In this document: positions 1 to 32,000 of the stretch, piece after piece | How the letters are laid out: each line of letters opens with the position of its first letter | How positions within the stretch are numbered: position 1 is the first letter of the stretch | Program-made: the position numbers and the translations under genes | Source of the DNA: Longimicrobiales bacterium | Lineage (GTDB): Bacteria; Gemmatimonadota; Gemmatimonadetes; Longimicrobiales; Gaopeijiaceae | Direction: 5' to 3' | DNA length: 32,000 nucleotides | Assembly: GCA_965205315.1 (NCBI GenBank) | Contig: CBDBGW010000002.1 | Span: 440,684-472,683 of the forward strand | Notes under the pieces: model-generated | Told to the model about the DNA's origin: nothing | Seen by the model: the letters and a program-made list of their open reading frames with translations, nothing else | The model's database searches: none

Positions 1-2145
1 GCCCAGGCTCTCCGCCGTTCCCAGCACGATGGGAGACATGAGGACCACGAGCGCCGCCGTCGGGATGACCTGAGTCGCCAAGGAGGTGACGAGGAACAGG
101 GCGCCCATGGCGGCGAGAGGCCCGAAGTCCCCGACCGTCCGTACAACCGCCTCCGCAAGGAGCGCCGAAGCGCCCGCCTCCTGCAGCGCCACGCCGAGGG
201 GAAGCATCCCGGCGATCAGGAAGACGGCCTGCCACTCGATGGACCGGTAGGCCTCCTCCATCGTCAGACACCCCAAGAGGATCATGAGGGCGGCGCCTCC
301 CACGGCCGCGATGGAGATCGGCAGCCACCCGAGGAGGACCGGCCCCAGCGCGACGCCGAGGATCAGGGCCGCGACCGGTGCCTTGCGACGCCGGGGCGGC
401 GTCTGTACGCCCTCGGTCAGAACGAGGAAGTTCGGATCCGAGGCGAGGACGCGCAGATTCTCGCGAGCTCCGTGGACGAGCAGCGCGTCGCCGGAGCGCA
501 GCGGCAGGTCGCGGAGCCCGGTCCGATGCGGTCGCCCCTCGCGCCAGATCGCGAGCACCATCAGCCCGTACTTCCTCCGGAAGCTGAGCTGGCGCAGCGT
601 CTGCCCCACGAGTCTCGTGTGGGGCGAGAGGACGACCTCCGCGATCCCTATGTGCTCGGTTTCGAGCGTCGCGCGCTCCGCCGCCACCTTGCCCTCGACC
701 TCGATCCCTCGGATTCCCTTCAGCGTGGACAACCCTTCGGGCCGGCCCCTGACGACCAGCAGGTCCCCGGCCTGGATGCGCTCGCCGGGCCCCGGCATCT
801 CGATCGTCCGGCCTTCGCGACGGACGCTGATCACCCAGAGCCCCAGAGAGGCCCCCAATCCGCATTCCTTCAGCGTCTGGCCCGCGAGGAAGGAGTCGCG
901 GGGCACCCGGACCGCGAAGAGTTCGTCCTGAATGCTGTAGAGGTCGATCTGGTCGGCGGCCGCGACAGTCAGCGCCTCGTGTGCGCCCAGCTCCTGGACT
1001 CTCTCCGGTGGACCCTGGACGAGGAGCGTGTCGGCGGGCTGAAGGGCCACATCCTGAAGGGGACTCGGCAGCGACCTCCCCTCACGCCGGATCGCCATCA
1101 CGCGAACCCCGAAACGGGCCGCGAAGTCCACGTCGCGCAGCGTGCGTCCCGTCAGCTCGGAGCCGCTGGGCACCCCGACCTCCGCGATTTCGAATTCGGG
1201 AGAGTCCAGCACCTCCACGCCCATCCCGGCTTCCTCGATGTCGAGCGCGCTGCTCCCCTGCAGCTGGTGCAGCCGGTCCACGGGCCCCTGGGCGACGATG
1301 CGGTCTCCCGCGCGGAGTCGGAAGTCCGGACCTGGCAAGGGTCGGGGGCGCCCGTCCCGGATGACGGTGATGGCATGGAGTCCGGCCACGGACCCGAGCC
1401 GGATCTCACCAAGGCTCTTTCCTGCAAGGGGCGAAGCCTCAGGCAGCCTCAGGATGATGAACCGCTCGTTCAGCCCGTAGATGTCCGGCAGCACCCGCTC
1501 ATCGTCTCCTGCGGGGCCGCCGACCCCGATGCGGCGCTTCGGCAGCAACCTGGGTACGGCCACGAGGACAAAGACGAAGCCCGCCGCCATCACGACCAGC
1601 CCTACCGGCGAATAGTCGAAGAGGCCGAACGGCTCGAGTCCCTCGGTTCGGAGTGCCTCTGCCACCAGGATGTTGGGCGGGGTGCCGATGAGGGTCGTCA
1701 ATCCACCCAGGAGGCACGCGTACGCGAGTGGAAGAAGAAGCCTCGAGGGAGGGATTCCGGTCTCCTTCGAGAGGTCCATGACGACGGGCAGGAGGATCGC
1801 CGCCACGCCCACGTTGTTCATGAAGGCGGACGCCACGCCGGCGGTCGCCATGATGACCAGGATGATGCGGGCCTCGCTTCCGCCCGCGAAGCGTATGATC
1901 TGCCGCCCGACCATGTTGGCAATGCCGGTGTGCGCGAGCCCCCCGCTCAGCACGAAGACGGCCCAGACGGTCACGACGGCCGGATTGGAGAAGCCGGCGA
2001 GCGCCGCGGCCGGTTCGATGAGCCCGGTCACGGCAAGGAACACGAGCGTGAGGAGCGCGACCAGGTCCATTCGGAGTCGCCCGTGCATGAAGAGGACGAT
2101 GTCCACCACCAGAACCGCCAGGACGAGAACGAGCTCGACCCTCAT
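1..2145 (-). CDS. SLC13/DASS-superfamily permease with four internal TrkA-C (RCK_C) domains; the C-terminus runs off the window
   Basis: Absent from the ORF track because there is no stop in the window. Manual minus-strand translation from the ATG at 2143-2145 gives MRVELVLVLAVLVVDIVLFMHGRLRMDLVALLTLVFLAVTG... A hydrophobic half (..LGGLTTLIGTPPNILV..) is followed by four ~70-aa TrkA-C-like repeats at about nt 440-1480. The repeats include LAGKSLGEIRLGSVAGLHAITVIRDG..LRAGDRIVAQG, LTGRTLRDVDFAARFGVRVMAIRREG..LQPADTLLVQG, LAGQTLKECGLGASLGLWVISVRREG..IQAGDLLVVRG and LVGQTLRQLSFRRKYGLMVLAIWREG..LRSGDALLVHG. A second hydrophobic half follows. The frame is open for 715 codons down to nt 1. Confidence 0.8.
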   Translation of the reverse strand, partial: MRVELVLVLAVLVVDIVLFMHGRLRMDLVALLTLVFLAVTGLIEPAAALAGFSNPAVVTVWAVFVLSGGLAHTGIANMVGRQIIRFAGGSEARIILVIMATAGVASAFMNNVGVAAILLPVVMDLSKETGIPPSRLLLPLAYACLLGGLTTLIGTPPNILVAEALRTEGLEPFGLFDYSPVGLVVMAAGFVFVLVAVPRLLPKRRIGVGGPAGDDERVLPDIYGLNERFIILRLPEASPLAGKSLGEIRLGSVAGLHAITVIRDGRPRPLPGPDFRLRAGDRIVAQGPVDRLHQLQGSSALDIEEAGMGVEVLDSPEFEIAEVGVPSGSELTGRTLRDVDFAARFGVRVMAIRREGRSLPSPLQDVALQPADTLLVQGPPERVQELGAHEALTVAAADQIDLYSIQDELFAVRVPRDSFLAGQTLKECGLGASLGLWVISVRREGRTIEMPGPGERIQAGDLLVVRGRPEGLSTLKGIRGIEVEGKVAAERATLETEHIGIAEVVLSPHTRLVGQTLRQLSFRRKYGLMVLAIWREGRPHRTGLRDLPLRSGDALLVHGARENLRVLASDPNFLVLTEGVQTPPRRRKAPVAALILGVALGPVLLGWLPISIAAVGGAALMILLGCLTMEEAYRSIEWQAVFLIAGMLPLGVALQEAGASALLAEAVVRTVGDFGPLAAMGALFLVTSLATQVIPTAALVVLMSPIVLGTAESLG

Positions 2146-2199
2146 CGCGTCACTGCGCGTGTTCCCGGGGTCACGGCCCAGAGAGGGTCGGTCATCCCG

Positions 2200-3741
2200 C
2201 TACCGGCCCGCGGTCGGGCGCGCCCACTCCGGCACCACCGCCGGATCGATCTCGAAGACGGCGAGCCCCAAGGCGAAGACCAGCGTTGCGATTACAACCA
2301 CTCCGAAGAGGTTGAGCACGATCCCCGCGCGCGCCATCTCGCCCACCGTGATCCGCCCGCTCCCGAAGACGATTGCGTTGGGCGGGGTGGCCACCGGCAT
2401 CATGAAGGCGCACGACGCCGAGAGGGTTGCCGGGATCATGAGGACGAGGGGGTGCGTCCCGGTCGCCACCGCCACCGATGCGAGGATCGGGAGGATCATC
2501 TCGGTGGTGGCGGTGTTGCTTGTGAATTCGGTCAGGAAGGTGAGCGTCGCGCAGACGATGAGGATCGTCGCGAAGACCGGCAGGCCGCCCAGGACCTCGA
2601 GGCGGCTGCCGGCCAGCTGCGCCAGCCCCGTCTCCTGGAAGCCAGCCGCCAGCGCGAAGCCACCCCCGAAGAGGAGCACGATGTTCCAGGGGAGGCGGGG
2701 GATCACATCCGGCCCGAGGATCCGGGTCGCGCCCCCCTCCCGGTTGCGCGCGGGCACCAGGAAGAGGATCGAGGCGAGGGCGATCGCCACCGTGCCGTCG
2801 TCGATCAGCCCCGGATCGGGGAGCAGACGGGACCAGCCGGGCAACGTGAGGAGGCCCAGCTGCAGGTCGACCCGGAAGACCCAGAGGAGCGCGGTGGCGG
2901 CGAAGACCCAGAGCACGGCGCGTTCCTCGAAGGTGACCGGACCCAGGCGGGCCCGCTCGGCCGCCACCACCTTCCGGTCCACCGCCAGCTCTTCCGGCAC
3001 GCGGTGGAGTACGCGCGTGATAAGCAGCCAGGCGGCGACGAGCATGACCGCGCCCACGGGCAGCGCCATGGCGAGCCACTCCCCGAAGGCGATGGGGGGC
3101 GCCTCGGGGAAGAGGATCTCGAAGATGCGAACGAAGGAGAGGTTGGGCGGGGTCCCCACCAGCGTCGTGATCCCCCCTACGGTGCACCCGTACGCGATCC
3201 CGAGCATGAGCCCCGCCGAGAGGTGTCGCGACCGTTCCCGTCCGGCCCTGCTCTCGATCTGGAGCGCGATTGCCAGCCCGATCGGGACCATCATCACCGC
3301 GGTGGCCGTGTTCGAGATCCACATCGACAGGAAGGCAGCCGCGATCATGAACCCCAGCACGATGCGGGCGGGGCCGCCCCCCACCGCGTGGATGATCCCG
3401 AGCGCGATGCGGCGGTGAAGCCTCCACTTCTCCATGGCGAGCGCGATCATGAACCCGCCGAGGAAGAGCACGACCGTGCTGTTGAAGTAGATCGGCGCGG
3501 TGTCGCGTCCCGCCATGATCCCCAGGAGCGGGTAGAGGGCGAGCGGGAGGAGCGCCGTGGCGAAGAGGGGGATCGCGTCGGTGACCCACCAGATCGCCAT
3601 CAGGAGCGCTACCGCGGCGAGACGGCTGGCGGCCGGGTTGGAGGCGTCGACCGGGAAGAGGAGCAGGAACAGGAAGACGGCGGGGCCCAGCCAGAGGCCG
3701 ATCGTGCGGCTCCGGGAGCTGGCGCGGCGCTCAACGGCCAT
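2200..3741 (-). CDS. SLC13/DASS family anion:sodium symporter (sulfate/di-tricarboxylate type permease)
   Basis: 513-aa polytopic membrane ORF with family-typical segments (AIWWVTDAIPLFATALLPLALYPLLGI, SNTATAVMMVPI, GTPPNLSF, TSNTATTEMILPI, PVATPPNAIVF). The ATG at 3741 overlaps the upstream PLD stop by 11 nt. Confidence 0.85.
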   Translation of the reverse strand: MAVERRASSRSRTIGLWLGPAVFLFLLLFPVDASNPAASRLAAVALLMAIWWVTDAIPLFATALLPLALYPLLGIMAGRDTAPIYFNSTVVLFLGGFMIALAMEKWRLHRRIALGIIHAVGGGPARIVLGFMIAAAFLSMWISNTATAVMMVPIGLAIALQIESRAGRERSRHLSAGLMLGIAYGCTVGGITTLVGTPPNLSFVRIFEILFPEAPPIAFGEWLAMALPVGAVMLVAAWLLITRVLHRVPEELAVDRKVVAAERARLGPVTFEERAVLWVFAATALLWVFRVDLQLGLLTLPGWSRLLPDPGLIDDGTVAIALASILFLVPARNREGGATRILGPDVIPRLPWNIVLLFGGGFALAAGFQETGLAQLAGSRLEVLGGLPVFATILIVCATLTFLTEFTSNTATTEMILPILASVAVATGTHPLVLMIPATLSASCAFMMPVATPPNAIVFGSGRITVGEMARAGIVLNLFGVVVIATLVFALGLAVFEIDPAVVPEWARPTAGR

Positions 3742-4900
3742 GCGGATCCCGCCGAGTAGCCGGGCTCAGCGTCCGCGCCACCAGGGTGGCCGCGCGGATC
3801 TTCGCCCTGGCGATCGTTCGTCCCCAGGCACCGATGGGGTGTCGCCCTGAGACCGGCAGGCGTTGAGAGGCCGCCAGATCCGGCTCCAGCACCTGGCGGC
3901 GAAAGGAGCTGATGACCGCAGCCGACCGGAAGACGGCGACGACCTCGGCCAGGAAGCCGTGGTAGCTCATCAGGTCGAAGTTGGAGGAGCCGGTGATGAG
4001 CGCCCGGTCGTCGATCAGCATGCACTTCATGTGGATCATCCCGCCCCCGTACAGCCAGAGGTGGACGGGGGAGCGCGCGGCCTCGGCGAGGAGGTGCCTC
4101 TGCAGGTACGCCTTGTTGTTGTCGCGCGGGGTGACGAAGTGGACCTCGACCCCGCGATCCGCCGCGGCTGTGAGACGCCCCGTGAAGGGAGGGGACACGT
4201 AGGGGCCGATCATGTGAATCGAGTGCTCTGCCCGGTCGATGATGCCGAGGAGCCCGCCGTAGAGTTCGTGGTTGCCCTTTCCGGGTAGGTTGTGCAGCTC
4301 CAGCTCCAGCTCGGGAAAGGACCTCGACGACGCCTGCGACCGCCCTTCCCAGGAGTGCAGGAAGTCGCCCTTGAGGAAGCGGGTCACCTCAGCGTGCTCG
4401 ATGCGCACCATCAGGTCGTGCCACGCGAAGTTGTGCTCCGAGAAGTTGAGGCCGCCCACGTAGGCCACGCGGTCGTCGAAGAGGACGAGCTTCTTGTGGT
4501 CGCGTCTGAGGATCCTTCCTCCCAGGAGGCCGAGGGGACGCCCAAAGCGCACGCCGATCCCGGCGGCGCTCAGGGTCCGCACGAGGCGCCGGGTGCTGCG
4601 GACCTCGTCGCGGAGCGCGCGGTCGAAGAGGTTGTGCGGCGCCGCAAGCCAGCGGTCGTTGTGGTTGGCGCGGGTGTAGGAGTCGATCAGCAGCCTGATG
4701 TCCGGAGCCCGAGCCGCGAGCAGCTCCTTCGCAAGCTGCTCGCCCACCTGGTCCCCCTCGAAGGAGTAGGTCTGGATGTACACGCAGTCGCGGGCGCTGG
4801 CCAGATCGGCCCGGATCGCGCGCCAGATTGCGGGCGAGTCCACCAGGATCGTGACCCTCGGACGATCTCTCACCGACGGTGGTCGTGTCTCAGAGAGCAC
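3731..4900 (-). CDS. Phospholipase D / cardiolipin-synthase-like protein with two HKD motifs
   Basis: Two HxKxxxxD motifs are present: RDHKKLVLFDDRVAYVGGLNFS and IHMKCMLIDDRALITGSSNFD. The GTG start at 4900 overlaps the dedA-like stop by 11 nt (GTGCTCTCTGA). Confidence 0.85.
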   Translation of the reverse strand: MLSETRPPSVRDRPRVTILVDSPAIWRAIRADLASARDCVYIQTYSFEGDQVGEQLAKELLAARAPDIRLLIDSYTRANHNDRWLAAPHNLFDRALRDEVRSTRRLVRTLSAAGIGVRFGRPLGLLGGRILRRDHKKLVLFDDRVAYVGGLNFSEHNFAWHDLMVRIEHAEVTRFLKGDFLHSWEGRSQASSRSFPELELELHNLPGKGNHELYGGLLGIIDRAEHSIHMIGPYVSPPFTGRLTAAADRGVEVHFVTPRDNNKAYLQRHLLAEAARSPVHLWLYGGGMIHMKCMLIDDRALITGSSNFDLMSYHGFLAEVVAVFRSAAVISSFRRQVLEPDLAASQRLPVSGRHPIGAWGRTIARAKIRAATLVARTLSPATRRDPHGR

Positions 4901-5354
4901 CGTGGATGGCGCTGCCCGCCGCCACCGCCGAATAGCCGATCACGGCGAAGCGCACGCCCCTGCCCACCAGCCCCACGATGATGAACCAGGTGAGGCTCAT
5001 GCGCAGCGCCCCTGCAGCGAGGGAGATGAGGTAGAAGGGCGGGAGACCCACGATGGCGCTGACGAGGACGAGGGTGAATCCCGCCCCTTCGAGCCTCTTC
5101 GTCCTCTGGGAAGCGGCTTCCAGACGCTCCCGAGCCTTCGCCGGGAGTCGTTCCGGGAGCCAACGCGCCCCGGCGTAGAGTCCGACCTTGGCCACAATCT
5201 GCCCGGCCGAGCAGGCGACGATGACCGGCGCGACGAGTGCCGTCGGCGCGGCGACGGCAGCCCCCGCGACAAGCACCTCGGCGTTCACGAAGGGTACCAG
5301 TCCGCTCAGGACGGACATCACGAACGCCGATGTCAGTATTGCGATTTCCGCCAT
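4890..5354 (-). CDS. DedA/YqaA-type (VTT domain) small membrane protein
   Basis: ORF 4890..5402 trimmed to the ATG at 5354 (MAEIAILTSAFVMSVLSGLVPFVNAEVLV...), preceded by AGGGAGAG. About 154 aa with 4 predicted TM segments and an overall YqaA-like layout. Family call is from pattern only. Confidence 0.6.
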   Translation of the reverse strand: MAEIAILTSAFVMSVLSGLVPFVNAEVLVAGAAVAAPTALVAPVIVACSAGQIVAKVGLYAGARWLPERLPAKARERLEAASQRTKRLEGAGFTLVLVSAIVGLPPFYLISLAAGALRMSLTWFIIVGLVGRGVRFAVIGYSAVAAGSAIHGAL

Positions 5355-5430
5355 GGCGTGTCTCTCCCTGGTCCTCGGCCCGCCGGACGCCGCGAACACC
5401 ATACCGGCAAGCCCGCGCCGATGCCACCGC

Positions 5431-5665
5431 TAGCAGCCCGTGGACAGAACTCCCACGGCATTCGAGCGGCGGAGCATCCCCGCTGAACCGCTTCGCTCTG
5501 CGTTGCTCCTCGGACCAATAGCGCTGCGGCTATTGGCCCTTCGTCGCGCCTTGCCAGCGGCGCGCTTCGCCGCTCTCCTTGCTCGCGCGAGTCTGCCCAC
5601 GGACTGCCGCAGCCCGTGGACAGAACTCCCACGGCAGGAGCAGCGCTGCATCCCCGCAGGCCCGT
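5431..5665 (+). repeat. GC-rich intergenic repeat family, copy a (head duplicated)
   Basis: The identical 27-mer CAGCCCGTGGACAGAACTCCCACGGCA occurs at 5434-5460 and 5610-5636; it contains the hairpin CCGTGG-N9-CCACGG. Each copy is followed by a GCATCCCCGC segment. An internal hairpin CCAATAGC-GCTGCG-GCTATTGG lies at 5515-5536. The body matches copies at 12.1 kb and 15.7 kb in inverse orientation. Confidence 0.75.
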
Positions 5666-5688
5666 GTCGCTCAATATGTAATGTGAAG

Positions 5689-5717
5689 ATTACATAATGG
5701 CAACTGTAGTATACATT
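5689..5717 (+). promoter_or_regulatory. Promoter-like box ATTACA-N17-TACATT overlapping the palindrome ATGTAAT-N6-ATTACAT (5676-5695)
   Basis: AT-rich island in otherwise GC-rich DNA, 171 nt upstream of the Rieske oxygenase start. The same TTNACA-N17-TACAYN arrangement recurs at 15797-15825(-), 20453-20481(-) and 23337-23365(+). Confidence 0.45.
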
Positions 5718-5888
5718 CTGTTGCCGCCCCGGTGGCCACGCCCCGTCGTCGAATTACCTTTTCGTACTCCGGGAACCCACAATAGGGGGGTGCTTCCTCA
5801 TGAAGTCCGCAACCTCCGGGCCACTGGGCTGCACGACACACGGGATCGGTCCCGTTTCCGACCTCTTCAAGCACAGAGAGGCGCGTAG

Positions 5889-6962
5889 ATGAGTACTGGC
5901 GTCGATGAACGGTCATCGCACCGTCGCGCAAAGCTCCCCCCGTACCCCGAGGGGTGGTACTTCGTCACCGACCGCAGGACGCTGGCGAAGAGGAAGCTGA
6001 TCGAGAAGAGATGGATGGGCGAGGAGATCGTCGCTTGGGTGGACGGGGAGGGCCGCGTCTGCGTAGCCGGGGCCTACTGCCCGCATCTGGGGTCGCACAT
6101 GGGGCCGACGGTCGGTGGCCTGGTGCGCGACGGCTGCCTGGTATGCCCCTTCCACGGCTTCACCTTCGACACCACCGGCAGGTGTGTCGCCGTGCCGCAC
6201 GCTCCGGCCCCCAGGGCCGCGAAGCTGGAGGTCTACCCCACCCACGAGATCCTCGGCATGGTCTTCGCCTGGTGGGGGAGCGAGGGAAGGGTGCCGCAGT
6301 GGGAGCTGCCCGAGTCGCCTCCCACTGGCGCGGAGTGGGGCGGCCTGCGCTCGACGACGCTGCGATTCAGGGGCCACCCCCAGGAGACTACCGAGAACTC
6401 GGTGGATGTGGAGCACCTGGCGTACACCCACGGGTATCACGACGTGGAGATCACGGCCCCCCTGAAGATCGATGGCGCCTACCTGAAGAGCTGCTTCGAC
6501 TTCAGGTACGTGCACAGGATCGCCGGGGTGTTCAGGGTCGTCGCCGAAGTCTCTGCCGTCACCCACGTCCACGGGCTCGGGTACTCCTTCGTCGAGATCC
6601 ACGAGAAGTCGATCGGCATGGATGCGAGGCTGTGGGTCCTGGCGACGCCGGTGGGTGACACCCAGCTCGAGCTGACGCTCGTCACCCAGGTGCGGGAGAT
6701 CCGCAGGCCGGGCAAGTTCCTCGCAGGACTCGGCTTCCTGCCGGTGCCCTGGCGCCACAGGGTGATGACCCCCTTCTACCTGAGACAGGAGAAGCACTTC
6801 GTCATGCAGGACGTGGTCATCTGGGAGCACAAGCGCTACACCGTCCCGCCCCGGCTCTCCCGCGCAGACGGCCCGATCGGGAAGTTCCGCCTCTACTGCC
6901 GGCAGTTCTACCCCGAGCTGCCGTTGCGGGCTGGGAAGGTGCGGCGAACGGGCACGGCCTGA
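5889..6962 (+). CDS. Rieske [2Fe-2S] non-heme-iron oxygenase, KshA/Neverland(DAF-36)-like
   Basis: Rieske motif CPHLGSH..(17 aa)..CPFHG. Mononuclear iron motif ENSVDVEHLAYTHG (E-N-x2-D-x2-H-x4-H). N-terminal PYPEGWYFV..EIVAW pattern typical of steroid-type Rieske oxygenases. The SD GAGAGG lies 7 nt before the ATG. Confidence 0.8.
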   Translation: MSTGVDERSSHRRAKLPPYPEGWYFVTDRRTLAKRKLIEKRWMGEEIVAWVDGEGRVCVAGAYCPHLGSHMGPTVGGLVRDGCLVCPFHGFTFDTTGRCVAVPHAPAPRAAKLEVYPTHEILGMVFAWWGSEGRVPQWELPESPPTGAEWGGLRSTTLRFRGHPQETTENSVDVEHLAYTHGYHDVEITAPLKIDGAYLKSCFDFRYVHRIAGVFRVVAEVSAVTHVHGLGYSFVEIHEKSIGMDARLWVLATPVGDTQLELTLVTQVREIRRPGKFLAGLGFLPVPWRHRVMTPFYLRQEKHFVMQDVVIWEHKRYTVPPRLSRADGPIGKFRLYCRQFYPELPLRAGKVRRTGTA

Positions 6963-7045
6963 TTTCGCCAACAGTCGCCGCGGAGATGGCCGCACGGGGA
7001 CGAAGTCCGGACGGCATTGGGCACGCTCGTCGTCCACGGACTTCG

Positions 7046-8410
7046 ATGCCCCGCCGCGTTGCCATAGTCGGAGGCGGAATCTCCGGGCTGGGGGCGGCCT
7101 GGGGGCTCAGTCGCCATCCCGACCGCTTCGACTTCGCGCTCTACGAGGCCCAGGACCGGATCGGCGGGAACGCGGTCACCGCCGACATGCCGCAGGACGG
7201 CGGCGGCTCGATCCCCTTCGACATCTCGGTCACCGCCTGCATTCCGTCGGTCTACCACCACATAGTGATTCTCCTGGAGGAGTTCGGGATCGACCTGCTC
7301 GAGACCCGTTTCAGCTACAGCGTGAGGTACCGCGGCCAGCTCTACGCCCACGACTTCGACTCCGAGATCAGGGAGCAGCTTCAGCCCGAGATCGAGCGGT
7401 TCCAGCGGGTCCTGGCGCATCTGCACCGCTTCGGTTGGCTGACGCGCTCCCGCTCGAAGCTCCTGAACGCGCTCAACCCCTTCAACTACGTCAGCATGGG
7501 GACGGTCCTGAATCTGGCTGGGCTCTCCGGGGACTTCAGGTATAAGGTCCTGAAGCCGATGTTCGTCAACTTCCTGATGGCGACCAACGTCTTCGACATG
7601 CCTGCGGCGCTCTTCTCGCGGTACCTCGAGTTCTTCGACATCGAGTCCGCCACCCCGATGCGGACCTGGGACCGGGGAACGAGGCGCATCTACGAGAATC
7701 TCACCGCCGGCTTCCGAGAACGTATCCACCTGGGCCGCCCCGTCCGAAAGGTCTACCGGTACGGCACCCACGTGGTCGTCGAGGACGAGGAGGGGACGCA
7801 GGAGCGCTTCGACGATGTCGTTTTCGCCTGCAACGCCAACCAGACGCTCATGATCCTGGACCGCCCCACCCTGCTGGAGCGCTACATCCTCTCGTCCGTC
7901 CGCTACGAGAGCGAGCTCCACAACCACACCGTCGTCCACTCCGACGCCTCGGTCCTCCCCGACAACGAGGTCAGGCCGCTCGCGACGCGGAGCAATCACA
8001 TCGAGCAGTACGGAGCGCGCCCGGACAACTACGAGATCACCTACATCATGCACAACCAGCAGCCGTGGGTAGGCGATTCGGACAAGCCGTGCCTCGTCAC
8101 CTACAACCCGATCACTCGGATCGACGAGGAGAAGGTGGTCGCGCGACGGTGGTTCCAGCACATCGTCCACGACGTGCGGCAGATGGCGTGGCTCGTCCCC
8201 CTCTTCCGCTTCATCCAGGGTAGGCGGCGGAGCTGGCACTGCGGTGCCCACACCCTTGTGAACAGCCAGGAGACGTGCTTCGTCTCAGGGCTCGCGGCCG
8301 CCACCCAGCTGGGCGCTGACTATCCATTTGACAACGAGGAGGCGCGCCGTACCTTTAACCACTACGGGAGCATCCTGCACGGCTGGCGGTTCAGGAAGGC
8401 GCGGGGTTGA
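7046..8410 (+). CDS. FAD/NAD(P)-binding oxidoreductase (COG2907 / amine-oxidase-like flavoprotein)
   Basis: ORF 6986..8410 trimmed to the ATG at 7046 so that the dinucleotide-binding motif is N-terminal: MPRRVAIVGGGISGLGAAWGLS...YEAQDRIGGN. Start choice is uncertain. Confidence 0.7.
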   Translation: MPRRVAIVGGGISGLGAAWGLSRHPDRFDFALYEAQDRIGGNAVTADMPQDGGGSIPFDISVTACIPSVYHHIVILLEEFGIDLLETRFSYSVRYRGQLYAHDFDSEIREQLQPEIERFQRVLAHLHRFGWLTRSRSKLLNALNPFNYVSMGTVLNLAGLSGDFRYKVLKPMFVNFLMATNVFDMPAALFSRYLEFFDIESATPMRTWDRGTRRIYENLTAGFRERIHLGRPVRKVYRYGTHVVVEDEEGTQERFDDVVFACNANQTLMILDRPTLLERYILSSVRYESELHNHTVVHSDASVLPDNEVRPLATRSNHIEQYGARPDNYEITYIMHNQQPWVGDSDKPCLVTYNPITRIDEEKVVARRWFQHIVHDVRQMAWLVPLFRFIQGRRRSWHCGAHTLVNSQETCFVSGLAAATQLGADYPFDNEEARRTFNHYGSILHGWRFRKARG

Positions 8411-8445
8411 AGGGCGCTTCTATCCGGATCCGGCGATGGCACCTC

Positions 8446-8530
8446 TAGCAGTCCGTGGATAAACTCAGGCGAGCACCGAGAGGGGCGCTGCGCCAGCGGT
8501 CCGTGGACGGGCCCGGACGAGCACCGAGAC
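8446..8530 (+). repeat. GC-rich intergenic repeat family, two tandem degenerate heads
   Basis: TAGCAGTCCGTGGATAAACTCAGGCGAGCACCGAGA is followed by CGGTCCGTGGACGGGCCCGGACGAGCACCGAGA. The first head is about 80% identical to TAGCAGCCCGTGGACAGAACTC at 5431. It lies between convergent genes. Confidence 0.6.
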
Positions 8531-8540
8531 CGGGCATCCT

Positions 8541-9608
8541 TCACAGCCCGGCGGCGGAACGCTTGTTTTCGGGCCGTAGGGGTTTCCGGGCCAGGAAACA
8601 ATACAGCGGCGTGAAGATGCCCGTCCTGCCGCCCGTGACGTACGCCTCCGCGGTTCGATCAAGGAGTCGGACGACCTCTGCCGACCCGTTCGGAAAGAGC
8701 CGCAGCACCTCGGCCAACTTAGACGCCGCGATGAAGGCCTTGCGGCCCCAGGGAAGCCTGCGCACCGCGTTCCCCAATGTCCCGTGGCGACTCTCCATGG
8801 GTTGATACCAGGGCGTGGAGGGTCCTTCCCGGACCTCCCAGTCGCTAGCCTCCACAACTTGGAATCCCGCCCCTTCGAGAGCGCGATTCACCTCCCCGAA
8901 GGTGGCGATTTCGTGCAGCGCAATGCCGCGCATGAGGTCCCGCCTGATGGCCCGGTGCTGGCCGTCCCGCGGATCGAACCGATCCGTCAGGCACATTTCC
9001 TGACCCCAGAACAGGGCACCCGGCTTCAGTACGCGAAATATCTCCGCGAAAGCCCGTTGCTTGTCCTGCGCATGGCACGTCGACTCGATGGCGTAACCCC
9101 TGTCGAAGGAGTCGGCCTCGATGGCGCTCATGTCCGCGAAGCTGCACTTCCTGAGATCGGTCATGTGCTCCAGCCCCGCCTCGGCGTTCAATTTCCTGGC
9201 CTTGGCCAGCTGGATCCCATTGATGTTGATTCCCACGACCCTGACACGCCCCTCACGAACGACACGGCGCATGGGACCGCCGATTCCACAACCGACATCT
9301 ACCACCTTCATGCCCTGTCGCAGCTCCAACCTCGAGATCATCGCCCGCTGGTGCCGGACCTTGGACTCCTCCAGGCTTTCGTTGGGCGTGAGCGGCGCAA
9401 AATGCAGGGATTCACCCCATCCCCACACCATGAATTCGTTGCAAAGCTCGTAGTAGTCCCTGACCGTTTCCGCGTGGTCGTAGGTGCCCGCGCCTGTGCC
9501 CTCCGACACCGCGCGGTCAAGCCAGCCGTCAAAGTGCCGGACTCGACGCGCGACGCCCGATCCCGCGTGCGCATTTCTCAGCGCCTTCGCCAGTTCCACC
9601 AGTCGCAT
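8541..9608 (-). CDS. Sterol C-24 methyltransferase (Erg6/SMT) family SAM-dependent methyltransferase
   Basis: Collinear with yeast Erg6 as recalled. Region I: FMVWGWGESLHFAP (Erg6 FYEYGWGSSFHFS). SAM motif: VVDVGCGIGGP (VLDVGCGVGGP). Region III: YAIESTCHA (YAIEATCHA). Also VLKPGA and C-terminal IFTPLYCFLARKP (LFTPMMLFVARKP). ORF 8541..9809 is trimmed to the ATG at 9608 because the longer form overlaps the P450 gene by 187 nt. The trimmed start lies 14 nt after the P450 stop. Confidence 0.85.
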   Translation of the reverse strand: MRLVELAKALRNAHAGSGVARRVRHFDGWLDRAVSEGTGAGTYDHAETVRDYYELCNEFMVWGWGESLHFAPLTPNESLEESKVRHQRAMISRLELRQGMKVVDVGCGIGGPMRRVVREGRVRVVGININGIQLAKARKLNAEAGLEHMTDLRKCSFADMSAIEADSFDRGYAIESTCHAQDKQRAFAEIFRVLKPGALFWGQEMCLTDRFDPRDGQHRAIRRDLMRGIALHEIATFGEVNRALEGAGFQVVEASDWEVREGPSTPWYQPMESRHGTLGNAVRRLPWGRKAFIAASKLAEVLRLFPNGSAEVVRLLDRTAEAYVTGGRTGIFTPLYCFLARKPLRPENKRSAAGL

Positions 9609-9622
9609 TCTGGTTAGGCCTG

Positions 9623-11701
9623 CTAGGGCAGCTCCCGCCTCTGCTCTACGATGCGAAACCTCAGCTTCTTGCTGGGCTTCAGCGACGGAAACGGATTGAG
9701 TCGGAGCTTCCGGACGTACTTCGCCGGCCACACCTCGATCTTGAAATAGTGCGCCAGCATCAGCAAGTTGACCGCCAGATGCATCTCCATCCACCGGGTG
9801 CCGAGACACCTGTGCGTACCCAGCCCGTACGGGGCGAACCCCATGCTGTGATGCTCACGACGCGATGGCAGGAAGCGGTCGATGTCGAACTTGTAGGGCT
9901 CGGAAAAGACTTCGCTCATATAGTGCGTGGCGGTCATGGCGATGTGGATCCGTTCCCCCACGGGCAGCTCGTAGTTCCCGATCGTGCAGGTATTCATCAC
10001 GTTGCGAACAGACATGGGCACGATCGGGTACATGCGCAGGCATTCCATGAGGAAGCGGTGCGTCACGTCGAGATTGGCGGGGGTCAGGTCCTCCTTCGCG
10101 GGGTCATCCTCGGCAAACAGGGCATCCGCTTCGGACCGGATCCTGTCGTAGAGGGCCGGCTGCGAAGCCATGGCGTAGACCAGGAGGCTGAAAGTGTCGC
10201 CGAGATAAACGCTGGCAATCAGGGCCGCGGAAAAAGAAAAGAGCAGGTTGGACTCCGGGAGAAACTGCGGGTCGCTGGCGTGCAGGCTGAGGTAGTCGTC
10301 CACCAGGTTTCGCGGCCGATTCGCCCGCTGGGCGGGTGTATGGACCCTCAAGACCCGCTCCATCAGCGTGTCCAGGGCAGCTGCCCGGCGTTTCATGCCG
10401 GGGGTATTCAGCGTGAACCTGGGCAGGGTCCTGGCGATGTGCACGCTGAGGGCCCGTTCCTTATAGACCATCAGGTCGTCCATGAGATCCTGCGTGTCGA
10501 CGCCGATGAACAGCGGCGACAGCTGCGCGTTCACCATTGCCCGGCTCATGGACGTGGCGCGGTAGGAATCCCCAACCGTCAGGGTCGACATGTACGCGCG
10601 CCCCCTGTCGTAGAGCTGGTCCAGCTGCCCTGCCAGCCTCGCGCGGGAATAGGACGGCGACAGGAACTTGCGAAGACGGAAGTGGTCGGCCCCGTCCAGG
10701 GCGGGGAGGACACCGGCCGCGCCGTAGACCTTCTCAAAGTCGGCGAAGTAGTCCCTAGTTCTCAGGTACCTGCGGCCACGCTTGTGCACCCATTCATTCG
10801 TCTCGAGTCCGGCCAGGAAGATCATGCGCTCCGAAAAGGGAGGACGGACCTGGAACACCGGGCCGTATTCCTCCGCGAGGTTCCCGAAGAGCGCGTTCAG
10901 GTTGCCGTCTCGGACATGCGGGTTGCGCAGCAGCCTGGAGAGCGGAACCGTGGGGATTTGCTTGGCGAAGGCAGCATGTCCTCGGATCGGGCCGGCGAAG
11001 CTCTCGGAGACCGCATCGGCTATGGACCGGCCGATCAGGTCCAACTGACAGATGAATCCTATGCGCTCCTCCGCCGCTTCATCAAGTTCGAAAATCAAGC
11101 GAAAGACATCGCAGGTGTTGACGAGGCACACGATGACGACGTCTCTCGGCTCGGGAATCTCGTCGGTGAAGATCACGTTGCCGATGCGCGCCTTGACGAA
11201 CTGGTCGTTCGTGCCTTCCTCGGACATCCCGTACCGTTGCCCATGCGTGATAAAGGGAGCCAGCGTCCAGAATTCGCCCTCGTGGTGTTGGAGGATGTTC
11301 CGTTCAACCAGACGCTCCAAAGTCAGGTCGACGATCGACTCCGCGCGGGGGGCGAGCCGTTCGATCCAGTACCGGGCATTGTGTTGGCCTGGTTCGTCCG
11401 CGATCTCCTTCAGGATGGGGTCCAGGACGGGATCGCCCGTTTCGGTCCGGTCCACCACGTACAGGGATGTCAGGTCCGAGTCGAGCCGCGACCGGAAGGA
11501 GAGTTCCGCCAGCACTCCGCCGACGACGGCGCAGTTCAGCCGCCAGCCGGGTACCTGGTGGAAGTACCCTCCCTTCTCGTCGATAAGCATGAGGATGAGC
11601 TCGTCGGTTAGGCTCAGGTACTCGGCCTTCAAGCTCTCCACTGTGTCATTCATCGGTTCGCTCCTTGCCGCGGTCGAGACGCTCATTCCCACCGTATTCA
11701 T
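9623..11701 (-). CDS. Fusion protein: N-terminal GPP34/GOLPH3-like domain (about aa 25-235) plus C-terminal cytochrome P450 (about aa 245-692)
   Basis: GPP34-like part: LTDELILMLIDEKGGYF..LNCAVVGGVLAELSFRSRL..VVDRTETGDPVLDPILKEIAD..ARYWIERLAPRAESIVDLTLERLVERNIL. P450 part: I-helix-like LGDTFS, ExxR (ECLR), PYKFDIDRF, and the heme loop FAPYGLGTHRCLG with Cys632 at nt 9806-9808. It is a single uninterrupted 692-codon ORF. GGAGG lies 3 nt before the ATG at 11701. Confidence 0.8.
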   Translation of the reverse strand: MNTVGMSVSTAARSEPMNDTVESLKAEYLSLTDELILMLIDEKGGYFHQVPGWRLNCAVVGGVLAELSFRSRLDSDLTSLYVVDRTETGDPVLDPILKEIADEPGQHNARYWIERLAPRAESIVDLTLERLVERNILQHHEGEFWTLAPFITHGQRYGMSEEGTNDQFVKARIGNVIFTDEIPEPRDVVIVCLVNTCDVFRLIFELDEAAEERIGFICQLDLIGRSIADAVSESFAGPIRGHAAFAKQIPTVPLSRLLRNPHVRDGNLNALFGNLAEEYGPVFQVRPPFSERMIFLAGLETNEWVHKRGRRYLRTRDYFADFEKVYGAAGVLPALDGADHFRLRKFLSPSYSRARLAGQLDQLYDRGRAYMSTLTVGDSYRATSMSRAMVNAQLSPLFIGVDTQDLMDDLMVYKERALSVHIARTLPRFTLNTPGMKRRAAALDTLMERVLRVHTPAQRANRPRNLVDDYLSLHASDPQFLPESNLLFSFSAALIASVYLGDTFSLLVYAMASQPALYDRIRSEADALFAEDDPAKEDLTPANLDVTHRFLMECLRMYPIVPMSVRNVMNTCTIGNYELPVGERIHIAMTATHYMSEVFSEPYKFDIDRFLPSRREHHSMGFAPYGLGTHRCLGTRWMEMHLAVNLLMLAHYFKIEVWPAKYVRKLRLNPFPSLKPSKKLRFRIVEQRRELP

Positions 11702-11759
11702 GAACCTCCGGGCCGAAGGTCATTTGCTTGACCAAAATTGAGGGGCCGAAAGACCTCCC

Positions 11760-12146
11760 GCAACCCCCAAGGGCGTTCGCGAGGCGACTGGGGGCGGTAC
11801 GGTCGTGGAAAAAGCGGCGATTCGAGTCCGGGGGAAGTAGTTTGTCGGTGCCCGGAGACGCCTCGGCATCGTTTCGGCGCCGGTGCTCGGGGAAGCGGTA
11901 GGCGCGGCGATGCGCCCGCGCCAGCCAGACGCCGTGCAGGGTCGCGAGTCCGCGCGAGCATGTGCCGGTGCGCCGAAGCGCCTACGGCGGTCATCGTGAT
12001 CCGGTGCCCGGAGACGGTGAACCGCGCTGCGGTGCGAAGGAAGCGTTCGCGGCGCGCCCGAAGCCCCAGCCGGGCCCGGTTATGCGCTCCAGCACGGATG
12101 CAGCGCCCCTCGAATGCCGTCACGGTTGCTTCCACGGGCTACTAGG
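11760..12146 (-). repeat. GC-rich intergenic repeat family, copy c (expanded), filling the RND-P450 intergenic gap
   Basis: The reverse complement of 12085-12146 reads CTAGTAGCCCGTGGAAGCAACCGTGACGGCATTCGAGGGGCGCTGCATCCGTGCTGG. This is about 80% identical over ~60 nt to 5430-5490. Further body matches exist (GGCGCTTCGGCGC...TGCTCGCGCGGACTC versus 5560-5595). No credible ORF lies in this region. Confidence 0.6.
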
Positions 12147-12153
12147 GCGGGGG

Positions 12154-15100
12154 CTATCCGGCGCTCGCGGTCGAAGGACGCCGTGACGGCGTCAGGTGCA
12201 GATGTAACGCGCATAGCGCCGGAACAACCATCATGAGTATAGCCGTGGTGAAGATGATGCCACAACCGAGCGACGCGGCGAACGGTATCAGGAACTGGGC
12301 CTGAATGGCGCGCTCCAGGATCAGCGGCGTGAAGCCTAGGAACGTGGTCAGGGAAGTGAGCATGATCGGACGAAAGCGCCCCTTGGCACCCTCGACGATC
12401 GCGGTTCTCGGCGGGACGCCTTCCCTGAGTTTCTGATCGATGAAATCGATCATGACCAGGGAGTCGTTCACCACCACACCGCTGAGACCGAAGATCCCCA
12501 TGAAGGAAATGGCGCTTAGCGCTACTCCCAGGATCCAGTGGCCCAGGATCACGCCGATGAACCCGAAGGGGATCACGGCCATGATGATGAACGGCTTGGT
12601 GTATGAACGGAGAGGGATGGCGAGGAGCGCAAAGATCAGGATCAGGGCGATCACGAACCCGCGCTTCAGGGCGTCGATGGACTCCAGTTGTTGCTGCTGT
12701 TCGCCCCCGAAGGTGTATGTTAGGTCCGGGTGCTCCGCCGTCAGATCCGCAAGGATCGAACCGGCCAGAATCTCGTTGGCTTCGTCGCCCGAGATCACCG
12801 AGGCGTCCACGTCGGCGGTGACTGTGACGACGCGGTGGCCGTCCCTGCGCCGCAGCGCAGACGGCGACACGCCCATGCCCAGCGAGGCCACACCGATGAT
12901 CGGCACCTTGTCCCCGCCCGGCGTACGGAGCAGGTAGCCTTCGATATCGGTGATCGAGTTCCGCTCTTCCGTGGGCAGCCGAACATAGGCTCGTACCTCT
13001 TCGCGGCCGCGCTGCACCCGGACGGCCTCTGCGCCGAAGAACGCGGCTCTCGCCTGTCCGGCCAGATCTTGCACGGTGAGGCCGAGGGTCCTTGCTTCGG
13101 GCCGCAACTCCAGCTGAACTTCCGGGATGCCCGGGACATGATCCGACCGTATGTCGTAGACGCCTCCCAACCTGCGGAGTCCGTCGACCACCGAGTCGGC
13201 GATCAGGGCGAGGCGCTCGGGGTCCGGATGGGACAGTACGGCCTCGACCGGATTCCCCAGGGTGAAGATCTCGCCGCTGAAGGTGATGCCGCGCACATAC
13301 GGCGGCACACCCACCTCCTCCCGCCACGCCTGCACGACCTCTCCGGTGGAGATCCGTCTCTGCTGCGCAGCGAGGAGTTTGAATTCGATGGTGGCGATAT
13401 TGGCCTGCGGATTGAGGGTGGGCTGCGGGTTGAGTCCGCCTTCGATTCTCGATCCCAGCCCCACGGTCACCGTGACACCCGCCAGCAGCGGTGGCGCGTC
13501 TTCAGGCCGGCTGCGAGAGAGTCGTTCGATGACCCGGCGGCCCGCAGCCTCCAGCTCCCGCGCCACTTCGTACGTTCTCTGAGCGGTGGTCCCGTCGGGC
13601 ATCTCCAGCACGGCCGTCGCGAGATCACCCTCCACATCGTCGGCCAGCGTGATGGGGACGATTCCCGCAGGCAACAGGGAGATGCTCAGCACGAGCATTC
13701 CGACGGCCCCCGACATCGTCACCCCGGGCCGGGCCGTGGCAAACCGCAGGGCCCGGTCCAGGGGCCCCTGCACGAACCGCTGCAACTGGAGATCGACACG
13801 ACTCTGGAGTCCCGAAAAGAACCGGTCGAAGGCACTGCCCGGCACCCACTCCGGACCGGGCAGGTGGGACAGGTGGTTGGGCAGGACAAACAGCGACTCC
13901 ACCAACGAAACCAGCAGCATGGCGATTATGATGATCGGCAGAGCCCGCCATACGTCACCGACGCCGCCCGGGATGAACAGCAACGGGACGAAGGCCACCG
14001 CCGAAGTAAGGACTGCGAACGTCAACGGCACCTTGATCCGCCGGACGCCGCGTATCGCGGCCGCGACCCCGGGGGTTCCGCGACTGCGTTCGCTTTGAAT
14101 GCACTCGCCTACCACTATGGCGTCGTCAACGATGATCCCGATGGCGAGGACAAAGGAGAAGAGGCTGATGGTGTTGATCGCCATGTCGAGTGCCATCATG
14201 ACGGCGAGGGCGCCCAGGCCCGAAACGGCGAGGCCCACGGCAACCCACAGGGCAAGCCGCACCTGAAGAAACAGGCTGAGGGCGACCAACACCAGCAACA
14301 GACCCAGAATCCCGTTCTTCAGAAGGAGATCGGCGCGTTCCTTGTAGGCCTGGGATTCGTCGTTCCAGATGGTGATGCCGACCCCGTCGGGTAGGGCCGG
14401 GATCACCTCGTTCGCCAGGTGCTCGCTAACCGTCGTAGCCACATCCATCACCTGCTCGCCACCGGCCCTGTAGACCTCGACGAATACGGCGGGCTGGTTC
14501 TGGTGACGGACTATGAGGTCTGACTCCTGGAACCCGTCGCGCACCTCGGCGATGTCGCCGAGGCGCACCAGCGTGCCGTCGCGGCCGCTGAGAAGGACGA
14601 TCTCCTCGAAGTCCTGCTGGTCGTAGTTCTGTCCGAGCGTACGCACTCGAACCTGGGACTGCCGGGTATCGATGCTGCCGGCGGACAGGTCGAGCGAACT
14701 GCGGCGGATCGCGCCCGCAACGTCGGTAAGCGTGAGTCCCAGGGCACTCAGCCGGTGAAGCGGCACCTCGATGGAGATCTCGTAGTTCCGCACCCCGCTG
14801 ACCTCGACCTGGGAGACGGAGGGCAACGCGGTAAGGTCGTCCTCGATCCGGTGCGCCAGTTCCTTCAGCGACCGCTCGGAGATGTCGCCGTGGACGATGA
14901 GCCGAATCATGCTGAAGCGGTTGTCCATCTCGTGGAACCGGGGTCGTTCGGCACCGGCCGGAAAGGACTGGACACGATTGACGGCGGATTCTATGTCGTC
15001 CAATGCCCGATCCATGTCCGTACGGGAATCCATCTGGACCCGCACGGAGGCTATGCCCGGAGCCGCTACGGACTTGACCGCCTTGACGTCATCGAGCCCG

Positions 15101-15360
15101 CTGACCTGGTCCTCGATCTTGACGACGATCGACTCCTCGATCTCCTCCGGCGTGGCCCCGGGATAGGCCATCGAGACTTCGATGTGGTAGAAGGGGGTGA
15201 TGGGCCAGGCTTCCCGCTCGAGGCCGGTCAGGGACAGGAGTCCGGCCGCAACGATGCCCACCATCAGGAGATTGGCCGCAATGCCATTGTCGGCCATATA
15301 GGCGAGCGGGCCGGACCGCTCGCGGCGGTCACCCGGTTCGGGACCCCCGTCGGGATTCAT
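12154..15360 (-). CDS. AcrB/HAE-type RND efflux transporter permease
   Basis: 1068-aa ORF with RND architecture: an N-terminal TM (IAANLLMVGIVAAGLLSL), two large periplasmic loops and two 5-6 TM bundles (e.g. FSFVLAIGIIVDDAIVVGE, GLSGVVVNDSLVMIDF). The ATG at 15358-15360 overlaps the stop of the upstream remnant ORF (ATGA). Confidence 0.9.
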   Translation of the reverse strand: MNPDGGPEPGDRRERSGPLAYMADNGIAANLLMVGIVAAGLLSLTGLEREAWPITPFYHIEVSMAYPGATPEEIEESIVVKIEDQVSGLDDVKAVKSVAAPGIASVRVQMDSRTDMDRALDDIESAVNRVQSFPAGAERPRFHEMDNRFSMIRLIVHGDISERSLKELAHRIEDDLTALPSVSQVEVSGVRNYEISIEVPLHRLSALGLTLTDVAGAIRRSSLDLSAGSIDTRQSQVRVRTLGQNYDQQDFEEIVLLSGRDGTLVRLGDIAEVRDGFQESDLIVRHQNQPAVFVEVYRAGGEQVMDVATTVSEHLANEVIPALPDGVGITIWNDESQAYKERADLLLKNGILGLLLVLVALSLFLQVRLALWVAVGLAVSGLGALAVMMALDMAINTISLFSFVLAIGIIVDDAIVVGECIQSERSRGTPGVAAAIRGVRRIKVPLTFAVLTSAVAFVPLLFIPGGVGDVWRALPIIIIAMLLVSLVESLFVLPNHLSHLPGPEWVPGSAFDRFFSGLQSRVDLQLQRFVQGPLDRALRFATARPGVTMSGAVGMLVLSISLLPAGIVPITLADDVEGDLATAVLEMPDGTTAQRTYEVARELEAAGRRVIERLSRSRPEDAPPLLAGVTVTVGLGSRIEGGLNPQPTLNPQANIATIEFKLLAAQQRRISTGEVVQAWREEVGVPPYVRGITFSGEIFTLGNPVEAVLSHPDPERLALIADSVVDGLRRLGGVYDIRSDHVPGIPEVQLELRPEARTLGLTVQDLAGQARAAFFGAEAVRVQRGREEVRAYVRLPTEERNSITDIEGYLLRTPGGDKVPIIGVASLGMGVSPSALRRRDGHRVVTVTADVDASVISGDEANEILAGSILADLTAEHPDLTYTFGGEQQQQLESIDALKRGFVIALILIFALLAIPLRSYTKPFIIMAVIPFGFIGVILGHWILGVALSAISFMGIFGLSGVVVNDSLVMIDFIDQKLREGVPPRTAIVEGAKGRFRPIMLTSLTTFLGFTPLILERAIQAQFLIPFAASLGCGIIFTTAILMMVVPALCALHLHLTPSRRPSTASAG

Positions 15361-15659
15361 CGCACCGGGTCAGTCTGGACGCGCATCCCTTCGGCGGCGC
15401 ACTGAAGTTGTCCGGTGATCACCGCCTGGCCGCCTCGCAGGGCGCTGGGAGCAGGTGCACGGAGACGATGATCACGACGCCAATTCGGGGGAGCGTCGGC
15501 CCAGCCTCGACCTTCCGGCTCCGGCGCCAGGACGCGCAAGGGAGCTACGGTCGCCGCGATCCCGAGGTCGATAGTGCCGACTAACGGCGAGGCTGCTGTT
15601 GCGCATGACAGTTCACTCCCCGGAGGTCGACGTACCCTACCGAAACTCCACCCCTCCAC
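15357..15659 (-). pseudogene. Possible decayed remnant of the RND periplasmic adaptor (MFP) gene, C-terminal end only
   Basis: The 100-codon ORF ends ..SALRGGQAVITGQLQCAAEGMRVQTD, resembling MFP C-termini (SGL..GD.VI..G...L..G..V), and overlaps the RND start by ATGA. An adjacent frame reads RKVEAGPTLPRIGVVIIVS just upstream, suggesting a frameshift. Only about 440 nt separate the RND start from the promoter box, too short for a full adaptor of about 350-400 aa. Confidence 0.35.
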
Positions 15660-15699
15660 TCGATTGTGGCGGGACCGACATCTGGCGTCAACCTAACCG

Positions 15700-15796
15700 A
15701 GAGCGGTGAGGTGCCGGGCTGGCAAGGCGCGACGAAAGGGGAGGAGCGGGGCTATTTGCCCGAGGAGCAACGCAGAGCGAAGCGTGGGAGCCACCG
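15700..15796 (-). repeat. GC-rich intergenic repeat family, copy d (body only, inverted relative to copy a)
   Basis: The reverse complement reads CCCACGCTTCGCTCTGCGTTGCTCCTCGGGCAAATAGCC...CCTTTCGTCGCGCCTTGCCAGC. It matches 5452-5560 (CGCTTCGCTCTGCGTTGCTCCTCGGACCAATAGC...CCCTTCGTCGCGCCTTGCCAGC). Confidence 0.7.
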
Positions 15797-15825
15797 AATG
15801 TATACTGCGCTTGACATAATGTAAC
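15797..15825 (-). promoter_or_regulatory. Promoter-like box GTTACA-N17-TACATT (minus strand) facing the adaptor remnant and RND gene; palindrome ATGTAA-N8-TTACAT at 15819-15838
   Basis: On the minus strand this reads GTTACAttatgtcaagcgcagtaTACATT, closely similar to ATTACAtaatggcaactgtagtaTACATT at 5689. The plus strand also reads TTGACA-N17-TACATC (15811-15839), but no plus-strand gene lies downstream. Confidence 0.4.
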
Positions 15826-16024
15826 GTTGTCTTTACATCGAGAAACGATGAAGCGGAGTGGCCAGCCTGGAGGCATCGCCGCTCGAATGGCGGGGGGTCG
15901 TCTTGTCCGCGGGCCGCCGGCGGGAGGGGTGGGAAGCCCGCCGGGAGGTCGCGCTATGGACTCCCAGTGCGGGGGGCGGTGTGGGAGGTCAGCTCGCGCA
16001 CGGCGAGTCGTCCGATAAGGGGCT

Positions 16025-16288
16025 TCACCCGGGCTCGGTCTTCCGTTTCTTCCCCGCGAACGTCCCCCACAGGATGACGGCGAGGAAAGCTACGGCCGCG
16101 AACGCGGCGACGATCCACACCGGCGAGAGCACCCACCACCACGACCAGTCGATGTGACCGGTGAGCTTCAGCGCGACAAAGAGCAGGGTGAGCAGCGTGA
16201 TGGCGTTCGGACTTTCCACGCTTCTTTCCCAACGCGGGCGCCGCGCTCTGGTACGACGGGGTTCCGGAGTGTCCTGTGCTTCTGTCAT
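16025..16288 (-). CDS. Small two-TM membrane protein (87 aa)
   Basis: ORF 16025..16357 trimmed to the ATG at 16288: MTEAQDTPEPRR...ITLLTLLFVALKLTGHIDWSWWWVLSPVWIVAAFAAVAFLAVILWG. Two clear hydrophobic helices follow a basic N-terminus. Function unknown. Confidence 0.55.
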   Translation of the reverse strand: MTEAQDTPEPRRTRARRPRWERSVESPNAITLLTLLFVALKLTGHIDWSWWWVLSPVWIVAAFAAVAFLAVILWGTFAGKKRKTEPG

Positions 16289-16451
16289 TCGTCGTATCCT
16301 CTGGTGAGCTGTGGAGTGGGCTGCCGTCGCCGATAGTGGGTCGCAAGTATCATACATGACCCTTCCGGGCTGGAGGGCTTTCGCAAGCGAGGCGGGGTGA
16401 CGGTGTGGCGGCGGTGCGAGCGGGCCTCCCGAATGGAAACGGTCCTCCGCG

Positions 16452-16495
16452 GCCGAGGCGCGCTGAGCTGGCCAGCCAGCTCAGCGCGCCTCGGC
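16452..16495. terminator. Perfect 20-bp stem / 4-nt loop palindrome overlapping the VKOR stop codon
   Basis: GCCGAGGCGCGCTGAGCTGG-CCAG-CCAGCTCAGCGCGCCTCGGC. No U-tract on either side, so intrinsic-terminator function is uncertain. Confidence 0.4.
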
Positions 16496-16912
16496 GGAGC
16501 GAGCGCCGCGAAGGCACCTGGACTCAGGCCACGCGCACCCGAATATCGCCGCCATGACGATTGCCGAGGCCACGCAGTACCTGCACCACGCGCCGATCAC
16601 CACGGCCTCCAGGTAGGTCAGGTAGGCGCTGAAGAGCACCCCCACCAGCGCCCCGGCGAAGATCAGGAGAGCGACGGCTCTGGACCCCGCCAGGCCCTCG
16701 CCGAGACCGAGGAGCGCCAGAACGAGCAGCGCTAGGTACCCGGCGACTCCGATCGCCGATACTGGCACCGGGCCGATGGTGGCGTACTCCGACGACTGCA
16801 CGGTGGCGCACTCGCCGGACCCGCACGGCGGCGGCGGCGTCCACCCCAAGGCGGCAGAGAGGAGATAGAAGGCCAGGAGGGTGCCAACCAGGGAGAGGAG
16901 CGCGATCGCCAT
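16481..16912 (-). CDS. Vitamin K epoxide reductase (VKOR) family protein
   Basis: ORF trimmed to the ATG at 16912 (MAIALLSLVGTLLAFYLL...), downstream of the DsbA stop. Loop cysteines CGSGEC and the active-site CRYC lie in the last TM. Four TM helices. Adjacent to a DsbA-like gene. Confidence 0.75.
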   Translation of the reverse strand: MAIALLSLVGTLLAFYLLSAALGWTPPPPCGSGECATVQSSEYATIGPVPVSAIGVAGYLALLVLALLGLGEGLAGSRAVALLIFAGALVGVLFSAYLTYLEAVVIGAWCRYCVASAIVMAAIFGCAWPESRCLRGARSAEAR

Positions 16913-17000
16913 GCGGTTTCTGGGAGGCGAGCCCCCTGTACCGGAGCGGGGGGCGTGCTCCAGCTCTCCGGACGCCGATCCGGCCTCCGGACCGCCAGCG

Positions 17001-17684
17001 CTACTCAAGTCCCGCCAGGGAATCGATCGCCATCTGAATGTCCAGGAAGCTGGCACCCCCCAGCTGCAGCAGCGGCGGACCGCCGCGGTAGGCGAATAGG
17101 GCGGGCGTGCCGCTGACCCGGAGCTCCTGCCCCAGCCTCATGTTCGCGCTCACCACCTCTGCGTGGCGGTCGCTCCGAAGGCAATCCCGAAATGTGCTCC
17201 GGTCCATCTCCAGCTCGTCGGCCAGCTCCCTTAGATGGCCAACGGCGCTCCCGAGCGGCGACCAATCCTCCTGACTCGCGAACACCAGGTCGTGATACTC
17301 GAAGTAGAGGCCCTGGTCGCCGGCGCAGCGAGCGGCCCGAGCCGCCAGGAAGGCGTGCGGATGGGGGACCGTGAGCGGAAAGTCGTAGTACTCCAGCTTG
17401 GCGATTCCGGTCGATATGTACGCATCCGCCAGCTGCGGCTTGACGAAGAGGCCGAAGTGCCTGCACGCGGGACACTGGTAGTCGCCGAACTCCATGATGG
17501 TGACGGGAGCGGCCGTATCGCCGTACACGCCAGCCGGACGTGCCAGCTCTATCAGCTCCTGCTGGTCCATCTCGCCGAGCTCGACGGGGAGGACAGCACC
17601 TCCGCCCCCGCCGCGCAGCGCATAGTAGACGATCGCCGCACCCACTACCGCCACGCCACCGAATACCAGGTAGAATGTCCTCAC
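17001..17684 (-). CDS. DsbA-family thiol:disulfide oxidoreductase (membrane-anchored/secreted)
   Basis: N-terminal TM/signal segment (FYLVFGGVAVVGAAIVYYAL) and the thioredoxin-fold motif EFGDYQCPACRHF (CPAC). GTG start at 17684. Confidence 0.85.
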   Translation of the reverse strand: MRTFYLVFGGVAVVGAAIVYYALRGGGGGAVLPVELGEMDQQELIELARPAGVYGDTAAPVTIMEFGDYQCPACRHFGLFVKPQLADAYISTGIAKLEYYDFPLTVPHPHAFLAARAARCAGDQGLYFEYHDLVFASQEDWSPLGSAVGHLRELADELEMDRSTFRDCLRSDRHAEVVSANMRLGQELRVSGTPALFAYRGGPPLLQLGGASFLDIQMAIDSLAGLE

Positions 17685-17803
17685 GCTGCCTCTCGCTCGC
17701 TTCCCGCGTCCGCGCCTGTATGCTCTTCCCAGGTGGTCGACCTAGCTCCACCATCATCCCAAAGGTGACAAAGATACGGTATCGTGGCTACCCTGCGCCC
17801 CCG

Positions 17804-20416
17804 TCACCCCTTGGGCCGCTCCCCCTGCAGCTCGGTGATGTCCACGTCCCACCGCGCGTCGCCGAGCAGGTGCTTCACGAAGTACTCGGCCCGCAGCCAG
17901 AACCAGTAGTCGCTCATGTTGCCGAAGCCGTGGCGCTGACCGGGGAAGACGAAGATGTCGAAGCGCTTGCCGGCCTTGATCAACGCCTCGGCCATGCGGA
18001 AGGTCCCGGCGTGGTGCACGTTGTTGTCGATGTCGCCCGTTGTGAGCAGGAGGCGCCCCCTCAGATTGGCGGCCAGATCCGAGTTGCGGTCTATCTCGTA
18101 CTCGAAGCCGACGACCGCGCCGGTCGAGTCGGTGACCTCCTCGATGCCGTGGTGCTTCTCCGACCACCAGGCGTTGTAGACGTCGTTGTTGTGGTTGCCG
18201 GCCGACGAGACGGCCACCTTGAAGAAGTCGGGGTAGACGAGCATCGCGGCCGTCGACATGAAGCCGCCGCCGGAGTGCCCGTAGATGCCCACCCGCCCGA
18301 GGTCGATGTAGTCGTGCCGGTCGGCGAGCTGCTCGATGGCGACCTTCTTGTCCTCGAGGCCGTAGTCGCGGAGGTTGCCGTAGCCGTAGTTGTGGTACCA
18401 CTTGGACCGCGCGGGATGGCCGCCCCTGTTGCCGACCGTCACGACGATGAAGCCGAACTGGGCCAGCGCCTGCTCGTAGGCGTTTAGCGAGAACGACTTC
18501 GAGACCGACTCGGTCTGCGGCCCTGGGTAGACGTAGGCGACGATCGGGTACTTTCTCGCCGGGTCGAAGTCGTAGGGCTTGTACATGACTCCGTACAGCT
18601 TCGTAACGCCGTCGCCCGCCATCACGGTGTAGGGCTCCGGGAAGGCGTATCCGGCTTCCTCGAGCGCCGACATGTCGGACTGCCCGAGATCGAGGATCCT
18701 CCCTCCCGAGGCACCGTGAAGCGCCGCGGCCGGGCGCGTGTTCACCCGCGAGTAGTTGTCGACGAAGTAGGTCGCGTCCTCGTTCACCGAGACGCGGTGG
18801 TCGTAGTCGCCGGGATTTAGGAGCCGCAGGCCGCCTCCGTCCAGACCGATCCGGTAGAGGTGCGAGTAGTATGGGTCCTCCCCCTCCTCGCGACCGTTCC
18901 CGCGCACCAGGGCGTACCCCTCCTCCTCGTTGACGCCCGCCACGCCGCTCACATGCCACGGCCCCTCGGTCAGCCGGCTCCGAAGCGTCCCGTCGCTCCC
19001 GTATCGGTAGAGATGGGCCCACCCGTCCCGCTCGGACCACCAGATCAGGTCGCCCCCCGTCAGGCGATACGGCGGCCGGTGCTCGATGTAGGTGTTCAGG
19101 CGCTCCTCGATCACGACCGCCACCTCGCCGGTCGCCGGGTCGGCCCGCAGCACATCGAAGCGGCGATGGTCGCGCGAGTGGCGGTAGAGGTACAGCTCGT
19201 CGCTCCTCTCCGAGAGCCACTGCGAGAAGCGGATCGCGGAGGGGTCGGAGCTGTAGCTGGGAGGTTCGCGGTAGATGCCCATCCGCTGGTCCTTCCAGGC
19301 CCCGTCCTCGATCTGCGTCATTGTCCGCGACTCCATCTCGAAGACGTGCACGGTGGTCTGGGTCACCTGCTCCTCGCCCGGCATCTCGTACCTGTAGCTT
19401 TCGAGCTTTGGGCGCTTGTCGCCGACCGCGTGCACGACCCAGAGCTCCCGGACCTCGCGGCGATCCCGACGCGCAAGCGCGAAGTAGCGCGAGTCGTGCG
19501 ACCAGACGATCCCCGGCGACTGGCGCTTCTCGTACTCCTTCTCGGTCTCCTCGTCGTTGTCGCCACGACCCTGCCGGCCCCACGGAAAGTGCTCCTCGCC
19601 ATCGGTCGTCAGCTGCACCTCCTCGACCTCGACCTTCTCCTCGGCCCGCTCGACGTCGTCGCCGGTCTTCCCGCGCCTCGCCTCGAGGATCTTCTCGTAC
19701 TCCCCGTAGCTCATCGCCCAGAGGTTGAAGGAGCGGCTGAAGACGACCCATGCGGTGTCCGGAGAGACGCTGGCCCAATCGGGGTGTGTGATCGGCTTCT
19801 CGTAGTCCTCGAGCTCGCGGAGCGTGCGGGCCGCCACGTCGTACTCGAAGTAGTGGACCTTCTTGCGGGTGCGCTTGCGACCGTCCTGGCGCTCTTCGTC
19901 GTCCTCCTCCTGGTCCTGCTCCTCGATCTCCTCCTCGTCCTCCGTCTCTTCCTCCTCCTCGACCTCTTCGTCGAGCGACGACTCGACCTCGAAGCGCAGC
20001 GTCCCCTCGTCGATGAAGCGGATGTCGCGAATCGGGAGGTGCTGGGCGTCCCAGGGATCGCGCGTGATCCGCGTCAGCTCGGCGGCGATCCGGTCGTTGT
20101 CGAAGATCTCGGTGCGGCTTCCCCGCACGGGGTCGACGAGGTAGTAGCTGGTGCCGGCCGAAGACTTCCACTCGTACCAGAAGCGGTCGCTGTCGTCGAT
20201 CCAGCGCGGCGACACGCGGGTCGAGTGGAGCAGCTTCCTGACCTTGTAGGGCGCGAAGCGAGCGGCGAGCTCGTAGTTGGCTGGGCCCGGGCCCTCGGCA
20301 CCGGCGGAGGGGACGTCCTGGGCCTGGGCGGCGGATCTGGGGTGCGGCGACGCCAGCGCGAGGAGGATCGCCAGAAGGGGCGGCGTGACAGGAATCGGCC
20401 GATGTGGGCGAAGCAT
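17804..20416 (-). CDS. S9-family serine peptidase (DPP-IV / prolyl-oligopeptidase-like) with signal peptide and an acidic insert
   Basis: Signal-like N-terminus (PLLAILLALASPHPRSAAQAQD) and a long beta-propeller region. The C-terminal alpha/beta hydrolase carries the nucleophile elbow GHSGGGF and DIDNNVHH. GGAG lies 7 nt before the ATG at 20416. Confidence 0.85.
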   Translation of the reverse strand: MLRPHRPIPVTPPLLAILLALASPHPRSAAQAQDVPSAGAEGPGPANYELAARFAPYKVRKLLHSTRVSPRWIDDSDRFWYEWKSSAGTSYYLVDPVRGSRTEIFDNDRIAAELTRITRDPWDAQHLPIRDIRFIDEGTLRFEVESSLDEEVEEEEETEDEEEIEEQDQEEDDEERQDGRKRTRKKVHYFEYDVAARTLRELEDYEKPITHPDWASVSPDTAWVVFSRSFNLWAMSYGEYEKILEARRGKTGDDVERAEEKVEVEEVQLTTDGEEHFPWGRQGRGDNDEETEKEYEKRQSPGIVWSHDSRYFALARRDRREVRELWVVHAVGDKRPKLESYRYEMPGEEQVTQTTVHVFEMESRTMTQIEDGAWKDQRMGIYREPPSYSSDPSAIRFSQWLSERSDELYLYRHSRDHRRFDVLRADPATGEVAVVIEERLNTYIEHRPPYRLTGGDLIWWSERDGWAHLYRYGSDGTLRSRLTEGPWHVSGVAGVNEEEGYALVRGNGREEGEDPYYSHLYRIGLDGGGLRLLNPGDYDHRVSVNEDATYFVDNYSRVNTRPAAALHGASGGRILDLGQSDMSALEEAGYAFPEPYTVMAGDGVTKLYGVMYKPYDFDPARKYPIVAYVYPGPQTESVSKSFSLNAYEQALAQFGFIVVTVGNRGGHPARSKWYHNYGYGNLRDYGLEDKKVAIEQLADRHDYIDLGRVGIYGHSGGGFMSTAAMLVYPDFFKVAVSSAGNHNNDVYNAWWSEKHHGIEEVTDSTGAVVGFEYEIDRNSDLAANLRGRLLLTTGDIDNNVHHAGTFRMAEALIKAGKRFDIFVFPGQRHGFGNMSDYWFWLRAEYFVKHLLGDARWDVDITELQGERPKG

Positions 20417-20452
20417 GCGCGGACTCCGTTAGGGGTAGGGGGTGACAGTCGG

Positions 20453-20481
20453 TGTGTAAAGATTACATTACAAAATGTAAA
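20453..20481 (-). promoter_or_regulatory. Promoter-like box TTTACA-N17-TACACA (minus strand), 36 nt upstream of the S9 peptidase start; palindrome ATGTAA-N8-TTACAT at 20475-20494
   Basis: AT-rich island GTGTAAAGATTACATTACAAAATGTAAACCGTAGATTACATGTG, carrying several TGTAA/TTACA half sites. Confidence 0.45.
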
Positions 20482-20510
20482 CCGTAGATTACATGTGACA
20501 GAGGTACCCG

Positions 20511-22169
20511 CTACCGGTCACGGTCTCTCGGTTGCTTGCGAACCCGGTTGGCTCGTCCTCGGCCAGCCGAGCCTTCCCTTTCGAATACGATGTCGGCACC
20601 GTTCGGCTCGAAGGGGATCGCTACGGTCGCGGCGGTGCCGGTCTCGTCGAAGGAGAAGGTCACCAGGCCGCTCACCGCGAGGAGCGCCGGGCGCGAGGAG
20701 ATGCGGAAGATGTCGTCCCGGCGGTGCTCCAGACCAAGACGGAACTCGTCGTAGGCGATCTCGAGCCGGTCCGCGCCAGCGGCGATGCGCACCTCCATCG
20801 TCCCGTAGGCCGGGTGGCTGTAGCGGCCGACGTATGCCCCGAGCTCGCGGGTGGGTTGCGCCCCCTGGGTCCCGCGCTCCCCGTCGTCATCCGCACTCTC
20901 CGCTGCACGGGACCGCTGTTCGGCGTGCAGCTCGCGGCTGCGTTCGCTCCAGTCGATCTCGGGGAGGCCCAGCAGCCGGTCGAAGAGGGTGTAGGTCACG
21001 ATCATCGGGGCGGGGTTCGTGCCCCCGGAGCGGTTGGTGAGGACGATCACCCCGATCCTCTCGTGCGGCAGCCACGACATCGCCGAAGCGAAGCCGTCGA
21101 CGCCGCCTCCGTGCGTCACCATCGCACGCCCCCGATAGCTGCCGACCTGGAGCCCCAGCCCGTAGCTCGACTGCCCCACTTCGCCGTGCCTGGAGCTCCC
21201 GGGGATCGCGGAGTGGGGCCGCTGCATGAGGGCGGAGCTCTCGGCCGAGAGGTGCCGCCGACCGGCGAGGACGCCTCCGTCGAGGTGCATCTGGATGTAC
21301 GCCAGCATCTCGACGGCGCTCGAGTTGACCGCCCCGGCGGGACCGATGGCGTCCATCTCGCGGAAGGCCACCCTCTCCAGCTCCCCGTCGGTCAGCAGGT
21401 AGGGAAGCGCGTGGTCGCCCGCAGCTGCGATATCCGCCACCGAGGTGTTTGAGCGGGTCATGCCGAGTGGCCGGAAGATGCGCTCCTCGACCATCTGGCC
21501 CCAATCTACCCCCGCCACCCGCTCGGCCAGCTGTCCCGCCGCCATGAACATCAGGTTCTGGTACTGGAAGCGGCTCCTAAAGGACGCGTTGGGCTCGAGG
21601 TGTTGCAGCCGCGCGAAGAGCTCGGACCGGGTCACCGGTCGGCCGTACCAGACGTGGTCGTGCCGAGGCAGCCCCGACTGGTGCGTCAGGAGGTCGCGGG
21701 CCGTCATCTCGGCGGTGGCGAAGCCGTCTCGGAGCTGGAAGTCCGGGAGGTAGTCGCGGACCGGTCGGTCCCACTCGATCGCGCCCTCGTCGACGAGCAT
21801 CGCCAGGAGCGTCGCGGTGAAGGACTTGGTGTTAGAGCCGATCGGCATGACGGTGTGCCCGGTCACCGGGAGGCGCGACTCCAGATCGCGGTAGCCGTAC
21901 CCCTGGGCGAGCACCACCTCGCCGCCCCGCACCACGCCGACCGCAAGACCGGGAAGCTGCCACTCGGCGATGACGCTGGCCGCGAACCCGTCGAAGCCGG
22001 CCAGCGCCTCGGCGACGGGAGGGAGGGGTGCGACCGAGGTGGTGGTCGAATCGACCGCTCCCGGTCCGCGGTTCCCCACCTGGGCGGCTGCCGCTGGCGA
22101 TTGCGCGCAGAGCGCGGCGAGCACTCCGCAGACGACGCCCGGTGCGGTTCCAAGTCGGCTAATGTCCAC
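20511..22169 (-). CDS. Serine hydrolase of the class-C beta-lactamase / penicillin-binding-protein family
   Basis: Motifs SNTKSF (SxxK), YQN (YxN) and THGGG (KTG-equivalent). A signal-like segment GVVCGVLAALCAQSPAAAAQ is present. The start is uncertain: the ORF opens at 22301, and the GTG at 22169 (VDISRLGTAPG..) is chosen so that the signal peptide is N-terminal. Confidence 0.75.
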   Translation of the reverse strand: MDISRLGTAPGVVCGVLAALCAQSPAAAAQVGNRGPGAVDSTTTSVAPLPPVAEALAGFDGFAASVIAEWQLPGLAVGVVRGGEVVLAQGYGYRDLESRLPVTGHTVMPIGSNTKSFTATLLAMLVDEGAIEWDRPVRDYLPDFQLRDGFATAEMTARDLLTHQSGLPRHDHVWYGRPVTRSELFARLQHLEPNASFRSRFQYQNLMFMAAGQLAERVAGVDWGQMVEERIFRPLGMTRSNTSVADIAAAGDHALPYLLTDGELERVAFREMDAIGPAGAVNSSAVEMLAYIQMHLDGGVLAGRRHLSAESSALMQRPHSAIPGSSRHGEVGQSSYGLGLQVGSYRGRAMVTHGGGVDGFASAMSWLPHERIGVIVLTNRSGGTNPAPMIVTYTLFDRLLGLPEIDWSERSRELHAEQRSRAAESADDDGERGTQGAQPTRELGAYVGRYSHPAYGTMEVRIAAGADRLEIAYDEFRLGLEHRRDDIFRISSRPALLAVSGLVTFSFDETGTAATVAIPFEPNGADIVFEREGSAGRGRANRVRKQPRDRDR

Positions 22170-22231
22170 CCTCGAAATATAGGAAGGTGGACGGCGCGGA
22201 CGCCTCCGCGCCGTGTGCTCCTCCAGGATTT

Positions 22232-22331
22232 CTGGACGATGCTGACTCTGGGAGACCACAACCTCCCCCCGGTGGACGGGATTCGCGTGGTCAGCGGGCA
22301 CGACATACTCACGGAGATCGCTCCGTTGTGG
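22232..22331 (+). repeat. About 95-nt segment repeated at 27365-27459; possibly the 3' relic of a toxin gene
   Basis: ACCTCCCCCCGGTGGACGGGATTCGCGTGGTCAGCGGGCACGACATACTCACGGAGATCGCTCCGTTGTGG aligns with ACCTTCCCCCTGGCGAAGGGATTCGCGCGGTAAGCGGACGCGACATCCTGAGGGAGATCGCTCCGCTGTAG. They translate to ..LTLGDHNLPPVDGIRVVSGHDILTEIAPLW and (with one frameshift) ..VGDRTFPLAKG/IRAVSGRDILREIAPL*. Confidence 0.5.
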
Positions 22332-22426
22332 CGGCCGGACGAGCCCGCATCTTCGGCGAAGAGGGACCTCTCCGCGCAGGAGACGCTCCTGTACAGCAGT
22401 ACGGCATTACGGTTATCATGGTATCC

Positions 22427-22693
22427 ATGAAAGCCACCATCGACATTCCGGATGACCTCTACAGGCAGGTCAAGGCGGAGGCCGCGTTGCGAGGGCTCAC
22501 CGTCCGCGAGGTGACGACCCGGCTCTATCGGCGCTGGCTGAAGGAAGGTGGGGGAGGAAGAGCCCGGGAAGCTCCGTCGGTGTGGCTTCGCTCCTGGCTG
22601 GACGAGGCCGACGAGGCAATCGGGCGCACTCCACCGGGTCCGTCGGCGAGGCGGGAGTTGGCGAGGGACCGGGGCCGTCTGGGGGGTGAGTGA
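22427..22693 (+). CDS. vapB: Type II antitoxin, VapB-like (ribbon-helix-helix type)
   Basis: MKATIDIPDDLYRQVKAEAALRGLTVREVTTRLYRRWL... is a typical RHH antitoxin N-terminus. Its stop overlaps the GTG start of the PIN gene (GTGA). An alternative ATG lies at 22418. Confidence 0.75.
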   Translation: MKATIDIPDDLYRQVKAEAALRGLTVREVTTRLYRRWLKEGGGGRAREAPSVWLRSWLDEADEAIGRTPPGPSARRELARDRGRLGGE

Positions 22694-23112
22694 AGACACT
22701 GGTCATCGACGCAAGTGTGTGGGTGTCGGCGGCCGATGGGAGCGATGGGCTGTCGGAAGTCAGTCGGAGATTCCTTTCCCTGGTAGTGCAGCTGGAGGTT
22801 CCGATTGCTCTTCCCGATTACGCGGAACTCGAGGTCGCGTGCGCGATGGCTCGCCGGCTGCGTGATGCCGAGCAAGGGCGCCACCTCGCTGGGCGGATGC
22901 TGGAGTCTCCTCTGGTTACGACGCACGCATCGAATCGGGCAATGCTGCGGAAGGCCGTGGAAGTTGGGACCCGGAGGTTCCTTCGGTCCGGGGACGCCCT
23001 CTACGCCGCGCTCGCTGAAGAGCTGGAGTGCGAGGTGGTGGCGTGGGATGGAGAGCTGGTTGAGCGGGCAGGGGCGCTGACGCCCGCGGAGTGGATCGCG
23101 CGCAACTTGTAG
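22690..23112 (+). CDS. vapC: PIN-domain toxin (VapC family)
   Basis: MKTLVIDASVWVSA.. provides the first acidic residue in the LVIDAS context; ..SGDALYAALAEELECEVVAWDGELV resembles a PIN C-terminal pattern. 140 aa, translationally coupled to the upstream antitoxin. Confidence 0.75.
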   Translation: MKTLVIDASVWVSAADGSDGLSEVSRRFLSLVVQLEVPIALPDYAELEVACAMARRLRDAEQGRHLAGRMLESPLVTTHASNRAMLRKAVEVGTRRFLRSGDALYAALAEELECEVVAWDGELVERAGALTPAEWIARNL

Positions 23113-23153
23113 AGTGCTGATCGCGGATGGAAGGCGCGGTCACTGGCACGACA

Positions 23154-23207
23154 TGGTGGTCCACGATCTCCAGATCCCCAGGCGTCGCCGTTCCGCCAGT
23201 GAAGTCA
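23154..23207 (-). pseudogene. Stump of a higB toxin gene 3' end (about 54 nt)
   Basis: TGGTGGTCCACGATCTCCAGATCCCCAGGCGTCGCCGTTCCGCCAGTGAAGTCA aligns with the 3' end of intact higB at 26684-26736. It carries a 1-nt insertion and has lost the stop codon. It encodes ..NGDAW(fs)DLEIVDHH. Confidence 0.7.
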
Positions 23208-23211
23208 GGGT

Positions 23212-23301
23212 GGGGGGGCCTGCGGATCGGGACTGGACTCCAGACTGTTACCTTGTTGGTGGGCAAGGGGCCTCCGAGACGGGGCCTGCGCCACTACCAC
23301 C
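23212..23301 (+). repeat. About 90-nt segment homologous to 29756-29895 (imperfect direct repeats bracketing the island core)
   Basis: GGGGGGGCCTGCGGATCGGGACTGG...GGGGCCTCCGAGACGGGGCCTGCGCCACTACCACC aligns with GGGGGGTTGCGGATCGGGACCGG...GGGGGCCTCCTAGAGAC(x4.6)..CCTCCACCACCAC. Confidence 0.6.
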
Positions 23302-23336
23302 CCAGCAACCCAGGAGCTGGATTCAGTAAACTACGG

Positions 23337-23365
23337 TTTACAAAACGTAATTTCCGCTTTACATA
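23337..23365 (+). promoter_or_regulatory. Promoter-like box TTTACA-N17-TACATA, 25 nt upstream of the lipoprotein gene
   Basis: AT-rich island GTAAACTACGGTTTACAAAACGTAATTTCCGCTTTACATAG, followed by the SD AGGAGGG 6 nt before the ATG at 23391. Confidence 0.45.
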
Positions 23366-23390
23366 GTCGAAGCGAGCAGGAGGGTGCCCG

Positions 23391-24593
23391 ATGAGAACGC
23401 CTACCATCTCCACCCAGTTGCCCATGTCGGGTTTCCGTGCCTTGCGACGGCCGTCGGCGCTTGTGGCGGGGGCGCTGCTCGCCGCCTGCAACGGTCCGCC
23501 GAGGGTCTGCGGCGACGAGATTCCCGAGCAGGAGCTCTTCACGGGCGAGGATGTGCGTCTGGAGCCCTGCTTCGTGGACCCGGAGGGGGAGAAGCTCACG
23601 CTAGCGGCCACCTCGTCGGAGGAGCCGGTCGCGACCGCGCAGGTGTACGGGCTCGAGGTCAACATTCAGGCGATCTCGCCCGGCGACGCCGATGTGACCG
23701 TCACGGCAACGGATCCGGGCGGGCGGAGTGCCTCGCTCGGCTTCGGAGTTCTCGTGCCGAACCGGCCGCCCCACGCGGATGGCGAGCTCTCCGAGATCGG
23801 GATGCTGGCTGACGACACGACGGAGCTCCCGATCGACCTCTACTTCGCCGACCCCGACGGCGAGCCGCTGACCTTCGCGGCGACTTCAGGCGATCCCTCG
23901 GTGGCGAGCGCGTCGATCCGGGACTCGTCCACGCTCGTGGTCAGAGGGCTTGAGGACGGCGCCACCACGGTGACGCTGACGGCGACCGACCCCGGCGAGC
24001 TGACGGGTGAGCGGACGGTCGACGTCAGGGTGCTGGAGCCGGTGCTCATCTTCCGGGACGACTTCGACAGCAACAACTATGAATGGGCCTTCAACTTCGC
24101 CACGCGCTTCTTCTACAGGGACGGCCTGCTCCACCTGGGGAGCCGTGCCTCCTACTATTTTGGACTGGCCAAACGGTGGGCGAATGTGGCGGAGTGGGAG
24201 TTCAGGGCGTCGGGTGGCGTCACCGAGGGTGGGGACGGATGCTCCGTTGGGCTATTGTCGACACATGACCGCTTCATCGGTCTGGCTTCCTTCGCCGAGG
24301 GGTCCTACACGATTTACGGCTCGGGCCTCGGCTATGAGCGGGAGCGGGGCAGCTCGGACGCCGTGAGGATTGTCGGGGAGCGCACCGAGATGATCTGGAC
24401 GTCGAGGCTCGGCGTGATGACGCTGGCAGCTGGCGAGACGGTGCTGGCGAGGCTGGATCACGAGCTGTTTGCTCCCTCGTCGCCAGCCCTAATGGACGAC
24501 GCCGGGCTGACCATTTACTGTGACGACACCGACAACAACGCTCTCTACGACTGGGCCGATCTGTGGGCTATCGAGGCTGGCGACGAGCCGTAG
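23391..24593 (+). CDS. Lipoprotein with two Ig-like/cadherin-like repeats and a C-terminal jelly-roll (LamG/ConA-like) domain
   Basis: Lipobox LVAGALLAAC. Two about 95-aa repeats are present (F.DPEGE.LT.AATSS..V..A.V....V.I.A.SPGDA.VTVTATDPGG and YFADPDGEPLTFAATSGDPSVASASI..GATTVTLTATDPGE). The tail is rich in beta-strand-like aromatic segments. The domain names are pattern-based guesses. Confidence 0.6.
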   Translation: MRTPTISTQLPMSGFRALRRPSALVAGALLAACNGPPRVCGDEIPEQELFTGEDVRLEPCFVDPEGEKLTLAATSSEEPVATAQVYGLEVNIQAISPGDADVTVTATDPGGRSASLGFGVLVPNRPPHADGELSEIGMLADDTTELPIDLYFADPDGEPLTFAATSGDPSVASASIRDSSTLVVRGLEDGATTVTLTATDPGELTGERTVDVRVLEPVLIFRDDFDSNNYEWAFNFATRFFYRDGLLHLGSRASYYFGLAKRWANVAEWEFRASGGVTEGGDGCSVGLLSTHDRFIGLASFAEGSYTIYGSGLGYERERGSSDAVRIVGERTEMIWTSRLGVMTLAAGETVLARLDHELFAPSSPALMDDAGLTIYCDDTDNNALYDWADLWAIEAGDEP

Positions 24594-24675
24594 AGGCTGC
24601 TGCTCGAGCGCTGATCCGGGCCCGATCGCGGACCGATTCCCAGCGACGCTGCGGGTGCGCCGCGTCCCTGCCTGA

Positions 24676-24836
24676 CCGCAGATCGGGTCGGCCTTCTGCG
24701 ACCGCTGGGGGGGTGGCGGAACTGAGGCTCTTCGGGTCGGTGCTGCGCGACGACTTCGGGCCCGACAGCGACGTCGACGTTCTCGTCCGATTCTAGGCGG
24801 GGCGGACGGTGGGGCTGTTCGCAGCCGCCACTCCCG
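24676..24836 (+). pseudogene. Decayed MNT-type nucleotidyltransferase (HEPN-MNT antitoxin-like) gene
   Basis: One frame reads PQIGSAFCDRWG up to a G7 run (24707-24713). The next frame continues VAELRLFGSVLRDDFGPDSDVDVLVRF, the minimal nucleotidyltransferase GS..D.D motif. An in-frame TAG follows at 24794-24796, then AGRTVGLF. The gene is cut off where the higA duplication begins (24829). No HEPN partner is present. Confidence 0.6.
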
Positions 24837-25196
24837 TCAGCTGGCTGGCACGCCGCGAGGCTCGATCTCGCGTTCGATCTCCCGCCGCGCCGGTTCGGCG
24901 TCGTCTAGGTCATACTGGACCTGGAGGCCGATCCAGAATTCGGGCGTCGTGCCGAAATAGTGCGCGAGACGAAGCGCGGTGTCCGTGCTGATGCAGCGCC
25001 TGCCTCGGACGATGTCGTTGACACGCGGCCAAGGTATCCGCAGCGCCTGGGCGAGCCGGTAGACGCTCAGTCCCAAGGGTCGCAGGAAGTCGTCCCGCAG
25101 GATCTCGCCGGGATGAACCGGGGGAAGGTGGCCGGGGGCGGCCACATCCGAGAAGTCCACGGCCCTCTGGACCACATCGTGCCGGCTGATGGTCAT
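24837..25196 (-). CDS. higA: HigA-family antitoxin (XRE helix-turn-helix), copy 1, orphan
   Basis: VHPGEILRDDFLRPLGLSVYRLAQALRIPWPRVNDIVRGRRCISTDTALRLAHYFGTTPEFWIGLQ is the canonical HigA/VapI HTH pattern. By eye there are 9 differences in 119 aa versus copy 2. Confidence 0.85.
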   Translation of the reverse strand: MTISRHDVVQRAVDFSDVAAPGHLPPVHPGEILRDDFLRPLGLSVYRLAQALRIPWPRVNDIVRGRRCISTDTALRLAHYFGTTPEFWIGLQVQYDLDDAEPARREIEREIEPRGVPAS

Positions 25197-25208
25197 CCGT
25201 CACCTCGT

Positions 25209-25262
25209 TCAGTGGTAGTCCACGATCTCCAGATCCCGGCCGTTGCCGTTCCGGCGGCTCGA
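25209..25262 (-). pseudogene. Stump of higB 3' end attached to higA copy 1
   Basis: TCAGTGGTAGTCCACGATCTCCAGATCCCGGCCGTTGCCGTTCC matches 26681-26724 and encodes ..RNGNGRDLEIVDYH*. Homology to intact higB ends near 25262. Confidence 0.75.
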
Positions 25263-25289
25263 AGGGGAGAAATTCAGCTTATGGTATAG

Positions 25290-25319
25290 TTGCTTGTTCC
25301 TACCATTCCTCAGTATACT
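25290..25319 (+). promoter_or_regulatory. Sigma70-like promoter TTGCTT-N18-TATACT upstream of vapB2C2
   Basis: AT-rich stretch GGTATAGTTGCTTGTTCCTACCATTCCTCAGTATACTTGG, 43 nt before the ATG at 25362. Confidence 0.4.
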
Positions 25320-25361
25320 TGGTGTGAAACACGAAGTCATCCCCAACCACCGTCCTCTACC

Positions 25362-25631
25362 ATGAAATCATCGACCCGGCATCCCGACACCGAACGCGTC
25401 CCGATCGACCGAGCCGGACGCCTTGTCATCCCCGCGCGATTCCGCGATGCGCTGGGCATCCGGGGTCGTCAGACCGTTGTCGTCGGCCTGAGCGGCGACA
25501 GCCTGCGGGTGCGCACCCTGAACAGCGCCTTGGAACGGCTCCAGCGAATCGCGAGACGCAAGAATCCGGATGCCGCGCGGGCCGTGGACGACTTCATCGA
25601 CGACCGGCGGGCCGAGGCGGTGAGGGAATAG
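25362..25631 (+). CDS. vapB: AbrB/SpoVT(MazE)-fold antitoxin (VapB-like)
   Basis: ORF trimmed to the ATG at 25362: MKSSTRHPDTERVPIDRAGRLVIPARFRDALGIRGRQTVVV..., a swapped-hairpin AbrB-type pattern. It ends 1 nt before the PIN gene start. Confidence 0.7.
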   Translation: MKSSTRHPDTERVPIDRAGRLVIPARFRDALGIRGRQTVVVGLSGDSLRVRTLNSALERLQRIARRKNPDAARAVDDFIDDRRAEAVRE

Positions 25632-25632
25632 G

Positions 25633-26022
25633 GTGGCGGCGACCCTCCTGGACGCCTCTGCGATTCTCGCGGCGCTCTATGAGAAGCCCGGATTCGCACG
25701 CGTTGGCGACGCGCTCGGCGAGGGGGCGGCGACTTCCGCGGTCAACGCGGGCGAGGTGGCGGCCCATCTTCGCGCGAACGACTGGAGCGCCGGGCAGGTG
25801 GCGGATGTCTTCGACGACCTGAGCATCGAGGTCGTGCCTTTCGATCGCGAGACCGCGCTCCTGAGCGGTGCCTATCGCCCCCGGACCCGCCACCTTGGAC
25901 TCGGCCTTGGCGACCGTGCCTGTCTGGCGACGGCCCGGCGGCTTCGGATCCCGGTGCTGACGGCGGACAGGGTGTGGGAACGCATCGACCTGCGCGGCGT
26001 GGAGATAGTGGTCATCCGTTGA
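25633..26022 (+). CDS. vapC: PIN-domain toxin (VapC family), second module
   Basis: VAATLLDASAILAAL.. (LLDAS acidic residue) and ..LGLGDRACLATARRLRIPVLTADRVW show conserved D/T-x-D PIN C-terminal motifs. 129 aa with a GTG start. Confidence 0.75.
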   Translation: MAATLLDASAILAALYEKPGFARVGDALGEGAATSAVNAGEVAAHLRANDWSAGQVADVFDDLSIEVVPFDRETALLSGAYRPRTRHLGLGLGDRACLATARRLRIPVLTADRVWERIDLRGVEIVVIR

Positions 26023-26307
26023 GCTGGGTCACCTCGCAGTCCGTCGGAGGGTGATTTGGTGCGATTTGGTGCGTCCCGGTGGCCGAATGGCCCCGCCGAG
26101 GTACCGAGGCCCTTCCACTCGGAAACCGTGCTTCGTAAAGCTGGAATCCGGGTATCCCTCATGGAGGTGCGCATGACAGCTGACCGAATCCTGGAGCTGG
26201 CGGTTCGCCCCGCGGTCGGGAAGGAAGCAGGGGGGACCAGCCGGGTGTCCGGCACCCCAGCCTAACCGCGGCGAATGGACGGCCGAGGTGACGAGGCCGG
26301 TCTCCCG

Positions 26308-26667
26308 TCAGCTGGCTGGCACGCCACGAGGCTCTATCTCGCGTTCGATCTCCCGCCGCGCCGGTTCGGCGTCGTCTAGGTCATGCTGGATCTGGAGGCG
26401 GATCCAGAATTCGGGCGTCGTGCCGAAATAGTGCGCGAGACGAAGCGCGGTGTCCGTGGTGATGCGGCGCCTGCCTCGGACGATGTCGTTGACACGCGGC
26501 CGGGGTATTCGCAGCTCCTGGGCGAGCCGGTAGACGCTCAGTCCCAAGGGTCGCAGGAAGTCGTCCCGCAGGATCTCACCGGGATGAACCGGGGGAAGGC
26601 GGCCGGGGGCGGCCACGTCCGAGAAGTCCACGGCCCTCCGGACCACATCGTGCCGGCTGATTGTCAT
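26308..26667 (-). CDS. higA: HigA-family antitoxin, copy 2 (paired with intact higB)
   Basis: Same HTH pattern as copy 1. It lies 13 nt downstream of the higB stop, giving the toxin-first gene order typical of higBA. Confidence 0.85.
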   Translation of the reverse strand: MTISRHDVVRRAVDFSDVAAPGRLPPVHPGEILRDDFLRPLGLSVYRLAQELRIPRPRVNDIVRGRRRITTDTALRLAHYFGTTPEFWIRLQIQHDLDDAEPARREIEREIEPRGVPAS

Positions 26668-26680
26668 TCCGTCACCTCGT

Positions 26681-26962
26681 TCAGTGGTAGTCCACGATCT
26701 CCAGGTCCCAGGCGTCGCCGTTCCACCAGTGGAAGCAAATCCGCCACTGGTCGTTCACGCGGATGCTGTGCCGACCCTGGCGATCGCCCCTCAGAGCCTC
26801 AAGGCGATTGCCGGGCGGAGCCCTCAGGTCGCCAAGACGCTCGGCCGCGTCAACCATGAGTAGCTTGACTCGCGCTCTCCGCTGGATCTGGTGCGGCAAC
26901 CCTCGTGCGACCACTCCCGCAAAGACGGCCGCAGTCCTCTTGTCGGCGAAGCTCCTGATCAT
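26681..26962 (-). CDS. higB: HigB toxin (RelE/ParE superfamily, plasmid-maintenance killer type)
   Basis: ORF 26681..27271 trimmed to the ATG at 26962. The 93-aa product is MIRSFADKRTAAVFAGVVARGLPHQIQRRARVKLLMVDAAERLGDLRAPPGNRLEALRGDRQGRHSIRVNDQWRICFHWWNGDAWDLEIVDYH, the canonical HigB pattern. Confidence 0.85.
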   Translation of the reverse strand: MIRSFADKRTAAVFAGVVARGLPHQIQRRARVKLLMVDAAERLGDLRAPPGNRLEALRGDRQGRHSIRVNDQWRICFHWWNGDAWDLEIVDYH

Positions 26963-26975
26963 GTCCGGCAACCTA

Positions 26976-26996
26976 ACGTAACGGCAGATGTTACGT
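26976..26996. promoter_or_regulatory. Inverted repeat ACGTAAC-N7-GTTACGT, 14 nt upstream of higB; probable higBA operator within the promoter
   Basis: Perfect 7-bp arms. On the minus strand TTGCTG-N18-TACGTT overlaps it. Confidence 0.5.
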
Positions 26997-27364
26997 ACCA
27001 GCAAGTCGCCTCGATGGCTTGGTGCGGGAGCGTAAATGGGGCCACTCCGCTTCGGACAAGCGGCTCGCCGGCACCGGAACACGGCTCGCATGGAATGATG
27101 CCCGGCGTGAATCCAGGCCACGTCACGCTGGAAATATGAGCATCCAGAGTTCATATTTCTGGGAGTCGACTTCCGCTCGATCCACACTCGACAGCAACGA
27201 CTATGAATGAAATGAATGAATGGTCCGTCCACTGCGGCCCGGAGCTCGATCTTCTGGTCGTTCGCGGACACCGCGGGCGCGGATTCGAGTTCGAGCGGAC
27301 GGACTCGCCAAGGGTCACCTCATCCATGCGCTTCCGCCCGCGAGATCCTCGGATTGAGCGGCAT

Positions 27365-27459
27365 CGACGTGGTTCACGTGGGGGACCGCACCTTCCCCCT
27401 GGCGAAGGGATTCGCGCGGTAAGCGGACGCGACATCCTGAGGGAGATCGCTCCGCTGTA
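27365..27459 (+). repeat. Second copy of the 22232-22331 segment
   Basis: See the 22232-22331 feature. This copy is 1 nt shorter within the proline-codon run, so the conserved peptide is split over two frames. Confidence 0.5.
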
Positions 27460-27529
27460 GCTTTCGACTGTCGCGGACTCCGGATTCGGCAGCCGGAATG
27501 GGAGGATTCCAGGGCCCCCCACGGGGCCC

Positions 27530-29716
27530 TCAGGTCGACTTCTCGCCGTGTCCAGGTCCGACGTCAGGTGCCGGGTGCGTGGATCGCGTCTGTCTGAATC
27601 GTTCCCACTCCCTCGTGAACTTCGTCTCGTCCGGGGCCAGTCGGGTCGCGTTGGCATACGCATCGTCCACCGCCGAAGCCGACTCGCCCAGCCAGCGCCA
27701 AGCTCTCGCCAGCTCCCTCCAGGCCCAGGCGTGTCTGCGGCGCGGGGCGTCCATGCGCAGAAGGCGTTCCAGGAGAATGCGCGCATCGGCCAGCAGGGTG
27801 CGGTTCCGGTCGGTTGCGCCTTCGCGGTGGGCCTGTCCGGCCAGCGACAGCTTGTTCTGGGCGCACTCCAGCAGCGCCTGGGGATCCTCCAGGATGGCGG
27901 GGCCAGCGACGCCGAACAGTATCGCCGCCATCTCGGCGTCCCGGAGCCGTCTGGCGACGATCGCCGCCCCGACCGCCTCGCGGGGGGACAGCCTCCCCGC
28001 GGCACGGACCAGGAAACGCAGCACGCGATCGCCCTGGCCGTCCGCGACCAGCGCTTCCAGCCACGGGACGATGACTTCGGGGCGCCCTGACCCGGAGTCC
28101 ATGGACAGCGCGGCCTCGATCATCGGCTCCGCGCGGTCCAGGTCGCCTCCGGCCACCAGCTGGCGGATCAGCTCCTCCGCGAGAACGTGCGACGCGGGAT
28201 CCTCGCGCCATGCGGTCTCGAGTGCTTTCCGCGCCTCCTCGCCCCGTCCCACCGCACGCAGCTCGCCAGCCCTGCGGATGGCCGACTCGGCGCTCAGCCA
28301 CGGGTTGGCGAAGAGCGTCGCCTGGAAGAACGTACGCTGCTCGTCAAAGAAGAACTGCGGTGGCGGCGAACCGTTGCGCTCCATCTCCTTGTAGACCTTG
28401 CCTAGGCCCGTGAGACGCTTCTCGGCTAGTCCGAGCTCCTTGAACAACTCACCGATCCGCGGGTTGCGGGGCGGAACCAGCGGCGGCGCGGCTCCCGGCT
28501 GGAGATGGTCGAGATCGATTCCGTGGACGGGCCCCGGGGTGCTTCGGATGTCGATGCGGTCCGACGCTACGCGAACGAGGGTCGTATGGGGCGAGTCGAC
28601 ACCGTAACCGCGATGGAACACGGCGTTCACCAGCACTTCGCGAAGCGCGTCCTCCGGATAGCTGGAGCGACTCTGAGCGCTCGCCTTCCCCGGCACCTTG
28701 TCGACCCTCGACGCGATCAGCTCGCGGCGCAGATAGTCCAGACACCCTCGAACCTGATCCGCGAGGCCGCCCTTGAACGTCTTGTCGCGAAAGGTGTCGC
28801 CAGCCGGGCCGGACTGCAGGACGCTCGTCTCGATCGCGGCACCCGGAAACCAGCGCGACGGGTCCCGGGAGAAGAGGAGAAGCGCCACGTTGAGGGGCAG
28901 CTCGTGGTTGTTGACACGTCTGACCAGGTCCATCTTCCGGTAGATGTGCCGCGCGTGGGGCTCGTCCGACAGCGCGCTCCCGCAATCACGCAGATGTTCC
29001 CGGACCTTCGTCTCGCTGATGTCATCGACCGTGGCGTCGTTAGCCGTCCGGGAATCCCAGGGTACGATGGCGGACTGTTCGAGCAGCTGGGTCAGAAGAC
29101 CGTTGGCTTCGGCGTCCACCGTCCTGTTGTCCACCCGAACCCAGTACTTTCGGGGCCCTCGTTCCCCGTCGGGAGCTTGGTGCGGCGGGGTCTCGCTGGC
29201 GGGTGCCCAGACGACCAGAATCCTGCTGCCGCCCTTCTCCTCCCGGGAGATGCGGGGGTCATACCGCGGCTTCATCGTCCGGCACCTTCCCCGGATCCAG
29301 CGATCCGCCTCGTCCATCTGCTCGGGAGTGAGTCCCCTCGGCGGCAACTCGGCAAGGCCGTCCTTCTCCGCGACGCCGAGGACGACATATCCGCTGCCGT
29401 GACGCCTCAGGTCGTTCGCGAACGCGCAGATCGTCTTCAGCACCTGATGGCCCGTGACCTTCGGGTCCCACGTCGCCTTGAACTCGATGCGTTCGGACTC
29501 GACCGTGCGGGCGTGGAGCAGGTCGTCGAGGTTGATTCGGAGGTTGCTCACCGGGGCTTGCCGTTCCCGCTTCGCAGCTGGGTTCTCGAGGTCGTTGTCG
29601 GGCTCACCAAATGTAATCTCCGCCGTCATTTCATCGGCCGCCGGGACCGGGGAAGGGGTCGGCGTGGCGGGGCGGCCCCGCCATCCAGAGGGGGCGTGTC
29701 CACCGTCGCCTCGCAC
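27530..29716 (-). CDS. AlbA_2 (Schlafen-type divergent AAA) + HATPase_c_4 domain protein with a roughly 240-aa C-terminal helical-repeat (TPR-like) extension
   Basis: N-terminal LLHARTVESERIEFKATW..VLKTICAFAN fits the AlbA_2 signature. Central YPEDALREVLVNAVFHRGY ... RNPRIGELFKELGLAEKRLTGLGKVYKEM fits the HATPase_c_4 / RecG-C-like signature. The C-terminus is rich in A/L/R/E helices. Start uncertain: 29716, or the ATG at 29629. Confidence 0.7.
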   Translation of the reverse strand: MRGDGGHAPSGWRGRPATPTPSPVPAADEMTAEITFGEPDNDLENPAAKRERQAPVSNLRINLDDLLHARTVESERIEFKATWDPKVTGHQVLKTICAFANDLRRHGSGYVVLGVAEKDGLAELPPRGLTPEQMDEADRWIRGRCRTMKPRYDPRISREEKGGSRILVVWAPASETPPHQAPDGERGPRKYWVRVDNRTVDAEANGLLTQLLEQSAIVPWDSRTANDATVDDISETKVREHLRDCGSALSDEPHARHIYRKMDLVRRVNNHELPLNVALLLFSRDPSRWFPGAAIETSVLQSGPAGDTFRDKTFKGGLADQVRGCLDYLRRELIASRVDKVPGKASAQSRSSYPEDALREVLVNAVFHRGYGVDSPHTTLVRVASDRIDIRSTPGPVHGIDLDHLQPGAAPPLVPPRNPRIGELFKELGLAEKRLTGLGKVYKEMERNGSPPPQFFFDEQRTFFQATLFANPWLSAESAIRRAGELRAVGRGEEARKALETAWREDPASHVLAEELIRQLVAGGDLDRAEPMIEAALSMDSGSGRPEVIVPWLEALVADGQGDRVLRFLVRAAGRLSPREAVGAAIVARRLRDAEMAAILFGVAGPAILEDPQALLECAQNKLSLAGQAHREGATDRNRTLLADARILLERLLRMDAPRRRHAWAWRELARAWRWLGESASAVDDAYANATRLAPDETKFTREWERFRQTRSTHPAPDVGPGHGEKST

Positions 29717-29755
29717 AGCCGGAGCTCAGGGATGTCGCCAGCGGTTGGAGACGTA

Positions 29756-29895
29756 GGGGGGTTGCGGATCGGGACCGGCCTTAGCATTATACCTCAGCGG
29801 TAAGTCAGGGGGGCCTCCTAGAGACGGGGGCCTCCTAGAGACGGGGGCCTCCTAGAGACGGGGGCCTCCTAGAGACGGGGGCCTCCTCCACCACC
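29756..29895 (+). repeat. Homologue of 23212-23301, containing the expanded tandem array
   Basis: See the 23212-23301 feature. Confidence 0.6.
29809..29887. repeat. Perfect 17-bp tandem repeat GGGGGCCTCCTAGAGAC x4 plus an 11-nt partial copy
   Basis: Units lie at 29809-25, 29826-42, 29843-59 and 29860-76, with a partial unit at 29877-87. The array sits in the divergent intergenic region between the Schlafen-like gene and the disrupted lipoprotein gene. A single degenerate unit, GGGGCCTCCGAGAC, occurs at 23267-23280. Confidence 0.9.
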
Positions 29896-29916
29896 ACACG
29901 GAGAGTGAGGTCCCGA

Positions 29917-30199
29917 ATGAACCTGCGAACGATCTTGGCCGCTGCACCTGCGGCCGCCCTGCTGGCGCTGGCCGCCTGCGCCGAGCCCCCAACCCCGACC
30001 GCTGCGGACCCCGCCGGCCTTGGTGCCGGGGGTTCGGCTCTGCCCTCAAGCCCAGGGGGAGAGTTGGCCGTGGCGAACCAATCCGAGTGCTGGATCATGA
30101 ACCGATTTGATTCCCTGTACTTTATCGGGCCCAAGGATGATCGCCCCCAACCTGATTCCGCTACCACAGTCGCTGTCGCCGAGGGGAACGCGGACGGTT
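29917..30199 (+). pseudogene. 5' part of a lipoprotein gene interrupted by the IS3-family element
   Basis: MNLRTILAAAPAAALLALAACAEPP.. carries a lipobox LAAC; the SD GAGG lies 6 nt before the ATG. The frame runs into the IS left end at 30200. Confidence 0.7.
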
Positions 30200-30258
30200 T
30201 GGAGTTGCCCCGCTATGGCGGACGCCATTCCATTTGGGCAGCCTTAAGGAGGTGAGCC

Positions 30259-30576
30259 ATGGCGGGAGGCAGAAGGGGGCGGTATCCGCCCGAGTACAGG
30301 GAGCGGATCGTCGAACTGGCTAGGGCAGGGCGCAGTCCCAGGTCGCTGGCCCGGGAGTTCGACCCGACGGCGCAGACGATCCAGAACTGGGTCCGGCAGG
30401 CGGAGATCGACGAGGGTCTCCGAAGTGACGGCCTGACTACGGAGGCGCGCAGGGAGGTGAGGGAGCTGAGGCGGGAGAACCAGCGCCTGCGGATGGAGCG
30501 GGACATCCTAAAAAAAGCCACGGCCTGGTTCGCGAGGGAGAGCGGATCGATTCCCAGCGGGGGTATGCGTTCATGA
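30259..30576 (+). CDS. IS3-family transposase OrfA (HTH DNA-binding part)
   Basis: YPPEYRERIVELARAGRSPRSLAREFDPTAQTIQNWVRQAE..LRRENQRLRMERDILKKATAWFA shows the typical IS3 OrfA HTH plus leucine-zipper end. The SD AAGGAGGTG lies upstream. Confidence 0.9.
   Translation: MAGGRRGRYPPEYRERIVELARAGRSPRSLAREFDPTAQTIQNWVRQAEIDEGLRSDGLTTEARREVRELRRENQRLRMERDILKKATAWFARESGSIPSGGMRS
30510..30516 (+). other. A7 slippery run (A AAA AAA G), the probable -1 programmed frameshift site producing the OrfAB transposase
   Basis: Located in ..ATC CTA AAA AAA GCC.. near the OrfA C-terminus. OrfB lies in the -1 frame relative to OrfA. Confidence 0.7.
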
Positions 30577-31424
30577 AGGCACGCCGGGCCATCTTCCCGA
30601 TCGCAGCCATGTGCCGGGTGCTGGGTCTCTCCTCCAGCGGGTACTACGACTGGCTGCGGCGTCCGCCCTCGGCGCGGGCGCGGCGCGACGCGGAGCTCAA
30701 GGACGGGATCCGGGCGAAGTGGGCCGAGAGCGGCGAGACCTACGGCAGCCCTCGGATCCACGCGGCGCTGGCGGCCGACGGCGAGCGGACGGGCCGCAAG
30801 CGGGTGGCGCGCCTGATGCGGGAGCTGGGCATCGAGGGCGTGACGCGCAGGCGGTTCCGGACGGGCACGACGAAGCGGGACCCCAGGGCCAGGCCCGCGC
30901 CGGACCTGGTGGAGCGGGACTTCTCGGCCCAGGGGCCGGACCAGCTCTGGGTGGCCGACATCACGCAGGTGCGCGCGGGGACGCGCTGGCTGTACCTCGC
31001 CGTGGTGCTGGACGCCTGGAGCAGGCGGATCGTGGGGTGGGCGATGGACACCCGGATGCCGGCGAAGCTGGTGGGCGACGCGCTGAAGATGGCGGTCTGG
31101 TCGCGGCGGCCGAAGGGCGGGGTTGTCCACCACTCGGATCAGGGCTCGCAGTACACGTCGCTGGAGTTCGGCCAGCGCTGCCGGGAGGAGGGGGTCGTGC
31201 AGTCTATGGGCTCGGTCGGCGACGCGTACGACAACGCGATGTGCGAGAGTTTCTTCGCGACGCTCGAGTGCGAGCTCCTCGACCGGCGGACATTCTCCAC
31301 GGCGGCCGAGGCGAGCCGCGAAGTCTTCGGCTTCATCGAGGGCTTCTACAACACGCGCCGACTCCATTCCTCGCTGGGCTACCGCTCGCCAGCGAACTTC
31401 GAGAGACTCGGTCGTGCGGCCTGA
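30573..31424 (+). CDS. IS3-family transposase OrfB (DDE catalytic domain)
   Basis: YPIAAMCRVLGLSSSGYYDW, DQLWVADITQV (D), HHSDQGSQYTS (D) and YDNAMCESFFATLECELL (E) form the rve-type DDE triad context. It is probably expressed as an OrfAB fusion via the 30510 frameshift. Confidence 0.9.
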   Translation: MKARRAIFPIAAMCRVLGLSSSGYYDWLRRPPSARARRDAELKDGIRAKWAESGETYGSPRIHAALAADGERTGRKRVARLMRELGIEGVTRRRFRTGTTKRDPRARPAPDLVERDFSAQGPDQLWVADITQVRAGTRWLYLAVVLDAWSRRIVGWAMDTRMPAKLVGDALKMAVWSRRPKGGVVHHSDQGSQYTSLEFGQRCREEGVVQSMGSVGDAYDNAMCESFFATLECELLDRRTFSTAAEASREVFGFIEGFYNTRRLHSSLGYRSPANFERLGRAA

Positions 31425-31589
31425 CGGTAGCCTGCGGGCACCGGGCGGTGGAAGCTCCCCGAGCATCTCCGGCCCGCTCGCGTCGTCGGACTCGCTCGTC
31501 GCATCTCTCTCCCGAGAGCAGGAAGCATCCACACCAGACACCATCAACCCAAACAACCAACTGTCCGCGAAAACGGGGCAGCTCCAGTT

Positions 31590-32000
31590 TTTCCCCGGCC
31601 GTGTTCTGGTATGAGGGGGATTGCCCGGCAGCGCGGCTGCATTTGGAAATTGACACCGTGTTTGGTCTCCACGGAACACCAGAACCGGAACCTGACGATT
31701 TTGAGCTGTGGCGTGGAACCAGATATGTCAATCATGGTGACAACGATCGTCCGTACTGGCTAATGACGTACCGTCCGTTCGTCAAATACGAAGAGAATTA
31801 CGAGGTCCGGCTGGAGCTCGTGCAGTATGTCGATGGCTACAGGCACGTGCATGCGTCGTGGACAGACTGGGTCGGTTACGGGCCCGCCGGCCAGAAATGC
31901 TGGGTTTACAGAGTCAAGCCTATGATGCCGGGACCTGCACTTCCAATGTCTGGGCTCGTCAACTCGGAAGCCTGCAAACTCCCCATTACAGTGGATCACT
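31590..32000 (+). pseudogene. 3' continuation of the IS-interrupted lipoprotein gene (open to the window end)
   Basis: Removing the IS and one GTT copy joins ..AEGNADG to FSPAVFWYEGDCPAARLHLEIDTVFGLHGTPEPEPDDFELWRGTRYVNHGDNDRPYWLMTYRPF..., an in-frame stretch of 137 stop-free codons reaching nt 32000. It is not in the ORF track because it has no start or stop. G+C is visibly lower than in the rest of the window. Confidence 0.7.

Follow-up and report, generated by a model that had tools for sequence, protein, structure and literature searches.

A set of five genes in the window, by which we mean the whole 32,000-nucleotide stretch of Longimicrobiales DNA that was analyzed, forms a conserved unit that moves horizontally and is confined to bacteria associated with sponges and corals. 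The most probable interpretation (roughly 60%) is that it constitutes a sponge-symbiont module whose predicted activities are to tailor a sterol and to move it across the cell envelope. The genes encode a KshA-like Rieske non-heme-iron oxygenase (5889 to 6962, plus strand, 357 amino acids; assigned from Pfam, Foldseek, and synteny), an LkcE-like FAD-dependent protein of the amine oxidase family, which is an accessory member of the cassette (6986 to 8410, plus strand, 474 amino acids), a divergent sterol-methyltransferase (SMT)-family enzyme of the "L89 clade" (8541 to 9608, minus strand, 355 amino acids), a GPP34-cytochrome P450 fusion, "GPP34_L" (9623 to 11701, minus strand, 692 amino acids), and an AcrB/HAE1-like RND permease (12154 to 15360, minus strand, 1068 amino acids).

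A sequence-only reading of this DNA had described the first four genes as two convergent pairs, and this layout is present. The Rieske and FAD genes are separated by 23 nt and the P450 and SMT genes by 14 nt, with a convergent spacer of 130 nt between the pairs, and all four open reading frames occupy the high-GC3 coding frame. Every motif quoted in that reading was found in the translations (CPHLGSH, CPFHG, ENSVDVEHLAYTH, WGWGESLHF, VDVGCGIGGP, YAIESTCHA, and FTPLYCFLARKP), and its four family assignments (Rieske, flavoprotein, SMT, and P450) were upheld by Pfam. The longest open reading frame for the SMT begins at a GTG codon at 9809 and would encode 422 amino acids, but its orthologs begin with the M of MRLVELAKAL, so the start was placed at 9608. 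The four genes at 5889 to 11701 thus stand as members of the cassette, but the RND gene had been missed, and the right-hand boundary at 11701 is too tight because RND permease orthologs recur in cassette loci. The restriction to sponge symbionts and the horizontal spread had also gone unnoticed.

Relatives of the methyltransferase with at least 70% identity were found in at least 11 phyla, and synteny was counted on the 65 loci at which both flanks were present. The SMT gene was accompanied by GPP34 at all 65 of these, by the Rieske gene at 59, and by an RND-superfamily transporter at 57; all four occurred together at 54 of the 65, in many phyla, and this recurrence indicates that the neighborhood is more than chance. 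Orthologs of the FAD gene (62 to 83% identical) were present at 31 of the 65. Loss of the four-gene neighborhood in relatives had been offered earlier as grounds for abandoning the sterol interpretation; the genes are instead kept together across phyla. Even the deepest member of the clade, P0126, with 40% identity, retains the pairing of SMT and GPP34-P450. Family members at 58 to 70% identity, however, are sometimes orphans amid housekeeping genes, which counts against reading the genes as a sterol cassette. The genes flanking the cassette show no conservation between loci, the SMT in the window is 85 to 88% identical to copies from Acidobacteriota but only 76 to 79% identical to some from Gemmatimonadota, and GC content dips across the cassette, with the GC3 of the SMT gene below that of its neighbors. 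These three observations argue for horizontal transfer. The association with sponges was consistent: all 63 matches in JGI metagenomes were on contigs with sponge-metagenome names (the LXNI, LXNJ, JGIcombinedJ30088, and Ga0209021 sources were looked up), and the window itself belongs to a metagenome-assembled genome (MAG) of a Gemmatimonadota sponge symbiont, with proteins 97 to 98% identical to those of COS4_bin_2. The ERG24-CYP51-LSS steroid clusters of Ircinia symbionts (PMC9531527) resemble the cassette in their restriction to sponge symbionts, their horizontal transfer, and their occurrence in overlapping phyla that include Gemmatimonadota. However, those clusters consist of core biosynthesis genes, whereas the cassette in the window consists of tailoring and transport genes and has no gene in common with them.

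Judged by its sequence, the methyltransferase departs from the ordinary Erg6 type of C-24 SMT. With only 33% identity to Erg6, it falls in a clade of its own (100% bootstrap support) and has an altered region I, in which M81 and L89 are present in all 118 family members together with S/N78 and, mostly, W83. Its direct ortholog, to which it is 73% identical, is the protein published as "Nitrospira sp., coral reef SMT 2 of 2" (IMG 2682229270; Brown et al. 2023, PMC10070321); identity to the functional SMT 1 of 2 from the same source is 43%. One of our loci is that published Nitrospira sterol contig, and the identities to Erg6 that we computed, 35.63% and 38.81%, equal the published values exactly. 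SMT 2 of 2 carries residues that were left out of the published set "conserved in all functional SMTs," from which it follows that it evidently failed to methylate desmosterol and 24-methylenecholesterol, a further point against an ordinary C-24 SMT. Inactivity of this protein, the only ortholog assayed, on the two Δ24 sterols would be equally compatible with a nonsterol substrate. On the published contig, genes for the FAD protein, Rieske oxygenase, SMT, and GPP34-P450 lie beside the CYP51/ERG24/SdmA/SdmB/SMT1 cluster, whereas the window has no biosynthetic genes and has an AcrB-type RND gene instead; the Rieske, P450, and GPP34 neighbors go unmentioned in that study.

The link to sterols is strengthened by this arrangement, since in Nitrospirales the cassette directly adjoins genes for an SMO-OSC fusion, CYP51, ERG24, SdmA, SdmB, and a canonical SMT. 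It abuts the same genes in an unclassified bacterial MAG, and FA_hydroxylase or ERG4/ERG24-family genes are found beside it at some loci. Two observations weigh against the sterol interpretation: as noted earlier for cyclase and squalene epoxidase, genes for OSC, squalene epoxidase, CYP51, and SdmAB are all missing from the 32-kb window, and canonical sterol genes occur within 10 kb at only 12 of the 65 fully flanked loci. The sequence-only reading had proposed a cassette modifying the sterol side chain and ring, and the Nitrospirales clusters bear out the sterol link in this proposal. An ordinary Erg6-type pathway, with C-24 alkylation of a Δ24 sterol and the other enzymes catalyzing known ring reactions, for example C-4 demethylation or C-7 desaturation, now appears unlikely, although it is the alternative that survives best. 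The methyltransferase is collinear with Erg6, matches functional SMTs at 23 of their 25 conserved residues (H90, E195, and the SAM motif among them), and has a Sterol_MT_C domain (56.3 bits against a cutoff of 21.7, alongside CMAS at 63.8 bits); moreover, the published assays covered two substrates only, and their authors allow that inactive SMTs may require other sterols (PMC10070321). The phylogeny, which had been suggested as a check, nevertheless places the enzyme in its own clade, the altered pocket residues M81 and L89 occur in every family member, the ortholog probably does not methylate the two test sterols, and Nitrospirales possess a canonical, functional SMT besides. Nor does the Rieske protein fit the C-4 demethylase SdmA, of which it had been considered a possible counterpart: it scored 42.9 bits on the SdmA model, against a cutoff of 600, and a genuine SdmA with a VanA_C domain is located elsewhere in the Nitrospirales loci.

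For the five-gene sterol-tailoring module, we hypothesize the following scheme. The substrate would be a sterol that the bacterium makes itself if it has an OSC cluster next to the cassette, as Nitrospirales do, and that elsewhere may come from the host or community. The KshA-like oxygenase and the GPP34-tethered P450 would oxidize or desaturate it, and the SMT-family enzyme would carry out a SAM-dependent methylation. The side-chain pocket of this enzyme appears to be remodeled (M81, W83, L89, and I249), and it may thus take an olefin or enol outside the range of canonical C-24 SMTs or act only after the oxygenase steps. Where present, the flavoprotein may desaturate or reduce the product, which the RND pump would export towards the outer membrane or the host. 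Enzymes of the same three classes make up the exogenous-sterol toolkit of Caenorhabditis elegans (the Rieske 7-desaturase DAF-36, the P450 DAF-9, and the SMT-family protein STRM-1), which act jointly on a sterol without the organism having to make it; STRM-1 is a C-4 methyltransferase, so that an SMT-family enzyme is able to methylate the ring rather than C-24 (PMC6385002). The C. elegans genes are, however, eukaryotic and unclustered, and the likeness is drawn here from enzyme class. A possible logic for the pairing of SMT and flavoprotein is provided by furan fatty acid synthesis, in which the SAM-dependent lipid C-methylase UfaM works with UfaD, an NAD/FAD-binding desaturase that prefers the resulting methyl-branched alkene (PMC7380195). 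Here, the analogy is drawn from the pairing of enzymes, and the Ufa substrate is an acyl chain.

The RND permease matched the Pfam family ACR_tran at 522 bits and the NCBIfam model RND_permease_2 at 404 bits, below its cutoff. At 42 of 80 genome loci, an ortholog (63 to 98% identical, mostly 81 to 98%) is encoded immediately upstream of GPP34-P450. In other lineages, the AcrB type is replaced by an HAE3 or sterol-sensing-domain RND transporter, with sterol-sensing or Patched domains and likeness to HpnN and BstA; the HAE3 proteins score better on HpnN than on BstA models, and their cassettes also carry small TPR and OMP β-barrel genes. As in the BstABC and HpnN systems, an RND-superfamily transporter is thus genetically linked to genes for polycyclic lipids, but the pump in the window is HAE1/AcrB-like: its score against the HpnN model is only 24 bits, and BstA gave no match. 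Against the module proposed above, no MFP or OEP genes adjoin the pump gene. Since the pump is of the multidrug HAE1 type, and a P450, a Rieske oxygenase, a methyltransferase, and a pump are a plausible xenobiotic set, the cassette could instead modify and expel host terpenoids or other lipophilic sponge metabolites, and the absence of sterol synthesis genes within 10 kb at most loci would suit such detoxification. We consider this improbable: the closest relatives of three of the enzymes (SMT, KshA, and CYP51) act on sterols or steroids, the cassette directly adjoins OSC clusters, and sterol-sensing-domain transporters are used in other lineages.

In the fusion protein, the sequence-only reading had recognized the P450 domain, which is confirmed, but not its partner, GPP34, a known marker of sponge symbiosis (PMC11706023). 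GPP34 is N-terminal (98.4 bits, residues 31 to 233; about 11003 to 11611), and the P450 domain is C-terminal (122.9 bits, residues 258 to 666; about 9704 to 10930), with CYP51 as its closest solved relative (E value of 1e-16). The identical architecture has been described as exclusive to sponge symbionts, with the same multiphylum distribution; GPP34_L is carried by 92.6% of sponge-symbiotic Gemmatimonadota and by no free-living ones, is expressed in situ, and was proposed to be a secreted, PI4P-binding effector that prevents phagosomes in sponge cells from maturing (PMC11706023). That study never mentions sterols or methyltransferases, whereas here the protein is the operon partner of an SMT-family enzyme; no tie between GPP34_L and sterol genes was found in the searchable literature. 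If the protein is an effector, its neighbors would be unrelated to that function. The exclusivity to symbionts, the expression in situ, and the conserved W81 of the GOLPH3 pocket favor this idea, but we regard it as very improbable. The gene is cotranscribed, across a 14-nt gap, with that of a cytoplasmic SAM-dependent methyltransferase and has Rieske and RND genes in synteny at the 54 loci above, a P450 requires heme and a cytoplasmic electron supply, and the N terminus, judged by eye, has no evident hydrophobic signal sequence. The other three of the four PI4P-pocket residues are lost in 50 of 50 sequences (R90 to V/A/I, R171 to E/D, and R174 to I/V/L, in an alignment of low identity that has a gap close to 171 to 174). 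We infer that the GPP34 domain serves the P450 as a module that binds lipids or membranes and is not a PI4P-binding effector.

SMT-family enzymes also methylate squalene and botryococcene, SMT-like triterpene methyltransferases occur in Botryococcus, and the substrate could accordingly be another polycyclic or isoprenoid lipid, such as a hopanoid, a tetrahymanol-like compound, a carotenoid, or squalene. The preference of the HAE3 transporters for HpnN models points the same way, as do weak matches of the flavoprotein N terminus to HpnE, CrtD, and protoporphyrinogen oxidase models; over its full length, this protein matches LkcE, its closest solved relative (E value of 1e-29), and its Pfam domains are Amino_oxidase (58 bits) and NAD_binding_8. 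To this idea we give less credence still, as no cassette lies next to a squalene-hopene cyclase or carotenoid genes and any adjacent cyclase is an SMO-OSC fusion with CYP51, ERG24, and SdmAB.

The Rieske protein contains Rieske (58.5 bits) and KshA_C (75.5 bits) domains, and its closest solved sequence is KshA (E value of 4e-21). In a Foldseek search of the PDB with its AF2 model (pLDDT of 81.6, pTM of 0.83), the top six matches were all KshA (TM scores of 0.74 to 0.77). It therefore resembles the KshA/KshB 3-ketosteroid 9α-hydroxylase most closely in both sequence and fold (TM of 0.77), although identity is only 23 to 24%, the window has no nearby KshB reductase, and the context is biosynthetic and not catabolic. 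The absence of a reductase or ferredoxin partner from the cassette counts against the sterol-tailoring scheme as well. The first steps of actinobacterial steroid catabolism resemble the set of oxygenase, flavoprotein, and P450, but that the cassette initiates breakdown of host sterols through a KshA-like 9α-hydroxylase, a KstD-like flavin dehydrogenase, and a CYP125-like side-chain oxidase is the least probable explanation of all, as catabolism has no use for a SAM-dependent C-methyltransferase, an export-type RND does not suit it either, no genes for KshB, KstD (of the FAD_binding_2 type), Hsa, or β-oxidation lie in the neighborhood, and biosynthetic genes adjoin the cassette in Nitrospirales.

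Repeat analysis revealed a region of REP-like hairpin repeats upstream of the Rieske gene (5430 to 5731, unstranded), containing the palindrome TGTAA-N8-TTACA at 5677 to 5694. A matching repeat-rich region (15699 to 15896, unstranded; palindrome at 15820 to 15837) lies upstream of the RND gene; the two have in common inverted-repeat elements totaling about 300 bp, and the arms of the latter are 73 to 90% complementary to 5452 to 5731. Further REP-like repeats, likewise unstranded, occupy the convergent FAD-SMT spacer (8447 to 8529; direct repeat D3 and inverted repeat I3) and the spacer between the RND and GPP34-P450 genes (12084 to 12145; I1, 62 nt, 76%). At 452 nt, this last spacer is unusually long, measuring only tens of nucleotides in most other loci.

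The four open reading frames that the sequence-only reading had described as a convergent cluster of sterol-type lipid-tailoring genes are present at their claimed positions, and every motif quoted for them occurs in the translations. The plus strand encodes a 357-aa Rieske protein (5889-6962; Pfam Rieske and KshA_C) and a 474-aa flavoprotein (6986-8410; Amino_oxidase and NAD_binding_8), and the minus strand encodes a 355-aa methyltransferase (8541-9608; CMAS and Sterol_MT_C) and a 692-aa fusion protein (9623-11701) in which GPP34 forms the N-terminal part and p450 the C-terminal part. All four lie in the high-GC3 frame of a window with a GC content of about 67%. The genes within the two pairs are separated by 23 nt and 14 nt, and a 130-nt spacer lies where the two pairs converge. 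Orthologs of the methyltransferase share its start at 9608, and an extension to the GTG farther upstream would run into the P450 gene. No NCBIfam equivalog model matched any of the four proteins above its cutoff. The genes and their layout thus stood as proposed, but the extent of the unit did not, as the conserved unit also takes in a gene encoding an RND permease (12154-15360, minus strand; Pfam ACR_tran, 522 bits). Scans of the window for tRNAs and Rfam families gave no match, and a scan for sigma-70 promoters and terminators gave signals that were not above chance.

This conserved, mobile five-gene cassette is found only in bacteria associated with sponges and corals. Scanning the GTDB species, one genome each, recovered 80 loci with a methyltransferase 70 to 97% identical to that of the window. 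They belong to the Gemmatimonadota (including several Candidatus Palauibacter species), Acidobacteriota, Latescibacterota, Nitrospirales, Nitrospinota, Dehalococcoidia/Chloroflexota, Binatia, Rhodothermales, Opitutales, Gammaproteobacteria, and Actinomycetes. Searches by tblastn with the window proteins showed that the cassette neighbors travel with the methyltransferase gene and that the flanking genes do not. Synteny was counted in the 65 loci that had about 10 kb on either side of the methyltransferase gene; a GPP34 gene was nearby in all of them (65/65), a KshA-like Rieske gene in 59, an RND-superfamily transporter gene in 57, and a flavoprotein gene in 31, while 54 of the 65 had the methyltransferase, GPP34, Rieske, and RND genes together. 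The expectation that the originally named genes would be conserved neighbors is borne out at these frequencies. Many of the loci carry MAG names derived from sponges or corals, and when JGI metagenomes were scanned (241 million records), all 63 matches (63/63) fell on sponge-metagenome contigs (LXNI, LXNJ, JGIcombinedJ30088, Ga0209021, and others). The metagenome scan was made with P0121, a relative 57% identical to the window methyltransferase, and found no close relatives, only members of the same family in sponge metagenomes. The best locus, L001, is from the Gemmatimonadetes MAG COS4_bin_2, with proteins 96 to 98% identical to those of the window, including those of the PLD, VTT, and transporter flanks. 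The "COS" in this name presumably refers to the sponge Coscinoderma, in which Palauibacterales are frequent. The genes for the PLD-like (cardiolipin-synthase-type) protein and the VTT/DedA membrane protein, both lipid related, lie directly upstream of the cassette (3731-5402, minus strand) and are conserved only in this same-species locus.

Relatives of the methyltransferase at 58 to 70% identity are in some cases orphans among housekeeping genes, and P0123, another cluster representative, is also an orphan by its neighborhood. The deepest member of the clade, P0126 (40% identity), still keeps the pairing of the methyltransferase gene with the GPP34-P450 gene. In its locus, a TonB-dependent receptor gene (L145:13509-16490) adjoins the pair, which hints at possible substrate uptake in that lineage.

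The window methyltransferase is 85 to 88% identical to Acidobacteriota copies and 76 to 79% identical to several Gemmatimonadota copies. GC content is 0.61 to 0.64 at 9 to 13 kb (9001-13000), which holds the methyltransferase, P450, and RND genes, versus 0.65 to 0.70 in the flanks, and GC3 in the methyltransferase gene (8541-9608) is 0.71 versus 0.81 to 0.94 in its neighbors. The cross-phylum identities, the GC dip, and the low methyltransferase GC3 lead us to read the cassette as horizontally spread, and both compositional features are consistent with a fairly recent acquisition. An 18-bp, AT-rich palindrome, TGTAA-N8-TTACA, occurs in seven copies in the window against 0.01 expected (5677-5694, 15820-15837, 20455-20493, 23325-23363, and 31973-31990, with two pairs at a 21-bp offset). 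All copies are intergenic and upstream of transcription units (those of the Rieske, RND, S9 peptidase, and Big_2 proteins), and in two Longimicrobiales relatives (L002:15389 and L005:13640) the Rieske gene is likewise directly preceded by the palindrome. The element is probably an operator or promoter specific to this lineage, and its placement suggests that the acquired cassette has been wired into a host regulon. REP-like hairpin repeats are found in every intergenic region of the cassette (5430-5672, 8447-8529, 12084-12145, and 15699-15896). One of them, GCAGCCCGTGGACAGAACTCCCACGGCA, has two exact copies 176 nt apart, and the repeats stretch the RND-to-P450 spacer to 452 nt, versus tens of nucleotides in other loci. 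We considered terminal inverted repeats or a transposon carried by the cassette and rejected them; because the same repeat types occur inside the cassette and the palindrome occurs upstream of unrelated genes and in the promoters of relatives, both are read as REP or operator elements of the host genome.

In some lineages the cassette is adjacent to sterol biosynthesis genes. On L048, a 70,077-bp Nitrospirales contig from the "Nitrospira sp., coral reef" of Brown et al. (PMC10070321), the gene order runs from CYP51, ERG24, SdmA, SdmB, and SMT1 straight on to the genes for the flavoprotein, an OMP β-barrel, a KshA-like Rieske protein, SMT2, and GPP34-P450. Erg6 is 38.81% identical to the product of L048:4636-5670 and 35.63% identical to that of L048:10001-11035, and the same identities have been published for IMG 2682229274 ("1 of 2") and 2682229270 ("2 of 2"), respectively (PMC10070321). 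A 1,146-aa SMO-OSC fusion adjoins the cassette in L032, L033, L037, and L044, with a fragment of SMO-OSC in L063; an FA_hydroxylase gene adjoins it in some Nitrospirales and unclassified-MAG loci; and an ERG4/ERG24-family gene lies 5 kb from it in the Longimicrobiales locus L005. Of the 65 fully flanked loci, 12 have canonical sterol genes within 10 kb, most loci being without nearby sterol synthesis genes, and among the matches listed (down to 72% identity), OSC genes were tied to methyltransferase loci only on Nitrospirales chromosomes. We also weighed a triterpenoid other than a sterol as the substrate and consider it less likely. As the sequence-only reading had said of a cyclase, tblastn with Nitrospirales proteins found no OSC (with or without SMO), CYP51, ERG24, or SdmAB in the 32-kb window; ERG24-CYP51-LSS clusters have been described in sponge-associated Gemmatimonadota, among ten phyla (Kelly et al., PMC9531527).

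By its sequence, the methyltransferase is an SMT-family enzyme that belongs to a distinct clade in which the substrate pocket is altered. Its Sterol_MT_C domain (PF08498) scores 56.3 bits against a gathering score of 21.7, and it has the class I SAM-binding motif of Region II, DxGxGxxGP (D125, G127, G129, G132, and P133), together with the catalytic residues H90 and E195. Among 118 family members, D125, G127, G129, P133, H90, and E195 are invariant, and position 132 is G in 97 and A in 20. Region I departs from the canonical Y81-E-[YFW]-GWGxxF89HF and reads M81-V-W-GWGESL89HF in the window; M81 and L89 are found in 118/118 members, with I/V249, S/N78, and mostly W83. The window protein is 33% identical to Erg6, 43% identical to the functional Nitrospira SMT "1 of 2," and 73% identical to "2 of 2." Of 1.84 billion cluster representatives searched exhaustively with HMMER, 242 proteins reached an E value of ≤1e-30. 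In a midpoint-rooted neighbor-joining tree (Poisson distance; 116 near-full-length sequences and 338 columns, with no Cfa/UbiE outgroup), the window family together with P0121, P0123, and P0126 split from all Y81/F89 SMTs, including Erg6 and Nitrospira 1 of 2, in 300/300 bootstraps. The earlier description as an Erg6-like SMT is therefore right as to family, Sterol_MT_C domain, SAM motif, H90, and E195, but it fails at Region I and in the tree, where the enzyme falls outside the clade of Erg6 and the functional bacterial SMTs. Cfa, UbiE, and other small-molecule methyltransferases were rejected as identities for this protein, as their models score lower and below their cutoffs and the C-terminal domain is SMT specific; no SMT was detectable in the PDB by sequence search.

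Twenty-five residues, T78 and F89 among them, are conserved in all SMTs that are functional in assays, and residues 81 and 249 are no more than 5 Å from the side chain of the docked sterol (Brown and Welander, bioRxiv 10.64898/2025.12.19.695621). Nitrospira 2 of 2, the published ortholog of the window enzyme, was one of 24 proteins assayed in 2023 (Brown et al., PMC10070321). Because it carries S78, L89, N189, and M341, we infer that it falls outside the SMTs that Brown and Welander define as functional, a step that is ours and is stated in neither paper. The authors themselves suggested that nonfunctional SMTs may need other sterol substrates (Brown and Welander). A canonical C-24 SMT would share the catalytic residues that the window enzyme retains and would have the Region I that it lacks; the window enzyme is instead predicted to act on a substrate that is not a simple Δ24 sterol.

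The fusion protein carries GPP34 at residues 31 to 233 and P450 at residues 258 to 666 in a single open reading frame; this domain order and the sponge-symbiont genome that encodes it are the features that define GPP34_L. GPP34_L is monophyletic and exclusive to sponge symbionts, is present in 92.6% of sponge-symbiotic Gemmatimonadota, and is expressed in Aplysina aerophoba; its proposed role is that of a secreted PI4P-binding effector, and the words "sterol" and "methyltransferase" are absent from the text of that paper (PMC11706023). Fifty cassette GPP34 domains were aligned to human GOLPH3, with the GOLPH3 sequence checked against the alignment to 9qpq. Among the residues that form the GOLPH3 PI4P pocket (W81, R90, R171, and R174, human numbering), W81 is kept in 50/50 domains, and in this low-identity alignment R90 is replaced by V/A/I, R171 by E/D, and R174 by I/V/L; the change of R90 to V also appears in the phmmer alignment to 9qpq. 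These losses, read from an alignment at low identity, and the 14-nt operon junction with the gene for a cytoplasmic methyltransferase argue against a PI4P effector role for the cassette-type GPP34 domain, which may rather serve the P450 as a lipid or membrane module. The best solved relative of the P450 domain is CYP51, at 64 bits only, and all NCBIfam models score below their cutoffs. Orthology to CYP51 was not borne out, as a canonical CYP51 is a separate gene in the Nitrospirales loci and aligns to the cassette-type P450 gene in two JGI loci only, at 20 to 24% identity.

In Gemmatimonadota, Acidobacteriota, Latescibacterota, and Opitutales, the gene just upstream of GPP34-P450 encodes an ortholog of the window RND permease (63 to 98% identical, mostly 81 to 98%), and in Latescibacterota and some unclassified MAGs this RND gene follows genes for an MFP and an outer-membrane factor. 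In Nitrospirales, Dehalococcoidia, and Binatia, its place is taken by an HAE3-type RND protein with sterol-sensing or Patched domains, often joined by a 246-aa TPR protein and an OMP β-barrel. The window permease is HAE1-like and, unlike the lipid RND transporters BstA and HpnN, passes neither of their equivalog models (HpnN, 24 bits against a cutoff of 1100; BstA, no match). No MFP or OEP gene is adjacent to this AcrB-type pump in the window. Xenobiotic efflux was weighed as a less likely function of the cassette; the HAE1-like character of the window protein favors it, and the sterol-sensing domains of its counterparts speak against it.

The Rieske protein contains the motifs CPHLGSH, CPFHG, and ENSVDVEHLAYTH and matches Pfam Rieske at 58.5 bits and KshA_C at 75.5 bits. 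Its cluster and nonheme iron ligands (C64, H66, C86, H89, D173, H176, and H181) are invariant in 60 orthologs. The closest solved sequence is KshA (E value, 4e-21), and the top six PDB fold matches of the AF2 model (pLDDT, 81.6; pTM, 0.83) are all KshA, with TM scores of 0.74 to 0.77 and identities of 20 to 24%. The assignment to the steroid-type Rieske oxygenases is thus sustained by sequence and fold, but not the C-4 demethylase component SdmA, which was rejected at 42.9 bits against the NF052579 cutoff of 600, with a match to the N-terminal half only; a genuine SdmA (Rieske and VanA_C) is encoded by a separate gene in L048. Steroid catabolism would accord with the kinship to KshA, and we set it aside with no KshB-type reductase, ferredoxin, or catabolic gene in the window or among the conserved neighbors. 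The cassette itself encodes no redox partner. Over its full length, the flavoprotein matches LkcE, an enzyme of the amine oxidase family (E value, 1e-29). The pairing of UfaM, a SAM lipid methylase, with UfaD, an NAD/FAD-binding desaturase specific for the methylated alkene (PMC7380195), is a precedent which suggests that the flavoprotein may act after methylation.

In the reading that we favor, the cassette, taken as a unit, would oxidize or desaturate, methylate, and export a sterol. To handle exogenous sterols, nematodes use a Rieske enzyme (DAF-36), a P450 (DAF-9), and a ring methylase of the SMT family (STRM-1) (PMC6385002), and this set, with its Rieske, P450, and SMT-family classes, is our working analogy. 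In a bolder and less likely reading, the L89-clade methyltransferase would methylate a position other than C-24, for which C-26 of (epi)codisterol made by a coresident canonical SMT or a ring position as in STRM-1 is a candidate, after GPP34-P450 and the Rieske protein have prepared the sterol, and the host would receive the product through the RND pump. We regard this reading, in all its parts, as a tentative one with a probability of roughly 15%. If it is true, some "sponge-specific" unconventional sterols and sterane fossils are products of bacterial symbionts, and the GPP34_L symbiosis marker performs sterol remodeling rather than PI4P binding.

Published work already covers the SMTs of bacterial sponge symbionts, the sterol gene clusters of symbionts and their horizontal transfer, and the GPP34-P450 fusion. 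Literature searches (GPP34/sterol/sponge; SMT/sponge/symbiont/Rieske; Rieske/sterol/bacteria/7-desaturase) found no work joining these genes into one cassette. Two published lines each hold one piece: the SMT paralog of the symbiont sterol clusters, which we take to be inactive in the assays, and the GPP34-P450 fusion, which marks symbionts of about 17 phyla. The two are operon partners in one mobile cassette with a steroid-type Rieske protein, a flavoprotein, and a pump, a link that makes both lines testable together. The cassette reading is an alternative to the phagocytosis-effector hypothesis and bears on which organisms make unconventional sponge sterols and therefore on the reading of sponge sterane biomarkers.

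Several smaller features were noted in the cassette loci and in the window. A gene for a GH116/DUF608-like glycoside hydrolase of about 800 to 900 aa adjoins it in about nine loci (Gemmatimonadota: L006, L010, L019, L021, L024, L026, and L031). GH116 enzymes include glucosylceramidases, and some also act on steryl glucosides. In the methyltransferase family, the cluster representative P0069 has 477 aa and an additional KshA_C match, which reflects either a fusion of Rieske and SMT genes or a read-through in gene calling. The window also encodes a protein with Schlafen AlbA_2, HATPase_c_4, and TPR domains (27530-29716, minus strand), and a protein with both an AlbA_2 and an HATPase_c_4 domain is encoded about 1.3 kb upstream of "orphan" methyltransferase copies in two sponge-metagenome loci (L130:6903-8654 and L134:6955-8706), which may be a coincidence. 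Just past the start of this gene in the window, a 17-nt unit, GGGGGCCTCCTAGAGAC, stands in four tandem copies (29809-29893). A stretch of about 420 bp is duplicated at 24831-25252 and 26302-26724 (93 to 96% identity; 1,471-bp offset) and spans two small minus-strand open reading frames of 121 and 149 aa.

Follow-up and report, generated by a model that had tools for sequence, protein, structure and literature searches.

A GPP34–cytochrome P450 fusion protein and its cassette of sterol-type enzymes and transporters in bacteria of sponge holobionts

What does a domain with the fold of the Golgi protein GOLPH3 do at the N-terminus of a bacterial cytochrome P450? The window analysed here, a stretch of 32,000 nucleotides from a Longimicrobiales genome, encodes such a GPP34–P450 fusion, and an earlier note drawn from the letters of the window suggested that the GPP34 module brings the P450 to a membrane lipid. 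That note took the architecture to be uncharacterised; it is in fact already known, in bioinformatic description only. Ferreira et al. (2025, Microbiome 13:4, PMC11706023) catalogued 656 such proteins as "GPP34_L", found them in 92.6% of 54 sponge-associated Gemmatimonadota genomes, reported them only from sponge symbionts and as absent from free-living relatives, noted their expression in sponge metatranscriptomes and proposed a secreted PI4P-binding effector; sterols and methyltransferases are not mentioned in that paper. The window protein belongs to this class, with both Pfam domains in one ORF and a 99% identical copy in a sponge MAG. The sequence data presented below argue against the effector hypothesis, and we offer as an alternative an intracellular, membrane-docked P450 in a mobile cassette found in at least nine phyla in sponge holobionts.

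The fusion gene and its two domains

The longest ORF (9623..11701, minus strand, 692 codons, with an upstream ATG at 11701) runs without interruption, as the earlier note had read it, and its GC3 of 0.83 against a GC2 of 0.41 is what genuine coding sequence usually shows in a window of 66% GC. The true start is probably Met17, the ATG at 11653, giving 676 aa, because homologues are 673–677 aa long and begin at the methionine equivalent to Met17, and because a Shine–Dalgarno-like box lies just upstream (Table 1). Residue numbers count from Met17 unless given for the 692-codon ORF.

An assembly join between the two domains, which the earlier note had wished to see excluded, is ruled out by the recurrence of the protein: it is found in more than 120 clusters at 90% identity, and relatives are encoded by at least 565 species-representative genomes, including many MAG chromosomes of 3–6 Mb in a single contig. 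The 99% identical copy lies in the MAG 'Gemmatimonadetes bacterium COS4_bin_2', where COS stands for the sponge Coscinoderma. In 87 orthologues the mean identity to the window protein is 68% for the GPP34 domain, 73% for the P450 and 50% for the linker. Recurrence in many clusters and genomes, the nearly equal conservation of both domains and the reported expression in metatranscriptomes show a genuine fusion maintained by selection. The full-length model has a pLDDT of 85.9 and a pTM of 0.78, and inspection of the protein sequence found neither a hydrophobic N-terminus or signal peptide nor a transmembrane segment.

Table 1. Positions of the fusion gene, its domains and motifs, and the neighbouring cassette genes in the window
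Feature	Position	Strand	Basis or remark
GPP34–P450 fusion gene	9623..11653	−	676 aa from Met17, stop codon included; ORF listing, homologue N-termini, Shine–Dalgarno box
AAGGAG Shine–Dalgarno-like box	11661..11666	−	7 nt 5' of the Met17 ATG; read from sequence
GPP34 (GOLPH3/Vps74-fold) domain, residues ~15–217	11003..11611	−	Pfam, profile against PDB, AF2 and Foldseek
Beta-hairpin LQHH-EGE-FWTL, residues 121–131	11261..11293	−	homologous to the membrane-inserting hairpin of GOLPH3
Inter-domain linker, residues ~218–241	10931..11002	−	least conserved part; pLDDT <50 at 223–228
Cytochrome P450 domain, residues ~242–650	9704..10930	−	Pfam, Foldseek, phmmer
I-helix, residues 476–496	10166..10228	−	helix in model; column counts in 87 orthologues
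Cys616 codon, proximal haem thiolate ligand	9806..9808	−	invariant in alignments A3 and A4
Sterol-methyltransferase-family gene, 355 aa	8541..9608	−	14 nt downstream of the fusion; region-I motif FMVWGWGESLHF divergent
FAD amine-oxidase-fold oxidoreductase, LkcE-like	6986..8410	+	Pfam Amino_oxidase and NAD_binding_8
Rieske [2Fe-2S] oxygenase, KshA-type C-terminal domain	5889..6962	+	Pfam Rieske and KshA_C
AcrB-type RND inner-membrane transporter	12154..15360	−	Pfam ACR_tran, 522 bits; directly upstream of the fusion, same strand
MFP (periplasmic adaptor) gene remnant, last ~24 codons	15369..15440	−	MFP precedes the RND gene in relatives

The domain order predicted in the earlier note was recovered by Pfam, with PF05719 (GPP34) at aa 31–233 of the 692-aa ORF (98.4 bits, cut-off 29.1, profile positions 1–200 of 201) and PF00067 (p450) at aa 258–666 (122.9 bits, cut-off 22.8). 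A profile of the bacterial domain searched against the PDB retrieved GOLPH3 with E 2e-17 and Vps74 with E 4e-16. When the AF2 model of the N-terminal domain alone (pLDDT 80.3) was compared with PDB chains by Foldseek, only GOLPH3 (chain 9qpq_B, TM 0.71/0.68, E 3.6e-8) and Vps74 were significant, the next match having E 0.34. The N-terminal third of the fusion is thus of the GOLPH3/Vps74 fold, all-alpha with a beta-hairpin that protrudes, and not a divergent extension of the P450.

The PI4P pocket of GOLPH3 consists of W81, R90, R171 and R174 (PMC13408441). In the profile alignment these align to P35, V44, E105 and V108 of the window protein, and in the 87 orthologues the four columns hold P (in 85), V/A/I/T, E/D and I/V, with a basic residue at none of them; a phosphoinositide-type tether is therefore unlikely. 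The segment aligned with GOLPH3 residues ~188–197 is well kept: DSSP assigns hairpin strands to 121–124 and 128–131 in both the full-length and the N-domain models, and H124, G126 and T130 are invariant in the orthologues, with F128 in 86/87, W129 in 84/87 and L131 in 82/87. Insertion of this hairpin into a membrane is not assured, because its modelled turn, E125-G126-E127, is acidic, unlike the FLLF tip of GOLPH3. A part for the GPP34 module as a tether or delivery device for the P450 is plausible. A generic oxygenase-docking role fits, because GPP34+Rieske fusions occur, if rarely, and standalone GPP34 genes often adjoin P450 genes (PMC11706023), and because eukaryotic GOLPH3 is a membrane-bound adaptor for client enzymes, whose cytosolic tails bind to its acidic groove (PMC13408441).

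All the P450 motifs named by the earlier note are present: ExxR as E537-C-L-R540, a PERF-like motif as F589-D-I-D-R-F594 and the haem loop F606-APYGLGTHR-C616-LG, which fits FxxGxxxCxG; the key residues of all three are invariant in alignments A3 and A4. Foldseek gave a TMt of ~0.8 to CYP184A1, Methylococcus capsulatus CYP51 and P450 BM3, so that the structural neighbours include fatty-acid P450s (CYP184A1 with oleate, BM3), and the best phmmer match in the PDB was a bacterial CYP51 (65 bits, ~20% identity).

The I-helix departs from the usual pattern. In typical monooxygenase P450s an acid–alcohol pair in this helix takes part in O2 activation. The canonical (A/G)Gx(D/E)T pair is absent from the window subfamily in all 87 orthologues, in which A480-S481-x-Y483-L484-G485-D486 is invariant (residue 482 is V in 75 and A in 12), and the alignment places a one-residue deletion here relative to the 'AGLDT' of a second GPP34–P450 subfamily. 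There is no conserved Thr after D486, since position 487 is Ala in 45/87. By its sequence, then, the P450 is of an atypical haem-thiolate subfamily that lacks the acid–alcohol pair and has an invariant Tyr483 in its place.

Two other identities were considered and rejected. P450 nomenclature expects a family identity of about 40% or more for a CYP51, together with the I-helix signature AG-H/Q-HTS; the best match here stays at the 65 bits and ~20% given above, and 'AGHHTS' of M. capsulatus aligns to 'SVYLG-D'. A fusion of a P450 with a redox partner does not hold either, as the N-terminal domain is only GPP34 in Pfam and only GOLPH3/Vps74 by fold, and Pfam found no Fe-S or flavin family in the protein. 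The comparison with eukaryotic microsomal sterol P450s made in the earlier note survives loosely, as the idea of an N-terminal module that places a lipid-oxidising P450 at a membrane, and no further, because the protein is not of CYP51 type and lacks the canonical I-helix motif; moreover, their anchor is a single TM helix, whereas the window protein has a soluble domain of 200 aa without TM segment.

The cassette in the window and across phyla

The gene that follows the fusion, with its ATG at 9608 after the stop codon at 9623–9625, is a methyltransferase gene at the spacing that the earlier note had described. Pfam gives PF08498 (Sterol_MT_C, 56.3 bits) and methyltransferase domains, and also the CMAS family of cyclopropane/mycolic acid synthases (63.8 bits). 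End-to-end, the protein shares 41% identity with a canonical sterol-MT-type paralogue (244 bits); among its PDB matches the cyclopropane-fatty-acid-synthase-like chain 7v6h scores 48 bits. It has IESTCHA(Q/P) where the canonical region III is IEATCHAP; region I, wherever it was located in the adjacent orthologues, reads MV(F/W/Y)GWG and not YE(Y/F)GWG, a change of YE to MV. Of the symbiont SMT homologues studied by Brown et al. (PMC10070321), some reportedly showed no activity on the sterols used.

On the other strand, the best PDB match of the Rieske oxygenase is the 3-ketosteroid 9alpha-hydroxylase oxygenase KshA (E 3.9e-21), and that of the flavoenzyme is LkcE (E 1.3e-29). The flavoenzyme is 74–98% identical across phyla and probably starts ~20 codons downstream of the listed start; its orthologue at locus L005 has 454 aa. 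Orthologues of the RND transporter, 80–94% identical, abut or overlap the start of the fusion in other diderm genomes. The MFP remnant upstream of it shows 84–88% identity by blastn to the MFP 3' ends at loci L006, L008, L009 and L012, and 62% identity over 24 aa by tblastn (E 0.001).

Neighbourhoods were counted at 63 loci of species representatives that have complete flanks and belong to nine phyla or more. A Rieske/KshA_C gene is present at 58/63, an RND or MMPL transporter at 54/63, the cassette sterol-MT-family gene at 53/63 and the LkcE-like flavoenzyme at 35/63; three or more of these four partner classes occur at 50/63, and all loci but one (62/63) have the methyltransferase and/or the KshA-like Rieske gene within 6 kb of the fusion. 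ERG4/ERG24 sterol reductases and a second, canonical sterol MT are present at some loci. The cassette has spread across many bacterial phyla by horizontal transfer.

The transporter is of AcrB type in diderms and, in Chloroflexota, an MMPL protein that matches Patched and the Sterol-sensing domain, the latter a weak match of 43 bits that is generic to the RND/Patched superfamily. It changes both family and strand between phyla, whereas the GPP34 domain stays 64–81% identical. The transporter type follows the envelope type while the enzyme core is constant, and this speaks for the passage of a small lipid across the membrane. At Chloroflexota loci MMPL recurs with an LppX/LprG-like lipoprotein and an MFS transporter, a set reminiscent of the way in which mycobacteria export lipids other than sterols.

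No oxidosqualene cyclase or CYP51 gene was found within ±10 kb of the loci examined, and the cassette has no ferredoxin or reductase gene. Clustering of all neighbours revealed no recurrent beta-oxidation, KstD-like or meta-cleavage genes and no recurrent protein-secretion system genes in the flanks. The second GPP34–P450 subfamily pairs with sulfotransferases, O-acyltransferases and glycosyltransferases and has no transporter neighbour.

Possible roles of the fusion

The reading that we favour, tentatively and with somewhat less than even confidence, is that of a cytoplasmic P450, docked to the membrane, whose task in a horizontally transferred cassette is the tailoring of a sterol-like lipid. 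The GPP34 domain would be a built-in docking or adaptor module that attaches the P450, through the lipid itself or through the neighbouring transporter, to the inner face of the cytoplasmic membrane, and a sterol-like lipid embedded in the membrane would be oxidised there by the P450. The divergent sterol-methyltransferase-family enzyme, the KshA-like Rieske oxygenase and the LkcE-like flavoenzyme would be its partners, and the RND-superfamily pump would then move the product, or take up the substrate. A cytoplasmic enzyme, rather than a secreted binder, is suggested by the lack of a hydrophobic N-terminus or TM segment, the intact P450 motifs and a start that in several genomes overlaps or abuts the RND stop. 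The sterol-type context rests on the partner counts at the 63 loci, the identity to the sterol-MT paralogue, the sterol-sensing domain, the sterol reductases and CYP51 as the best match of the P450. The lipid role for which the earlier note had cited the adjacent methyltransferase is strongly reinforced, probably as one with a sterol, by that 41% identity and by a partner set that recurs across phyla. Weighing against the reading are the lack of cyclase and CYP51 genes near the loci, the fatty-acid P450s among the structural neighbours, the mycobacterial-type transport set of Chloroflexota, the weak and generic sterol-sensing match, the acidic hairpin turn, the lack of ferredoxin and reductase genes in the cassette, the altered region-I motif and the inactive SMT homologues of Brown et al.

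The published proposal (Ferreira et al. 2025) has the protein bind PI4P on the host phagosome and block its maturation, leaving the role of the P450 open. The restriction to sponge symbionts reported there agrees with it, as do MAG names among the relatives that fit marine-invertebrate holobionts and a domain truly homologous to eukaryotic GOLPH3, and a Sec signal is dispensable for the effectors of some secretion systems. We nevertheless regard it as very improbable: the PI4P-pocket residues are non-basic throughout the window protein and 87 orthologues, there is no signal peptide, protein-secretion genes do not recur in the flanks, and the gene adjoins, or is translationally coupled to, that of a small-molecule pump of the inner membrane and is flanked at 62/63 loci by cytoplasmic SAM-, FAD- and Fe-S-dependent enzymes. 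Moreover, the conservation of the P450 equals that of the GPP34 domain, and its haem site is intact, although a pure lipid-binding effector would have no need of one.

The substrate could also be a membrane lipid other than a sterol, with the MMPL/RND transporter as its exporter. Candidates are an unsaturated fatty acyl chain and a different terpenoid or a polyketide lipid; in the fatty acyl case the products would be mid-chain methyl-branched or oxygenated fatty acids. A two-enzyme route to 10-methyl fatty acids consists of a methyltransferase and a flavoenzyme, and the pair in the cassette resembles it. The CMAS match, the fatty-acid hydroxylases among the structural neighbours of the P450, the recurrent MMPL, LppX-like and MFS genes of Chloroflexota and the place of LkcE, the nearest solved relative of the flavoenzyme, in polyketide biosynthesis point the same way. 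What makes this reading unlikely on balance is the sterol-MT-specific C-terminal domain of the methyltransferase and its end-to-end identity to the sterol-MT paralogue as against the 48 bits for 7v6h, together with the Rieske protein, of KshA type both in its C-terminal domain and in its best solved match, and the ERG4/ERG24 reductases and canonical sterol MTs at some loci. If the lipid is a sterol, the cassette might serve breakdown or detoxification, in that the P450 and the Rieske oxygenase would begin to degrade or inactivate the sterols of the sponge and intermediates would leave through the pump. KshA, the best solved match of the Rieske protein, is a hallmark enzyme of steroid degradation, P450s initiate side-chain degradation in actinobacterial cholesterol catabolism, and the carriers inhabit sterol-rich hosts. 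A SAM-dependent sterol-MT-family enzyme is, however, a sign of anabolic tailoring, the recurrent transporters are of efflux or lipid-export type, and beta-oxidation, KstD-like and meta-cleavage genes are not recurrent, and we hold catabolism to be very unlikely.

Another possibility concerns the GPP34 domain itself, which might, instead of binding lipid or membrane, act as a protein–protein adaptor or as a regulatory or oligomerisation module, docking the P450 to the transporter or to a redox partner. GOLPH3 grips the tails of its clients in the manner described above and Vps74 forms tetramers; the PI4P pocket is lost while a nearly invariant hairpin surface is kept, the start of the fusion overlaps the RND stop in some genomes, and the full-length pTM suggests a defined arrangement of the modelled domains. 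A specific interface with the pump is argued against because the transporter varies in family and strand while the GPP34 domain is conserved, and the second subfamily has no transporter beside it; we find the adaptor reading quite unlikely.

A bolder form of the sterol reading gives the GPP34–P450 family a place as the oxidative core of symbiont pathways to unconventional sponge sterols. Sponges are known for such sterols. The first subfamily, that of the window, would lead to unusual side-chain-alkylated or oxygenated sterols, and the second to sterols that are hydroxylated and then sulfated or acylated; taken jointly with both subfamily roles, this is rather unlikely. Were it true, part of the 'sponge' sterol inventory would come from, or be remodelled by, bacteria and not the animal, and oxygenases would have in the GOLPH3-fold domain a docking module of a new kind, for sterols or for membranes. 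The membrane-docked P450 that we favour would, if true, likewise bear on which organisms make or remodel the sterols of sponges, a point of consequence where steranes are debated as biomarkers of early animals, on the role of the GOLPH3 fold before its recruitment to the eukaryotic Golgi, and on how soluble bacterial oxygenases reach membrane-embedded substrates. As the cassette has only four or five genes, its reconstitution in a heterologous host should be feasible.

Relation to known systems

The proteins of the GPP34_L catalogue have the same architecture (PF05719 and PF00067, ~660–680 aa) and habitat, with Gemmatimonadota among many phyla; the structure is no different, and what our analysis contributes is the lost PI4P pocket and the conserved neighbourhood of sterol-type enzymes and transporter. 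With GOLPH3/Vps74 (3kn1, 9qpq, 2zih) the window domain shares the fold (Foldseek TM 0.6–0.7, profile E ~1e-17), the hairpin segment and the character of a soluble peripheral module of ~200 aa; it differs in lacking the N-terminal basic COPI motif and the PI4P residues and in being bacterial, cytoplasmic and fused to an enzyme.

The cassette resembles bacterial sterol gene clusters, namely the SMT/sdmAB clusters (Brown et al. 2023, PMC10070321) and the ERG24-CYP51-LSS clusters (Kelly et al. 2022, PMC9531527), and BstABC, the sterol transporters of M. capsulatus (PMC10942540), in its sterol-MT-family, Rieske and RND-superfamily transporter genes, its occurrence in sponge-associated bacteria and its signs of horizontal transfer. 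At the heart of those clusters are the cyclase, CYP51 and C-4 demethylases. None of these lies within 10 kb in the GPP34–P450 cassette, which has instead the fusion, a divergent methyltransferase subtype and the LkcE-like flavoenzyme.

P450 BM3 (CYP102), a structural neighbour of the haem domain, is also a multi-domain P450; the domain fused in the window protein has the GOLPH3 fold and no flavin or Fe-S binding features, and no reductase is encoded nearby. The CYP51–ferredoxin fusion of M. capsulatus (6mcw, 7jj1, 7snm) is likewise a bacterial P450 with an extra fused domain, acts in sterol metabolism, and of all solved structures gives the best match by sequence and one of the top matches by structure; its extra domain is a C-terminal redox partner, whereas that of the window protein is an N-terminal, non-redox domain of the GOLPH3 fold.

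The GPP34–P450 gene and its relatives

The earlier note described a GPP34 domain and a cytochrome P450 encoded in a single uninterrupted reading frame, and the analysis bears this out: the minus-strand ORF runs for 692 codons without interruption and shows the pattern of true coding sequence (GC3 0.83, GC2 0.41, in a window of 66% GC). A 620-codon plus-strand ORF overlapping it was dismissed as a high-GC artefact. The two Pfam families fall where they had been predicted, PF05719 (GPP34) on the N-terminal third (ORF residues 31–233, 98.4 bits against a cut-off of 29.1, with the entire profile covered) and PF00067 (p450) on the remainder (ORF residues 258–666, 122.9 bits), both above cut-off. 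Homologues are 673–677 aa long and begin at the Met equivalent to ORF residue 17, and an AAGGAG box lies 7 nt 5′ of the corresponding ATG (nt 11653), which makes a protein of 676 aa starting at Met17 most likely; residues of the protein are numbered below from this Met.

More than 120 protein clusters with both domains (68–95% identity) were found in a search of 5.8 billion proteins, and a profile search with a 26-sequence alignment of homologues (A2) mostly returned the same clusters, whose few source-given names are Gemmatimonadota, although the genome scan below places relatives of such identity in several phyla. Scanning one genome per GTDB species with an 8-sequence alignment (A3) as the query, we found a relative encoded in at least 565 genomes, many of them single-contig MAG chromosomes of 3–6 Mb. 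This recurrence rules out an assembly join or a frameshift, a doubt raised when the gene was first noticed. Over 87 orthologues, the mean identity to the window protein is 68% for GPP34, 73% for P450 and 50% for the linker; the two domains are conserved about equally and the linker less so. No record of the exact sequence of the window protein was found.

The closest relative, 99% identical, belongs to the record 'Gemmatimonadetes bacterium isolate COS4_bin_2' (locus L007), and other close relatives bear the label Longimicrobiales or Candidatus Palauibacter. At 64–81% identity, the fusion occurs in MAGs labelled Vicinamibacteria, Latescibacterota, Chloroflexota/Dehalococcoidia, Nitrospirales, Opitutales, Rhodothermaceae, Binatia and Alphaproteobacteria, and identity of this order across phyla implies that the gene has spread between them by horizontal transfer. 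Many carriers bear the MAG codes COS, RHO, APA or SB06xx, which we take to denote sponge-microbiome MAG sets, and two loci with 'Plut_...' MAG names (L025, L067) presumably come from a Porites lutea coral set. If these two are of coral origin, the family is not confined strictly to sponges, contrary to a published claim.

The architecture, thought uncharacterised in the earlier note, is in fact already known and catalogued. Ferreira et al. 2025 (Microbiome 13:4; PMC11706023) describe 'GPP34_L' as GPP34 with a cytochrome P450 domain (656 of 663 long forms). They report that it is restricted to sponge symbionts, that 92.6% of 54 sponge-associated genomes of Gemmatimonadota carry it, and that metatranscriptomes of Aplysina aerophoba show its expression; the catalogue probably includes the window's own MAG. 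The words sterol and methyltransferase are absent from that paper, in which flanking genes were studied for the short form only, and papers on bacterial sterol methyltransferases and steroid clusters of sponge microbiomes (PMC10070321, PMC9531527) mention neither GPP34 nor GPP34–P450. A link between GPP34 and sterols in sponge symbionts was not found in the searchable literature. Judged against that literature, several features described below appear to be new: a conserved cassette shared across phyla, a transporter type that changes with the cell envelope, a lost PI4P pocket and an I-helix of atypical sequence. Taken together, they add to a catalogued architecture a hypothesis that biochemistry can test.

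An exhaustive search with the GPP34 domain only gave 1,580 representatives after clustering at 50% identity, among them many full-length fusions at 33–45% identity and standalone forms of ~220 aa. Rarer architectures among 52 representatives scanned were GPP34+STAS (4/52) and GPP34+MFS (1/52). Further forms are one of 444 aa with two GPP34 stretches and long forms of 872 aa and 945 aa (P0271).

The two domains of the protein

In the full-length Foldseek search, P450 matches masked the fold of the N-domain, and residues 1–232 were therefore modelled separately (AlphaFold2, pLDDT 80.3). Among 350,000 PDB chains, this model resembles GOLPH3 (TM 0.71/0.68, E 3.6e-8) and Vps74 alone, the next match having E 0.34, and a profile of the bacterial domain run against all PDB sequences matched human GOLPH3 (E 2e-17) and yeast Vps74 (E 4e-16). 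On model and profile together, the assignment to the GOLPH3/Vps74 fold is secure, and the candidate explanation that the region is a divergent P450 extension is ruled out, as the Pfam, profile and fold matches are solely of this kind.

The PI4P pocket of GOLPH3 is made up of W81, R90, R171 and R174 (PMC13408441), and in the profile alignment these residues correspond to Pro35, Val44, Glu105 and Val108 of the window protein. The four columns hold P (85/87), V/A/I/T, E/D and I/V in the 87 orthologues, with basic residues at none of them; in a second subfamily, described below, only the equivalent of R174 is retained. PI4P binding through a GOLPH3-type pocket is rejected on residue identity. The segment homologous to the membrane-inserting β-hairpin of GOLPH3 is present in the models (strands 121–124 and 128–131), and its residues H124, G126, F128, W129, T130 and L131 are nearly invariant in the 87 orthologues, but the modelled turn is Glu-Gly-Glu, whereas GOLPH3 has an FLLF tip. 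The fusion protein has no signal peptide or TM segment.

All P450 signatures are present (C616 haem loop, E537-xx-R540, FDIDRF), and the full-length model is a confident one, with a pLDDT of 85.9 and a pTM of 0.78. By sequence, the best solved match is Methylococcus CYP51, at just 65 bits and with the CYP51 signature absent from the domain, and on these grounds CYP51 orthology was rejected; by fold, the best matches are CYP184A1, CYP51 and BM3 (Foldseek, TMt ~0.8, 15–20% identity). The nearest solved relatives are lipid-oxidising, 'eukaryote-like' P450s. A redox-partner fusion was likewise rejected, the cofactor domain being absent by Pfam and Foldseek.

In typical monooxygenase P450s the acid-alcohol pair of the motif (A/G)Gx(D/E)T serves O2 activation, and substrate-assisted activation or peroxide-type chemistry is known for P450s that lack the conserved Thr. 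When diverse members are aligned, the GPP34–P450 family falls into two subfamilies. In the window type, the I-helix carries an invariant A480-S481-x-Y483-L484-G485-D486 with a one-residue deletion (residue 482 is V in 75/87 and A in 12/87), and the acid-alcohol pair is absent across the 87 orthologues; the second subfamily has the canonical 'AGLDT'.

The second subfamily appears to co-occur with the first in the same genomes, as contigs of equal length suggest. At the five loci surveyed (L087–L091), its genes are not beside the methyltransferase/Rieske/RND set; a sulfotransferase gene is adjacent or at most two genes away in four, a membrane O-acyltransferase occurs in two, and an EryCIII-like glycosyltransferase and a PhyH dioxygenase in one each. 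Such surroundings look like hydroxylation followed by conjugation.

The cassette and its candidate substrate

Genes were called in the fetched loci, their neighbours clustered and the cluster representatives annotated; partners were counted within 6 kb of the fusion in 63 species-representative loci with full ±10 kb flanks.

Features of the window, with the number of the 63 loci that carry each cassette partner
Feature	Position (nt)	Strand	Loci	Remarks
PLD-type and VTT/DedA-domain membrane protein genes	3731–5402			PLD-type with two HKD motifs, cardiolipin-synthase-like
Rieske/KshA_C gene	5889–6962	+	58	
Flavoenzyme gene	6986–8410	+	35	LkcE-like, FAD amine-oxidase fold
Methyltransferase gene	8541–9608	−	53	cassette type
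GPP34–P450 fusion gene	9623–11701	−		692-codon ORF
Non-coding spacer	11654–12153			~450–500 nt, RND stop to fusion start
RND-superfamily transporter gene	12154–15360	−	54	AcrB-type in the window; the 54 are 33 MMPL, 21 AcrB-type
Stretch without clear coding signal	15361–16480			1.1 kb, upstream of RND
MFP gene remnant	15369–15440			last ~24 codons
Short intergenic repeat	5427–5577, 5676–5724, 12084–12145, 15699–15923			~60–90 nt, 74–80% identity
HTH_3 (XRE-type) regulator genes	24837–25199, 26308–26754			
PIN-domain toxin gene	25624–26022			
Schlafen/AlbA_2 + HATPase_c_4 + TPR gene	27530–29716			728 aa
IS3-family transposase	30256–31424			HTH_21 + rve integrase core

Of the four partner classes, three or more are present in 50 of the 63 loci, and a methyltransferase or Rieske gene in 62. 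In diderms the gene order is (OEP – MFP –) AcrB-type RND – fusion – sterol-MT-family gene (– FAD amine-oxidase-fold gene) – Rieske/KshA_C gene, and at locus L002 the end of the RND gene overlaps the beginning of the fusion gene. The transporter type varies with the cell envelope, whereas the enzyme core is constant (L026–L086 versus L008–L039): Gemmatimonadota, Latescibacterota, Acidobacteriota and Verrucomicrobiota have an AcrB-type RND, in many cases along with MFP and OEP genes, and in the Chloroflexota its place is taken by an MMPL protein of 827 aa that matches the Patched-SSD and Sterol-sensing domains; an MFS transporter and a lipoprotein resembling LppX/LprG are frequently encoded with it.

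The methyltransferase gene had correctly been placed 14 nt downstream of the fusion; its ATG is at 9608 and its product has a Sterol_MT_C domain. In 5 to 7 loci (L026, L027, L033, L039, L043, L067, L084), a second sterol MT is encoded a few kb off; it has the canonical motifs and is ~41% identical to the first. The cassette enzyme aligns end-to-end with this paralogue (41% identity, 244 bits) and reaches 48 bits with PDB chain 7v6h (cyclopropane-fatty-acid-synthase-like). In the adjacent orthologues with the motif found, region I reads F-M-V-(F/W/Y)-G-W-G-E-S-L-H-F, as against the canonical F-Y-E-(Y/F)-G-W-G-x-S-F-H-F; judging by sequence, the cassette methyltransferase (window and loci L007–L086) forms a subtype of its own within the sterol-MT family. 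The best solved matches of the other two enzymes are 3-ketosteroid 9α-hydroxylase KshA for the Rieske protein and LkcE for the flavoenzyme, and ERG4/ERG24 sterol reductases occur near the fusion in 4 to 6 loci. Across phyla the flavoenzyme is among the most conserved members (74–98% identity, against 64–99% for the fusion and 50–98% for the Rieske protein), and the RND protein, where present, is about as conserved. A dedicated redox partner encoded in the cassette was rejected: the ±10 kb flanks of 80 loci contain no ferredoxin-like ORF, and no reductase family is among the recurrent neighbour clusters.

Ferreira et al. propose that secreted GPP34 proteins bind host PI4P and block phagosome maturation (PMC11706023). 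For the fusion, such a host-manipulating role requires PI4P binding and secretion, but the pocket residues and a secretion signal are absent, the gene sits among cytoplasmic enzymes that depend on SAM, FAD and Fe-S clusters, and in some genomes its translation is coupled to that of a small-molecule pump; we regard this role as improbable. The same observations lead us to favour, tentatively and as possible rather than probable, an intracellular enzyme. The GOLPH3-fold domain would serve as a built-in docking or adaptor module that brings the atypical P450 to a membrane-embedded sterol-like lipid; the cassette enzymes would methylate and oxidise this lipid further, and the RND or MMPL transporter would move it. 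A sterol substrate is suggested by the sterol-MT-family and KshA-type Rieske partners, the transporter with a sterol-sensing domain, the ERG4/ERG24 reductases and canonical sterol MTs of some loci, and the CYP51-leaning similarity of the P450. The lipid role put forward in the earlier note is supported by these sterol-type partners, while its phosphoinositide flavour is unlikely, the pocket being replaced; GPP34 as a putative tether of the P450 is plausible.

A non-sterol lipid is a serious rival as the substrate, given that structural neighbours of the P450 include fatty-acid types, that Chloroflexota loci carry lipid-export genes of a mycobacterial kind, that the region-I motif of the methyltransferase is aberrant and that no cyclase lies nearby, and yet, set against the sterol-type partners, we consider it unlikely. 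Less likely again is that the GPP34 domain acts as a protein adaptor, which we hold to be rather doubtful, and a catabolic cassette seems as improbable as the secreted host-binding protein.

Surroundings of the cassette in the window

In many relatives the RND and fusion genes abut or overlap. The spacer that separates them in the window is ~90% conserved in L007 and partly in L005, a 95% identical relative; a search of it for a promoter or terminator gave nothing beyond shuffled expectation, and Rfam elements had no match in window positions 5000–18000. The RND gene of the window is intact but, unlike most diderm relatives, is without an upstream MFP or outer-membrane-factor gene. The MFP remnant has 84–88% nucleotide identity to the MFP 3′ ends of loci L006, L008, L009 and L012. 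In L005, too, the MFP and OEP genes are missing, and VKOR and DsbA genes immediately precede the RND gene. The short repeat, found also in L005 and L007, may be a REP- or MITE-like element.

The PLD-type and VTT/DedA genes adjoin the cassette in L007 as well and are not conserved elsewhere. Farther off, the regulator genes lie near the PIN-domain toxin gene, the Schlafen protein is of a type found in defence islands, and the transposase is split across two overlapping frames, as expected for programmed frameshifting.
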